64,000 nt of DNA from Aureispira sp. (GCA_050633105.1 JBOEFW010000016.1:160195-224194), one strand, 5' to 3'. Counted from the first letter of the stretch, positions 1-64,000 are shown. Notes: generated by a model from the letters alone, not told the origin. Numbers and translations are program-made.

Positions 1-455
1 GTCGCGTCCTCTGATCTTCGGGCAAGAGCAAATTGACCACGGCCGTAATCTTCTGGTGCATCAATTTCCATAATAACCTGTGGTTCCTTAACAACCATTC
101 CCGCTCGATCTAAGCTATAAGCGTATAAGATTGTTTTTTTCTTTTTGGTAATGGAGTAATAAACATAGGCTTTTTCTGACTCTCCTGTTACAAATTCTAA
201 ATTAGCTTTCTTATCAGGCAATGTCACCGTTGCTAATGTTTCAGGAAGCAATGTCTTTTTATTATAACGTTCAAGAAGATAGGCCTTTTTGCTAGAAGAG
301 AAGGTATAAAGATAGCCCTCTGATTCTTGTAAAAAGTAGTTAATGTAATTCTTGTTCTTTAACTGTTCTGGAAACCGAGCAGTCAATTCTTGTTGCCCCA
401 AAAGGCTAGTAAAAAACCCACAAAAGCAGAGCAACAAGCTAATACCAACTTTCAT
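1..455 (-). CDS. hypothetical secreted protein, C-terminal part cut by window edge
   Basis: ATG at 453-455 on the minus strand, followed by a signal-like N-terminus (MKVGISLLLCFCGFFTSLLGQQ). I hand-translated from 455 down to about 241 with no stop; below that I assume the frame stays open to position 1. It is absent from the ORF track because it has no stop in the window. Confidence 0.5.
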   Translation of the reverse strand, partial: MKVGISLLLCFCGFFTSLLGQQELTARFPEQLKNKNYINYFLQESEGYLYTFSSSKKAYLLERYNKKTLLPETLATVTLPDKKANLEFVTGESEKAYVYYSITKKKKTILYAYSLDRAGMVVKEPQVIMEIDAPEDYGRGQFALARRSEDA

Positions 456-869
456 AAAAGATAGATTTAGTTTAAAATAAGGGAAGATCAAAAATACACA
501 AACACTTACTATTATGATCTTGTATAATTTCCCCCTTCTTAATTTTTTCGCAAAAAAAAACAAAGACGTTAAAAACAAGCAAAATACAGACACTATTGTA
601 CGAATGGATCTTGTAATTATCCGAATGGCCCATGCTTTTAAAAAATAAGCAAACAGTTCTCCACAATAAGCCCTTTGGGCTTACACGAAAAGCAAATCAT
701 TTTGTTTCAAAAATGATGTCATTTTTATTCAAAACAACTTAAAAAAGTCTCAAAAAGCATTTTTTTCGTTTTTAAAACATTTTGTTTGGTTTTAATTTTT
801 GAATCTAAAACATTTTGTTTTATGTTTGTGTACAGACAGATATTACAGACACCAGAAAAAGTATTGCAT

Positions 870-1781
870 ATGATGATTGTAAACAAAAATGTACCCGTTG
901 TAGTAAAACGTGCGGTTGATAATAGCCTTCAACAATTTAAGCGCTTTGTGAAGCAAATTTGGGTTCGTGTAGCCTTTTTTGCTTTAGTTATTTTATTACT
1001 CACACAAAAGGAATTCAGTGTTCAATTTACTATTGGCAACCCTAATCAACAGACAGCCAGCATAGTAGATGCTACACCACCTCCTACACCCAAAGCTTAC
1101 GCAACAACTGTTGCTCATCAAAGCCCTGCCAGTAAAAATAAAAAATGGTGGCAAACAATTCGCGATGAAAAGAAAGATATTCGTCACCAATTGAACTTAG
1201 CAAATGCTGCTACGGCTGTAGGTGCTGCTCTCACGCCAGAACAACAGAAAAAAGCCATGCAGTATTCCAACTTAGGCTTTGTCTTGAATCCTGGTTATGC
1301 TGAAAAGCATCGTGTAGACCCTGCCATTGTTGCCATGAAAAACAAATTGTGTCTAGATTATATTACTCGATACAGTAAGACCGCTCAAGAGGAAGCCAAT
1401 TTGTTTAATATTCCTGCCAGTATCACTTTAGCACAAGGACTATTAGAAAGCAATGTAGGCGCCAGTTCTTTGGCCGTAAAAGAGAACAACCATTTTGGTA
1501 TTAAGTGCCGCAAAAAATGTATTGGTTGCCGTTGTGCGAACTACACGGATGACAGCCGTTATGACATGTTTCGCATCTTTGATTCTGCTTGGGAAAGCTT
1601 CCGTGAGCACAGCAAATTATTAGGCAACAAACGCTACAAGCATTTGTCGAAATTACCAAGAACAGATTATGTGAACTGGGCCAATGGTTTACAAGCCGCA
1701 GGTTATGCCACAGACAAGAAATACGCTTCCAAGCTAATTGCCATTGTCAAGGCCTTAGACTTAGATCGCTTTGACCGTTAA
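870..1781 (+). CDS. membrane-anchored glucosaminidase-domain protein (LytD/FlgJ-type N-acetylglucosaminidase family)
   Basis: The C-terminal half carries glucosaminidase-like patterns (ASITLAQGLLESN, NNHFGIK, FDSAWESFREHSKLL, GYATDKKYASKL). There is an N-terminal TM helix (VAFFALVILLLT). The track start at 786 is TTG, so I chose the first ATG at 870. Confidence 0.7.
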   Translation: MMIVNKNVPVVVKRAVDNSLQQFKRFVKQIWVRVAFFALVILLLTQKEFSVQFTIGNPNQQTASIVDATPPPTPKAYATTVAHQSPASKNKKWWQTIRDEKKDIRHQLNLANAATAVGAALTPEQQKKAMQYSNLGFVLNPGYAEKHRVDPAIVAMKNKLCLDYITRYSKTAQEEANLFNIPASITLAQGLLESNVGASSLAVKENNHFGIKCRKKCIGCRCANYTDDSRYDMFRIFDSAWESFREHSKLLGNKRYKHLSKLPRTDYVNWANGLQAAGYATDKKYASKLIAIVKALDLDRFDR

Positions 1782-1828
1782 TACACCCATTGTTAGGCCT
1801 AGGTATTGTCCTTATAGAGCGTACCACT

Positions 1829-2257
1829 ATGTTAATAACTATGATTGAACAAATTAGTAACTATTTTAGAAGAATTGGAGTAGAGCATGAAACAGATGCC
1901 CAGCGTCAAGCGCTTTACTTTGATGTAGAAACACCACAAGGCGCCTGGCAATGCCTCATTTTAGTCAATAGAAATAAAGAAATGCGCAGTGGGATTGGTT
2001 TTTATTCTACTCTACCCACAAAGGTACCCGATTTACTCCGCAACCACATGGCACTCTTCTTAATGTGCCTTAATAATGATCGCATTTTCGGAAATTTTGA
2101 ACTCGACCCACAAACAGGCGATTTGCATTTCAAAACCTACATTGATTTTGAAAATCGAGGCTTCTCTGAAAAGGCAGTAGAGCGCAATATGCTCATAAAT
2201 ATTTCCATTATGCAACAGCATATGCCCAAATTAACAAAAATGATACAGCGCGCCTAA
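1829..2257 (+). CDS. YbjN-like small cytoplasmic protein (tentative)
   Basis: Length and pattern recall the YbjN family (putative sensory transduction regulator) from memory only. The track start at 1790 is TTG; the ATGs at 1829 or 1841 are more plausible. Confidence 0.4.
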   Translation: MLITMIEQISNYFRRIGVEHETDAQRQALYFDVETPQGAWQCLILVNRNKEMRSGIGFYSTLPTKVPDLLRNHMALFLMCLNNDRIFGNFELDPQTGDLHFKTYIDFENRGFSEKAVERNMLINISIMQQHMPKLTKMIQRA

Positions 2258-2304
2258 AATCCTGAATTACAGCACGTTCATTTTCTTAAAACCCATTTTC
2301 CATA

Positions 2305-2346
2305 GCTCTATGCTCGCTAAAATAGCCGAGCGTAGAGCTTTTTTTT
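2305..2346 (+). terminator. Rho-independent terminator after the 1829-2257 gene
   Basis: Stem gctctatgctcg / cgagcgtagagc (one wobble or mismatch) followed by a T8 run. Confidence 0.6.
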
Positions 2347-2542
2347 AAACTATTCTTACTTTCCAACCAACCATTAAGGATTTCTGCTCGTTTTTAGGTA
2401 TGTTAACACTCGTTATACAAAATAAAATTTCGAACAAAAAAAACAGGACGGGACAACATTTATTGAAAAGGTGTCGTTTTGGTTACAGTAGCAAATTTTA
2501 TTTTACAGAGTACTTTAGTATTTATAAGTAAAACGACTCACA

Positions 2543-2782
2543 ATGAAGTATAACATTACAAAAAACGATTTAGTAAGCGACCTCTACGGAGAAACAGATT
2601 ATTTGCAACGTATGGCAATCCAATCTGCAGAGCGCTGCGATAGTGATATAAGAGCAACCAAAGCCAGCTTAAAAGCAGCCAAGGATTTATTAGATGATGC
2701 GGCTTTACAGCCACCAGATTTTGTATTGCGCCAAGTGCTCAATTACAGCAAACATTCTACCTTAGAGACCGAAGTCAACTAA
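2543..2782 (+). CDS. small hypothetical protein (79 aa)
   Basis: ATG-initiated ORF with ordinary composition and a terminator downstream. No recognisable motif. Confidence 0.4.
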   Translation: MKYNITKNDLVSDLYGETDYLQRMAIQSAERCDSDIRATKASLKAAKDLLDDAALQPPDFVLRQVLNYSKHSTLETEVN

Positions 2783-2845
2783 TAGGATCTTCACTTCCTA
2801 TCACCTTCAAAGAAAACAACATTGTTCTTTTTTTAAGAAAAGAGC

Positions 2846-2888
2846 ATAAAAAAAGCTACTACCTCTTTCGAGAATAGTAGCTTTTTTA
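2846..2888. terminator. bidirectional terminator between convergent genes
   Basis: Stem agctacta (2854-2861) / tagtagct (2875-2882), flanked by an A-run upstream and a T-run downstream. It sits between the 2782 (+) and 2906 (-) gene ends. Confidence 0.6.
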
Positions 2889-2905
2889 GTGCTATAGAAG
2901 AACGA

Positions 2906-3328
2906 TTATTCTTCTACTTCCAGGCGTTCCACGACCTCTTGAACTTTTTCGGCTAACTTCTTCAAATCTTTTTCGGTTTGTAGATCATTCACACTCTCAA
3001 AACCTTGTTTCGATTTTTGAACTTGTTCTTTGATCCGTTTTGTTTCTTTTGCCAATTGGAAGAGCTCTTCTTTATCAGAACTGTCCTCTGCTTGTTCTCG
3101 CAATTTATCCAGCAAAGATCCTAATTGATCGATACTATCGTCATAGGTTCCTTCTTTTATTTTGTTGCCTTCATGCTTAAAAATACTAAAGATCCCTTTA
3201 ACAGTTTGCTTGGCACTTCCAATAACTTCGCGCCCCATTTGTTGCTCTTGTGTGCTGCCAAATAGTTGTGTGTAGACCACCCACCCAACAACAAAAAAGA
3301 AGACCAACGTAATTAATTTCCCTAACAT
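2906..3328 (-). CDS. membrane-anchored coiled-coil hypothetical protein
   Basis: N-terminal TM helix (LITLVFFFVVGWVVY) followed by a K/E-rich helical region. Confidence 0.55.
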   Translation of the reverse strand: MLGKLITLVFFFVVGWVVYTQLFGSTQEQQMGREVIGSAKQTVKGIFSIFKHEGNKIKEGTYDDSIDQLGSLLDKLREQAEDSSDKEELFQLAKETKRIKEQVQKSKQGFESVNDLQTEKDLKKLAEKVQEVVERLEVEE

Positions 3329-3405
3329 ATTGTTTACTGCTATTTTAATAGACTACTTAATAAAAAGCCTGCTTGGTTTATAATAATCTCCGATAAGCCC
3401 TGTAT

Positions 3406-4179
3406 CTACAGACGCCCTTTGGGAGGATTTTCTTTTTTCTTTAAGCGTTTTTGTTTGTTTTTCAACAAATATCCGCGTTCATCATCATTCAAGAAAGGAA
3501 TTACTAAGGAAACAGTAAAGCCAAAATGACTAAAATTGTCTTCTAAAGCCCGTGCTTGATCGGGAGGCGTTTGATTGATATTCTGCGCAAAAGGCCCAAC
3601 TTGTTCTGTTGCATGAAATTGATAATAAGGGCGAAGACGCAACAAATAAAAATAGTCTCCTCGTTGAGCTTTTTTTAATAAAAATCGAAGGCGAATCGCA
3701 TAATCCAAATACACTTCTGGAACAATGACATACCGTTCAATTGGGGTTTCATAATTACCACCAAAAGAATAACGGTAGCGTTGGCCTCCCAAATGTAACG
3801 CTGCTCCTACTGTAAAATGATGGCGCAAAAAAGGCTTATAGCCTACTCTAGCACTAGCTGACAAATAATTCACTACGACTTCCGCGCGTTCCTTGAGTTG
3901 ATTCGGATTGATACTCACTTGCTGGTTCACTAAATTACCATAGGCCAATTCAATCAAAGCATGCCTTGTATAACGTCCTACACCTACTCGGTAACCATGC
4001 CAGTTGTTTTGCAAAGGGGCAATACTATGACTTTCTACACTATTAAAAGTGCTGATAATTTGATTGCTTCCCTGCAAATTAATGGCAGCAAAATTATAGC
4101 CGCCAAACATATAGTATTGGCCAGAGGCAATAGAAATAAAACAAAACAGGAAGGGGACAAACAGTAAAGGAGCGCGCAT
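3406..4179 (-). CDS. putative outer-membrane beta-barrel protein
   Basis: Signal peptide (MRAPLLFVPFLFCFISIASGQ) and alternating aromatic/glycine beta-strand-like pattern. No family recognised. Confidence 0.5.
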   Translation of the reverse strand: MRAPLLFVPFLFCFISIASGQYYMFGGYNFAAINLQGSNQIISTFNSVESHSIAPLQNNWHGYRVGVGRYTRHALIELAYGNLVNQQVSINPNQLKERAEVVVNYLSASARVGYKPFLRHHFTVGAALHLGGQRYRYSFGGNYETPIERYVIVPEVYLDYAIRLRFLLKKAQRGDYFYLLRLRPYYQFHATEQVGPFAQNINQTPPDQARALEDNFSHFGFTVSLVIPFLNDDERGYLLKNKQKRLKKKENPPKGRL

Positions 4180-4239
4180 ATCAATATTCTTGGGGTTGAA
4201 CGATAGAATTCAAAGATACAAAATTAGAACTATTGCACC

Positions 4240-5154
4240 TTATTTTACCAACAAGTAGCTCGCAATTAGCGCCAAAACAATGCCTAAGGCATTTAGAGGC
4301 GTCAACCGTTCTTTGAAAAAAAAGTAGCCCAAAACCGCAGAAATCGCAACGACTGTAATGTTATTAACCGAATAAACAACCGACCCGTTCCAACTTTCTA
4401 AAGCGCGCAACAAAAAGTAAATAGAGAAATAATTAGGAATACCTAAAGCAATGCCTGCCAGGAAGTTTTTCCAAGCTAGACGTTGTCTCATAACAACAAT
4501 GCCAACCACACCAAAAGTACCTGCCAAGGCAAACAAAACAATCGACTCTACTGCTGGTTGCATCTCATGCACAACATGGAGGTATTGCAAAATGATTTCT
4601 ATAAAAACAGAGACTAAAAAGGTTATGATAGGGTATAGAAAAATCCATTTTGATAATTCTTTTTTAGCAACAATAGGGGCACCTAAAGCTTCTGAGGAAT
4701 TCTGCTCTGAAACATCACCAGTAGCCACCCCTACTTCCTTATGCTTGGCAGGAACATTAATCAACAAAACAGATAGCAAAGCCAACGCAATTCCCAACAA
4801 AGTCAAACTCGTATAAGGGTCGTTATAAAACCAAATAGAAAAAGGAACAGACAATCCCAAAGACATCCGCTGCGCCACAGAGGAAATAGCAATTCCAAAA
4901 TGCTGAACGGTTCTACTTACAAAATTAAACCCACTCACAAACAGCAAACCCAGTACTAACATAATGGGCATCCAATCGGCTTGCAACATGGACGCTTCAA
5001 AAGGCACTGCTCCTAGCGCCAAACAGCCTGTAATAACACAAATCAAATAATTAAAAACAATGGCCTGAAAATGATCAATGTTGTACTTATCAAACATCTT
5101 AAAAACAACACCAATAGCAACAGAGCAGAAAATAGCCAGTACGATATAAAACAA
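4240..5154 (-). CDS. DMT-superfamily (EamA-like) permease
   Basis: About 10 hydrophobic segments in two halves separated by a polar loop. The overall pattern resembles EamA/RhaT transporters. Confidence 0.55.
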   Translation of the reverse strand: MFYIVLAIFCSVAIGVVFKMFDKYNIDHFQAIVFNYLICVITGCLALGAVPFEASMLQADWMPIMLVLGLLFVSGFNFVSRTVQHFGIAISSVAQRMSLGLSVPFSIWFYNDPYTSLTLLGIALALLSVLLINVPAKHKEVGVATGDVSEQNSSEALGAPIVAKKELSKWIFLYPIITFLVSVFIEIILQYLHVVHEMQPAVESIVLFALAGTFGVVGIVVMRQRLAWKNFLAGIALGIPNYFSIYFLLRALESWNGSVVYSVNNITVVAISAVLGYFFFKERLTPLNALGIVLALIASYLLVK

Positions 5155-5187
5155 AACAGTAGTATTTAAAGGTAAAAGAGTCGCCTG

Positions 5188-6234
5188 TTAGACAACTTGA
5201 TTATAGTAATAAGATAAGGTATTATCAAAGAGAGGAATAGTATGCTGATACCCTTTCATAGATAATATAGGTGCAGCAATTCCTTGTCCCAAAATCGTTG
5301 AACTCTGCAAGATACGTGCTTCATCCCACAAATTCGATTCTAAGAAAGAAGTGAGCACCTGCGCTCCACCTTCAACAAGTAAAGATTGGATTTTTTCCTG
5401 ATAAAGATAAGCCAGCAATTGCGGTAAAAAAGGTGCTTCTGTCTTTAACGTAACAAAGCGAACATTCTCCCACTGAGGTGTATTTGTTTGTGTGGTAAAA
5501 ACCCAAGTAGGCAGCGTACCATCAAATAAAGCCAAGCTTTTAGGCAGGCGTAAGGATCGATCGATCACCAAACGCAAAGGTTGCCTTCCAGCCCAAAAAC
5601 GATTGGTCAAACTAGGGTTATCCAATAAAGCAGTATTGGTACCTACCAAAATCGCCGTTTCTTGGCGACGCCATTGATGTACCAATCGTTGACTCCAAGC
5701 ATTAGAAATAAGCACGCGTTTTTCTGGATCGCCTATAAAACCATCCTTACTCTGCGCATATTTCAACACCACATAAGGGCGTTTTTCTTGTACATTTGTA
5801 AAAAAACGACGCGTCAAATGAGCCGCTTCTTTCTCCAATACTCCAACCTTAACCTCCACACCTTTTGCCTTTAGCAAAGCAATGCTTTGTCCTGCCACTT
5901 GTTCAAAAGGATCTCTGCAAGCAATGACCACTCTAGCAATTTGTTCTTTCAAGATCAACTGTACACAAGGAGGTGTTTTCCCGTGATGGAAACAAGGCTC
6001 TAAGGTCACATATAAGGTAGATTTTGGTAAGAAAGGACGATCAATGGGCAATACTGCTGCCACGGCATTAACTTCAGCATGGCCTTGCCCATATTGTTGA
6101 TGATATCCTTCGCCAATAATTCTATCCTCATAGACCAAAACTGCCCCGACCCTAGGGTTGGGTGCGTTATTGCCATTCGCAGCGCGAGCAATAATGATAG
6201 CACGCTGCATGTATTGCTCTTCTTTTGTTAGCAT
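5188..6234 (-). CDS. ribD: bifunctional riboflavin biosynthesis deaminase/reductase RibD
   Basis: Zinc deaminase motifs HAEVNA and TLEPCFHHGKTPPC, followed by a reductase-type C-terminal half. The start was moved to MLTKEEQYMQRA (6234) because the longer track ORF runs through the serS terminator. Confidence 0.9.
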   Translation of the reverse strand: MLTKEEQYMQRAIIIARAANGNNAPNPRVGAVLVYEDRIIGEGYHQQYGQGHAEVNAVAAVLPIDRPFLPKSTLYVTLEPCFHHGKTPPCVQLILKEQIARVVIACRDPFEQVAGQSIALLKAKGVEVKVGVLEKEAAHLTRRFFTNVQEKRPYVVLKYAQSKDGFIGDPEKRVLISNAWSQRLVHQWRRQETAILVGTNTALLDNPSLTNRFWAGRQPLRLVIDRSLRLPKSLALFDGTLPTWVFTTQTNTPQWENVRFVTLKTEAPFLPQLLAYLYQEKIQSLLVEGGAQVLTSFLESNLWDEARILQSSTILGQGIAAPILSMKGYQHTIPLFDNTLSYYYNQVV

Positions 6235-6253
6235 AACTATTTTAGTTCTGTCC

Positions 6254-6288
6254 TTAAAAAAAGAAAATGCCCCGAAAGGCATTTTCTT
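6254..6288 (-). terminator. Rho-independent terminator of serS
   Basis: On the minus strand: stem gaaaatgcc / ggcattttc, extendable to 11 bp, followed by a T-run (the plus-strand A-run at 6256-6262). It lies 32 nt after the serS stop. Confidence 0.75.
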
Positions 6289-6319
6289 AATTCATTCTTC
6301 CTTTGTTAAGTCGTACGTT

Positions 6320-7597
6320 TTAACGAATCCATTCAAATCCCGTGTATTTCTGAAGGGCCGTAGGAACTCTAATTCCCTCTGGCGTTTGGTTGTTTTCTAA
6401 AATAGTTGCCAAAATACGAGGCAGTGCTAAAGCAGAACCATTTAAGGTATGCGCCAAGTGATTTTTACCTGTTTCCGTATCCTTGTAACGCAATTTCAAA
6501 CGATTGGTCTGGAAAACTTCAAAGTTAGAAATAGAACTTACTTCCAACCAACGTTCTTGCGCCGCAGAATAGGTTTCAAAATCATAAGTAATCGCTGCCG
6601 CAAAGCCAAGATCGCCCCCACATAAGAGTAGAATTTGATAAGGCAATTCTAACTTTTGTAACAATTGCTCTACATGGTTGCACATTTCCTGAAGTGTATC
6701 ATAAGACTTGTCAGGATGTTGCACTTGTACAATCTCTACTTTATCAAATTGATGTAGGCGATTAAGTCCACGTACATGTGCGCCATAAGACCCCGCTTCG
6801 CGACGGAAACAGGGCGTATGTCCTGTCAACTTAATTGGCAAATCAGCTTCTTTAACAACCACATCTCTGTAGATATTGGTCAACGGTACTTCCGCTGTTG
6901 GAATAACGTATAAATCGTCTTTCTCTACATGGTACATTTGTCCTTCCTTATCAGGCAACTGTCCTGTTCCTCTAGCAGAAGCTTCATTGACCATATAAGG
7001 CAATTGATATTCTTTGTAGCCAGCGGCTTCTGCTTCATCTAAGAAAAAGCTAATGAGGGCACGCTGCAAGCGAGCTCCTTTTCCAACATAGACAGGAAAA
7101 CCCGCGCCTGTAATTTTAGCGCCCATTTCAAAGTCAATAAGGTTGTATTTCTTAGCCAATTCCCAATGTGGCAAGGCTTCTTCTTTCATAGAAGGCAAGT
7201 CCTTTCCCCAAGCTTGTTTTACTTGATTGTCTTCATCAGAGAATCCTTCTGGTACGATGTCATTCGCACAGTTAGGCATTTGCAACAACAAATCCTCCAA
7301 AGTATCTTTGGTAGCATTCAAGTCATTTTTAACGGAGGACATCATTGTCTTCAGTTCGCTTCCACGCTCTTTCTTAGCGCCAGCTTCTGCTCCTTTTCCT
7401 GTCTTATATAATTCCTTGATCTCGCCAGCAATACTGTTACTTTCGGACTGGTGGGATTCTAATGTTTGTTGTAATTCTTTGCGACGGTCATCCATCTGCA
7501 AAATCTGATCAACGAGCTGTTCTTCCTTGTTGTTACGAACGCGTAAGCTCTTCAAAACGCGCTCTTTGTTGTCTCTAATAAAACTAACTGGTAGCAT
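6320..7597 (-). CDS. serS: serine--tRNA ligase
   Basis: N-terminal coiled-coil arm plus class II aaRS core motifs (TPCFRREAGS, NGSALALPR). The 425 aa length is typical. Confidence 0.95.
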   Translation of the reverse strand: MLPVSFIRDNKERVLKSLRVRNNKEEQLVDQILQMDDRRKELQQTLESHQSESNSIAGEIKELYKTGKGAEAGAKKERGSELKTMMSSVKNDLNATKDTLEDLLLQMPNCANDIVPEGFSDEDNQVKQAWGKDLPSMKEEALPHWELAKKYNLIDFEMGAKITGAGFPVYVGKGARLQRALISFFLDEAEAAGYKEYQLPYMVNEASARGTGQLPDKEGQMYHVEKDDLYVIPTAEVPLTNIYRDVVVKEADLPIKLTGHTPCFRREAGSYGAHVRGLNRLHQFDKVEIVQVQHPDKSYDTLQEMCNHVEQLLQKLELPYQILLLCGGDLGFAAAITYDFETYSAAQERWLEVSSISNFEVFQTNRLKLRYKDTETGKNHLAHTLNGSALALPRILATILENNQTPEGIRVPTALQKYTGFEWIR

Positions 7598-7645
7598 GTG
7601 AAATGCGGTCTATTGGTGAATGGTAATATAATATATAGTATAGGT

Positions 7646-7663
7646 GTTCCTAAATTTAGGAAC
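7646..7663. promoter_or_regulatory. perfect 18-bp palindrome in the serS 5' region
   Basis: GTTCCTAAATTTAGGAAC, located 49-66 nt upstream of the serS start codon. Its function is unknown; it could be an operator or a 5' UTR hairpin. Confidence 0.3.
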
Positions 7664-8709
7664 GTTTCTCCTAGAATTGATAAAAGCAATTCTACTCCTG
7701 AGAAGTTCCCTTACAACGAAGTTAAGGGTTATTTTGAATAAATTTGGTTTATTCTATCCCAATATAGAAACAAGCCCCATTAGTACGGCTATTTTTCTAT
7801 GCTTCTTTCTTAGAAAAACGATTTTAGGGCCTATTCCTTCTAATCTCCAAAAAATTCAGGAGATAGTATCTAGTGATTTAAGAAGACTAGATTCCATGCT
7901 GGAATGTTTTTTGTTTACTTTTTTATAGACATTAGAATCAAACAGTTCTTTCCACCGAATAGCTTTTTTGAGGGAGAAGCGTTTTAAAATCAATGTTAGC
8001 TTGGTAAATTCAAGCTATATTTATTAATAATAAAGCTTTTTAAGTGCCATGTAGCAGTAATTTAGTCACGTTTGGCATATTTTTTAAGCTTGCTGTTTGA
8101 ATTCAAAATTTAAAGTGTAGTTTTGTACTACCAATTCAGAGAATACATATCTCGCTAAGCAATCCAACACTGCTTATTTGTTTGACCAATCATACCATAT
8201 CTTTCCGATACCATCCTCACTTTTTACAACTGCTAACTATATATCCTACCAATCCATTAAGGTATTTGGTCTTTTAGTAAGTTTACTTTTTGTGGAAACG
8301 GATTTTTCTTTGTCAATCAACAAAAAAGCATTGGGTTGTTCAGAAAAGGTGAAGTCACCTTGTTAGAGATGGGGTTTCCTTCCTTTAACTCTGTATCATG
8401 CAATACTTTAGAAAACTGCATTTTACTTTACCTAAGACGTTACTGTTGAGGTAATGCCTATTAATCTATAATGATTTATTTTTTAGGCGTGTACAAAAGG
8501 CTCCAATTACCCCCATTGCGTGTCCACTAGTTCATTAGTCAATTCCGAACAAATAACCATTTTGGTTTTTTATAACGTTACAACCACCCAATAATTCCCG
8601 CCCAATAAAAATCGTTGTTGATAAAAAAACAACATCTAATACTAATTAGTAGTATCAGACCTAAGACAAACTTATTTTATTAACTTAATATCATTCAACC
8701 TATCTTTGT

Positions 8710-10356
8710 ATGTACGACATACTTCAATTAAATCAGATGCTTGTTCCAGAGCTTAGAGAAATAGCTGAAAAGCTAGAGATGAAAGGCTACAAGAGACTCA
8801 CCAAAAAAGAACTGATTTACAAGATATTGGACTTTCAAGCAGTTAAAGGCGATGTAGACACCAAAGCTACCACCAATAAGGCTTCCAATAAAACTAAAAA
8901 AGATACCCAGTCGACTCCTGCCACCGAAAAAGTAGCCGTTTTAGAAAAAGAGGAGAAGAAAGAAAAAGAGGAAAAAAAGGAGAAAGAGAAAGAACCTGTA
9001 GAAGAAAAACCTAAACGTCGTTGGACTAAGAAAGACCAAGCTGACGGAGAAACAGAGCCACGTACTAATCGTCGTCGTGAAAACAACGCTTCTAAACAAG
9101 AAGACAAAAAAGACACCACGACTAGAACGCCTAGAAAACGCGAACAAAACAGCTCTAATTCTAACAAGGAAACAAACAAACGCTCTCGTAATACTTCTCA
9201 AAAAGAAACATCTAAACCAAAATTCAACATTGATTTGGATGGTGTAGTTGCTGGAGAAGGCGTATTAGAAATGATGGCCGAAGGCTATGGCTTTTTGCGC
9301 TCCTCTGATTACAATTACCTTACCTCTCCTGATGACATCTACGTTTCCCCTTCTCAAATCAAGTTATTTGGCCTAAAGACTGGAGATTCTATCGAAGGAG
9401 CTATTCGTCCTCCAAAAGAGGGAGAAAAGTACTTCGCTTTACTCAAAGTAGAAAAAATCAACGGATGGAGTCCTGATGAGATCCGTGACCGTGTTCACTT
9501 TGACCACTTGACACCTTTATTCCCAGAAGAAAAATTGAACATCGTACAAAAGAGCAAGCCGAAGTTATACTCTACACGTATCATGGACTTGTTTACTCCT
9601 ATTGGTAAAGGTCAACGGGGTTTGATTGTGTCTCAACCAAAAACAGGTAAGACTTTCTTATTAAAAGATGTCGCTAATTCTATTGAAGAGAATCATCCTG
9701 AGTGTTACTTAATTATCTTATTAATTGATGAGCGCCCAGAGGAGGTAACTGATATGCAACGCAGTGTACGCGCTGAAGTCATTGGTTCTACTTTTGATGA
9801 TCATCCAGAAAACCACGTTCGTGTTGCCAACATCGTTTTGGAAAAAGCCAAGCGTATGGTAGAATGTGGCCATGATGTTGTGATCTTATTGGATTCTATC
9901 ACACGTTTAGCACGTGCTCACAACTCTGTTTCGCCTTCTAGTGGTAAAGTATTATCAGGTGGTGTGGAGGCAAGTGCCTTGCTTAAGCCTAAGAAATTCT
10001 TTGGTGCGGCACGTAACATTGAAGATGGTGGTTCTTTAACTATTTTAGCAACGGCTTTAATTGATACGGGTTCTAAAATGGATGAAGTTATCTTTGAAGA
10101 ATTCAAAGGTACTGGTAATTTAGAATTACAATTGGATCGTAAATTGGCGAACCGTCGTGTTTATCCAGCTATTGACTTGACCAAATCTAGCACACGTCGC
10201 GATGATTTATTACACCATGATGATGTCGTGAATAAGATGATTATTCTACGTCGTTACTTGGCGGACATGAAAACAGAAGAAGCGATGGACTTCTTACTCC
10301 AACGTATCCGAGGTACAAGCAGCAATGATGAGTTCTTACACTCTATGACTAAATAA
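8710..10356 (+). CDS. rho: transcription termination factor Rho with long charged N-terminal insertion
   Basis: Rho N-terminal helix bundle ([18 protein letters not shown]), CSD-like domain ([17 protein letters not shown]), Walker A (SQPKTGKT) and RVYPAIDL. An insertion of about 135 aa rich in K/E/R/N/S/T spans aa 46-180. Confidence 0.95.
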
Positions 10357-10396
10357 ACCTTGCTTGGTAAGGTTTTTAAGATAGATTTATTTCCCT

Positions 10397-10438
10397 CCCT
10401 TTTTGCTTTGTTTAAAAAAGCAAAAAGGGATTTTTTTG
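10397..10438 (+). terminator. Rho-independent terminator after rho
   Basis: 10-bp stem ccctttttgc / gcaaaaaggg followed by a T7 run. A weaker hairpin plus T-run sits at 10355-10377 (acctt / aaggt). Confidence 0.7.
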
Positions 10439-10528
10439 TCATGGAGGGAAGATATCTTGCTTTTGTTATTGTTGTGGAATTATCGTATTTTGTTGTCATC
10501 TGTTTTTAACTTCTAATTCACTGATACC

Positions 10529-10981
10529 ATGACTGTCATTGCACTGTGCAAAGTTTTAATGTTGGGCTGTGGAGGAGCACTGGGTTACTATTTTGTAATT
10601 TCTTATGTCTTCCATTATTTTCCTATGCCCATCTTTCTAAAAGCAGATGCATTGCTAAAAGGCTGGCACTTAAAACGCCTAGCAGAAAACAAAAATGCTT
10701 CTGATTTTCTATGGCGCATGGGCAAAGGTTTCTTAAACACCTTGCTCTTGGGCGCTTGGTGGCTTGTTTTTGCAGGCTTCGCCTATATTCTCTACTCCGT
10801 TTTACACTACTATTTTCCAGAAGTTGGCTCCTTATTTTGGCCTTACTATGGCCTCGCTATTGCGTTGCCTGCCATTTGGGTATTGGTACGGTTTATTGCT
10901 TTCTTCAAAAAGAAGCCTGTAGAAGAAATTAAAATTGCATTGGACACTCGTCCATTGATTGAGCAAGTTGCAAAGGGCTAA
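10529..10981 (+). CDS. hypothetical integral membrane protein
   Basis: Four predicted hydrophobic helices. No recognisable family. Confidence 0.5.
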   Translation: MTVIALCKVLMLGCGGALGYYFVISYVFHYFPMPIFLKADALLKGWHLKRLAENKNASDFLWRMGKGFLNTLLLGAWWLVFAGFAYILYSVLHYYFPEVGSLFWPYYGLAIALPAIWVLVRFIAFFKKKPVEEIKIALDTRPLIEQVAKG

Positions 10982-11645
10982 GGATAGACAACACTTTCTA
11001 TTACTCAAGAAACTTTTCTCTCGTGTCACTTAAAAATAGTTGATGCACCTCTTTATAGAAGTCTTGCACTTAACCATCTGTTCAACAACACATGACAGCT
11101 ATTATAAAGCTCAAAGCGGAGATAAACAAGCTGTCTCTACATTGAGTAGATGGGCTGTTATTTGGAGCCAATACTATTTTAAACACCTTAAATTCCTCTG
11201 ATTGGGAAACCTTAACTACGGATCTACTCCAATGGAATGATATAGAATTACAAATTCTTGCAGAAGCTATTATGGAGGATGACTTTCTCTCTTATGTCGT
11301 AGAGAAATGTCAGATTTTTGGTATCCTATTTATATTAATAGAAGATTCAGCGGCTAGCTTTTTATTTAATAGTCATATAGATGAGTTTTTCGGTCAAATT
11401 GATCGTCAATCTAAGGCCCCTCTTTTAAGCTTGTTAGAAAACATGAGTATTAAGGTTGATGGCTTGTACAAAGCAATTTTTTTATCCAAAGAGGAATACC
11501 TATATTTTGAAAGGAAGTCAAAAGAGGCCTAAGTTACTATATAGTGCTGTACTAACAAGCGCTACAAAATCATATCTTATTCTTCTATCCAGCCATCCTG
11601 CCTAATGTTATAAGCAATTGGATTGCATTACCTCCTAACGCCATT

Positions 11646-11960
11646 GTGGTTCCTATTGCTTCCTTTGGACCTGTTAAAACAGATTCCCCAGATTCTAAAA
11701 TGGTGTATTGTTGGCTTATTGATAAAAAGGACACCTTAAATAACCTCCTCATCAAAGAAGGTTGTTTTCCTAGTGGAACAATGATGCTACAAAAGATTTT
11801 GGAAGAAAAATATCCATGGGAAAAAGAATTGGATGACGGTTCTAATGAAAAATCAGCCGTTCAAGTACTAATAGATCAAAAAATTTATGCCCGCTTTATA
11901 GAACAAATAACAGCCGCTGAACTTTTTGCTAGAAAAGAAAAACGAGGGATTTGGAAGTAA
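11646..11960 (+). pseudogene. C-terminal remnant of a staphylococcal-nuclease (SNase/thermonuclease)-like gene (tentative)
   Basis: The ending AAELFARKEKRGIWK and the preceding LNNLLIKEGCF resemble the SNase C-terminal half (EAQAKKEKLNIWS, VNEALVRQGLA). The N-terminal catalytic half is absent and the ORF has a non-ATG start. Confidence 0.3.
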
Positions 11961-12427
11961 GAAACAGAAGTTCAGAAAAAATAACAAAAACAGAAATCTG
12001 GAAAAAGGGCAATTATATAAATTCTGTTTAAATTCTGTTGACCAACTACTATCAACGGAATGAAGCAGTAGGATATGGAGCAAGTTCCTTCTTAGTTCGA
12101 GGCAAAAGGGATACACTCTTCTGCACAGCAAAACATTTGCTAGGAGAAGCTATGGAGATTCAGCCAATAGTTACAACAGATACGTTTCATTCCTCTTTTA
12201 TTTACTGGAAGGCTTTACCTTTTAATTGCCATAGGTCAAACGGTCTCTCTAAAATTTGCTACCATTACAAAAGTCAATAATTATTGGAAATAAAGCAACA
12301 CATAGGCTACATCAATATAGCTGGTAGTTCGTTTAATTTTTCCAAACAAAATGCACGATCAACTATGTCCTATCAGCCAATATTAATGCCCCCCTCTAAG
12401 CGCAGTACTCACGACCGTAAGGAGCGA

Positions 12428-13246
12428 ATGATAAAAGGTCCCTTTTTTCTCCTAATCCTTTTTTTAATGGTTGGATGTACCGAACAACCTGCAACGGTAA
12501 GTCCAGAATCAACTCCCCGTTTAGAACCAATAATTACTACTCCTGAAAAAGAAAAGGACAGCATTGTTGAAAAAGAGGAACTAAAGGAACCTCTTATTCG
12601 CCATTTAGAAGAATTGAGCCTTGTAGAACCCTCAAAAAGTTATACTTCGGTCAAAAGAGCCATTGAAAGAGAAAGAGGGCAGTTAATTTCTAAAGAATTG
12701 GAAATGGATGTGCTATCCATGCTCTTTAAAACAGCCTTGCTAAATAAAATAATTCCCTTTTGGGAGGGAACAGAGTGGTCCTTTGAAGGCCATACCTCAA
12801 AACCAAAATCTGGCACCATCGCATGTGGTTACTTTGTCTCGACCACCTTACAGCACATCGGATTAAATATAAATCGATATAAATTAGCGCAACAAAGCCC
12901 CATCAATGAAGCCACAAGCTTAGCAGTAAATATCAATGTAAAAGAATTTTCTGCTCCTTCCAATACTCAAAATATCGCTGCCATCCATGCCTATCTAAAA
13001 GAAGGCATCCATTTCATAGGATTTGACCAAAGTCACGTTGGTTTTATTCTAAAGGAGAAGGGGCATTTGTATTTAATCCATTCCAATTATAGCGATGGTG
13101 TAGGAGTAGGAATTGAGCCCATAGAACAATCCGTTGTCTTTGATTCTTACAACAGGTTTTACATCACAGAACTAAGCACGAATGTTAGTTTAGTGAGCCA
13201 TTGGATAGAGGGAAAAGCAATACCAATCATAAAAGTAGAAAATTAG
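12428..13246 (+). CDS. hypothetical lipoprotein, possible papain-like (NlpC/P60-type) Cys-His fold
   Basis: Lipobox MIKGPFFLLILFLMVGC at the ATG at 12428. Candidate Cys (GTIACGYFVS) and His (QSHVGFILKEKGHLYLIHSNY) are spaced as in NlpC/P60-like enzymes. The fold call is weak. Confidence 0.5.
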   Translation: MIKGPFFLLILFLMVGCTEQPATVSPESTPRLEPIITTPEKEKDSIVEKEELKEPLIRHLEELSLVEPSKSYTSVKRAIERERGQLISKELEMDVLSMLFKTALLNKIIPFWEGTEWSFEGHTSKPKSGTIACGYFVSTTLQHIGLNINRYKLAQQSPINEATSLAVNINVKEFSAPSNTQNIAAIHAYLKEGIHFIGFDQSHVGFILKEKGHLYLIHSNYSDGVGVGIEPIEQSVVFDSYNRFYITELSTNVSLVSHWIEGKAIPIIKVEN

Positions 13247-13323
13247 TCGCCTAATAAAAGGGGGCTATCCCTATTAGAGAAAGACAGCAGGAAGTAATAC
13301 AAATGCACGTTATCTACCACTGA

Positions 13324-13587
13324 TTGAATTTGAAAGGAATCCGTTGGCTACCTAAAAAGCGGGCTATTCCCTGTCGAAATTTCTTAAATGATGGAACAAA
13401 AAGACCAATGGTTTTCTTATGGATACCAGCGATATCCACCTATTTTGATGACCCAGATGGTCATTCTCTAGAGTTTGTCAGAATTTTAGATGGCTCCTCT
13501 AAACCAGAAAACCGAATCATTTCTTATGAAAAATGGAAAGCGTTAGAAAACAAACATAAAAGCCACGTACCAATGAATTTCTGGTAA
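13324..13587 (+). pseudogene. C-terminal fragment of a VOC/glyoxalase-family gene (tentative)
   Basis: YFDDPDGHSLEF is the typical last beta-alpha unit of VOC proteins. Only about 85 codons remain, the start is non-ATG, and no N-terminal half lies upstream. Confidence 0.35.
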
Positions 13588-13763
13588 AAGCCCATTTACT
13601 AAAGTCTTCCTAGCTTTTTTCTACTATCATTTATTTCCTGCTTTTTATGCTTATATTTGTACTACAGATACTACAAAATAGTGTAAAGTAATAGACATTC
13701 ATTACACTCCTTGCCCAACACCCAAACTAACCATTATTCATCTCCTTCTGTGATCTCCTGCTC

Positions 13764-14243
13764 ATGCGCACCTTTCTTTTCTGTTTCCTAAGTTTATTCC
13801 TTTTTTTAGTAGGCTGTAAATCTAGCTCTACGTCTACGATAGCAGGCGCCAATTCGTCCGCCAAATCCTTATTAGAAGCAGTCCATTTAGAAATAGAAAA
13901 AATGGCAGAATTCACCTTGAAGACCAATATTGAGCGGCGTCGAACTTCTATTCCTATTAATGACCAACAGGCAGCTTTCTTAGAAACACATACTCGTTTT
14001 AAGAACATTGTTTCACAAAATCAAAAAGAATTCACGAACTGGCTCCAACAACAGAAAACACTTTCTAAAAAAGAACAACAAGAAACAATTGTCTGCTTGC
14101 AACAAGCACCTCCATTACCTACCAATTGTTCACAAAATAACCTCTTAATAAGGTTAAATGAAGTTGTTCTTCCTAAGGTCATCCACGACGTTAGTAACTA
14201 TAGTGTACAGTTTCTTGGTCGAGTGAACAAATCCTTAGAATAG
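13764..14243 (+). CDS. hypothetical lipoprotein, short member of the local paralog family
   Basis: Lipobox LFLFLVGCKS. It shares the KKEQQ-x-C...C segment with the N-terminal halves of the next two genes. Confidence 0.55.
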   Translation: MRTFLFCFLSLFLFLVGCKSSSTSTIAGANSSAKSLLEAVHLEIEKMAEFTLKTNIERRRTSIPINDQQAAFLETHTRFKNIVSQNQKEFTNWLQQQKTLSKKEQQETIVCLQQAPPLPTNCSQNNLLIRLNEVVLPKVIHDVSNYSVQFLGRVNKSLE

Positions 14244-14360
14244 ATTATTCTTCTTGCACACAACAGGTTCTAAACATCCATTAATTTTCAATAAACTTGA
14301 GAACAAGTCAGCTTCTTTAATAAAAACTCTAATTCCCACCTAAACATCCAAGAAGATCTT

Positions 14361-15152
14361 ATGAAACAATTCCTATTTTTACCTTTTCTACTAGCTTTAC
14401 TTTGCGTCAACAGTTGCCAAACTACGCGTCTCTCTTCTAAAAAATTAGAACAAGTCGTACAAGATCGCGTCGCCCTTGTTTTTGATCGCTATGTCCAAGA
14501 ACTGGTCGAAGAACGCGCTTTTGCTCTAGCAGAAAATGCAGATTTAGACAGCAATCAAGTCGCTCAATTATTAGACCTATCTCAATGGGAACATTTAATT
14601 CAAGCAAGGCGTGACAGTGTCAAGAATTTCGCTAATCAACAACTTCCTTCTAGGCAAGAAAAAGAACAATTCTGTGCATGTATTGATCAGAAGTCCAAAG
14701 CCTCTTCTTGCCAAGATCTCCTTGTCCCTATTGCCAATAAAACAGGTACACAAATAGACCAACTAGTAAGCCCTTTCGAATTTGCATTTACCAAAAAAGC
14801 TCTAGATAATAACTGGGTGCCCAGCAATACTACTCGCAAAAATTGTGCAAGCCTCCATACAGGGCTTTTTTATTACCATACACCGTTTCAGAAGATGCGG
14901 GTAGAAGTTGATCGTTATGAAAGTGGACAAACCGAAGTATTAAGAACGAAGAAAAGCACCTACAAAATTGTTTGGGACCAATACAATAAGTACCGAATCA
15001 TTCAATTGAATACCAGCCAAGAATTTGAGGCTGCTTTTGAAATACTACAAGTCCACCCTACTTATTATATTTTTAAATGTCCCATTCCATACGATGCAGA
15101 AAACCCTGATTATGTTATTGGCAGATTGTATCGGGCGGAGAAGAAGTCATAA
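14361..15152 (+). CDS. hypothetical lipoprotein, tandem paralog A (263 aa)
   Basis: Lipobox LLCVNSCQ. It has four conserved Cys, PTYYIFK and a C-terminal RAEKKS, and can be aligned end to end with the next gene. Confidence 0.7.
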   Translation: MKQFLFLPFLLALLCVNSCQTTRLSSKKLEQVVQDRVALVFDRYVQELVEERAFALAENADLDSNQVAQLLDLSQWEHLIQARRDSVKNFANQQLPSRQEKEQFCACIDQKSKASSCQDLLVPIANKTGTQIDQLVSPFEFAFTKKALDNNWVPSNTTRKNCASLHTGLFYYHTPFQKMRVEVDRYESGQTEVLRTKKSTYKIVWDQYNKYRIIQLNTSQEFEAAFEILQVHPTYYIFKCPIPYDAENPDYVIGRLYRAEKKS

Positions 15153-15205
15153 GCAATTCATTTCTACTTTTTCTAAAAAAATCTATACTTCTAAAAATCA
15201 TCGAT

Positions 15206-15997
15206 TTGTGCCTGAAATACATCCTCAGCTTATTGACTCTTATATTTTTAAGCAACTGCCAAAGCACTCAATTATCTAATAAAAGAATACAGAAAACAAT
15301 CCATAAGCAAGTAACGATTTTTTTTAATCAATACGCTAAAGATGCTATTCATAATCGAGCACTGCGGCTTAGTCAAGATATAGGCTTAGATAGTTTGCAA
15401 TATGTAGAATTAGTAGAATGGTCTCAATGGGAGACCACGATAATACAACCTAGAAGAGATAGTGTATTAACATTTTCTACCAGTACTTTTTTTTCTAAAG
15501 AAGAAAAAGAGGGAATTTGTGCTTGTATAGAGCATCAAAATGCTACGCCCAGTTGTAAAAAATTGATGCGCCCTATTACAGAAAAAATACACCAAGAAGC
15601 AGATAAATTATTAGCATCCTTAGCAGTAGCTATGGTTACCAAAACACTGAATGAAAAATGGATTTCCAAAAATGCTACTCCTAAAAATTGTGCTCCTTTA
15701 CGTTCAGGAATATTTTATTACTTAACTCCAGTTCATAAAGACCGAGTAGAGGTAGAACGATACAAAGATGGTCAAGTAGAAACTTTAAGTTCTCAAGTTA
15801 GTCGTTATCAGATTATTTGGGAAGATTATGATCACTATCAACTAATAGGTTTAGAACAAGAAAAAGGATTTAAAGTCGATGTTGAAATATTTCATGTCCA
15901 ACCTACTTATTATATTTTTAAGCTCAAATTGCCTTCAACGACTGATGAGGCCAATTATATTTTAGGACGTATTAATCGGGCGGAGAAGAAGTCATAA
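15206..15997 (+). CDS. hypothetical lipoprotein, tandem paralog B (263 aa)
   Basis: Lipobox IFLSNCQ, the same length as paralog A and the same conserved Cys, PTYYIFK and RAEKKS features. The start is TTG because no in-frame ATG is nearby. Confidence 0.65.
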   Translation: MCLKYILSLLTLIFLSNCQSTQLSNKRIQKTIHKQVTIFFNQYAKDAIHNRALRLSQDIGLDSLQYVELVEWSQWETTIIQPRRDSVLTFSTSTFFSKEEKEGICACIEHQNATPSCKKLMRPITEKIHQEADKLLASLAVAMVTKTLNEKWISKNATPKNCAPLRSGIFYYLTPVHKDRVEVERYKDGQVETLSSQVSRYQIIWEDYDHYQLIGLEQEKGFKVDVEIFHVQPTYYIFKLKLPSTTDEANYILGRINRAEKKS

Positions 15998-16079
15998 TTT
16001 TTTAGTGTTATAGGGAACAAGTTGTATCCAAAAAACTGTTAGTAGGATGAATTTTATTTCATTTATTCTTAACAAAATC

Positions 16080-16424
16080 ATGAAAAATACCACTTGGCTT
16101 TACCGACCTGTTAATCAAGCAGAGTTGGATTTGATAGCGGCAAAAGATTGGAAGGGTTTTCCCCCTCGTTTATCGGAGCAACCTATTTTTTATCCTGTCA
16201 TGAATGAAGGCTATGCCGCAGAGATTTGCAAAAAATGGAATGTGCCTGCTTATGGTGTGGGTTATGTGACGCGTTTTGCGGTCAATAGTGCGTATTTAAA
16301 GCGTTTTCGAGTAGAAAATGTAGGTGCTGCGCGTCATAATGAGTTGTGGGTTCCTGCGGAAGAGTTGGAGGCGTTTAATGCGCAGATTGTAGGGAAAATT
16401 GAGGTGACGCAGACGTTTAAATAA
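16080..16424 (+). CDS. conserved hypothetical protein (about 114 aa)
   Basis: Well-behaved ORF (MKNTTWLYRPVNQAELDLI...PPRLSEQPIFYPV...GYVTRF...WVPAEELEAFN) with ordinary, non-repetitive composition. I cannot name a family. The ATG at 16080 is preferred over 16047. Confidence 0.55.
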   Translation: MKNTTWLYRPVNQAELDLIAAKDWKGFPPRLSEQPIFYPVMNEGYAAEICKKWNVPAYGVGYVTRFAVNSAYLKRFRVENVGAARHNELWVPAEELEAFNAQIVGKIEVTQTFK

Positions 16425-16560
16425 TAAATTTTCTGGCTTTTAAGCCTTGTAATATAGAGGAGTGCTCTTAGCGGAGGGCTCCTTTTTCTTTTTAAGAAGC
16501 CAATGCATGAGTCAATTTTTTATTGTAAAAATTGTACCTTAATACTTTCTTGTAAATTCA

Positions 16561-18117
16561 ATGAACCAAGCCTCCATGTATAAGATTGAATACCTTGTTA
16601 TTGCTGATAAGACGACGACTAAAAGTGTCCAAGCACTGGAAAATCTACTAAAATCAGATGATGATATACAGTTGCAAGATGGCTGTCTTGAAGTCGGCAA
16701 CTTCAAAGGTAAATATACGATTTCTAAAGGGGAGGTAGCGGCTAGTGATAATAAGGGCCTTTATTTCCATTTATCCTTTGAGTGTGAGGAAGAAGAAGAA
16801 ATACCTGCTTTTGGAAAAGCCTTGCGCCGTGTACGTGGGCGCTTAAGTTTTCTCAATCAAAAACAATTTGTGATTTGGGATGATGTCTCTCGTCATTACA
16901 GCCATAAAGCCTACAGCCAAATCAATTATATTGAGAATTTGATGAGAAAGCTCTTAACTAAATTTATGCTGGTTAATTTAGGCATGAATTGGGACAAGCA
17001 GCGTATGCCGAATGATGTCTTTACTTCTATTCATAAGGACAATAAAGACTTTAATCATCTTAATAATCTTGATTTTATTAAGCTTAGTGACTTTCTATTT
17101 AGTAAGAATTACCCAAAGCATAAGGAGGATGTATTTAAGAAATTAGATGCCGCCAAAAGTAGTGCAGATATTGACCTAGACGAAATTCGCTCGCTGTTGC
17201 CGCGCAGTAACTGGACGAAGTATTTTGGTTCAATCATTGATTGTGATGGGGATTTTATCGAAAAACGCTGGGAACAGTTATATCAACTCAGAAATGCGGT
17301 TGCTCATAATAAAACCTTTGGTTTAAAGCAGCTAGAGGAAGTAGAGAACTTAGTCGGAGAAATTGGGGAATATTTAGAGGTGGCTGTTGCCAAATTAGAC
17401 GAGGTGGTTGTTCCAAAAGAACAAATTGAAGATGTTGTACAAGAAGTTGTTACAGAAGGGAGAGAAGAGTTAGCGGAGTTCTTGAATGGAATGGAGGAAT
17501 TGGAGCATGTTCTTCGAAAGTTTTATCAGCTCCATTTTAATCAATACAATCGCCAAGACCTGTCTATATACAATACGATAGATGAAATAATATCCTTAGA
17601 TGATAAATACATATTCAATCATGAGGATCATTTCAACCTTATATTTCATTTATTTGATTTAAAAGACAACATTAAAATTAAGAAAAAGTATGTTCTTCAA
17701 GAATTCGACTTTCTCAATTTTCACATCAACAATTTTATTGAAATATTAAACAAACGTATCCCTTATGAAGAAGGGGATCACCTTACTCCCATAAAGAGTA
17801 ATCGGGTAAAACAACTCTACCAAACCATAAAAGATAGTCTACTCAATGTTGGTTTAATTCTCAAAATCAACAAACATTACATTTCTTTCCTTAAAGAAGA
17901 ATCCAACATAATAGACATTAAACTCCAACAAAGAGGCTTAAAAATCTGGCTGAACGCTCCAAAAGGAAGCTTAAGTGATCCTAACAAAATCACTAGAGAT
18001 GTATCTCACGTCGGACACTTAGGCAATGGAGATTATGAAGTTATTCTAACCAAAGAAGAACAACTCCAAAAACTAATGCTTCTTGTTCAACAAGTCTTAG
18101 ACAAGGCTCCCCAATAA
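16561..18117 (+). CDS. multidomain HEPN-domain protein (Swt1-like HEPN, predicted RNase) with unknown N- and C-terminal modules
   Basis: The Rx4H motif RNAVAH (aa 244-249, nt 17290-17307) closes a helical domain that opens with YIENLMRKLLTKFMLVNLGMNW. Other parts are an unknown N-terminal module of about 110 aa, acidic linkers (ECEEEEE, EDVVQEVVTEGREELAE), and a C-terminal module of about 110 aa (HYISFLKEE...IWLNAPKGSLSDP...VSHVGHLGNGDYEV). The gene is visibly more AT-rich than its neighbours. Confidence 0.75.
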   Translation: MNQASMYKIEYLVIADKTTTKSVQALENLLKSDDDIQLQDGCLEVGNFKGKYTISKGEVAASDNKGLYFHLSFECEEEEEIPAFGKALRRVRGRLSFLNQKQFVIWDDVSRHYSHKAYSQINYIENLMRKLLTKFMLVNLGMNWDKQRMPNDVFTSIHKDNKDFNHLNNLDFIKLSDFLFSKNYPKHKEDVFKKLDAAKSSADIDLDEIRSLLPRSNWTKYFGSIIDCDGDFIEKRWEQLYQLRNAVAHNKTFGLKQLEEVENLVGEIGEYLEVAVAKLDEVVVPKEQIEDVVQEVVTEGREELAEFLNGMEELEHVLRKFYQLHFNQYNRQDLSIYNTIDEIISLDDKYIFNHEDHFNLIFHLFDLKDNIKIKKKYVLQEFDFLNFHINNFIEILNKRIPYEEGDHLTPIKSNRVKQLYQTIKDSLLNVGLILKINKHYISFLKEESNIIDIKLQQRGLKIWLNAPKGSLSDPNKITRDVSHVGHLGNGDYEVILTKEEQLQKLMLLVQQVLDKAPQ

Positions 18118-18120
18118 AAA

Positions 18121-18147
18121 AGCGCCCCGAAAATATTCGGAACGCTT
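18121..18147. terminator. hairpin between the convergent HEPN and ykuK-like genes
   Basis: agcgccccgaa / ttcggaacgct with a 2-nt internal mismatch and an A-run upstream. It lies in the 68-bp gap between two gene ends. Confidence 0.45.
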
Positions 18148-18185
18148 CATTATAGTGTCAGTAAGTTTTTAATAGAAAAGGAGTT

Positions 18186-18656
18186 TTAGCAGACTTTGTC
18201 GGCACAACTAGAACTCGCAAAAGCATTGGGTTTGGCTTTGAACTCATAGCCCATACCTTTAATGTATCCCATTGCTTCTTTTAGGGCGACATTGGATTTG
18301 AAACTCGCATCGGTATTAATATCCGCGTGAATTTCTAATGCAAGGTCGAATTGGTCCCAAATTTCGGACAATTCATAAGCCAGTGTAACGGAGCGGCTCA
18401 CCTCCTGTATCATCCGTTCGCGAATCGCCATTTTTTGGACGAGAACTTCGCTGTTGATGAACATAAATCCACCTTTGCCCTCTCGTAGAAACACAATTAC
18501 GGTAGCAAAACCAATGTTTTTGCCACGAACTTGCGAATCAGTTCCGATACAGACTTTTAGGGAATGTCCTTCTGCCAATTCTTTTTGGATGGTCTTCTCT
18601 ACTGCTTCTTTAATGGGGAGCAAAATTCTGCTTCCATTTAATCTACGCCAGCTCAT
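18186..18656 (-). CDS. YkuK/DUF458-family RNase H-like protein
   Basis: The IGTDSQ motif, the 156 aa length and the overall pattern match my recollection of the Bacillus YkuK (DUF458) family. Confidence 0.65.
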   Translation of the reverse strand: MSWRRLNGSRILLPIKEAVEKTIQKELAEGHSLKVCIGTDSQVRGKNIGFATVIVFLREGKGGFMFINSEVLVQKMAIRERMIQEVSRSVTLAYELSEIWDQFDLALEIHADINTDASFKSNVALKEAMGYIKGMGYEFKAKPNAFASSSCADKVC

Positions 18657-18970
18657 GCTTGCTTAATTTAGAGGTTAAGGATTAGAAAGACAACCTTGTG
18701 TACTTTCTTTATTTGTCCCGTCTGACAACTGCGCATACAAGAACACCTACTATAGCTTATACAACTATTATTCCCTAATTTGTGGGAAGGTGCAAGACAT
18801 TAGTAATTGATTGTCTGTGCATTTTGTTGTTGACATACTATCACCTAACTCCACCAAAGGCGTATAAGTTCCAAGGAGTGTATTCTTTTTATGTAAAGAA
18901 AAGGTTACTTCCTAGACGCCTGTTGGGCAAATGGAATAAAAGAGAAAGAGTGATAGAGAACAAACAGAGC

Positions 18971-20386
18971 CTAGCTAAAGCCAAATAAACGACGACTGTC
19001 TAACTTGATTAGAATACCCATGAGAATAGAAAAGGAGAGCAAAGAAGAGCCTCCATAACTGACAAAAGGCAATGGAATACCAATAACAGGCACTAAACCT
19101 ACGGTCATTCCCACATTAATAAACACATGGAAAAACAAGATAGAGGCGACGCCTAAGGCATAGTATTTGGTAAAGAGGGAGCGCTGGCGTTGTGCCAAGA
19201 AAAGAATGCGTAAAATGAGGGCAAAAAAGACAAGAATGATAAAGGTAGTCCCCATGAACCCCCACTCCTCTCCTACGGTACAGAAGATAAAATCAGTAGA
19301 TTGTTCGGGAACATAATCGAGCTTGGTGCGCTCTCCCTGTAGAAAACCTTTGCCTCCCCAACCTCCTGAACCAATGGCAAATTTTGATTGCTCTACATTG
19401 TATAAAGGCCCTAAAGGATGGCATTTCTCTGGGCGTAACCAAACCCAAATACGTTCTTGGCGGTGGGTTCCAATCAGATTATTCACAATGTAATTAACGG
19501 AAGTCGAGAAACCAACTGCCATAGACACCAACAGCCCTACAAAGAAACTTCCTTCCCAGTTCTTCTGCCAAATATTAAATAAACCCAAGCCACCTAAGAC
19601 TAAGCCATTAAAAGTCGTAATCCAGATCGGTGCCAATTCGGTCAATAAGAAGTACGTTATTATCCCTTCTAAAGCAATAAAAGCCATCCAAATATTTTCC
19701 TTGCGTACACTTCTTAACAACACCGTATTGCCTACAATTAAGATCACATTGATGAGCCACCAAGTATCGTCATACAACAAAGCCGCAATTGCTAAAGCAG
19801 CCGTTACAATACCTAAGATATACAGCCAGACATCCATTCCCGCGCGAAAAAGTAGGATAAAAAAGGAAAAGTAAACCAAGGTTGATCCTGCATCTCCTTG
19901 CAATAGAACCAAGGCCACAGGCATCAAAATAATAGCAAAAGCAATGATTTTAACCCGTAATTCTTGCATTCTCATATTAGGCATACTCAAAAAAGAAGCC
20001 AGCATCAAGCAAGTTGCAACCTTTCCAAACTCAGACGGCTGAAAACGGAAGCCGCCTATATTATACCAAGAGGTAGCCCCCTTGATCGCTGTCGTAAAGA
20101 GTACTCCAACTAGAAGCAACATAGTTATCCCATAAAAAACAGGGGCAAAGGTTTCATAAAAACGCGCTTCTATCAATTGAATAATACCAACAATGCCCGT
20201 TGCTAGTGTAATCCATAACAGTTGCTTGCCATAGTTCTTATTCAAATCATACAAGCTAGTAAAAGAAGCTTCGTCCAAATACCCTGCGGCAAAAATCATT
20301 GCCCAACCACTGATCACCAACGTTGCCCAAAGCAAAATTGTAATCCAATCATATCCTCCAATGTCTGAGTCTCTACTTTGACGCAT
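18971..20386 (-). CDS. rodA: rod shape-determining SEDS glycosyltransferase RodA
   Basis: FtsW/RodA/SpoVE patterns (PEQSTDFIF, SYGGSSLL), 10 or more TM segments, and a position immediately downstream of mrdA. Confidence 0.9.
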   Translation of the reverse strand: MRQSRDSDIGGYDWITILLWATLVISGWAMIFAAGYLDEASFTSLYDLNKNYGKQLLWITLATGIVGIIQLIEARFYETFAPVFYGITMLLLVGVLFTTAIKGATSWYNIGGFRFQPSEFGKVATCLMLASFLSMPNMRMQELRVKIIAFAIILMPVALVLLQGDAGSTLVYFSFFILLFRAGMDVWLYILGIVTAALAIAALLYDDTWWLINVILIVGNTVLLRSVRKENIWMAFIALEGIITYFLLTELAPIWITTFNGLVLGGLGLFNIWQKNWEGSFFVGLLVSMAVGFSTSVNYIVNNLIGTHRQERIWVWLRPEKCHPLGPLYNVEQSKFAIGSGGWGGKGFLQGERTKLDYVPEQSTDFIFCTVGEEWGFMGTTFIILVFFALILRILFLAQRQRSLFTKYYALGVASILFFHVFINVGMTVGLVPVIGIPLPFVSYGGSSLLSFSILMGILIKLDSRRLFGFS

Positions 20387-20442
20387 GCTTTATTCTTCTT
20401 ATTCTGATAAGGAAGTTGGTTGTAGTAAAAAAGGGCTGTCCT

Positions 20443-22314
20443 TTAAGGCGTTTGGCTACTGTAACTATTTGCTACCCGTTTAATCAAATCTGCTTTGAGC
20501 ATTTGTTTCTCTAAGGATTGACGCTGTTTGCTATCAATACTACCCTTGATGTATTTTTCAATCATCAAACTAGAAATAGGCGCGGCATAGGTAGAGCCAA
20601 AACCTCCATTCTCTACAAAAACGGCAATCGCAATTTTAGGATTGTTACGAGGGGCAAAAGCGATAAATGTGGAGTGGTCTTTACCTTTACTGTTTTCCAC
20701 AGTTCCAGTTTTACCACACATCACAATATCTGGAATGATAGAACGACGACCTGTTCCTGCTGTCACTACCCGAGCCATGCCATCTACGACAGGTTCAAAA
20801 TGATTGGGATGGACTTTGGTATAATGCCGCTGCTTAAATTTATCTAAGATGCCTGTACTATCGCCTTGAAATTCTTTGGCAAAGTGTGGTGTATAATAAT
20901 AACCTCTATTTGCAATAATCGCCGACATATTCGCCATTTGTAAAGGCGTAATCAACAATTCCCCTTGTCCAATACCTACTGAAACGGCAGTTGAAAATTT
21001 CCAAAGCCCTTTGCCATGTTTTTTATCATAATAAGCAGCAGTAGGAACATGCCCCGCTGCTTCATTGGGAATATCAACCCCCAATTTAGCTCCTAACCCC
21101 CAAGCATGTAAATGGTCAGCCAATTTATTCATTCCTTTTTCAGGATGATAAAAACCATACACATTCACCAACTCCCGAAACGTTTGGCAATAATATTTAT
21201 TACAAGAATACTGAATGGCATTGCCTACATCATTAATCGCACCATGTCCATGACAGCCCACTCGCAACGTTCCATATAAAAAACCGCCACTACAAGCCAT
21301 CCCACGTCCTGGTGTCAAAATTCCTTCTTCTAGGCCAATCGCAGACAAAACTGGTTTAAAAATAGATCCTGGAGGGTATTTCGCCATTAGCGCCCGATTA
21401 AACAAAGGAATTAAAGAATCCCGTTGTAAGGTTCTAAAAGCCTCTTGACGATTTCTATTAACCGCTAAGACAGAAGGATCGTAACTAGGGCTACTAATCA
21501 TCGCCAAAATTTCCCCTGTTTCTGGTTCTATTGCTACAATAGCCCCTACTTTGTTTTTCATTAACTCTTCTCCATAGGCTTGTAATTCTAAATCTATAGA
21601 GGTTACTAAATCATAACCAGAAACGGCAGATTGATCCATGCTACCATTTTTATATTGCCCTTTCCGCTTTCCCCATTTGTCCTTCAAAACGTGTTCTACG
21701 CCTCGAATTCCACGCAATTGCGCTTCATAGGACAATTCTAAACCACTCGTACCAATGTATTCTCCTCGTTGGTATAAGCCTTCTGAGGCTTTGATTTGTT
21801 TGGGGCTTACCTCACTGATGTATCCCAACATATGGGCACCTACTTTGGCGGGGTACCCACGCACACTCTTACGTTGGCGTTCGAAGCCTGGAAATTCGTA
21901 TAAACGTTCTTCAATCGCGGCAAATTTATCTCCAGGGATTTGGGTGAGAAAATCAAAGGGTTTTCGTTGAGAATAACGACTGTCTCTAAAATCTTTATTC
22001 AGGTTTGCTTTGAAGGTGCTGTCTGTAATCCCTAGTAAATCACAAAAACTAGCCGTATCTATATTCGCTTTCCGAATTTGATTATAAGTGGCTTTGAGGT
22101 CGTACATCGCCAAATTATAAACCAATAATTCTCCGTGGCGATCCTTGAGTGCTCCTCTAGAAGGATAAAGCGTAACCGCTTCCCTATAACTGTGTTGTTG
22201 TTGGTAGGATTTGTCTAGTACTTGGATTTTAAAACACTGAAAAATCAATGCAAGCGCCGCCAATACAAACGTAGCTTGCAGTACTTTTTGTCTATCTTGA
22301 TATAAATCTTGCAT
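20443..22314 (-). CDS. mrdA: penicillin-binding protein 2 (elongasome transpeptidase)
   Basis: N-terminal anchor, SxxK (GSIFK), SxN (YSCNKY) and KTG (CGKTGTVE) motifs. It lies between mreD and rodA. Confidence 0.9.
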   Translation of the reverse strand: MQDLYQDRQKVLQATFVLAALALIFQCFKIQVLDKSYQQQHSYREAVTLYPSRGALKDRHGELLVYNLAMYDLKATYNQIRKANIDTASFCDLLGITDSTFKANLNKDFRDSRYSQRKPFDFLTQIPGDKFAAIEERLYEFPGFERQRKSVRGYPAKVGAHMLGYISEVSPKQIKASEGLYQRGEYIGTSGLELSYEAQLRGIRGVEHVLKDKWGKRKGQYKNGSMDQSAVSGYDLVTSIDLELQAYGEELMKNKVGAIVAIEPETGEILAMISSPSYDPSVLAVNRNRQEAFRTLQRDSLIPLFNRALMAKYPPGSIFKPVLSAIGLEEGILTPGRGMACSGGFLYGTLRVGCHGHGAINDVGNAIQYSCNKYYCQTFRELVNVYGFYHPEKGMNKLADHLHAWGLGAKLGVDIPNEAAGHVPTAAYYDKKHGKGLWKFSTAVSVGIGQGELLITPLQMANMSAIIANRGYYYTPHFAKEFQGDSTGILDKFKQRHYTKVHPNHFEPVVDGMARVVTAGTGRRSIIPDIVMCGKTGTVENSKGKDHSTFIAFAPRNNPKIAIAVFVENGGFGSTYAAPISSLMIEKYIKGSIDSKQRQSLEKQMLKADLIKRVANSYSSQTP

Positions 22315-22385
22315 GGCAATTCTTACTTTTAAAGGCCATCAAAAAAACACAGCTCTTGTCAAAAAGGGTGTATTTGGGTAGTGGG

Positions 22386-22889
22386 TTATTCCTTGGGGTT
22401 AAAAATGTACTGATACAAGATCGTGACTAGTATAGAGAGTGTAAAAATCATGACCACACTTAACAACCACAACCAAGAAAACACTTGCAATTGCTCTAAG
22501 GTCACCACCCAAATAGTATGCAATAAAAACAGCGAAGCACTGTATTGTATAAACCAACGAATCCCTAAATTGTATCGACTAGGCGCTTTCCCTGGTTCGT
22601 ACCCCCCTCTAGGTTCTAACACTGCTAAAATCAACGGGCGCAAAGCAGCCACAGCCACAGCCGCAGAAGCAAATTGCCCTGGAGTATTGTAGATCGCATC
22701 TACTAATAAACCATAAAAGAAGGCCAGTAGCATTGCTGCTCCATGAACCATTCCAACAGGTAACAACAGCACAAATAAGGGGTAGATATAAATATCTATC
22801 GCTACATAATCCACTCCTTTTAGAATGAATTGTAAGACCAACAACAAAATGAACCGCAAGGCATTCGTGCGTAAAATAGTACTATTCAT
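22386..22889 (-). CDS. mreD: rod shape-determining protein MreD
   Basis: Small polytopic membrane protein whose start overlaps the mreC stop by 8 nt. This is the canonical position. Confidence 0.8.
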   Translation of the reverse strand: MNSTILRTNALRFILLLVLQFILKGVDYVAIDIYIYPLFVLLLPVGMVHGAAMLLAFFYGLLVDAIYNTPGQFASAAVAVAALRPLILAVLEPRGGYEPGKAPSRYNLGIRWFIQYSASLFLLHTIWVVTLEQLQVFSWLWLLSVVMIFTLSILVTILYQYIFNPKE

Positions 22890-23721
22890 GAGTAGTTGCT
22901 TCTTCTAATATTAGACGTTCTTCTTTGAGTAAATCAGAGACTACGTACACATACTGTACATTATTCATATCATTGAATAAAGATACTTTGATATCATAAA
23001 AATTAAGGCCAGGTGGGCGGGTAACACTGTCTACTTTTCCAATTAAGATGCCCTCAGGAAAAATTGTAGAATAACCACTTGTAACAATGGTATCTCCTTC
23101 GTGTACTTCGGCATGTTTAGGAACCGATTCCAAACGCAAATGCTGTGCATCCTCTCCATCCCAAACTAAAATCCCAAAGTTATTATTACGCAAAATCTTA
23201 GCACTAATTCTAGTATCTATATTTAATAAAGACATGACCACTCCAAAATTATTACTCACTTTTTGCACCACTCCAACAACCCCTGTTCCATTGCCATTCA
23301 AGACACCAGAGTTTGCCCTTACTCCTTGACGACGCCCCCTATTTATGGTCAGAAAATTATGTCTTCTGTGGATCGTGTTATTAACCACTTTTGCCTCAAA
23401 GTATTGATACTGTTGTTGCAAAGTTGTGTCTTTGATGGTATTGACTTGTACCAAGGAAGTAAACTTAGAACTAGGCAGTTTCATTAATAATTCGGCATTT
23501 GTACGAGCCAAACTATCGTTAACCGCAGAGAGATTCCAATAACGCGTGGCATTGCTACTCGTCTCATACAAATTGCCGATGAGGCCATTGGCAGAGCTGA
23601 GAAATGCTTTTTTTTCTGGGTTACTATTTCTACTAAAATAGAGGGTCAGTGCAATAATTTGCAGAATAAAAAAAGCAAAAACGCCATTGTATTTGAATAG
23701 AAATAACGCAATTCGCTGCAT
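22882..23721 (-). CDS. mreC: rod shape-determining protein MreC
   Basis: N-terminal anchor, a coiled coil and then beta-rich domains (GDTIVTSGYSTIFPEGILIGKV). It lies downstream of mreB. Confidence 0.9.
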   Translation of the reverse strand: MQRIALFLFKYNGVFAFFILQIIALTLYFSRNSNPEKKAFLSSANGLIGNLYETSSNATRYWNLSAVNDSLARTNAELLMKLPSSKFTSLVQVNTIKDTTLQQQYQYFEAKVVNNTIHRRHNFLTINRGRRQGVRANSGVLNGNGTGVVGVVQKVSNNFGVVMSLLNIDTRISAKILRNNNFGILVWDGEDAQHLRLESVPKHAEVHEGDTIVTSGYSTIFPEGILIGKVDSVTRPPGLNFYDIKVSLFNDMNNVQYVYVVSDLLKEERLILEEATTHE

Positions 23722-23870
23722 AAGGAAGACTAAAACTTCAGAATAAGCATGGCTTGGGAGCCAACTCTTCTGAGTGGTTAAAAAATTGCCGAACTTACTA
23801 CCACCAGTGCAATAAATTCGGCAATTGAAAACAGTCTATGGTTGCTTATGGTAAAGCAATCTAAAAACTG

Positions 23871-24905
23871 TTACATATTTTTGTGTGTAATCAAGAACGA
23901 GTATTTCACGCGATTCTTGAGAGCAATACCTGTTCCACGAACAACCGCACGTAGTGGGTCTTCTGCAACATGAACGGGTAGTTTTGTTTTTTGAGCAATA
24001 CGCTTGTCTAAGCCACGCAATAGGGCTCCTCCGCCAGTGAGGTATAAACCTGTTTGGTAAATATCCGCTGCCAACTCTGGTGGTGTATTTTCCAAGGCCT
24101 TCAAGATGGCATCTTCAATCTTAGAGATTGATTTATCCAAGCAATGACTAATTTCATTGTAAGAAACCATGATTTGCTTTGGGATACCTGTCATTAAATC
24201 ACGACCATTTACAGCATAATCTTCTGGTGGCACTTCCAATTCGTGCAAGGCTGCCCCTACATTAATTTTGATCTGCTCAGAAGTACGTTCTCCAATCAAG
24301 AGATTGTGCTGACGGCGCATGTAATTCATAATATCTACCGTGAATTCATCTCCCGCAGTACGGATAGATTGGTCACAAACAATACCAGCTAAAGCAATAA
24401 CAGCAATTTCTGTTGTTCCTCCTCCAATATCAATGATCATGTTCCCAATAGGCTCTGTAACATCCAAACCAATTCCTAAAGCAGCAGCCATTGGTTCATG
24501 GATTAAGTAGGTTTCACGCGAGCCTACATGTTCTGCAGAGTCAAATACTGCCCGTTTTTCTACTTCGGTAATACCTGAGGGGATACAAATAACCATGCAC
24601 ATATTGCGAAATAGTTTGCGGCGATCAGGAATCATATTAATGAGTCCTTCAATCATACGCTCAGCCGCTTCAAAATCTGCAATAACCCCATCTTTGAGCG
24701 GGCGAACCGTGCGAATCATTTGGTGCGTTTTTTCGTGCATCATCATTGCTTTGCGTCCGACGGCAATGACATCGTTGGTATTGCGGTTGACGGCCACTAT
24801 AGAGGGCTCGTCCACAATAACTTTATCTTCGGAAGTGATAAGGGTATTGGCGGTACCCAAATCAATGGCGATTTCTTGTGTAAAAAAGCTAAAGAAGTTT
24901 TTCAT
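23871..24905 (-). CDS. mreB: actin-like rod shape-determining protein MreB
   Basis: Actin-fold phosphate motifs (DLGTANTL, DIGGGTTE). The 344 aa length fits. Confidence 0.95.
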   Translation of the reverse strand: MKNFFSFFTQEIAIDLGTANTLITSEDKVIVDEPSIVAVNRNTNDVIAVGRKAMMMHEKTHQMIRTVRPLKDGVIADFEAAERMIEGLINMIPDRRKLFRNMCMVICIPSGITEVEKRAVFDSAEHVGSRETYLIHEPMAAALGIGLDVTEPIGNMIIDIGGGTTEIAVIALAGIVCDQSIRTAGDEFTVDIMNYMRRQHNLLIGERTSEQIKINVGAALHELEVPPEDYAVNGRDLMTGIPKQIMVSYNEISHCLDKSISKIEDAILKALENTPPELAADIYQTGLYLTGGGALLRGLDKRIAQKTKLPVHVAEDPLRAVVRGTGIALKNRVKYSFLITHKNM

Positions 24906-25163
24906 TCTTATATAAGATCTTGAGTGTTTGCGACACTAGTTCCGTTTAGGTGCATTAAATCTAGCAGGGGGAAAAGGAAACTTGTGCTTTATAATTAATC
25001 GATTCTTTAAGGGGTTGAGGCTAAGTAGGTTGATGGTCACGTATTTTATAGGTATCTGTTGTGCGACAAATTTACCAATTAAAGTAAGCTTCCACAAAAA
25101 ATAATCTACTAGTTTTTATTTCTATCCAATTTTTGTTTCAATAAAAAGCTAAAACTAAGGTTA

Positions 25164-26021
25164 TCAACTGGTTTGCGTAATAAAATTCAACGTTTCTTGT
25201 ACCAAAATTTGGCTGTGTGTTGGCAATTCCTTTCCATAAAAAGGATGCATTCCTCCAAAAACATGGTTGGCATTTTCAATAAGTACTTTTTGTGCTTGTT
25301 GTCCTTGCTGTTCTAAATAGTCAGCAGATTCGCTAGAAACCGCAGGATCAGCGGTCCCATGTAAGATCAAATGGGGCTTTTCCAATTGTGCCAATGTTTT
25401 CTCCACAGACAAACGTTCTTGATTGTTTTGAAAGTCTTCGTACAATTGATAGTAAAGAGGCATTTGTTGATGAGTTCGTCCATTGTAAACATACACCACC
25501 CCCTTTTCTTTCCATTCTTTCACATGGGCGGCATCATCTGCCCAGCGATAGTCTAAAGCATGCACGCCAGCCCAAGTCACCACCCGCCGCACAACGGGTT
25601 GTTCCAAAGCAGTAATTAAAGCAATTGGTCCACCTCTTGAATGTCCAATCAACGTAATATTATCTACTTCTAAAGCTGGTAAGTCGGTTCTTCCTCCTAC
25701 TTCTGTTATTTCCTCAATAACTTGGTGAACATCCGCTAGTTCTTTGCTGTAGTTATTGTAACCAAAGGCTTCTAAATCTGCAAAGTCTAAAGGTTGTTCT
25801 GTAGTAGTTCCATTGTGTGAAAAATTCATAGCAACAAAGCAATATCCTTCTTCTACAAATGTAGCTGCGATAGCTGCCCAGTGCCCCCAATCTTTAAAAC
25901 CTTTAAAGCCATGCAAAAAGAGCACAACTGGCTTTCTTTTTTTTGCCTCTTTCCAATAGAAATCTACGGCAATAGGGGAAGTGTGGGTGGGAGAAAAATA
26001 GACTTGACTGCTTTTTTTCAT
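25164..26021 (-). CDS. alpha/beta-fold hydrolase
   Basis: Nucleophile elbow GHSRGG, an HGFKG oxyanion-type segment, and a C-terminal His (NANHVF). Confidence 0.7.
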   Translation of the reverse strand: MKKSSQVYFSPTHTSPIAVDFYWKEAKKRKPVVLFLHGFKGFKDWGHWAAIAATFVEEGYCFVAMNFSHNGTTTEQPLDFADLEAFGYNNYSKELADVHQVIEEITEVGGRTDLPALEVDNITLIGHSRGGPIALITALEQPVVRRVVTWAGVHALDYRWADDAAHVKEWKEKGVVYVYNGRTHQQMPLYYQLYEDFQNNQERLSVEKTLAQLEKPHLILHGTADPAVSSESADYLEQQGQQAQKVLIENANHVFGGMHPFYGKELPTHSQILVQETLNFITQTS

Positions 26022-26366
26022 AGGACCGAATTAGTGGTAGTTGATGATTTATACACAAGATAGAAAAACCAGTCTTTTTTGGAACTTTTTTAGCACCTCT
26101 ATAACTGTTTGCCTTATTAAGTGGTCGAAAATAACTGTAGGTGGTGTAGACCCATTTTTTGAACTATTTTTAACCTTACGTTCATAACATTTTATATTTT
26201 CAGTAAAAATTGAAAATTAGAAAAAAATAGCTTAGATTTGTATAAGAGGCTACGCCTTATTACACTTAGTTTTTACATTTTTTTGTGTCTTAACAGTTTG
26301 CTTTAACATTCTGTAGTTCAACGTTCTACTAGTTGTCTAAAACAAGCTTTACCTGATGGTTATTCC

Positions 26367-27341
26367 ATGATAAAAACACTGTCCAATATACAGGCGCCTA
26401 TTGACGCTGAAATTAAAGAATTCCACCGCCGTTTCAAAGAGTCTATGAAGAGTGAAGTGCCTTTGTTGCGCACTGTTACCAATTTTGTAGTCCGACGTAA
26501 AGGAAAGCAAATGCGCCCTATGTTTATCTTCTTAAGCGCCAAAGTTTGTGGAGAAGTCAATGATAAAACTTTTCATGCGGCCAACTTAGTAGAGCTTCTA
26601 CATACAGCTTCTCTTATTCATGATGATGTAGTAGATGATTCTATGCAGCGCCGTGGCTTCTTCTCGCTCAATGCCCTTTGGGGAAATAAAATTTCTGTTT
26701 TAGTAGGAGATTATCTTCTTTCCAAGGGCTTGTTATTGTCCATTGAACACAAAGCTATTCATCTCCTAGAGATTGTCTCTACTGCGGTTCGGGAAATGAG
26801 TGAAGGAGAATTGTTACAAATTGAGAAAGCGCGTCGTCTTGATATCAAAGAATCCGTCTATTTTGATATTATCAAAAAGAAAACAGCGTCTTTAATTGCT
26901 TCTGCTTGTGCCTGTGGTGCTGCTTCCACAACAAATGATAAGGCAACAATTCAGAAGATGCATGATTTTGGAGAAAAGATTGGTATCGCTTTCCAAATTC
27001 GTGATGATTTATTTGACTTTGGGGATGGTGATCCTGGTAAACCACAAGGCAACGACATTCAAGAAAAGAAAATGACACTGCCGCTCATTCATGCGTTAAA
27101 TAAGACGGACAAAGAAACACGTAGTTATATTATCAATATCGTCAAAAACGAGAACACTAATCCTAAAAAGATTAGAGAGGTCACTCAATTTGTCCTCAAT
27201 AGTCCAGGTATTGATTATGCGCGTGATATGATGTACCAGTACCGCAAAGAGGCTTTTGAAATTTTACATGAGCTCCCCTACTCTACCGCCCGTGAATCGT
27301 TAGAAGATTTAGTCAATTATGTTACAGAACGCAAAAAGTAA
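26367..27341 (+). CDS. long-chain polyprenyl diphosphate synthase (IspB-like)
   Basis: First and second aspartate-rich motifs are present (LIHDDVVDD, FQIRDDLFD). Confidence 0.85.
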   Translation: MIKTLSNIQAPIDAEIKEFHRRFKESMKSEVPLLRTVTNFVVRRKGKQMRPMFIFLSAKVCGEVNDKTFHAANLVELLHTASLIHDDVVDDSMQRRGFFSLNALWGNKISVLVGDYLLSKGLLLSIEHKAIHLLEIVSTAVREMSEGELLQIEKARRLDIKESVYFDIIKKKTASLIASACACGAASTTNDKATIQKMHDFGEKIGIAFQIRDDLFDFGDGDPGKPQGNDIQEKKMTLPLIHALNKTDKETRSYIINIVKNENTNPKKIREVTQFVLNSPGIDYARDMMYQYRKEAFEILHELPYSTARESLEDLVNYVTERKK

Positions 27342-27998
27342 CACGTTGCCAATAACTGAGGGCTCTTGACCAGAAGATTTTTACTGAAATGAAATGGGGT
27401 TGTTCTTATCATATATTGGGGTAAGAACAACTCCATCACCTTCCCTTATTGTGCTATTTGATAGTATAGTTACCTCCTTTACATTAACCATAACCACTTT
27501 ACTAATCCTTTCTATTGGCAATAGAAAGGAATCATTGACGCTATAGAATCAAACAAACGATTGGAAACCTATTTTTAATAATAGGCGCCACTCCCTATAT
27601 CTCGCCTACAAGCCAACTCCACAACAGCTCTCTCAACACGAATTGTTTTAATTGTTGGATAAAGTTGCTTTTCTTTAAGCTTTCATTCAATATTGGGTTT
27701 ACTTTCTCCAACAAAAAGGCATTTTTACTTCTTTTAAGCCATTTTATTCGCTACTTTTTGTTTCCTCTTTTTTGTTTTATCTTTTCTTTTTTTCAAAAAA
27801 CAAGTACTTTTTTATTGATTTTTGGCTTTTTTTCAGAAAAAGAAACAGAAAAATTGCCTTTTTTGAAACTTATTGTTTTACTTTGACGTATAAGCTATAT
27901 AGAAAGAAACAACTCCTAATATATTTTTGAAGGATGTTGTTTTTCATACAAGCATAAAACAATTCCAATAATCCATTGGGATTCAAAAAACAATAAGC

Positions 27999-28760
27999 AT
28001 GGTAGAAAGAAAATTGCTTAATGAACGTTTCAAGATAGTTTTTGAAGCATTAGAAGAAAAAGGCGAAGTGGTCAAAAGCTCGCGCAAAAAAGGTATTTCT
28101 AATTTTGCAGAAAAAATTACAGGGAAAAAAGCCTACGGGCATATTATTAGAGCCTGCCTCAATGATGAGCGTTACATTACTTATCAACAAGCTCACTTGT
28201 TGGTGAAGTATTATCAAGTCAATCCACTCTACCTATTCGAAGGGCAAGGTGCTATCTTTGCAATAGCTGGCATAGAATCATTACCAACCAATGGTTCTCC
28301 CAAATCAGATACACCGACTCCAATCTTAAGTCCTTCTACCACGCTTCCAAAAACCAATATCGTTTATTCTAGCTTATCAGCCTTTGCTAGTAGTACTGTA
28401 GATGTAGGCATTCAGGAAAACTCTGAGCGCTTTTACATTCCAGGAATGCAAGGAGAACACATCGCTTTCTATATCAAAGGAGCCTCCATGAATCCTACCA
28501 TTGCTGATGGGGATATGGTTATTTGTCGATCCATTGACACCAATGAGCGTATCATTGAGAATGAAATCTATGCGATTGTTACCAGTGTAGGAAATGTCAT
28601 GGTGAAACGTATTCAGAAAATTCTAAATAAGAATAGACAATTGAAAGGTATCAAATGTATCTCTGACAACTATTTAGAACACGATCCTTTTACACTTGCT
28701 ATCCACGAAGTGCGCAAACTACTTAAAGTAGAACGCAAACTAACGGATGTTGGCTTATAG
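27999..28760 (+). CDS. CI/LexA-like repressor with S24 autopeptidase domain
   Basis: N-terminal phage CI-type HTH-like region (GISNFAEKITGKKAYGHIIRACLND...NPLYLFEGQG), a linker, and then an S24 domain with Ser (GASMNPT) and Lys (VMVKRI). Confidence 0.75.
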   Translation: MVERKLLNERFKIVFEALEEKGEVVKSSRKKGISNFAEKITGKKAYGHIIRACLNDERYITYQQAHLLVKYYQVNPLYLFEGQGAIFAIAGIESLPTNGSPKSDTPTPILSPSTTLPKTNIVYSSLSAFASSTVDVGIQENSERFYIPGMQGEHIAFYIKGASMNPTIADGDMVICRSIDTNERIIENEIYAIVTSVGNVMVKRIQKILNKNRQLKGIKCISDNYLEHDPFTLAIHEVRKLLKVERKLTDVGL

Positions 28761-28853
28761 CTTTCTGTAGAGTGCTACATCCTATTCCTCTGTAGGAAAC
28801 AACAACCCTATCCATACTTCTTTATTTTATCACGGCGTTTATACCAACACGAT

Positions 28854-29162
28854 ATGAAAAATCTAGCCTTTTATATCCAGGGGAATTCTATGTCTCCTAC
28901 TCTCTTTGATCGCGACATGGTTATTTGTAGCGAAGTTCAATCGTATGATGTTATTGAAGAGAATGAGCTTTATGCCATTGTTACGACCTCAGGAGCCGTT
29001 TTAGTCAAACGAGTACGCCAAGTACGCCGCAATGGCAACAGTCAAATTGTACAACTCAATTTGGTCGCCGACAACGAACCTGCTTCAGCTGCTTTTCGCA
29101 TTCCAATGTCTTGCGTTCGTAGCTTGCTCAAAGTAGAACAAACTTTATCTGCTAGCGCTTAA
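28854..29162 (+). CDS. stand-alone S24 peptidase-domain protein (no DNA-binding domain)
   Basis: GNSMSPT and VLVKRV align with the upstream gene's S24 domain from AFYI(K/Q)G onward. The protein is 102 aa. Confidence 0.6.
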   Translation: MKNLAFYIQGNSMSPTLFDRDMVICSEVQSYDVIEENELYAIVTTSGAVLVKRVRQVRRNGNSQIVQLNLVADNEPASAAFRIPMSCVRSLLKVEQTLSASA

Positions 29163-29311
29163 GCCTAGCCACTAGTCCAATGAATATAAGAATGACACTA
29201 TATTTTTAGACCTTGGTACCCACACTATTTACCCAACACATTTGTTCACCCTTCAAATTAGACCGCCTATAAGTTAGACTGAATTAAATTTGCTAAGTTC
29301 GAGAACATTAT

Positions 29312-29352
29312 ATTGCCCTTCCATCCGCAAATGGAAGGGCAATTTTGTGTTT
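29312..29352 (+). terminator. strong Rho-independent terminator, plus strand
   Basis: Perfect 13-bp stem attgcccttccat / atggaagggcaat with loop ccgcaa, followed by ttttgtgttt. It lies 150 nt after the 29162 stop. Confidence 0.75.
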
Positions 29353-29411
29353 AGGAAGAATAATATTTATTCTATCTTTAGAATGGAACAATATTTTAGC
29401 TGCATTTATCC

Positions 29412-29449
29412 AAATAAAAAAGTGGCCACCCTCCAAGAGGACAGCCACT
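29412..29449 (-). terminator. Rho-independent terminator of the RND efflux operon
   Basis: On the minus strand: agtggc...gccact outer stem with an inner cctc/gagg stem, followed by a T-run (plus-strand ataaaaaa at 29413-29420). It lies 40 nt after the RND gene stop. Confidence 0.65.
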
Positions 29450-29488
29450 GCATTTTACTTAACAAAAACCCTTATAAAAACATTTTAT

Positions 29489-32400
29489 CTAGCCTTCACG
29501 ACCAAATAACCTTTTTACTATTGTAGTCCCTTTATACGCCAACCAATACATAACGGGTATAACAACCAAAGTTAAGAAAGTGGCGAAAATTAACCCATAA
29601 ACAATCGTCCAAGACATTGCGCCCCACATCACCGCATTGTCCCCACCAATAAAGATTTGTGGATCTAAATCGGTTAAGAACGTTGTGAAATTGAAGTTGA
29701 AACCAATGGCTAGAGGAATTAAACCTAATACCGTGGTTACGGCCGTCAATAAAACAGGGCGCAAACGCGTTTTCCCTCCTTCAATAATAGCTTGCCGAAC
29801 AACATCTTCTGGCAAATTGGCCACTCCTAAAGCTTTCTTTTCTCGTTCTTGAATAAAAGAAATATAATCAATCAGTACAATGGCATTGTTGACAACAATC
29901 CCCGCTAAGGAAATGATTCCAATACCAGTCATCACGACCACTAAATCCATCCCTGTTGCCCAGTAACCTAGGAAAACTCCAATGGTACTAAATAGAATAG
30001 ACAAGATGATAATAAAAGGCATCACCACAGAATTGAACTGTGTCACCAAGATCAAGAAGATGGCAAAAACCGCAATTAACAAGGCTTGAGACAAGAAAGC
30101 CATGTTCTCCGCCATTTCTTGCTGCTCTCCTGTAAAGACATAGTTGTAACCTTCTTCAAAATGTAGGTCCGCATAATCTTGCATTCCCGCTTCCAATTGT
30201 TCTACAATATCATTGGCATTATATCCTTCTAAGACATTGGAGTAAATGGTAATCGTACGTTTTTCATTCTTACGCTTGACCGCGCTATAAGTAGAACTAG
30301 GGCGCTTGCTTGCTACGGCCGAAATAGGCACTTGAACAATTTGTCCTCCTGCGTCCATATTTCTAAACGTCACCAACTGGTTCATCAAGGCCTCGTTATC
30401 ATTTCTGTATTCATCGTTGTACCGCAAAATAATAGGATACTCATCTTCTCCATCCTTGTATTTGCTGACTTCTCGACCATACAAAGCTGTATTGAGTGCT
30501 TGAGCGATGTCCAACGTAGATAAGCCATAGCGTCTAGACGCTTCTCGATCTACTTCAATAATATCTTGCTGTACTTTTGAAGAGATGTTCATATTCAATT
30601 CCTCTACACCAGCTACTTGCATGTTTTTTAGGTATTCTAAAGCGCCTTCTGCAACAATCGCTAACTCGCGCATCGTTTTGTCGTCTCCAGAAATCTCTAA
30701 ATTAATTGGCTTTCCTGTTGGAGGGCCATCTTGATTTCTATCCACGACCAAAGAAACGCCAGCATATCCTTGCAAAGCATTACGGATGGAATCCATCGCG
30801 TCATAAGTGGATAAACCTTTTCGCTTATCAGACGAAACAAAAGCGACTGTAATACGCGCTTTGTTAGGCGTTGCTCCAGGTTCTGGTGGCTGAGAAGGAT
30901 CTGACGTATTCTCTCCGATTTGAGACAAAACCGCATCTACAATATCCGCATCCTTAAAGGTGGTAATAGATTTCTCTACTTTTCCTTCTAACTCTTCCAT
31001 GATAGCATTTGTACTCTGAATATCACTACCAATAGGCAATTCTACAAACGCATTAATGTACAAAGGATCTGTTTTTGGAAAGAAAACCACATTAGGAGCG
31101 CTGCCTCCAAATAAAGCAATCGAGGCAAAGAGCAAGAAAATCACCCCTGCAAAGGTTAGAATAGGCATGATTCCTTTTAGAATAAAGCGAATAAACGCAT
31201 CATAACCACGCTCCAACATTGGCAATACCTTTGTTTGAAACAAAACGGTTCCTGGACGCAATACAAAATAATTAAGCAAGCTAAGGATAGCAGTCATTGC
31301 CAAAGCATTTCTCAACCAAAATACTTCTGAGGAATGGGCCAATACAGCAAAAACAACCATTCCAACAACACCCAAAATATTATTGCGTAAAAAGCGTTTT
31401 TCATCTGGACGGACCAATTCCTCTTTTTCAACTTTCATCAAAACCGAGGTAAATACAGGTGTTAAAACCAATGCAACAAACAAAGAAGAGGTTAGAACAA
31501 TAATCAATGTCAAGGGCAAATACCCCATAAATTCTCCCATGATTCCTGGCCAAAACATCAATGGAACAAACGCCGCCAAAGTTGTTGCGGTTGAGGCAAT
31601 AATTGGCATAGCAACCTCCCCTGCTGCTTTCTTCGAGGCATCCAACGGATGATACCCTTCCTGCATATACCGATAGACATTCTCCACTACTACAATCGAG
31701 TTATCCACCAGCATTCCCAGTGCTAGAATCAAAGAGAATAATACAATCACATTCAACGTAATGCCCATTAAGTTAAGAATGAGAATTCCCATCAACATTG
31801 ATAATGGAATCGCCAAACCTACAAACAAAGCATTTCTCAAACCCAAGAAGAACAACAAAACCAAGACTACTAGGATTACTCCCGAAATAATACTGTTCTG
31901 TAGATTACTTACTTGATCTCTGGTATTAATAGATTGATCGTTAAACAAGGTCACACTCAAATCATCAGGAAAACGAGTTGCTTCCGCCTTCTCTACGATT
32001 TCCTTGATTTTATCAGAAGCCGACAACAAGTTTTCTCCTGCGCGCTTGATAACATCCAACGAAACAACAGGCAAACGATCGGAACGGGCAATACTGGTCG
32101 GCTTAGCAACGCCTTCTACCACTTTTGCAACGTCCTTGATGAATACAGGGTTCTGGAATTCACTTTTAATAATAATGTTCTCAATTTCCTTCACCGACTT
32201 AAACTCTCCTACGACTCGAACCGAGCGATTAAAGCCATTAAAATTACGCTCTCCTGCCGACATGGTAATATTCTCCATGGCAATGGCATTCGCAATATCA
32301 TTAAAACTAATTTTCTTGGATTGCATTTGCTTCCAATCCACATCAATTTGGATTTCCTTCTCTGCTACTCCTTTCAATTTCACTTCTGAAATCTCGGGTA

Positions 32401-32941
32401 GTTTTTCGATTTCGGTTTGCAAATACTCCCCAAAACTGCGCAAATTATCATTGGAATAACGTCCTGATAAATTCACGGTCATAATAGGAAACTCTGAAAA
32501 GTTAATTTCAAATACATTGGGTCCAGCAGTAAGGTCCTTAGGAAAATCTTTATCTCCTTTGGCTTTATCTACAGCATCTTTGACTTCTTGCAAAGCCTTG
32601 TCTACCGTAACACTGGTATTGAATTCTACAATAATGTTAGAAAAATCAGCAATAGAGTTTCCATCTATTTTCTTGATGCCTGTAATAGACGCCAATTCTT
32701 TTTCTAAAGGAATCGTAACCAAACTCTCCATATCCTCCGCCGAGTTCCCAGCATAAGTTGTCGCTACATAAATTGTTGGAATGACAATTTCTGGGAATTG
32801 TTCCTTGGGCATCGTATCATACGATTGAATGCCAAAAAACAAAACCATAAGCGTCAACAAAAAGATACTGGTGGCATTGTCTACCGCAAGGGAGGTGGCC
32901 CTAAAATTCCTGTATAATTTCTTATCGTTGTTATTACTCAT
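29489..32941 (-). CDS. RND (AcrB/HAE1-type) efflux permease
   Basis: 1150 aa with a 12-TM architecture and two large periplasmic loops. AcrB-family patterns are visible throughout (for example LALGMLVDNSIVVVEN). Confidence 0.95.
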   Translation of the reverse strand: MSNNNDKKLYRNFRATSLAVDNATSIFLLTLMVLFFGIQSYDTMPKEQFPEIVIPTIYVATTYAGNSAEDMESLVTIPLEKELASITGIKKIDGNSIADFSNIIVEFNTSVTVDKALQEVKDAVDKAKGDKDFPKDLTAGPNVFEINFSEFPIMTVNLSGRYSNDNLRSFGEYLQTEIEKLPEISEVKLKGVAEKEIQIDVDWKQMQSKKISFNDIANAIAMENITMSAGERNFNGFNRSVRVVGEFKSVKEIENIIIKSEFQNPVFIKDVAKVVEGVAKPTSIARSDRLPVVSLDVIKRAGENLLSASDKIKEIVEKAEATRFPDDLSVTLFNDQSINTRDQVSNLQNSIISGVILVVLVLLFFLGLRNALFVGLAIPLSMLMGILILNLMGITLNVIVLFSLILALGMLVDNSIVVVENVYRYMQEGYHPLDASKKAAGEVAMPIIASTATTLAAFVPLMFWPGIMGEFMGYLPLTLIIVLTSSLFVALVLTPVFTSVLMKVEKEELVRPDEKRFLRNNILGVVGMVVFAVLAHSSEVFWLRNALAMTAILSLLNYFVLRPGTVLFQTKVLPMLERGYDAFIRFILKGIMPILTFAGVIFLLFASIALFGGSAPNVVFFPKTDPLYINAFVELPIGSDIQSTNAIMEELEGKVEKSITTFKDADIVDAVLSQIGENTSDPSQPPEPGATPNKARITVAFVSSDKRKGLSTYDAMDSIRNALQGYAGVSLVVDRNQDGPPTGKPINLEISGDDKTMRELAIVAEGALEYLKNMQVAGVEELNMNISSKVQQDIIEVDREASRRYGLSTLDIAQALNTALYGREVSKYKDGEDEYPIILRYNDEYRNDNEALMNQLVTFRNMDAGGQIVQVPISAVASKRPSSTYSAVKRKNEKRTITIYSNVLEGYNANDIVEQLEAGMQDYADLHFEEGYNYVFTGEQQEMAENMAFLSQALLIAVFAIFLILVTQFNSVVMPFIIILSILFSTIGVFLGYWATGMDLVVVMTGIGIISLAGIVVNNAIVLIDYISFIQEREKKALGVANLPEDVVRQAIIEGGKTRLRPVLLTAVTTVLGLIPLAIGFNFNFTTFLTDLDPQIFIGGDNAVMWGAMSWTIVYGLIFATFLTLVVIPVMYWLAYKGTTIVKRLFGREG

Positions 32942-33003
32942 TGTTTGACTATTTTAAACTAATGTGTCCTGCCTCTAGGCATTTCAAAACTATTCAGGAG
33001 GAT

Positions 33004-34155
33004 TTATTGGGGGACTACTTTGACCAAATCACCCGCGGTTACTTGACGGGCACCTTTCATCAACAAAACATCTTCTTTGGCTAATCCTGAAGCAACTACC
33101 GTTTCATTATTAAAACTTTTACCTGTTTCAATAACTTTCTTAACAGCCTTTCCATTTTCTAACGCCATGACATAATCCGCTCCACTAACATCTTGCATAA
33201 TCAATTGATCTGCAACTACCACAGCATCTTTAGCGGCATAGTCGTTGACTAAAACCGTCGCTAATAAATTGGGCTTTAACACGCCATTGTTCTTTACAGA
33301 AGCTTCAATTTCAAAGGTGCGGTTGGCAGCATTAATGGTGCGGCCAATTGTTTTGATACGTCCTTTCTGCTCCATCTCCAAGGCAGGGAATTTGATCGTT
33401 ACCGCTTCTCCCTTTTTGACTTGACCTAAGTAGATTTCAGGAATAGCTGCTACTACTTTCAAGTCTCTGGTATTAAGAATAGTAATAACAGGCGCTCCTG
33501 GGCCAGCCATTTCTCCTTCTCTAACCATCACGGCATCTACATAACCACTAATAGGGGCATAGATCGTAGATTTAGACAATTCATATTCCATGCTTTCCTT
33601 GTTCTTCAACAGGGATTCTACTTGGCTTTTTGCTTGTAGGTACTGTACTTCAGAACCAATTTTTTGCTTCCATAAGTTTTCTTGACGCTTATAAATATCT
33701 TGTGCCAAACTCAAAGATTCATCCAACTGAGCAATGCTTTTTTTAATGCTCTCTAAGTTTACTTTACCAACCAATGCCCCCTTGCTGATATAGTCCCCTT
33801 CCTTAACACGTAAGGAAACCAAACGGCCACCTGTTTCGCTACTCGCATAAGCAGGATCTTGTGAGGGCACAACATTCGCTTGTACCTCTACATAATGATT
33901 AAAGTCTTTAACCGTCACAGGGGAAGTCGTTACCAAAACAACTTTCTCCTTTGGTGGATTGGGGTCCAACTTTACGGCTAATATTTCTAATTTTTTTATT
34001 TCCGCTTTGATTGTTTTTAATTCTTGACGCTTGGCTTTAAGCGCTGTACGTGCTTCTGCCAATGTTTCGGGGTCTTTGGCTTGTTCTTCGCCACCACAGG
34101 CTACTACCAATAAAAGGAAGGAAGTAAGCCCTAAAAAATATAGTACGTTTTTCAT
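33004..34155 (-). CDS. RND periplasmic adaptor (membrane fusion protein)
   Basis: Lipobox LLVVACGG, a coiled-coil hairpin, and lipoyl/beta-barrel segments typical of the HlyD/AcrA family. Confidence 0.9.
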   Translation of the reverse strand: MKNVLYFLGLTSFLLLVVACGGEEQAKDPETLAEARTALKAKRQELKTIKAEIKKLEILAVKLDPNPPKEKVVLVTTSPVTVKDFNHYVEVQANVVPSQDPAYASSETGGRLVSLRVKEGDYISKGALVGKVNLESIKKSIAQLDESLSLAQDIYKRQENLWKQKIGSEVQYLQAKSQVESLLKNKESMEYELSKSTIYAPISGYVDAVMVREGEMAGPGAPVITILNTRDLKVVAAIPEIYLGQVKKGEAVTIKFPALEMEQKGRIKTIGRTINAANRTFEIEASVKNNGVLKPNLLATVLVNDYAAKDAVVVADQLIMQDVSGADYVMALENGKAVKKVIETGKSFNNETVVASGLAKEDVLLMKGARQVTAGDLVKVVPQ

Positions 34156-34193
34156 TATTTTATTATAATATGGTCGTAAAACTAGTGTTATTA

Positions 34194-35534
34194 TTATTTA
34201 CCTAAGGCTTTGTCTAAAGCTGCTTTTGCTAATACCAAATCATACAAAGCATTGAGTCGGTTTGCTTGCGTTCTGTACAATTCTTGTTCGGCCTGTGTCA
34301 TCTCCAAACTAGATCCTACGCCTTCTCGATACTTAATACGTGTTGTTTCTAAAATGCGTTCTGCTAAGGCTAAATTCTCATCTTGATTTTCCAAACGCTC
34401 TTTGGCATTCTGATAATTCGCACGAGCATTCAACACTTCTAGTTGAATTCCTCGCTCCAAATCATTCAATTGCAATTGGAATTTGGCAACATCAATTCTA
34501 GCGCGCTTGATTTTAGCCGCTTTGTCCAAGCCATCAAAAATTGGTACATTCAAAGTAGCGCCAACAATGGTCGTAGGAAAAAACCCAGGCTCATCATTAT
34601 CAAACAAATCATTGCGTTGTAACTGTTGCTGGTGCGTAAAGAAGGCCGTAATGTTAGGCAAGTAGCCCATGTGAAAACGCTTAATGTTTAGCTCATTGAG
34701 GGCAATGGTCCTTTTAAGAATATCTGTTTCGATCCGACGATCATATTGTATGTCACCTTCCAAGTCTGTTGTTTCTACAATAGCAATGACATCTTCTAAG
34801 CGTTCTGTTAATACAATACTATCATCTAAAGGATAATTCATCTGAAACTTGAGCACATTTTTAGCCAATTGCATTTGACGCTCCAAGGTTTCTAATTGTA
34901 CAGTTAGATTGGAAATAGAAAGATCTAAACGATCTACATCCAAGCGCTCTACCATACCATTCTCATAAAAAGCGTTGGTCTCATATCGAATCTTCTTCAA
35001 ATTCTCAATATTAAGGAGCAAAACATCCTTGTTCTCTTCTACCAATAAGGCCTGCAAATAGGCTTGTACAACATTGTATTTAATATCATATTTGGTCAAA
35101 TCTGCCTGGCGCTTGGTCATATCCAACAAACCTTTAGAAGCTTTGAGTCCTACAAAATAAGAACCATCTAACACCAAGGTACTTACAGTAATCGAGGGGG
35201 TCAAATTGTGCCGAGTGCCAAATTGTACTTCTGAAAAACCTGGCTCTGGTGGAGGAGCACCAGGGATCGCAAAGGCATCATTTGGTAATAATTGTGTAGG
35301 GATGTCAATGTAATAGTTGTAATCTACTTTTGCATTGACTTTAGGAATACCAATCGCTGTGTATTCCTGCACATCTGCTTTTGCGCGCGCAATGTCCAAT
35401 TGCCCATCGCGAATGCTGTTACTTTTGGTCTGCGCATAACCAATGGCCTCCGTGAGCGAAAATTGCTCAACGTTTTGTGCTTGCATGCCAAATGCTAAAA
35501 ATAGCGCGGCCAATAAAATGCTTGTTGTTTTCAT
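34194..35534 (-). CDS. TolC-family outer membrane efflux protein
   Basis: Signal peptide and duplicated OEP repeat structure. It is the second gene of the efflux operon, after tetR. Confidence 0.9.
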   Translation of the reverse strand: MKTTSILLAALFLAFGMQAQNVEQFSLTEAIGYAQTKSNSIRDGQLDIARAKADVQEYTAIGIPKVNAKVDYNYYIDIPTQLLPNDAFAIPGAPPPEPGFSEVQFGTRHNLTPSITVSTLVLDGSYFVGLKASKGLLDMTKRQADLTKYDIKYNVVQAYLQALLVEENKDVLLLNIENLKKIRYETNAFYENGMVERLDVDRLDLSISNLTVQLETLERQMQLAKNVLKFQMNYPLDDSIVLTERLEDVIAIVETTDLEGDIQYDRRIETDILKRTIALNELNIKRFHMGYLPNITAFFTHQQQLQRNDLFDNDEPGFFPTTIVGATLNVPIFDGLDKAAKIKRARIDVAKFQLQLNDLERGIQLEVLNARANYQNAKERLENQDENLALAERILETTRIKYREGVGSSLEMTQAEQELYRTQANRLNALYDLVLAKAALDKALGK

Positions 35535-35594
35535 ATGTAAGAATGTCGTGGGTTCGACTATTAACTAATTTATAATGGTGCTTATTAGTGTGTT

Positions 35595-36221
35595 CTAATG
35601 AATGTCATTCATGGGATCAATATGATCGCCTAGTTCTTGTAATAATCTGCGGCCTTTGTCAGAAACAATGGCATTAATGTGATATTTTGTAAATTCTCCA
35701 TGACGAACGGATAAGGGGAACTGGTCCAAAGGAAAAAAGTCAACGTCTGATAAAATTAGCATCAAACTTACATGAATACGCGCGATCAATTCTATATTAA
35801 AATCAGTGCGATACAGACCTTCATCGACTCCTTCTTGTAAATTATTTATTACCATTTGCAACATTTCCTTGCGATGAAAATTGTCTAGCAGTTCCCATAC
35901 GGGACGATGGTATTTTTTGAGGTCAAATAAAAGCGAAGGATTCATGTCGTTCATATCCGTTTGAGCATAGACATTTATCTTAAGTAATGCTTCCAAAGCA
36001 TTCTCAGAACTCTCTACAATAGAGTAACACTCCTTTTTATCTTCTTGTATATGGCGTTGTACAATCTGTTGTACTAAATCACGCTTATTCTCTACATGCA
36101 CATACAGTGTTTTTTTAGACATTCCCAAGTCACGAGCAATATCTGCCATAGTAACACTCCGCACACCATACTTGTGAAAGAGCCCCTCAGCCGCGTTCAA
36201 TATTTTTGTCAGTTCATCCAA
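35595..36221 (-). CDS. TetR/AcrR-family transcriptional repressor
   Basis: N-terminal HTH (VTMADIARDLGMSKKTLYVHVENK). It heads the efflux operon. Confidence 0.85.
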   Translation of the reverse strand: MDELTKILNAAEGLFHKYGVRSVTMADIARDLGMSKKTLYVHVENKRDLVQQIVQRHIQEDKKECYSIVESSENALEALLKINVYAQTDMNDMNPSLLFDLKKYHRPVWELLDNFHRKEMLQMVINNLQEGVDEGLYRTDFNIELIARIHVSLMLILSDVDFFPLDQFPLSVRHGEFTKYHINAIVSDKGRRLLQELGDHIDPMNDIH

Positions 36222-36273
36222 ATCTAAGCTGCTTGTTATTCTAGTTATTGCAATTATGTTTCTTTCTCAAAGA

Positions 36274-36384
36274 GGAAACTAAAAATACATTTATAGTTTC
36301 TACGGTTTCCAGTTGGGTAAAATTTTTTAGCACCACAAAGATAACTACAAAACATAGGAAACCCAAAATTATTCTAAAGTTTCC
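36274..36384. promoter_or_regulatory. candidate TetR operators (GGAAAC...GTTTCC inverted repeats)
   Basis: GGAAAC at 36274-36279 pairs with GTTTCC at 36305-36310, with an inner AGTTTC at 36295-36300. GGAAAC at 36357-36362 pairs with GTTTCC at 36379-36384. These sites lie 53-163 nt upstream of the tetR start. Confidence 0.35.
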
Positions 36385-36563
36385 ACAGTTTTTTTAGTTT
36401 CTTTTGATTTCCTTAACAAAATGCCACTTGAAATGAAAATTTCAACAGTTTGGCCTAAAATTTTCTTTGATTTACTTATTTTTAAGAAACAACAAAGGAG
36501 TTGCCTATCCTAACACTATAACTTAGTGACTCTTTTACTTCTATATCACCAGCCATTTTGACT

Positions 36564-37292
36564 ATGAAATATACTCTTCTTATTTACTGGTTTTTAGGTT
36601 TATGCCTCCTTTCTTCTTGCTCCTCTTGTGGCGAGAACAGCGCTACAGGTAGCGCAGACTCTTCTATTACAGCTGGTAATGGATTAGAAGGAATAGCAGA
36701 TGAATTATATGGCACAGCAGAGGAGCGCCTCCAAGCCAACATTAATCAAATGATTGATGAACAAGTAGAAGTTTCTAATGCCATTCATTCTAAACGCGTT
36801 CAAGCGATGATTGCAGGCTTTGAATTGGGCATGTCGCGCAGTCAAGTCAAAAAGCATTTCCTGAGCATGAAACAGAAAAAACACTTAGTCCGTGTGCGCA
36901 AACGCAGCAAAGGATCTAAAAAAGTGTATGAATACGTTTATCCTCTGCCCTTGGAAAGTGGCCGCGCCAATACTCAATTCAATTTTGACCACCAACGAGG
37001 GGGCGGTGTTTACAAATTAGTTTGTGAGCCACGCAAACCACGCCGCCAAAGCAAGTCGGATTTCCTAGAAGAAATACACACCTTGCTCAACGAATGGTAT
37101 GGCCCTCACAATTTCCAATTACCCAACCAACATGGTTGCGCGCGTTACATTTGGATTGCAGGCAATCGCCATTTGGATTTATATGCGACTGCTAAAGATG
37201 TACAATTTATGTACACAGATCTCAAAACAGAGATTCCACCCAATATTGATGGTGGTGGAGAGGAGCGCCCAACTAGTGAAGAACTGTTGTAA
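36564..37292 (+). CDS. hypothetical lipoprotein
   Basis: Lipobox LCLLSSCSSC. No family recognised. The ATG at 36564 is preferred to the TTG at 36558. Confidence 0.55.
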   Translation: MKYTLLIYWFLGLCLLSSCSSCGENSATGSADSSITAGNGLEGIADELYGTAEERLQANINQMIDEQVEVSNAIHSKRVQAMIAGFELGMSRSQVKKHFLSMKQKKHLVRVRKRSKGSKKVYEYVYPLPLESGRANTQFNFDHQRGGGVYKLVCEPRKPRRQSKSDFLEEIHTLLNEWYGPHNFQLPNQHGCARYIWIAGNRHLDLYATAKDVQFMYTDLKTEIPPNIDGGGEERPTSEELL

Positions 37293-37360
37293 TTCGTTTC
37301 TTCTGAAGGGCTAATAAAACTGCTTCTAAAACACTATTATCACCAAATAACAAAACCATC

Positions 37361-37753
37361 ATGAGCCACTCTATAAGCAGAGCTTACGCCATGCCCTTTA
37401 ACAATTTCAATTTTGATCCTTCTGCCAACATGCTGTATTTTCTTAAGCGGGATGTAGATCAAAAAGGAAAAAAAGCCTTTCTAAAGAAGGAAGAAAAAGA
37501 GGAACACTACAATAATTTAATACTTTGGGATATTGATACCCAGAAGAAGCATTTTCTATTTGAGCAGGACATTGCTTTAACACATCGTATTCTTGGTTTT
37601 TATTTTGAATGTTATTACAACGAAGAGGAATGTTCTATCGTCTTTAACAGAGAGATAGCTAAGATTAATTTAGAAAAACTGCCACAACGTGCACTGAAAG
37701 ATCTTTTATTAATAGAAACCGTTCATTTAGAAACGAAAGCAACCTATCTCTGA
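37361..37753 (+). CDS. hypothetical protein (130 aa)
   Basis: ATG ORF with ordinary composition and no recognised motif. Confidence 0.45.
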   Translation: MSHSISRAYAMPFNNFNFDPSANMLYFLKRDVDQKGKKAFLKKEEKEEHYNNLILWDIDTQKKHFLFEQDIALTHRILGFYFECYYNEEECSIVFNREIAKINLEKLPQRALKDLLLIETVHLETKATYL

Positions 37754-37921
37754 TATGCCAACAAGAAAGGTCAATACTTAACAAAGGTGGCGCAGTGCTC
37801 TAAAAACACAGAATGGCACTTGGATATTGGTAATGGGGTATTGCGTCTTATCACCCCCACCTATCGAGATGTCAGTATTCAGGAAATTCCTTGGCAATTG
37901 CCTAACTAAAACGCTTTACAA

Positions 37922-38389
37922 ATGTCAACAACTCATCAAATTGCGCTACACTGTGAACAAGTTTTTTTTGGAGGCAACTGGACTGCGTCTAACCTTCAAG
38001 AACATTTAGCGGATGTGACCTGGGAAGAAGCATTGACGTCTGTCTATGATTTTAATACCATTGCGACTCTTACTTACCACATCTATTATTACATCAAGGT
38101 GGCTTTACCTGTTTTTAATGGGGAAGCCTTGGATGCACATGATAAATTTAGTTTTGATCATCCTCCAATTACCTCTTCAGAGGATTGGGAGCGTTTTAAA
38201 GCTGAAATTTGGCGAGATACCAAAGCCTTTGTAGAAGGTGTTCGCGCTTTGCCTGATCATCTATTACCGCAAGATTTTTCCAACAAAAAGTATGGTTCTT
38301 ATTATAGGAATCTTCTTGGGACAGTCGAGCATAGCCATTATCATTTAGGACAATTGGTCTTAATCAAAAAAATTATTCGCCAACTTTAA
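37922..38389 (+). CDS. DinB-superfamily (DinB_2/DUF1572-like) four-helix metalloprotein
   Basis: Conserved His positions (LTYHIYYY, EHSHYHLGQ) and length are typical of the DinB family. Confidence 0.7.
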   Translation: MSTTHQIALHCEQVFFGGNWTASNLQEHLADVTWEEALTSVYDFNTIATLTYHIYYYIKVALPVFNGEALDAHDKFSFDHPPITSSEDWERFKAEIWRDTKAFVEGVRALPDHLLPQDFSNKKYGSYYRNLLGTVEHSHYHLGQLVLIKKIIRQL

Positions 38390-38683
38390 TAACTGATTTG
38401 TTGGCACAATTTTGTTTATAAGAATTTTCATAAGTTTTTTTTAAGTACGTTTAGAGAGGAGTCTTCAACAATCAAAAGGGCAAGGACAACTGTTTAAATC
38501 CTACCATAATCATTTGGCTAAAGGGTTGAAAATCTAATTGATAGAATAGAGAGTAACAGCGTCTCTAACAATCCTCTTTCATCGCTATAGGGCTATTCTA
38601 AAAAATCTTACTATCTTGCGACGTATTCACAAGCAATCTATTTTATAACAACTGTTTACCTCTAAATTACAAGGTGTTGAGAT

Positions 38684-39118
38684 ATGAAGGTAAAGATCAT
38701 TAACCATTCTAATAATCCCCTCCCCCATTACGCTACTACTGGTAGCGCTGGTATGGATTTGCGGGCCCATCTAACCGATGCTGTAATTTTACAACCGTTA
38801 GAACGATGTGTTATTCCAACAGGTTTATCCATAGAATTACCCCAAGGTTATGAAGCACAAGTACGCCCTAGAAGTGGTTTAGCACTCAAAAAAGGTCTAT
38901 CTATTCCCAATGCTCCAGGTACTATTGATAGCGATTATCGTGGAAAAATTGGTGTTATTGTGATTAACTTATCCAATGTTGCTGTGACGATTGAACCAGC
39001 AGAACGCATTGCCCAATTGGTTATTGCCAAGCATGAAACCATTGAATGGCAACCTGTTGAAGAATTATCAGACTCGACCCGTGGCACTGGTGGCTATGGT
39101 AGTACAGGTCTTACTTAA
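38684..39118 (+). CDS. dut: dUTP diphosphatase
   Basis: All five dUTPase motifs are present (GSAGMDL, PRSG, GTIDSDYRG, RIAQL, RGTGGYGSTG). Confidence 0.95.
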   Translation: MKVKIINHSNNPLPHYATTGSAGMDLRAHLTDAVILQPLERCVIPTGLSIELPQGYEAQVRPRSGLALKKGLSIPNAPGTIDSDYRGKIGVIVINLSNVAVTIEPAERIAQLVIAKHETIEWQPVEELSDSTRGTGGYGSTGLT

Positions 39119-39272
39119 ACAATACATTTAGCTCCCCACAAGCACATAGCAAAAGTATAAAATGACTCTTTGCTCCTTCCTTTAAAAAACGATGATTATT
39201 TAGGGTATAAACAACATCCGTTGTTAAAAATGACTCTATTTAATCCTCTCACTAATTATCAACGATACATCT

Positions 39273-40277
39273 ATGAAAATTATTATACCTATGGCTGGCC
39301 GTGGTACGCGCCTGCGCCCACATACACTCACTGTCCCTAAACCACTAGTTGAAATTGCAGGAAAATCCATTGTACAACGCTTAGTCGAAGACTTGGCGGC
39401 GACATATGGGCAGGCGATTGAAGAAATCGCGTTTATCACAGGTGATTTTGGAGAACAAGTAGAAGCAGAATTAGTCACTTTGGCTGAAAGTTTAGGAGCA
39501 AAAGGGTACATTCATCACCAACAAGAAAAATTAGGAACAGCCCACGCCATTATGTGCGCAAAAGAGCATCTACAAGGTCAGGTAATTGTTGCTTTTGCTG
39601 ATACGCTTTTCAAATCTGACTTTGTTTTGGATACCGAACAAGAAAGTGTCTTGTGGGTACAACAAATTGAAGATCCTTCTGCTTATGGGGTGGTTACTTT
39701 AGATGACGCTGGATTTGCAACAGGTTTCGTAGAAAAGCCTTCTACGTATGTGTCTGACTTAGCCATTATTGGTATTTATTACTTCAAACATGCAGAAAAC
39801 TTGCGGGATGAGTTGCAATACCTCTTGGACAATGATTTGCGCTACAAAGGAGAATACCAAATTACAGATGCCCTAGAAAACATGCGCAAAAAAGGTGTTA
39901 AATTCCGTACACAAGCTATTCAGGAATGGTTGGATTGTGGTAATAAGAATGCGGTTGTTTATGCGACAGAGCGCGTTTTAGAAATAAAAGAAGATGCAGC
40001 CACAACGGCTTCTACCGTAAAAACAGAAAACTCAACGATCATTCCACCTTGTTTTATTGATACAGATGTTGTGATTAAGAATTCTGTCATCGGCCCTTAT
40101 GTGTCGATTGGTAGAAATACAGTGATTGAAAATTCTATCATTTGCAAAAGCATCATTCAAGATCATGCAATCGTTAATAATGTAGTGACTCAAAACTCTA
40201 TGTTAGGCTCTCATACAGAGTATATCGCCAAACAATCAGAGCTAAGTTTGAGTGACTTTTCTAAATTTAGACAATAA
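39273..40277 (+). CDS. sugar-phosphate nucleotidyltransferase with C-terminal left-handed beta-helix
   Basis: N-terminal PMAGRGTRLRPHTLTVPKPLV signature. The C-terminus has hexapeptide-like repeats (VIKNSVIGPYVSIGRNTVIENSII). Confidence 0.8.
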   Translation: MKIIIPMAGRGTRLRPHTLTVPKPLVEIAGKSIVQRLVEDLAATYGQAIEEIAFITGDFGEQVEAELVTLAESLGAKGYIHHQQEKLGTAHAIMCAKEHLQGQVIVAFADTLFKSDFVLDTEQESVLWVQQIEDPSAYGVVTLDDAGFATGFVEKPSTYVSDLAIIGIYYFKHAENLRDELQYLLDNDLRYKGEYQITDALENMRKKGVKFRTQAIQEWLDCGNKNAVVYATERVLEIKEDAATTASTVKTENSTIIPPCFIDTDVVIKNSVIGPYVSIGRNTVIENSIICKSIIQDHAIVNNVVTQNSMLGSHTEYIAKQSELSLSDFSKFRQ

Positions 40278-40625
40278 TCTATTCCTTTTTCTGCTTTTTT
40301 TATGAACTGAATCTAGTATAATGCCTTATTTAAAGAGGCAAACAATAACAGTAGATTAACGAATCTGTGTATTTTTTGGATAAGATTTTGTATATTATAA
40401 GTAGACTTTATGACCAATAGGGTTGTCTAGAAAAGACTAAAGCGAGCGCTAAATACGCTCGCTCTACTTCTTTTCTATTACAATTGTATTTAGAATAAAG
40501 CTATTGTCCACCCCTTTGACGATCGCGTATCTTAAACCTCCCAATTCCCTATTGTCATAATGGGTTCCGATTTTTTATGGAATATACTCTGGGGTTGGTG
40601 ATTGTTTTTATAAATTAAATGATAT

Positions 40626-42353
40626 ATGTGCAAAAGGCTCCCTAGTATATGGACAAGTCTACTATTAAGTAGCATGTTGGCAATGACTTCTATTGTCTTT
40701 GCCCAAGACAAAAAACGTCCTAAAGAAAGTACCATTCTCTTAGAAAAAATATTCATAGAAGCCAATAGAGAAAAGCTTTTAGGGAATATAGAAGAAGCCA
40801 TTCAACGGTATTGGGAAGTCCTACAAAAAGACAATACCAATGCTGCCTCTAACTATGAACTAGCACGCTTGTATCAAAAACAAGAAGATTGGAGCAAGGC
40901 TTCTTTGCGGGCAGCAAGAGCTGTAGAATTACAACCTAAAGATTTAATTTACAATAAATTATATGCAAAACTTTTAGAGCGAGAAGGCAACTACAAAAAA
41001 GCCGCAGAGCTTTATGCTAATCTTAGCAATGCTTATCCTGCTAAAAAAGAATTGTATACTGAATGGGCCTATTACCTCACCAAATCTGGTAAGGCCGATC
41101 AAGCGATTAAAGTCTATAATTCGCTGGAAAAACGCGTTGGGATTCGAGAGGGGACCTCCATGCGCAAGTACAAGTTGTACATGAAAATGGGCAAGGACAA
41201 AAAGGCCAGTCAAGAAATTGAACAACTAATAGAGGCCTATCCTAAAGAGCCTGAATACATTATTCGATTGGCTAATTTTTATGCTTCAATGGGTGACTTA
41301 GACCGTTCTAAGTCTCTTTACAAACAAGCCTTAACACTTGACCCTAATAATCCTACTGCCAATATGGCGATGGTAGAGTTCTTTCTACAAAGTGGGGATA
41401 CCACTCGCTATCTCAATGCCTTGATCAATACGTTTGACAACCCCAATCAAGAATTATTAACAAAGGTAGAAACCCTTAAACGATTAGTAACAGGCTGGGA
41501 ACAGAAAAAAATCAGTGCGCAACACACCCCCAATATTATCATCTTAAGTGAAAAACTAGCCGTCATTCATCCCAACAGCAGTATGGCAAATGCTTTGCGT
41601 GGTGATGTCCTCTATAAAATGGGGGCCTACACAGAAGCAGCACTAGCGTATGAAAAAGCTTTGCTTTTTACAATTAACGACCTTAATATTTGGCAGCAGC
41701 TCTTAGAGAGTCTACACAAAAGTGATCAACAAAAAAAGCTACAGAAATATGCCCAGCGGTTAATCGATGTCTACCCAAGTCAAGCCATTAGTTATTATTA
41801 TAATGGCATCGCTAACTATCAAAAGAAAGCACTCCCCAAAGCAATTATCGATCTCAAAGAAGCTCTAGTAATTGATGCAACCAACATGGAATTAGAAGGC
41901 AATGTATTGCGCTATTTGGCTAAAATTTATGAAGCGCAAAATGACATTCCTGCTGCAGAGAAGGCCTTTAATGAAGCAATTTTAATGGATCCAAAGAATT
42001 TGGACATCATTCACGATTATGCTTACAGCCTTATTCGACGCAATACTGCATTACCCAAAGCGGCTACTTTGTTAGAAGGAATCACCAACAAAGCGCCTAA
42101 AGTTCATCAGTACACCAATACACAAGCTTGGTTGTATTACAAACAAGGAAATTATAAAGTTGCCAAAGAGCTACTGGATAAAAACTTAAAGGAAATTGAA
42201 AAACAACCTACTCTACTAGAACGCTATGGGGATGTTTTATTTAAACTAGGTCAAACAGATGCTGCTGTACAATATTGGCAAAAAGCGTTAGACAATGGCT
42301 CTGAAGCGCCTCAATTGCCTCAAAAGATTTCAACTCGTCAGTTATATGAATAG
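40626..42353 (+). CDS. secreted TPR-repeat protein
   Basis: Signal peptide followed by many TPR-like A/Y/L repeats (for example AIQRYWEVLQKDNTNA, ALTLDPNNPTAN). Confidence 0.8.
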   Translation: MCKRLPSIWTSLLLSSMLAMTSIVFAQDKKRPKESTILLEKIFIEANREKLLGNIEEAIQRYWEVLQKDNTNAASNYELARLYQKQEDWSKASLRAARAVELQPKDLIYNKLYAKLLEREGNYKKAAELYANLSNAYPAKKELYTEWAYYLTKSGKADQAIKVYNSLEKRVGIREGTSMRKYKLYMKMGKDKKASQEIEQLIEAYPKEPEYIIRLANFYASMGDLDRSKSLYKQALTLDPNNPTANMAMVEFFLQSGDTTRYLNALINTFDNPNQELLTKVETLKRLVTGWEQKKISAQHTPNIIILSEKLAVIHPNSSMANALRGDVLYKMGAYTEAALAYEKALLFTINDLNIWQQLLESLHKSDQQKKLQKYAQRLIDVYPSQAISYYYNGIANYQKKALPKAIIDLKEALVIDATNMELEGNVLRYLAKIYEAQNDIPAAEKAFNEAILMDPKNLDIIHDYAYSLIRRNTALPKAATLLEGITNKAPKVHQYTNTQAWLYYKQGNYKVAKELLDKNLKEIEKQPTLLERYGDVLFKLGQTDAAVQYWQKALDNGSEAPQLPQKISTRQLYE

Positions 42354-43107
42354 GCTATTTTGGGGGTTACTATGTGTAAGTTTATGCACTTTCATTTCAT
42401 GTAAAGCTACTGTTGTAACCGACAGCACCGCTCAACCCACTAAAAAAACAGCTAAATTTCTCCTACGCCAACTCACACAGCAAATGTTATCCTATGAATG
42501 GTTTGGTTGCCGTGCAAAGATTAAAGTAGACAGCGAGCAACAAGATGTTGTTTTTACAGCCGCTTTGCGTATGCAAAAGGACAGTATCATTTGGGTTCGT
42601 ATCAAAAAAATGAGTGTAGAAGGTGCCCGCATCAAAATTACACCACAAAGTATTGAAATTCTCAATCGTCAAGAAAGCCAATACATCAAACGCCCTTTCT
42701 CCTTTATCAAAGAAGAATACGGCTTGGACATTACCTTTGCTCAATTGCAAGAAGTATTATTGGGCAATCCCATTTTATACAAAAAACGTCCCCTACTCAG
42801 TGGAGTCGAAGGAAAACGCTTAGTCTTAAAAACACCTCCTAATCAAAAAGAAGTACTAAAACTCTTTCTGCGCGCCAATGATTTCTTATTGGATGAATGG
42901 CGCGGTTCAGTAGAAGGCAGTAGTTTAAGCATCAATTACAGTGCTTATGAACTATTAGAAAAGCAGCAAATTGCTACTAAAAAGGTTGTACATATTGATA
43001 GTGAAGAAGTAGGGATTGTTGACATCAACTTCAGTTTTTCTGGAATGGTTTTAAATGAAATTCAAAAGGTCGGTTTTACCGTTCCTTCTTCTTATGAACA
43101 TTTATAA
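42346..43107 (+). CDS. DUF4292-like (LolB-like fold) lipoprotein
   Basis: Lipobox CTFISCKA at the ATG at 42346. This start overlaps the TPR gene stop (ATGAATAG), suggesting translational coupling. TPR-DUF4292 adjacency is common in Bacteroidota, from memory. Confidence 0.6.
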   Translation: MNRLFWGLLCVSLCTFISCKATVVTDSTAQPTKKTAKFLLRQLTQQMLSYEWFGCRAKIKVDSEQQDVVFTAALRMQKDSIIWVRIKKMSVEGARIKITPQSIEILNRQESQYIKRPFSFIKEEYGLDITFAQLQEVLLGNPILYKKRPLLSGVEGKRLVLKTPPNQKEVLKLFLRANDFLLDEWRGSVEGSSLSINYSAYELLEKQQIATKKVVHIDSEEVGIVDINFSFSGMVLNEIQKVGFTVPSSYEHL

Positions 43108-43577
43108 TTACGTTGACTAGATTCCTACGATTCCATTTCTACTCTTCCCTCTTTTGTTTCTAAAACACGACCAAAATCAATCCTAAATATAATAAATCCT
43201 ATTATAGAGGGCTTTATAAGGAACAGAAGGAGCGATTACAGCCCCGACATAGACGCTTATAAAATAGCTCTTAGCGTTTATAAATTAAGTTGTTGTTTTT
43301 AAGAATGCCAAATTACCTTTGTAAGGCATACGATTCCAATTACAGTAACTTATGCCCCATGAAACACATAAGAACATAGCTTGTGGTTTTTATTAGCCAA
43401 GTGGTAGTATTTTTGTTGATCTCTGGAATGAATATTTCAATCTATATAAAGTCTATTGGGAAGAAACCATAGAAGCCATGATTATTCAACAAGGAGATAA
43501 GAAATGGAGATTTGAAGACTATCCTTTCCTCCTTCCAATCTCCTTTCAAGAAGAATAAGCACAGCGTTAAGTTCTTA

Positions 43578-44387
43578 CTAGTGCCAATGCTCCAACAAAG
43601 CCATCAAATCAGGTTCTTGGAAGACGATTCCCAATGCTTCTTTTATTTTTTGATTACTAATCAACTTATAAGTAACAGAAGTATCCTCCAAGACGCTTGG
43701 TATGGGCAAACCAATAGAGGCCGCTGCTTTAGGGTAAAAATCCTTCTTCAAAGGGTGGCTATCAGCACAAGCATTCACAATCTCTCCCCAATAATTTTGC
43801 GCCAAAATCTGATGAATACACTCCAAACAGTCAACTCGGTGCAGTAAATTTACAGGTGCTGCTCCTTGTTTCACTGCTCCTGACCGTTGAAAGAAGCGAC
43901 CTGGGTGACGCGCTCCTCCAATCAATCCTGCAAAGCGCAGAATGGTTGTTTCAAAACCCTCCATTTGCTGAAAAGCCTGTTCACTCTTATATAAAATATG
44001 TTCCTTGTTTTCTATGCCTTCCTCCTCTGTCACCACTCGATTCACATTAGGATAAACCGAGGTAGAACTTACCATCAAAACTTGCTGAATGGGAGCAGCA
44101 GCAATCAACGGCAATAAAGCCGCAAATTGCTCTTGTCGTGGTTGAGACCGATCTGGAGTTATATTAATAATCAGAATCTCTGCTTGGGCAAAGGAAGCCC
44201 AATTGCCCGTCACAGCATTCGCCTGCACTCCTATTTGAAAGACATTTGCATGTTGTTGTTTTAGCGCCTCATAACGCGCTGTAGAAGCAGTAGAAAGCTT
44301 TGTAGTATAGCCTCTTTCCTCTAAATAACTAGCAAGGGAAGCGCCAAGCCATCCAGCGCCTAAAATACTAACTCGTGGTTGGATCAT
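43578..44387 (-). CDS. NAD(P)-binding Rossmann-fold protein (atypical SDR/epimerase-like)
   Basis: N-terminal ILGAGWLG dinucleotide-binding motif. The protein is 269 aa. Confidence 0.65.
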   Translation of the reverse strand: MIQPRVSILGAGWLGASLASYLEERGYTTKLSTASTARYEALKQQHANVFQIGVQANAVTGNWASFAQAEILIINITPDRSQPRQEQFAALLPLIAAAPIQQVLMVSSTSVYPNVNRVVTEEEGIENKEHILYKSEQAFQQMEGFETTILRFAGLIGGARHPGRFFQRSGAVKQGAAPVNLLHRVDCLECIHQILAQNYWGEIVNACADSHPLKKDFYPKAAASIGLPIPSVLEDTSVTYKLISNQKIKEALGIVFQEPDLMALLEHWH

Positions 44388-44389
44388 AA

Positions 44390-45100
44390 CTAAGATTCAG
44401 AGGTTTTAGCTGCTTTTGCAGCCGCCTTTTCTGCTTTTTTAGCTTCATACTCTAAGGCGCGCCCTAGAAAAACAACTAATTTCTTATCCAACTGTACCAC
44501 AGCCTTACCTGCACGAGAGGAATTAATATCATTGACCCAAGATTCTCGAATCGCTACATAATAGGGGAAAGGCTCCTCCAATTTTTCTTCTAACCGTTGT
44601 AGGCGTAAAATATCATAAGGAAAGTCAGCTCCTCTGTCCTTAAAACTAGCTATAAAAACATGTTGCTCCCCCAGTTTAATACTAGGATCAGTTACTCCTT
44701 TTGCATTCAAAAAGATCCCTTCTCGAACACCACTTGCCAATGCTTTACTACTGGTATCGTACATCACATAGACAGGACAAAATTTAAAATTCTTTGTAAA
44801 GCTGCTCTTCAAACTTTCGTTAAACGCATCGCGGCGTTCTATGGTCGCATCAAAGATCGCTTGATGTCGTTTGCGTTGACCCGCTGTTAGATTGGGATTG
44901 TTCAATGTTCGCTCCATAATCGAGAGCTTTCTATGGTTCGTTCGGAGACGTAGAACAATAGCGCCATTATTTTTTAACTCTTGAACAGAACGGGACGCAA
45001 AATCTTGGCGATCTTTCAATAATGGGATATCATCTCGCTGTGCCCAAAGAGCCGTTTGCCAACAACATAACAATAACAGACCTAACATTTTATAGCGCAT
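44390..45100 (-). CDS. hypothetical secreted protein
   Basis: Signal peptide (LLLLCCWQTALWAQ) and an alanine/lysine-rich tail. It ends 2 nt before the next gene on the same strand. Confidence 0.55.
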   Translation of the reverse strand: MRYKMLGLLLLCCWQTALWAQRDDIPLLKDRQDFASRSVQELKNNGAIVLRLRTNHRKLSIMERTLNNPNLTAGQRKRHQAIFDATIERRDAFNESLKSSFTKNFKFCPVYVMYDTSSKALASGVREGIFLNAKGVTDPSIKLGEQHVFIASFKDRGADFPYDILRLQRLEEKLEEPFPYYVAIRESWVNDINSSRAGKAVVQLDKKLVVFLGRALEYEAKKAEKAAAKAAKTSES

Positions 45101-45376
45101 AGTTGTCTCTATTTTAAGGAGGAATATAGGGAAGCTGTCTCAACAGCTTCCTTGTATAAAAAATTATCAAAAACTAATCCAAGTTTATTCCGTTAAGATA
45201 GAGAAAGTTTACCTAGACTCCACCTATTAGTAGTTAGGGTTATTCCACATTTTTTTTATCTTAGCTTTCTTTAAGAAGACAGGTTACCTCCTGTATCGTT
45301 CATTTTTTATTACTCGGCAAGCCTTTTTCATCATTCTTTATAAGAACAGAAGGCTTCTACTATTGTTTTAAGCATC

Positions 45377-46372
45377 ATGCAAACGTCTGCTGACATTCAG
45401 GCTCTACAAGAGCAAATTGCGTTAGAGAGTCAAACTATAGAACGCTTATTGGCGGAGACCAATAAGGTTATTATTGGTCAACAATATATGTTAGAGCGCC
45501 TTATGATTGGGCTACTAGCCAAAGGACACATCCTCTTAGAAGGTTTACCAGGGCTAGCCAAAACATTGGCCATTAATACACTATCTAAAGCCATTCAAGC
45601 TGCTTTTCAGCGCATTCAGTTTACGCCTGATCTTTTGCCTGCGGATATAGTAGGAACAATGATTTATAACCAAGCCGCCAATGATTTTACGGTTCGTAAA
45701 GGGCCGATCTTTGCCAATTTCATTTTGGCGGATGAGATTAACCGTGCACCAGCCAAGGTACAATCGGCTCTTTTGGAGGCGATGCAAGAGCGTCAAGTAA
45801 CCATAGGGCAAACGACCTATCCTTTACAAGAACCTTTCTTAGTATTGGCTACCCAAAACCCTATTGAGCAAGAAGGCACCTATCCGTTGCCAGAAGCTCA
45901 AACCGATCGTTTTATGCTAAAAGCTTCCATCACTTATCCCAACAAAGAGGATGAGTTGGCGATCATGCGTATGAACATGGCAGGTGCCTTTGCGGAAATA
46001 AAACCTGTAGCCACTACTGCTGATATTTTACAAGCTCGGGAAACCGTTCGTAAAGTACACATGGCTGAAAGTATTGAGCAATATATTTTGGATATTGTTT
46101 TTGCGACTAGAGAACCTGCCACACATGGCTTAGGTGATTTAGCCCCTTTGTTATCTTTTGGTGGTTCCCCAAGAGCCAGTATCAATATGGCCTTAGCCGC
46201 AAAAGCACATGCTTACTTACACAAACGTGCCTTTGTTATTCCGGAAGATATTCGGGCAATTGCGGAAGATGTTCTACGACACAGAATCGGCTTGACTTAT
46301 GAAGCACAAGCAGAGAATATCTCTACAGAAAACATCATTGAAAAAATTCTAAATACAGTTGTTATCCCTTAA
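45377..46372 (+). CDS. MoxR-family AAA+ ATPase
   Basis: Walker A (GLPGLAKT), Walker B/sensor (ILADEINRAPAKVQSALLEAMQE) and a length of about 330 aa. Confidence 0.9.
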   Translation: MQTSADIQALQEQIALESQTIERLLAETNKVIIGQQYMLERLMIGLLAKGHILLEGLPGLAKTLAINTLSKAIQAAFQRIQFTPDLLPADIVGTMIYNQAANDFTVRKGPIFANFILADEINRAPAKVQSALLEAMQERQVTIGQTTYPLQEPFLVLATQNPIEQEGTYPLPEAQTDRFMLKASITYPNKEDELAIMRMNMAGAFAEIKPVATTADILQARETVRKVHMAESIEQYILDIVFATREPATHGLGDLAPLLSFGGSPRASINMALAAKAHAYLHKRAFVIPEDIRAIAEDVLRHRIGLTYEAQAENISTENIIEKILNTVVIP

Positions 46373-46380
46373 GTTGCCTT

Positions 46381-46929
46381 ATGAGAGAATTGTTTGTACT
46401 CAAAAATGGCAATACTACTCTTGTTAGAGAAGCTACTGCTCAAGACGCCTTGGATTTAAATGCTCTGGTAAGCCACATTTATAGCACGGCCAATACCGTT
46501 TTAACTTCCTTAGAGGAATTTAAGAGCATGGATTCTCTCAACAGTCAATTACAACGCATTCTCCATTACCAACAGGCGCTAGGCCATTTATTGTTAGTAG
46601 CTGAAATTGATGGACAAATTGTAGGGACGTTAGATTTCACGAATGGGCATCGCCAACGCATTGCACACACAGGGGAATTTGGAATGGGCGTCGCTCCTGA
46701 CTTTCAAAATCAGGGTATTGGACGTTGTTTAATCAAAGTCATGTTAGACTGGGCAACTAAAGATCCCATTATAGAAAAAGTAAAATTAACCGCTTTTGCT
46801 AATAATTACAATGGCCTACACTTGTACAAAAGTTTAGGTTTTGTAGAAGAGGGCAAAGGAATAAAGGAAATTAAAATGGACGAAGAGGTCTATTTAGATG
46901 TAATCAATATGTACAAAGATGTGAAATAA
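46381..46929 (+). CDS. GNAT-family N-acetyltransferase
   Basis: Acetyl-CoA motif A (QNQGIGRCLI) and the GNAT beta-bulge region (GLHLYKSLGF). Confidence 0.8.
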   Translation: MRELFVLKNGNTTLVREATAQDALDLNALVSHIYSTANTVLTSLEEFKSMDSLNSQLQRILHYQQALGHLLLVAEIDGQIVGTLDFTNGHRQRIAHTGEFGMGVAPDFQNQGIGRCLIKVMLDWATKDPIIEKVKLTAFANNYNGLHLYKSLGFVEEGKGIKEIKMDEEVYLDVINMYKDVK

Positions 46930-46985
46930 TCCTAGTCACTAGAAAAATTATACAACACAAGCATTACTCACCCAACTAAAACACC

Positions 46986-47672
46986 ATGAAAGAAAAACAA
47001 GATCAACAATTAAAACAAATCATAGGCAAAGAACTAGATCAATTAGAAAAGTTCAGCAGCCCTATGCAAATACTCAAGAAAGCCTTTTCTTCTTTTTTAG
47101 TGGTTCTATTAATTGGAGCAGGCTTTGTTGTGAATGCGATCCTGTCCTTATTATTTGCCTTTAAAAATTTTGGACTCGTTCCCTCTTGGTACTATTTAGT
47201 AGTACTAGTCCTCTTTCTTGCTATTTTCCCTGCCATTTATATCTTCTTTGCGATGTCTTACGCTAAAAGCGTGGTCATTTGGGAGGCCTATCGCGAAATG
47301 ATTCGCCCTATGATCGCCAAATTATTTGGCAAAAGCCTAGATGTTTATTTGGTAGATAACCCTGAAAATGCACCTCCTGTTGATGAAAAGAGCATTGTAG
47401 CGGAAATTGAGTCGCGTCAAAAGAATATTTTAGAAAAGTTACCAGACTTCCTTCGAGCTTATGTCCAGATCTTTTTTTCAGCTAAAGATGTGATCACGAT
47501 TATTCGAGCACAACGTGCTTCTGGAGGCGAAAAAGAAGAAGTAAAGCGCAAAGCTATGGACAGTTTATTTGAATCCATTGATTTACAGATTTCAGAACTA
47601 GCAGAACCTTCCTTAATCCCTTTTTGGATTGTAGCTGCTATTAATCTTGTGGCAGCTTATTTTTTGCTATAA
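46986..47672 (+). CDS. hypothetical membrane protein
   Basis: Two N-terminal TM helices and one C-terminal TM helix. No family recognised. Confidence 0.5.
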   Translation: MKEKQDQQLKQIIGKELDQLEKFSSPMQILKKAFSSFLVVLLIGAGFVVNAILSLLFAFKNFGLVPSWYYLVVLVLFLAIFPAIYIFFAMSYAKSVVIWEAYREMIRPMIAKLFGKSLDVYLVDNPENAPPVDEKSIVAEIESRQKNILEKLPDFLRAYVQIFFSAKDVITIIRAQRASGGEKEEVKRKAMDSLFESIDLQISELAEPSLIPFWIVAAINLVAAYFLL

Positions 47673-47718
47673 AGTTCATAACCACTCGTTTTAAGATATC
47701 AATTCATAATACTATTCT

Positions 47719-48066
47719 ATGTCTACAACAAACCTTCAAAACAAACAAGTACAAGCCCACCTGTTCTTGGCAGACATGTACCAAGATGCCTATTTCCCTG
47801 ATAATTTAGTAGACAAAGGCAAGGCTTTATTGTTGCAATTGTGTGCCAAGATTGAAGTGGAGAAACCAGCTACATTAGAAGCTTTCTATGCCTTGACACA
47901 GGCCACTACAGAACAATTTAATCAGTTAGAAGTAGAGTTTGGAGCACAAGAAAGTGAATTGGAAACAGTAGCACGAGAAAACATTGCCTTGGATATGATG
48001 ATGATTAGTCTTTTTTATGGCTATGAAGCAGATGCCGAAGAAATGATTGCCAATAGAAATTGGTAA
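47719..48066 (+). CDS. small conserved hypothetical protein (DUF5713-like, from memory)
   Basis: The pattern MYQDAYFPDNLVDKG...LEAFYALT...ELETVARENI...ADAEEMIANRNW resembles a family I recall as DUF5713. Confidence 0.45.
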   Translation: MSTTNLQNKQVQAHLFLADMYQDAYFPDNLVDKGKALLLQLCAKIEVEKPATLEAFYALTQATTEQFNQLEVEFGAQESELETVARENIALDMMMISLFYGYEADAEEMIANRNW

Positions 48067-48084
48067 GCACTAAAAGCAAAGGAT

Positions 48085-48957
48085 ATGATGACCATTACAG
48101 AACTGCTCAAAAAAGTACGTAAAATAGAGCTTAAAACGCGCGGCTTGTCCAATCAAGTTTTCTCTGGAAACTACAAAACGCGTTTTAAAGGAAGAGGCAT
48201 GTCTTTTAGTGAGGTGCGGCCTTACCAGTATGGGGATGATGTTAGAAATATTGACTGGAATGTCACGGCTCGTACCAATGAACCACATGTCAAGGTTTTT
48301 GAAGAGGAGCGAGAGTTGACATTCATGCTACTCATTGATATCAGTGGTTCTGCTTATTTTGGCTCTAGCCAACACTACAAATTGGAAACAGCAACAGAAA
48401 TTGCAGCAACATTGGCCTTTTCGGCTAGTGTTAATAATGATAAAGTAGGCGCCATCTTTTTCTCGGATAAAGTCGAGAAATTTGTTCCTCCCAAAAAAGG
48501 CAAACCACATATTTTGCGCATTTTGCGGGACATGCTTCATCTGGAACCACAACAAGTAACCACCAACTTAAATGAGCCGTTGAAATACTTAACCAACATC
48601 ATTAACAAGCGCTGTACGGCTTTTATTCTGTCGGATTTTATGACCCAAGACTATGAAAAAGCCATTCGTTTAGCGGCCAATCGTCATGATGTTATTGGTT
48701 TGCACTTATACGATCCTTTAGAAGAACGCCTACCCAATGTAGGTTTATTGCCTGTATTGGATGCAGAAACAGGGCGTACACGTTGGGTCGACACCTCTTC
48801 TAGCGCCTTGCGCCAAGCCTATGAAGAACATTATCAAGCGAATTTACAATACTTTAAAACGACCTTTCTGCGCAACAATGCCGATGTCCTGAGTATTAAT
48901 ACAGAACAAGCATATTTAACTCCTTTAATCAAATTCTTTAAAGAACGCCGTTCCTAG
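48085..48957 (+). CDS. DUF58-family protein (MoxR partner, VWA-like)
   Basis: Hallmark YQYGDDVRNIDWNVTAR motif. Confidence 0.85.
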   Translation: MMTITELLKKVRKIELKTRGLSNQVFSGNYKTRFKGRGMSFSEVRPYQYGDDVRNIDWNVTARTNEPHVKVFEEERELTFMLLIDISGSAYFGSSQHYKLETATEIAATLAFSASVNNDKVGAIFFSDKVEKFVPPKKGKPHILRILRDMLHLEPQQVTTNLNEPLKYLTNIINKRCTAFILSDFMTQDYEKAIRLAANRHDVIGLHLYDPLEERLPNVGLLPVLDAETGRTRWVDTSSSALRQAYEEHYQANLQYFKTTFLRNNADVLSINTEQAYLTPLIKFFKERRS

Positions 48958-49944
48958 ATGCTACTACGTTATTTCTGGTATTTATTGTGGATAATTTGCC
49001 CTTTGGCGACGATTGGAGCACAAGCTCAAGTCACCATTCTGGCCGACAGTACAACTATGCTGATTGGAGATCCTTTGGGTATCCGTATCGTTGTGAATGT
49101 TCCTAGTGGAGCGCAAGTTGTTTTTCCAATTATTAGTGATGCCCTAGTGGAGGAAGAAGTGGTGGAAGTGTTGGAGCAAGGAGAGCGTCAATTTACTCAA
49201 GGAAAAGTAAACGACACTTACGAGCAACCTCTGGTACTCACCGCTTGGGAGCCAGGACAACAACAAGTGCCTGAGTTGGTTTTTAGTTATAAATACAAAA
49301 ACGAAGTACTAGAACTACGCTCTCTACCTTTTGTTTTCACGGCTGCTGCCCCCAAAGTGACAGGAGACAGTACCTATGTTGCTGATATTAAAACTATTCT
49401 AGCAGAAGAGCCCAATTTTTGGGATTATCTCACTCAGATTGTCTCCCACCCTATTGTACTTGTGCTCTTATTTTTACTGTTGGGATTCGGCGCCTTTTAT
49501 GCCTTTGTTTCGTATAAGAAAAACCTTAAAGAACGGTTAGAACGGCAAACGCCTGAACAATGGACCTTGGAGCAATTAGAGTTATTAGAGGCGCAGAATT
49601 ACCTCACACAAAATAAGTTTATTGCCTACCACACGGCCATTTCTTTGATCCTGAGAACTTATTTCCACAAACGTTTTAAAATAGAAGCACTAGAACAACC
49701 CAATAGTTATTTTTTGCCAAAGCTAGAACAACATCCCTTCCTGCAAGGCAGTAACTTGCAGGAAGAGTTGAGTACCGTCTTAAAACAGGCTGATTTAATC
49801 AAGTACGCCAAGGCCTCTCCTCTTCCTATTGCCAATGAAAAAGCCGCTAAAGTCATTCGCGATGTTGTAGCGGTTGTTCGTGCTTATTTGGTAGAAGCCG
49901 CCGCACGAGAAAAATCTGCCGCTCGTTCCTCTAAATCTGTTTAA
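48958..49944 (+). CDS. Bat-cluster membrane protein (signal peptide plus one central TM helix)
   Basis: The ATG directly abuts the DUF58 stop. It occupies the position of the unnamed membrane protein that precedes BatA in Bat clusters. Confidence 0.55.
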   Translation: MLLRYFWYLLWIICPLATIGAQAQVTILADSTTMLIGDPLGIRIVVNVPSGAQVVFPIISDALVEEEVVEVLEQGERQFTQGKVNDTYEQPLVLTAWEPGQQQVPELVFSYKYKNEVLELRSLPFVFTAAAPKVTGDSTYVADIKTILAEEPNFWDYLTQIVSHPIVLVLLFLLLGFGAFYAFVSYKKNLKERLERQTPEQWTLEQLELLEAQNYLTQNKFIAYHTAISLILRTYFHKRFKIEALEQPNSYFLPKLEQHPFLQGSNLQEELSTVLKQADLIKYAKASPLPIANEKAAKVIRDVVAVVRAYLVEAAAREKSAARSSKSV

Positions 49945-49946
49945 CA

Positions 49947-50948
49947 ATGACTGCTCAAGGAATAGAATTTGCTCAACCCTATATATTGCTACTGCTGCTC
50001 TTGTTGCCGCTTTTAGGCACTTATTATTATAAAAAACAACAAGAATATTATGCCACACTGCGGCTCTCTTCGACACAAGGTTTCTTAGAAGAAGACAGCT
50101 GGCGGGTCAAACTCCGTCCAGTGATACAGGTTTTGCAATTACTAGCCATTACTAGTTTAATCGTAGCACTCGCCCGCCCTCGATTAGTTTTGACGAAGGA
50201 AAACGTAGAGGTAGAAGGCATTGATATTATGATCTCCATGGATGTTTCTTCTTCTATGTTGGCCAAAGATTTTGATCCCAATCGTCTAGAAGTTTCCAAA
50301 GCAGTAGCTAAAGAATTTGTGAAAGCACGTACCCACGATCGTATTGGACTCATTGTCTTTTCAGGCGAAAGTTTCACCCAATGTCCTTTAACAACAGACC
50401 ACCAAGTGCTCAATATCTTTTTGGACAATATACAATCAGGCCTACTAAAACCAGGAACAGCTCTTGGAATGGGCTTAGCAACCGCCGTAAAAGGCTTAGA
50501 AGCAAGCAAGAGTAAATCTAAAATTGTTATTCTCTTAACAGATGGAGAAAACAATTCGGGTTATATTTCTCCAACACAAGCCATAGGCGTGGCACAAGAA
50601 TTTGACATTAAAGTGTACACTATTGGAGTTGGCACCAAAGGACAAGCACGAATGCCTAGCGGTATTCGTCCTGATGGCACCTATGCTTACCGCTGGATGC
50701 CTGTCAATATTGATGAAGATCTATTGACCAATATGGCGAAAGAAACAGGGGGGCAGTATTTTAGAGCCAAGGATTTAGAAGAGTTAAAAGCCATTTATGA
50801 TAAAATTGACATGTTGGAACGCAGTAAAATTGAGACCACAACCATCCGTAATTACAGCGAGCGCTTTCACTACTTAGTAGTAGCCGCTTTGATTTTTATC
50901 TTTCTACAACTGGTCTTGTCCAATACTATTTTTAAAACCATTGTCTAA
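49947..50948 (+). CDS. batA: VWA-domain membrane protein BatA
   Basis: Two N-terminal TM helices, a MIDAS motif (DVSSSM), LLTDGENN, and a C-terminal TM helix. Confidence 0.85.
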   Translation: MTAQGIEFAQPYILLLLLLLPLLGTYYYKKQQEYYATLRLSSTQGFLEEDSWRVKLRPVIQVLQLLAITSLIVALARPRLVLTKENVEVEGIDIMISMDVSSSMLAKDFDPNRLEVSKAVAKEFVKARTHDRIGLIVFSGESFTQCPLTTDHQVLNIFLDNIQSGLLKPGTALGMGLATAVKGLEASKSKSKIVILLTDGENNSGYISPTQAIGVAQEFDIKVYTIGVGTKGQARMPSGIRPDGTYAYRWMPVNIDEDLLTNMAKETGGQYFRAKDLEELKAIYDKIDMLERSKIETTTIRNYSERFHYLVVAALIFIFLQLVLSNTIFKTIV

Positions 50949-50957
50949 GCAGCAACT

Positions 50958-51968
50958 ATGTTTCACTTTGAAAATACGGCCTATTTTTACCTGCTGTTTC
51001 TCTTGCCTATTGCTATTGGCTTATTTATAGGAGCCATTTGGCAAACGCGTCAAATGCGAGCACATTTTGGTAATTTGCTAGGGTTAGAACGTTTAGCTCC
51101 TCATATTTCTACCTACAAACGTCCCATCAAATTTACCTTATTATTAGTTGCTTTTGTTTTGTTAACCATTGCTTTGGCCAACCCAAGAATGGGCAATACA
51201 ACGCAATCGGTTGAGCGAGAGGGAATCGATGTTTACTTGGCCTTAGATATTTCGCGCAGTATGTGGGCAGAAGATGTCCAACCCAATAGAATGGAACGCG
51301 CGCGTCAGTTTGGACAAAAACTAATCAATGAATTGCGGGGTGATCGCATTGGACTCCTTGTATTTGCAGGGTATCCTTATTTGCAAATGCCTTTAACAAC
51401 CGACTATGCCGCAGCCACTTCTTTTATACAAATTGCCAGCCCCAAATTAGACGTTACCCAAGGAACAGCCATTGAGTCTGCCATAGAAAAAGTAGTCGAC
51501 ATCAATCAAAAAGAGGGCGAAGAAAAACAGCGCGCTATCATTGTTATTACTGATGGTGAAAACCATGAGACCAATGCTCCACAAGCAGCACTAGCCGCCA
51601 AAGAAAAAGGAGTAACAACCTTTGTTGTTGGCATTGGAACAGAAGCAGGAGCTCCTATTCCTGTTAAAGAAGGGCGCTTTGCTCAATTTCAACGCGACAA
51701 ACAAGGCAATATCGTTCAGAGTAAAATGAATACGCCTTTGCTCCAAGAAATTGCCCAAAAAGGTGGTGGAAAATTTTACAAAGCCAATCAAAAAATAGAT
51801 TTAGTCTTAGCGCGTTTGAGCAATGAATTATCCAAATTAGAACGCTCTAGTTTTGAACAACAGGAATTTGATGTGTACGAAACGTATTATCAATATTTTG
51901 TAGCAGTAGCTTTACTCTTGTTATTGGTAGAATTTCTGATTAGTTATCGCAAGAGCAAGTGGTCTTAA
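50958..51968 (+). CDS. batB: VWA-domain membrane protein BatB
   Basis: MIDAS motif (DISRSM), VITDGENH and flanking TM helices. It is a paralog of BatA. Confidence 0.85.
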   Translation: MFHFENTAYFYLLFLLPIAIGLFIGAIWQTRQMRAHFGNLLGLERLAPHISTYKRPIKFTLLLVAFVLLTIALANPRMGNTTQSVEREGIDVYLALDISRSMWAEDVQPNRMERARQFGQKLINELRGDRIGLLVFAGYPYLQMPLTTDYAAATSFIQIASPKLDVTQGTAIESAIEKVVDINQKEGEEKQRAIIVITDGENHETNAPQAALAAKEKGVTTFVVGIGTEAGAPIPVKEGRFAQFQRDKQGNIVQSKMNTPLLQEIAQKGGGKFYKANQKIDLVLARLSNELSKLERSSFEQQEFDVYETYYQYFVAVALLLLLVEFLISYRKSKWS

Positions 51969-51971
51969 TCG

Positions 51972-52889
51972 TTACAAAAAACGCTTTTGTTGCTTGATTT
52001 TTAATTGATATTCTTTGGGAGAAAAGTGTTCTTTGCGCTTAAACATTCTAATGAAATAGGATAAACTATTGAAGCCACACTCCCAATAAATTTCCTTGAT
52101 TTTTTTGCAAGGATCTTGCAATAGACTTTTGGCAAGTTTTATCCGCTCATTATTAATAAAATCTATAGGGGATGTATTCAATTCATTCTTGAATACACGA
52201 TGAAAATTAGATTCACTCATGTAGATTTTATTGCTTAGCTTTTTGATGCTCAAATCTTTATTTAAATTCTGACGAATGTAGTTGATAATATACGCCAAAC
52301 GATGGTCACTGTTTAACGTAAGTGCTTTATTACTATAGATTTTGGTATTTTCTGTCTGCAAGATACGAATGATAAGCTCCTTTAGCATAAAGTCAGCAAA
52401 TACATCTTTGGAAGCGTGGTTCTCTGTGAATAAATAGAGTAAGCGGTAAATAATGCGCTGAATCGCTGTATCATTTGTGAAGTGAAAATTATAATCGACA
52501 AACGTCCATTCCTCATCGGCTTTACTTCGGCATTCATTAAGAAAAGTAACCGTCTCTTTGATCTTTTTCTCTGAAATTGTCATCGCCAAACAGCGTGTAG
52601 GTTGATCCAAACCAGCCTCTGGAAAATCAATACACATGGTCTCATCAGGGGGTAAAATAAGCGACTCTCCTGGCAAAAAATCAAAGGCATTCATCTCTTG
52701 AAGGTTCATTATCTTTTTCCCTTCCAACATATACGCTAATACAGGTTCAGTAAATGTCAATGCAACGTCATCCGCCTCTTGAAATGTCTCAAATACATGC
52801 ATTTCTGCATTCTGCAAAGCATAAGAAGTTTGATTCTCTACCAAGGTATAGAGTTGACGATTTCTGAGAAAATTATCCTTAAAAGACAT
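51972..52889 (-). CDS. AraC-family transcriptional regulator (cupin-like N-terminus)
   Basis: C-terminal double HTH (SIKKLSNKIYMSESNFHRVFK, ECGFNSLSYFIRMFK). Confidence 0.8.
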   Translation of the reverse strand: MSFKDNFLRNRQLYTLVENQTSYALQNAEMHVFETFQEADDVALTFTEPVLAYMLEGKKIMNLQEMNAFDFLPGESLILPPDETMCIDFPEAGLDQPTRCLAMTISEKKIKETVTFLNECRSKADEEWTFVDYNFHFTNDTAIQRIIYRLLYLFTENHASKDVFADFMLKELIIRILQTENTKIYSNKALTLNSDHRLAYIINYIRQNLNKDLSIKKLSNKIYMSESNFHRVFKNELNTSPIDFINNERIKLAKSLLQDPCKKIKEIYWECGFNSLSYFIRMFKRKEHFSPKEYQLKIKQQKRFL

Positions 52890-53139
52890 AGAGTATAGTT
52901 TAAAAACGGACGATAATTATTCTAAAGCAAAACCTATATTTTTTTCTTTTAAGTAGGTTATAAAAAGCTTTACTCAATAAGGCTTTTGTTGATTACGTGA
53001 GCTAACAAGCTGTTTAAAATAAGCAAAAGCTCCTAAAAGAAAAAATCTATCTCATTAGGAAAACCACTCTCCGTCTAATGTTGCAAGGATTCTTCAACTT
53101 TTTAATAGAATAAGGCAATTCCATCTCTTTTATAGTATT

Positions 53140-53147
53140 TAATTTTG
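53140..53147 (+). promoter_or_regulatory. candidate Bacteroidota -7 promoter box (TAnnTTTG)
   Basis: TAATTTTG lies 51 nt upstream of the aldehyde dehydrogenase ATG. No clear -33 TTTG partner was seen. Confidence 0.3.
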
Positions 53148-53197
53148 CATAAGGCCTCTAAAGCCAAATTTTAACAACTATCAAAACAGTAGATACT

Positions 53198-54721
53198 ATG
53201 AGTGATGTAATAGCAACACAGCAACCTGTACTTGAGAAGCCTATCTTCAAAAATCAGTATGAAAATTTCATAGGTGGTCAATGGATTGCGCCAACTAAAG
53301 GGCAGTATTTTGAGAACACTTCCCCTGTAGATGGACAAACCTTCACCAAAATTGCTCGCTCTACAGCAGCCGATGTTGAATTAGCCATCGATGCTGCTTG
53401 GGCAGCAGCCCCTCAATGGAACAATTCTTCCGCGACAGAACGCAGCAATATGCTTTTAAAAATTGCCCAAGTTATGGAGGATAACTTAGAAATATTGGCC
53501 CGAGCAGAAACTTGGGACAACGGCAAAGCTATTCGAGAAACCAGAGCTGCAGACATGCCCTTAGCCATTGATCATTTCCGTTATTTTGCAGGAGTAATTA
53601 GAGCAGAAGAAGGGAGTGTAAGCGAATTAGACCGTTCTACCGTTTCTTTAAATGTTCCTGAACCTCTAGGAGTCGTTGGTCAAATTATTCCTTGGAATTT
53701 TCCAATTTTAATGGCCGCTTGGAAAGTAGCTCCTGCATTGGCAGCAGGCAATTGTGTTGTGCTAAAACCCGCAGAGCAAACCCCTGTTGGTATTTTAATT
53801 TTAGCAGAGCTCATTGAAGGGATTTTACCCGATGGTGTCTTCAATATTGTTAGCGGATTTGGCTTAGAAGCAGGCAAACCTTTAGCCTCTAGTCCGCGCA
53901 TCAATAAAATTGCGTTTACTGGCGAAACAACAACAGGGCAGCTCATCATGCAATATGCTTCCAAAAACATTATTCCTGTTACCTTAGAATTAGGGGGGAA
54001 ATCTCCCAATATTTTCTTGGAGAGTATCATGGATGCAGATGATGAATTCTTTGACAAATGCATAGAAGGAGCGGTTATGTTTGCGCTCAATCAAGGAGAA
54101 GTCTGCACTTGTCCATCTCGTATTCTCATTCAAGAAAATATCTATGATGCCTTTATTGCCCGTGTGGTAGAACGAACCAAAGCGATTAAACAAGGACACC
54201 CTTTAGATCCAACTACGATGATGGGTGCACAGGCTTCTAACGACCAGTATGAGAAAATTCTACACTACATCAATATTGGAAAAGAAGAAGGATGTGATGT
54301 CTTAACAGGAGGAGCTGCCGCCATAAACGAAGGCTTAGAAGGCGGGTATTACATTCAGCCGACCCTTCTGAAAGGCAATAATAAAATGCGTGTTTTTCAA
54401 GAAGAAATCTTTGGTCCAGTTGCTTGTGTAACCACCTTCAAAGATGAAGCCGAAGCCATTGAAATTGCGAATGATACGCTCTATGGATTAGGGGCAGGCG
54501 TTTGGACAAGAGATATGCATCAAGCGTATCAAATATCTAGAGCCGTACAAGCAGGGCGTGTTTGGGTCAATTGTTATCATAATTACCCCGCTCATGCACC
54601 TTTTGGTGGCTACAAAAAATCAGGCATTGGACGAGAGAATCACAAGATGATGCTCAACCACTATCGTCAAACTAAGAACATGTTGATTTCATACGATAAA
54701 AAAGCGCTTGGCTTCTTCTAA
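53198..54721 (+). CDS. NAD(P)-dependent aldehyde dehydrogenase (AldB-like)
   Basis: ALDH motifs are present (ELGGKSP, catalytic Cys in [18 protein letters not shown]). The protein is 507 aa. Confidence 0.95.
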
Positions 54722-54801
54722 AAAAAAAATTCTATTGCCTTAGGTTCGCCAGTCTTTGTGGTATAGATTGGTGAGCCTATTTTTTTAATAAAAAATAAGT
54801 T

Positions 54802-55176
54802 ATGATAGCACGGGTATTAGTTACCGAACAAGCAACAACCATTATTGATCAATTAAGAGCAGAACATGGCCCTCTAATGTTTCATCAAAGCGGAGGGTGT
54901 TGTGATGGCTCTTCACCAATGTGTTTTCCTGTAGGAGAATTGCTACTCAATCAGCAAGATGTTTGGTTGGGTACCATTCATGATTGCCCTTTTTATATGT
55001 CCAAAGATCAGTTTGAATACTGGAAATACACACAATTAACATTGGATGTAGTGTCTGGTAGAGGAGCTAGTTTTTCCTTAGAAATTCCTTTAGGGGTTCG
55101 TTTCCTAATTATTTCTAGGCTCTTCTCAGAGGAAGAATTCCAACAATTGTCTCCGATTAAATGGGGCAAGGAATAA
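54802..55176 (+). CDS. DUF779-family protein (aldehyde dehydrogenase-associated)
   Basis: The HQSGGCCDGSSPMC motif and a position directly downstream of an ALDH are characteristic of this family. Confidence 0.75.
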   Translation: MIARVLVTEQATTIIDQLRAEHGPLMFHQSGGCCDGSSPMCFPVGELLLNQQDVWLGTIHDCPFYMSKDQFEYWKYTQLTLDVVSGRGASFSLEIPLGVRFLIISRLFSEEEFQQLSPIKWGKE

Positions 55177-55195
55177 TCTTCTTTTTCAAGAAGCC

Positions 55196-55573
55196 TTATT
55201 CTTCCATTTTGTACAGACTCATTCTCAGTGTATCTTCCGTTTCCATAGGAAAAACTAATTGGATGGTATCGTTCTTTAAGTCTAAAAGAGCCCTTATTTC
55301 TAGCGAGTCTTGTTGACTTCTAAAACTCAACCAATCCCCTTCTATACGGTACTCTCCTGTATCTTGATGAGCTTCATTCCCAAAGCGTCTATAGTGCTGT
55401 GTTCCATCAAACCAAAATCCATTCTCCTTTGTTGGATCACTACTTTTGCTAATGTCTTTGCCCCCATAATTAACGTTGTAAATTTTCCAATTGCCTTTTA
55501 AAGTACTTGCTTTGTCCTTTCCACAGGCCATCAATAAAGCGCCACAACAGATCAAACTTATTAGGTATTTCAT
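55196..55573 (-). CDS. small lipoprotein, lipocalin-like (tentative)
   Basis: Lipobox LLMACGK followed by a GNWKI start, as seen in lipocalin-like domains. Confidence 0.45.
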   Translation of the reverse strand: MKYLISLICCGALLMACGKDKASTLKGNWKIYNVNYGGKDISKSSDPTKENGFWFDGTQHYRRFGNEAHQDTGEYRIEGDWLSFRSQQDSLEIRALLDLKNDTIQLVFPMETEDTLRMSLYKMEE

Positions 55574-56013
55574 TTTTCTATGCGAGTTGTTTTGATAATT
55601 ATTTGGGGTGTTAATGTTTTATGCACAGGACATTTATCAGCAATCTTCATCAATCGTTTGATTTGTTGTTCGTCTAAATCGCCTTTTAGCTGAATTCGGC
55701 GCTCAATAATATCTACTTTTGCACTGGTCGCCTCACAATCCATGCAATCCTTGTAATAATCTTTGGAGTGGCGCAATTGCACTTCGACCCCTTCTAAAGG
55801 CCATTCTTTGCGTGTCGCATACATACGCATAGTTATTACGGTACACGCTCCCAAGCTAGACAATAAGTAATCATAAGGATTGGGTCCCTTATCACTGCCG
55901 CCTAAACTCTTAGGCTCATCGGCGATCAATTGATGTACTCCTGCCTGAATCGTAGTCAAAAAACCTTCTTGACCAATACTTACCCGTACTGGATAATTTT
56001 CCTCTGCACTCAT
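55570..56013 (-). CDS. OsmC/Ohr-family peroxiredoxin-like protein
   Basis: Conserved Cys contexts are present (LGACTVIT, DKCPVHKT). Its stop overlaps the next gene's start by 4 nt. Confidence 0.8.
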   Translation of the reverse strand: MSAEENYPVRVSIGQEGFLTTIQAGVHQLIADEPKSLGGSDKGPNPYDYLLSSLGACTVITMRMYATRKEWPLEGVEVQLRHSKDYYKDCMDCEATSAKVDIIERRIQLKGDLDEQQIKRLMKIADKCPVHKTLTPQIIIKTTRIEK

Positions 56014-56090
56014 TATTGCTCGTTTTAGTTGGGGATCTAATTCATAAAATAGTATTAATAATCACTCTATAAACTTAGCAAAAAATAGCG

Positions 56091-56771
56091 CTACAACTGG
56101 AGATGGGCTCTAATTTCTTGAAATTCTTTAGAAAAGGGCGCTTGGATACAAAGTCTTTTTTGAGTATAGGGATGAACAAATGCTAGTTGCTCCGCATGAA
56201 GCATCATTTTGGTCAAGCCAAATTGTTCTTTGAGCAGGCGGTTCTGCTTGTTGCAACCATGTGGTCGATCGCCCAAAATAGGATGGCGCAAATGGTTACA
56301 ATGCTTTCGAATCTGATGAAAACGCCCTGTTTTGGGAAAAGCCTGCACCAAACTATAACGCGAGGTCGAAAACTTCCCTGAAGCCCACGGCATCTCAGAT
56401 TGTCCTACCAATTTAAAACTGGTACAAGCTTCTTGCTCTTTGCCTCGATCGTTCACCAACGGCTTTTCTACCAATACTTGACTAGGAAAATGCCCTCGTA
56501 CCAAAGCATAATAGGTCTTTTGTGTCGTTTCTTCTTGCCACTGCGCCTGCGCTGCTTTAGTCGCTTCTCCACTCAACCCAAACAATAAAACGCCCGATGT
56601 TTTACGATCCAATCGATGGACTAAATGCACCAACTGTCCCAATTGGTCGCGCAAAAGTTGCAAAGCAAACTCAGTCGCGTCATTTGCTATTTTGCTTCGG
56701 TGAACGAGTAAACCGTGGGGCTTGTTGATAGCGACGTAGTGATCGTCTTGGTAGAGGATGGGGAGTGGCAT
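56091..56771 (-). CDS. RluA-family pseudouridine synthase (TruC-like, no S4 domain)
   Basis: Catalytic motif HRLDRKTSGVLLF. The protein is 226 aa. Confidence 0.85.
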   Translation of the reverse strand: MPLPILYQDDHYVAINKPHGLLVHRSKIANDATEFALQLLRDQLGQLVHLVHRLDRKTSGVLLFGLSGEATKAAQAQWQEETTQKTYYALVRGHFPSQVLVEKPLVNDRGKEQEACTSFKLVGQSEMPWASGKFSTSRYSLVQAFPKTGRFHQIRKHCNHLRHPILGDRPHGCNKQNRLLKEQFGLTKMMLHAEQLAFVHPYTQKRLCIQAPFSKEFQEIRAHLQL

Positions 56772-56853
56772 TTGTTTTTTTATTAAAAATTTATTATCTT
56801 ACTAAAAAAATTAAATTATAAAAACAATAGTAAGTTTTTCACAAAAAATTAGG

Positions 56854-64000: not shown

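Follow-up and report, generated by a model that had tools for sequence, protein, structure and literature searches.

What does a solitary HEPN gene do in an accessory stretch of the genome of Aureispira sp.: does it encode an immune effector, a toxin, a cellular ribonuclease, or a relic? The gene lies in the 64,000-nucleotide piece of DNA that was analysed (GCA_050633105.1, JBOEFW010000016.1:160195-224194), referred to here as the window. A preliminary description regarded its product as a large multidomain HEPN protein of unknown architecture that might act as a one-gene abortive-infection system.

The uninterrupted ORF of 518 aa (16561..18117, plus strand, in the ORF list of the window) is a real frame, but its start needs correction. 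The second methionine (MYKIEYL; MYK or MYR in homologs) is the first residue in all 22 aligned full-length homologs, and the database copy of the protein (P0001) is 513 aa long; on this basis, translation almost certainly begins at 16576 and gives a product of 513 aa. Residues are numbered throughout in the 518-aa frame, which begins at the upstream ATG. The gene had been considered more AT-rich than its surroundings, and this was borne out mildly, with a GC content of 35.6% versus a window mean of 38.4% (7.5th percentile).

Table 1. Features of the HEPN gene and its surroundings, in window coordinates
Feature	Coordinates	Strand	Basis
7.1-kb accessory segment, HEPN gene last	10972..18113		blastn against relative L072
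Terminator-like hairpin after the upstream 115-aa gene	16464..16479	+	terminator scan
CDS, HEPN-HEPN-DUF5655 protein	16576..18117	+	ORF list, homolog starts, P0001
N-terminal alpha+beta domain (beta-alpha-beta4-alpha-beta), residues 6-107	16576..16881	+	AlphaFold models, alignment
HEPN domain 1 (Swt1-like), residues ~112-278	16894..17394	+	Pfam matches of relatives, conservation
HEPN1 Rx4H motif, R244-N-A-V-A-H249, predicted catalytic	17290..17307	+	alignment, motif census
HEPN domain 2 (HepT-like), residues ~300-400, degenerate in the window copy	17458..17760	+	profiles, hhalign, model
Lost second Rx4H site, K368-D-N-I-K-I373	17662..17679	+	alignment, motif census
DUF5655 (PF18899), residues 402-516, alpha / beta-sheet / alpha	17764..18108	+	PDC-S18, Pfam of relatives
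GHLGNGDYE loop, G485-E493	18013..18039	+	family, domain and 148-protein alignments
GC-rich terminator-like hairpin, right edge of the segment	18119..18148		13-bp stem and T-run, terminator scan

The accessory location proposed earlier was confirmed. The relative L072 is collinear with the window at 8668-10971 and 18114-24000 by blastn and has about 30 bp in place of the intervening segment; the HEPN gene is absent from four of eight close relatives whose DUF458 proteins are 93-96% identical. The segment carries ORFs of 320 and 159 aa, two paralogous lipoprotein-like ORFs of 263 aa, a conserved 115-aa ORF and the HEPN gene; the companions of the HEPN gene are lipoprotein-like and not defence genes. 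No tRNA, no boundary repeat of at least 8 bp and, among the scanned ORFs, no integrase were found in it. The hairpin at the right edge separates the HEPN gene from the convergent DUF458 gene, and L072, which lacks the insertion, has the hairpin at the same position. Because they are convergent with a terminator between them, these two genes do not form an operon. On the other side, a gap of 137 nt separates the HEPN ORF from the upstream 115-aa gene, and the hairpin after that gene suggests that the HEPN gene is a transcription unit of its own. The 115-aa ORF accompanies it in the closest relatives alone. In four related genomes the HEPN gene occupies the same slot, beside the highly conserved DUF458/YkuK RNase H-like gene and the rodA-mrdA-mreDCB cluster.

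The architecture is less singular than was thought, since at least 27 clusters have the same layout and NCBI calls some of these proteins 'DUF5655 domain-containing protein'. The predicted order is a family-specific N-domain, a Swt1-like HEPN domain (HEPN1), a degenerate HEPN domain (HEPN2) and DUF5655. The family core is composed of the N-domain, the Swt1-like HEPN with an invariant Rx4H and the HepT-like HEPN, and is sporadically distributed; in Saprospiraceae, DUF5655 has been added to its C-terminus. This is a tandem-HEPN family, and the earlier domain parse, which misread the middle region, had overlooked the second HEPN. Pfam scores of the window protein itself are weak or absent, so that the domain calls rest on homologs and on a match to the PADLOC profile PDC-S18. 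No matches to the window protein were found in PHROGs and NCBIfam, and whole-protein sequence and fold searches of the PDB gave noise or small generic alpha/beta domains.

HEPN1 is the best-conserved part of the protein, with a mean column identity of 0.71 and a dN of 0.039 to the closest relative, like that of housekeeping neighbours. Pfam HEPN_Swt1 (PF18731) matches 63 of 78 relatives (E<=0.01), and P0062 (33.9 bits), P0028 (28.5) and P0014 (28.0) exceed the cut-off of 27.5 bits. The window protein scores below it (15.5 bits, E=0.021), and its membership consequently rests on transitive homology; the Swt1-like assignment made in the preliminary description holds at the family level. The motif LRNAVAHN is located where it had been placed. 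Neither R244 nor H249 varies in 23 full-length homologs, and across the 78 relatives both are conserved to at least 90%; in a motif census, all 74 relatives with a HEPN domain have Rx4H at the corresponding alignment position. Residues 108-278 are all-helical in the AlphaFold model, with pLDDT mostly >75; no HEPN structure was among the Foldseek matches of the whole model.

Profiles, motif census and hhalign identify the following region, formerly described as helical and very AT-rich, as a second HEPN domain, whose Rx4H has been lost in this copy. Positions 305-402 of the family profile match solved HepT toxins (5yep, 6m6w) with the Rx4H motifs aligned. Pfam HepT-like (PF01934) matches 36 of the 78 family members, for example P0048 at residues 321-369 (28.7 bits, cut-off 23.5). 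The coordinates of the Pfam matches in relatives keep HEPN1 and HEPN2 apart, and the motif helices of the two domains align in hhalign (P=2e-4). Relatives show both the HepT-like match and the motif, whereas the window copy has no such Pfam match and carries K368...I373 in place of Rx4H. The aligned site reads R-S-N-I-N-H in the closest relative, P0002, and RNxxVH in most relatives. A second Rx4H, about 120 residues after the first, is present in around 80% of relatives and in most of the 74 of the census; it is missing from the window copy and from P0004, P0005, P0016, P0019, P0042, P0045, P0049, P0067 and P0073. In every lineage that has lost it the HEPN1 motif is intact, and no lineage has the reverse pattern. 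The domain is still predicted as a helical bundle (pLDDT 78-96), but it is only 25-35% identical to the closest relatives, compared with 84-92% in HEPN1, and residues 301-400 are encoded with a GC content of 28.7%. Judged by its aligned residues, HEPN2 of the window copy is catalytically degenerate.

The N-domain is also present in relatives of about 400 aa without DUF5655. It had been thought to end in an acidic run, but ECEEEEE (74-80) is an internal loop and the domain extends to about residue 107 (WDD). Modelled in isolation by AlphaFold, it reaches a pLDDT of 88 and a pTM of 0.82, and the family alignment reveals conserved residues at E10, F69 and W106-D107-D108. Sequence searches of the PDB and Pfam found nothing similar, and no specific structural relative emerged among PDB folds, where weak, generic ferredoxin-like matches alone were obtained (best E 5e-3, TM<=0.5). 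An RnlA-like or TBP-like fold, guessed from the beta-alpha-beta4-alpha topology, was discarded after the PDB gave no RnlA, LsoA or TBP match. One may conjecture that this domain is a sensor or an oligomerisation module.

At the C-terminus, the suggestion of a DUF5655-type domain associated with restriction and defence has been substantiated. Positions 181-301 (of 302) of PDC-S18 match residues 394-513 with E=7e-30, and Pfam DUF5655 matches 25 of the 78 relatives, though not the window protein itself. With a profile of the C-terminal region that included the window sequence, 1941 representative proteins were retrieved; of the 148 best, Pfam assigns 146 to DUF5655. The full model has a match in a phage 'DUF5655 domain-containing protein' (E=3e-4), and the domain resembles YdhG/DUF1801 and YjbR folds weakly (TM 0.55-0.57). 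The most conserved feature of DUF5655 is the GHLGNGDYE loop, (nearly) invariant in the family and across 148 diverse DUF5655 proteins. Among the top 150 matches the domain is C-terminal in nearly all, and its partners there include T5orf172/MUG113, HSDR_N_2/NucS_C/PDDEXK_4, GmrSD, HNH, HEPN_Swt1, AIPR and AAA_21. By these domain matches, fusions with DUF5655 as the C-terminal module recur among unrelated nucleases of GIY-YIG-like, PD-(D/E)xK, HNH, GmrSD and HEPN type. It might serve as a sensor or target-recognition module, and nucleic-acid binding by it is likewise conjectural. In the literature searched, a single paper, on an unrelated subject, mentions 'DUF5655', and none mentions 'PDC-S18'.

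The whole protein is 73%, 67% and 52% identical to its syntenic relatives, versus 84-96% for flanking proteins, and diverges 3-10 times faster than its neighbours. Synonymous sites are saturated in all genes compared with the three syntenic relatives (pS 0.43-0.91), which makes dN/dS ratios unreliable; dN and identity were used instead. The dN comparison indicates purifying constraint on the N-domain, HEPN1 and DUF5655, with dN of the N-domain and HEPN1 between 0.04 and 0.09. The gene has kept its slot in four related genomes across a divergence that saturates synonymous sites, which means long retention, an observation that counts against a defence reading.

Across 61 genome loci the family is spread over at least 11 phyla. 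The gene stands alone, as anticipated for a one-gene system: ORF clustering found no conserved partner, no neighbour family occurring in more than 6 of the 61 loci, and the 222 nearest neighbours carry a mixed set of Pfam domains. Housekeeping contexts for the homologs had been considered beforehand; what was found instead are a P2 hotspot, a BREX-1 operon, restriction-modification genes and other defence neighbours. Of the three findings named in advance as counter-evidence, namely the lack of any HEPN profile or structural hit, an Rx4H that varies among homologs and consistently housekeeping surroundings, none was obtained. P2-like prophages of E. coli H15 and E275a carry a homolog (WP_063109269.1 in H15; 33% identical over 293 aa, E=2e-43) flanked by the genes for tail-fibre assembly and the tail sheath. 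This position is the fun/Z locus, described as a second defence hotspot of P2 (PMC9519451; PMC13586616). A Nostoc plasmid homolog is placed between brxC and pglX, inside a BREX-1 operon. The relatives found in these defence positions (P2 Z/fun, BREX-1, beside restriction-modification and other defence genes) lack DUF5655. Close neighbours elsewhere comprise type II methyltransferases and restriction endonucleases, PD-T7-1, NsnAB, BnzB, TIR-TM, MkoA, MzaC and MADS, each of them an individual case; integrases, transposases and CI repressors were also observed. Eleven relatives are carried on IMG/VR viral contigs, and the INPHARED phage genomes gave no matches. The PADLOC check that had been proposed yielded the C-terminal PDC-S18 match and a second partial match, to PDC-M34B over one helix, but PADLOC (2023) has no system model for the family. 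No experimental work on any family member was found in the literature searched. To the eye, the E. coli homolog may have a PD-(D/E)xK-like C-terminus, but a PDB sequence search returned nothing meaningful.

Taken together, the protein is with moderate confidence regarded as a self-contained accessory HEPN ribonuclease, most likely a one-protein anti-phage system of abortive-infection type, the latter role being suggested by context and analogy. Other explanations draw on the same data. An RNase domesticated in the Saprospiraceae lineage, no longer immune and serving, for example, RNA turnover under stress, quality control of RNA or regulation, would fit the shared slot beside DUF458/YkuK and rodA-mrdA-mreDCB and the strong constraint on the N-domain and HEPN1; the loss of the HEPN2 motif could mark a changed function, and core RNA processing has drawn on HEPN domains several times, e.g., in Las1 and Swt1 (PMC3710099). 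It is made improbable by the absence of the gene from four of eight equally close relatives, by the lack of an operon with the convergent DUF458 gene, by a divergence well above that of the neighbours, and by a distribution over many phyla without conserved context, in the vicinity of defence genes and mobile elements. Improbable to the same degree is a decaying or catalytically dead copy, which would be a relic or a non-catalytic binder of RNA or protein. Cleavage by HEPN enzymes needs both motifs, and the window copy has K368...I373 where P0002 keeps RSNINH, in an AT-rich region of low identity. Two HEPN domains pair within one chain to form the Cas13 site (PMC12165695), and Las1 likewise builds its site from two HEPN motifs, the requirement of both being the message of a Las1 preprint (10.1101/760058). 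If HEPN1 paired with HEPN2 in one chain, the window copy could be inactive, which also counts against the defence reading. Decay is, however, difficult to reconcile with a frame intact over 1.5 kb, with a HEPN1 motif that is invariant in all lineages lacking motif 2 and never lost in the reverse manner, with purifying constraint on three of the domains, and with a middle region still confidently predicted as a helical bundle. Moreover, most HEPN RNases build their site by homodimerisation (PMC12165695) and HepS does so within a tetramer (PMC13043305), and HEPN1:HEPN1 pairing is thus possible.

Little probability attaches to a selfish toxin, or addiction module, that is neutralised by the protein itself or by an unlinked factor and maintains the 7-kb segment or a mobile element instead of acting against phages. 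HEPN domains are common toxins, as in HepT/MntA, to which HEPN2 of the family is linked by HepT profiles and solved HepT structures with aligned motifs; one relative is found near an MNT/HepT pair, and several adjoin integrases and transposases. But HepT has an adjacent MNT antitoxin, and no MNT or antitoxin-like gene lies beside the window gene or is conserved in the 61 loci, the upstream 115-aa ORF being limited to the closest relatives. HepT is also a stand-alone domain of about 130 aa, whereas the HepT-like domain here is internal, with its catalytic residues lost in the window copy. The accessory segment is devoid of mobility genes, and the placement of relatives at P2 fun/Z and within BREX is better explained as defence cargo. 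A compact, RNA-guided tandem-HEPN enzyme like Cas13, already disfavoured, has virtually no probability. Most family members share with Cas13 two HEPN domains in one polypeptide, and Cas13 has been proposed to derive from the fusion of two defence HEPN genes related to AbiD/F and Swt1; Swt1/AbiD-F-like HEPN, the kind to which HEPN1 belongs, has been discussed as resembling the ancestral Cas13 HEPN in structure (PMC12165695). Cas13, however, possesses an array, a guide RNA and a REC-like lobe, none of which the window protein has, and no sequence or fold match to Cas13 was obtained. No CRISPR array or tandem repeat was found near the gene, no Rfam match in the accessory segment even at E<=1, and no conserved flanking non-coding element, the intergenic gaps being variable. 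Unlike in Cas13, the second HEPN of the family is HepT-like and dispensable or degenerate in several lineages.

For the preferred reading, an anti-phage HEPN ribonuclease, the closest analogue in behaviour is HepS of the Gifsy-1 prophage, a solo, partnerless HEPN that is inactive at rest and not toxic when overexpressed without phage; a phage tail-tip protein activates it by allostery, and it cuts tRNAs in the anticodon loop (PMC13043305). Both HepS and this family are single HEPN proteins with a canonical Rx4-6H, no conserved partner or inhibitor, a frequent occurrence on prophages and a proposed resting state switched on by a phage component. HepS proteins are, however, defined as stand-alone HEPNs of <250 aa homologous to STM14_3211 (PMC13043305), with one HEPN and no extra domains, in contrast to the 513 aa, N-domain, two HEPNs and DUF5655 found here; the sequence and fold searches of the PDB copies used matched no HepS structure. 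PDC-S18 (NucS-like PD-(D/E)xK plus DUF5655) is likewise a single-gene candidate and has a homologous C-terminal DUF5655, 45-49% identical, but its effector is a NucS/PD-(D/E)xK DNase instead of a HEPN. True members (P0075-P0078) match profile positions 1-301 and carry NucS_C, while the match of the window protein is confined to 181-301; it therefore falls outside PDC-S18 and, from its domain content, is an effector-swapped analogue. HEPN1 belongs by profile to the bacterial Swt1/Abi2 clade, whose members are described as active proteins set among restriction-modification or defence genes; the fusions listed for that clade involve AAA+/DUF499, TM helices, SF-I helicases and the like, and not an N-domain followed by two HEPNs, with or without DUF5655 (Anantharaman et al. 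2013, PMC3710099). RnlA and LsoA, which are anti-phage, also have N-terminal alpha/beta domain(s) preceding a HEPN RNase, but neither a sequence or fold match to them nor an RnlB/LsoB-type antitoxin gene was found.

As an anti-phage ribonuclease the protein would be inactive at rest, and a phage-derived cue would be recognised by the N-domain and/or DUF5655; the latter would act as an effector-agnostic module, being also present on DNases from four further superfamilies. Once recognised, the cue would turn on cleavage of RNA by HEPN1, with tRNA, rRNA or mRNA as likely substrates, and this cleavage would halt phage replication. Since the HEPN2 Rx4H is lost and HEPN1 is invariant and strongly constrained, the active site would most likely arise from a pair of HEPN1 domains in a homodimer or oligomer, and HEPN2 may have been kept as a structural or regulatory pseudo-HEPN. 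A more general scheme, which is doubtful, would make the family a non-CRISPR, single-chain tandem-HEPN RNase whose two HEPN domains differ in function, HEPN1 remaining catalytic throughout and HEPN2 being a dispensable regulatory partner, and in which activation falls to swappable sensors, with DUF5655 as a general sensor or target-recognition domain gating five nuclease superfamilies (HEPN, PD-(D/E)xK, GIY-YIG-like, HNH and GmrSD) through the invariant GHxGNGDYE loop. In that scheme HEPN2 has repeatedly turned into a pseudo-HEPN, and the tandem arrangement is the one postulated for the ancestor of Cas13.

If the anti-phage role holds, an uncharacterised one-gene HEPN defence family would extend from P2 hotspots of E. 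coli and BREX operons to environmental Bacteroidota, and the E. coli P2 homolog renders it experimentally tractable. The family would also provide a natural experiment on the second HEPN, as motif 2 is kept or lost while motif 1 is invariant, and this comparison bears on the assembly of HEPN active sites and on the origin of tandem-HEPN enzymes such as Cas13. DUF5655, a domain to which no function has been assigned, would be marked as a portable C-terminal module on at least five nuclease superfamilies, and knowledge of what it recognises would explain at one stroke how many candidate systems, PDC-S18 included, are activated or targeted.

The 518-codon open reading frame and the motif LRNAVAHN (R244 and H249) recorded in the preliminary description are both present, and the gene is AT-rich as claimed, with a GC content of 35.6% vs 38.4% for the window (7.5th percentile among windows of equal size) and only 28.7% in its middle third. 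The true start is most likely position 16576, because 22 of 22 aligned full-length homologs begin at the second methionine (MYKIEYL) and the database copy of the protein has 513 aa; residue numbers here follow the 518-aa frame. Hairpins lie at both ends of the gene, which looks monocistronic.

Coordinates of the features discussed (window positions unless a residue range or another locus is named)
Feature	Position	Strand	Remark
7.1-kb segment	10972-18113		six ORFs
First 263-aa ORF	14361-15152	+	lipoprotein-like signal sequence (...LLALLCVNSC)
Second 263-aa ORF	15206-15997	+	lipoprotein-like signal sequence (...FLSNC)
115-aa ORF	16080-16424	+	directly upstream of the HEPN gene
Terminator-like stem	16464-16479		hairpin 3' of the upstream gene
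HEPN-gene ORF	16561..18117	+	518 codons
DUF5655 domain	residues 402-516		window protein
13-bp stem	18119-18148		hairpin between the HEPN gene and the convergent downstream gene
DUF458/YkuK gene	18186-18656	-	RNase H-like; convergent with the HEPN gene
E. coli homolog	L070 8676-10004		P2-like prophage
E. coli homolog	L075 3176-4504		P2-like prophage
Nostoc homolog	L076 5992-7221		plasmid pNsp_c

Scanned alone, the window protein gives a Pfam HEPN_Swt1 match below the cut-off (E=0.021), no DUF5655 match and no NCBIfam match. With PADLOC, residues 394-513 match the C-terminal 120 positions of the candidate system PDC-S18 (E=7e-30), and residues 115-161 weakly match PDC-M34B. Searching 5.8 billion proteins yielded 78 relatives in three groups: 27 full-length proteins of 510-540 aa, several of which (Lewinella, Phaeodactylibacter) bear the name 'DUF5655 domain-containing protein'; about 47 of roughly 400 aa, spanning the first ~60% of the window protein and named 'HEPN domain-containing protein' (Bacillus, Pseudomonas, Pantoea, Enterobacter); and four of ~300 aa sharing the C-terminus alone. 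Pfam assigns HEPN_Swt1 to 63/78, a HepT-like domain to 36/78 and DUF5655 to 25/78. The two HEPN profiles match separate places, Swt1-like (HEPN1) at ~118-268 and HepT-like (HEPN2) at ~304-377, the latter scoring 28.7 bits in the relative P0048 against a Pfam cut-off of 23.5. Positions 305-402 of the family profile match the solved HepT toxins 5yep and 6m6w, with the family 'lrnklvh' opposite the toxin 'LRNIAVH', and hhalign aligns the motif helix of HEPN1 with that of HEPN2 (P=2e-4). In a motif census of 74 relatives, most carry a second Rx4H motif (consensus RNxxVH) ~120 residues past the first. Pfam coordinates, toxin match, hhalign and second motif together define a family core of N-domain, Swt1-like HEPN and HepT-like HEPN, to which DUF5655 was added in the Saprospiraceae branch. 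The window protein belongs to the Swt1-like clade of the HEPN superfamily and carries DUF5655. The preliminary interpretation was largely right but incomplete: its Swt1-type HEPN and DUF5655 domains are borne out by the relatives, and what it took for a helical, AT-rich middle region is a second HEPN domain that it missed.

The N-domain is a family-specific module. Its sequence (residues 6-107) matches none of the solved structures; modelled alone (pLDDT 88, pTM 0.82), its fold matches only generic ferredoxin-like folds, with a best E of 5e-3 and TM<=0.5. Another family member, P0063 (541 aa, from the homolog search), has the N-domain and both HEPN domains followed by a ~128-aa C-terminal extension (...YYWFGFHPRQLDFL...) instead of DUF5655, a further sign of an exchangeable C-terminal module.

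The two HEPN domains have fared very differently. In the census the first motif is lost in no member. The second reads K368-D-N-I-K-I373 in the window protein opposite R-S-N-I-N-H of P0002, the closest relative (72% identical), and is also gone in P0004, P0005, P0016, P0019 and a few short members. HEPN1 is 92% identical to P0002 and 84% to P0004, vs 35% and 25% for the middle region that contains HEPN2, which is hyper-divergent. Compared with the closest relative, non-synonymous divergence is lowest in HEPN1 (0.039), followed by the N-domain (0.087), DUF5655 (0.25) and the middle region (0.61); no dN/dS ratio is given because synonymous sites are saturated. AlphaFold (78-sequence alignment; mean pLDDT 88.6, pTM 0.59) still predicts the middle region as a confident helical bundle.

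The DUF5655 module is shared with many nucleases. A profile search of 1.84 billion proteins (E<=1e-3) found 1941 representative proteins, and among the best 150 of these the domain is C-terminal in nearly all. The earlier suggestion that restriction- or defence-type proteins carry it at their C-termini is confirmed. Pfam recognises DUF5655 in 146 of 148 proteins that are new among these 150; their N-terminal partners are T5orf172 (9), MUG113 (8), HSDR_N_2 (6), GmrSD (5), NucS_C (4), HEPN_Swt1 (3), HNH (2-3) and PDDEXK_4 (1), with AIPR, AAA_21, SRAP and a Cap15-type receptor seen once each. The form joined to NucS is PDC-S18. DUF5655 is a promiscuous module. Its best-conserved feature is the loop GH(L/W)GNGDYE; structural comparison gives weak matches to YdhG/DUF1801 and YjbR (TM 0.55-0.57), and just two viral proteins match below E=1e-3, D9ZNF6 (an unnamed protein) and a siphovirus 'DUF5655 domain-containing protein'. 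P0079 (628 aa), from the profile search, has three tandem copies and no other Pfam domain, and several other matches have two, so the domain may act in multimeric or repeated form.

The gene order is serS, rho and a 150-aa membrane protein, then ORFs of 320, 159, 263, 263 and 115 aa and the HEPN gene, followed on the opposite strand by DUF458/YkuK, rodA, mrdA, mreD and mreC. The HEPN gene occupies the same slot in three related genomes (L068, L001 and L004), where flanking proteins are 84-96% identical to those of the window and the HEPN protein 73%, 67% and 52%. It is missing from four other relatives (DUF458 93-94% identical), among them Aureispira anguillae. Three of these have a ~150-aa gene adjoining DUF458 that is related to the 150-aa ORF of the window; in the fourth, L073, the adjoining gene encodes 152 aa and similarity to that ORF was not detected. 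In a nucleotide alignment with L072, a close relative, the 7.1-kb segment corresponds to only ~30 bp, with breakpoints at 10971/10972 and 18113/18114, and searches of it for a tRNA, an integrase and a boundary repeat found none. The accessory stretch proposed beforehand is therefore real, yet without a mobility signature.

Several other features of this locus were observed. What lies between rho and DUF458 differs in each of eight related genomes, which makes this interval a variable slot. The tandem 263-aa ORFs appear to be paralogs; they lack a Pfam family and evolve fast (46-47% identity to the single counterpart in L068). The 115-aa ORF, with no match in Pfam, NCBIfam or PADLOC, reaches 81-87% identity to its counterparts in the two closest relatives, exceeding the conservation of the HEPN gene; it is missing in L004 and at all remaining loci of the family and is probably not a partner. 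DUF458/YkuK is unusually conserved, at 93-96% in relatives with RodA at 77-91% (93% in A. anguillae). A hairpin lies between the convergent genes whether or not the insertion is present: L072 has one at the same position (reverse complement of 7480-7640) with a different stem sequence, and TATAGTGTCAGTAAGTT downstream of it is kept between both.

With one genome per species, 61 loci of the family were found over at least 11 phyla. After ORF calling and clustering, every neighbour family occurs in six loci or fewer, and the 222 nearest neighbours hold 136 Pfam families upstream and 119 downstream; the gene therefore stands alone, as the proposed one-gene arrangement implied. Strong PADLOC matches among the nearest neighbours include type II methyltransferases and restriction endonucleases, type IIG enzymes, PDC-S01, PD-T7-1, NsnA, NsnB, BnzB, MADS proteins, TIR-TM, Stk2, MkoA and MzaC; integrases, CI repressors and DDE transposases are also found. 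Two kinds of context are particularly informative, E. coli P2-like prophages and a Nostoc BREX-1 operon. The homolog in E. coli strains H15 and E275a has 442 aa (33% identity over 293 aa, E=2e-43) and is encoded between tail-fibre-assembly and tail-sheath genes, a position that by the P2 gene order is the fun/Z locus. P2 fun/Z is reported to be a second locus enriched in defence genes (PMC9519451; PMC13586616). The 409-aa homolog of Nostoc sp. ATCC 53789 has both Rx4H motifs and lies inside a BREX-1 operon, flanked by brxC and pglX. Defence neighbourhoods had been anticipated, and relatives do occur beside defence genes and at these two positions. Few E. coli genomes encode a member of the family (5/5426 complete genomes); IMG/VR viral contigs carry 11 relatives, and the INPHARED phage set and PHROGs none. 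Of the family core, the E. coli homolog has retained the N-domain and HEPN1, with a single Rx4H; its last ~140 aa show an IDLIV...VEIK pattern, PD-(D/E)xK-like by eye, and a PDB sequence search with them was uninformative. This suggests a different, candidate C-terminal module in the place of HEPN2.

Databases name the family only generically, PADLOC v2 has no model for it, and the literature searched yielded nothing on DUF5655 function or on the N-domain, HEPN, HEPN, DUF5655 architecture. Membership of PDC-S18, HepT/MntA, HepS, Cas13 and RnlA was rejected for the window protein, which lacks the defining features of each. The protein is a candidate for a one-protein HEPN defence system.

The gene is accessory, partner-less and fast-evolving with an invariant catalytic motif; relatives occupy recognised defence positions, and the C-terminal module is common to many nucleases. 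An anti-phage function is plausible. Domestication to a cellular RNA role seems unlikely: the gene is retained at one slot in four genomes, but it is absent from four equally close ones, and its rapid divergence and the genomic contexts of the family also speak against such a role. That the window copy is an inactive relic or a non-catalytic binder might be read from its lost second motif and AT-rich middle region; an intact reading frame and the strongly constrained N-domain and HEPN1 make this, too, improbable. A selfish toxin is a still weaker proposition, as an antitoxin candidate is absent, and a guide-RNA enzyme can practically be dismissed, neither an array nor an ncRNA having been found.

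For the defence candidate, a mechanism is modelled on HEPN defence RNases generally and HepS particularly. HepS is a solo HEPN protein, inactive at rest, which is switched on by a phage tail-tip protein and then cuts tRNA anticodon loops (PMC13043305). By likeness, the window protein would be a latent RNase: an infection cue would be detected by the N-domain and/or DUF5655, and HEPN1 would then cut cellular or phage RNA, aborting the infection. Since HEPN active sites require two facing Rx4H motifs (PMC12165695) and the window copy keeps that of HEPN1 alone, the working site would most likely form between two HEPN1 domains of a homo-oligomer (HEPN1:HEPN1), HEPN2 being a putative scaffold or regulatory pseudo-domain. 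One-sided motif loss across the family is consistent with this model. Worth attention are the tandem HEPN arrangement with an apparently expendable second motif and DUF5655 as a promiscuous module.
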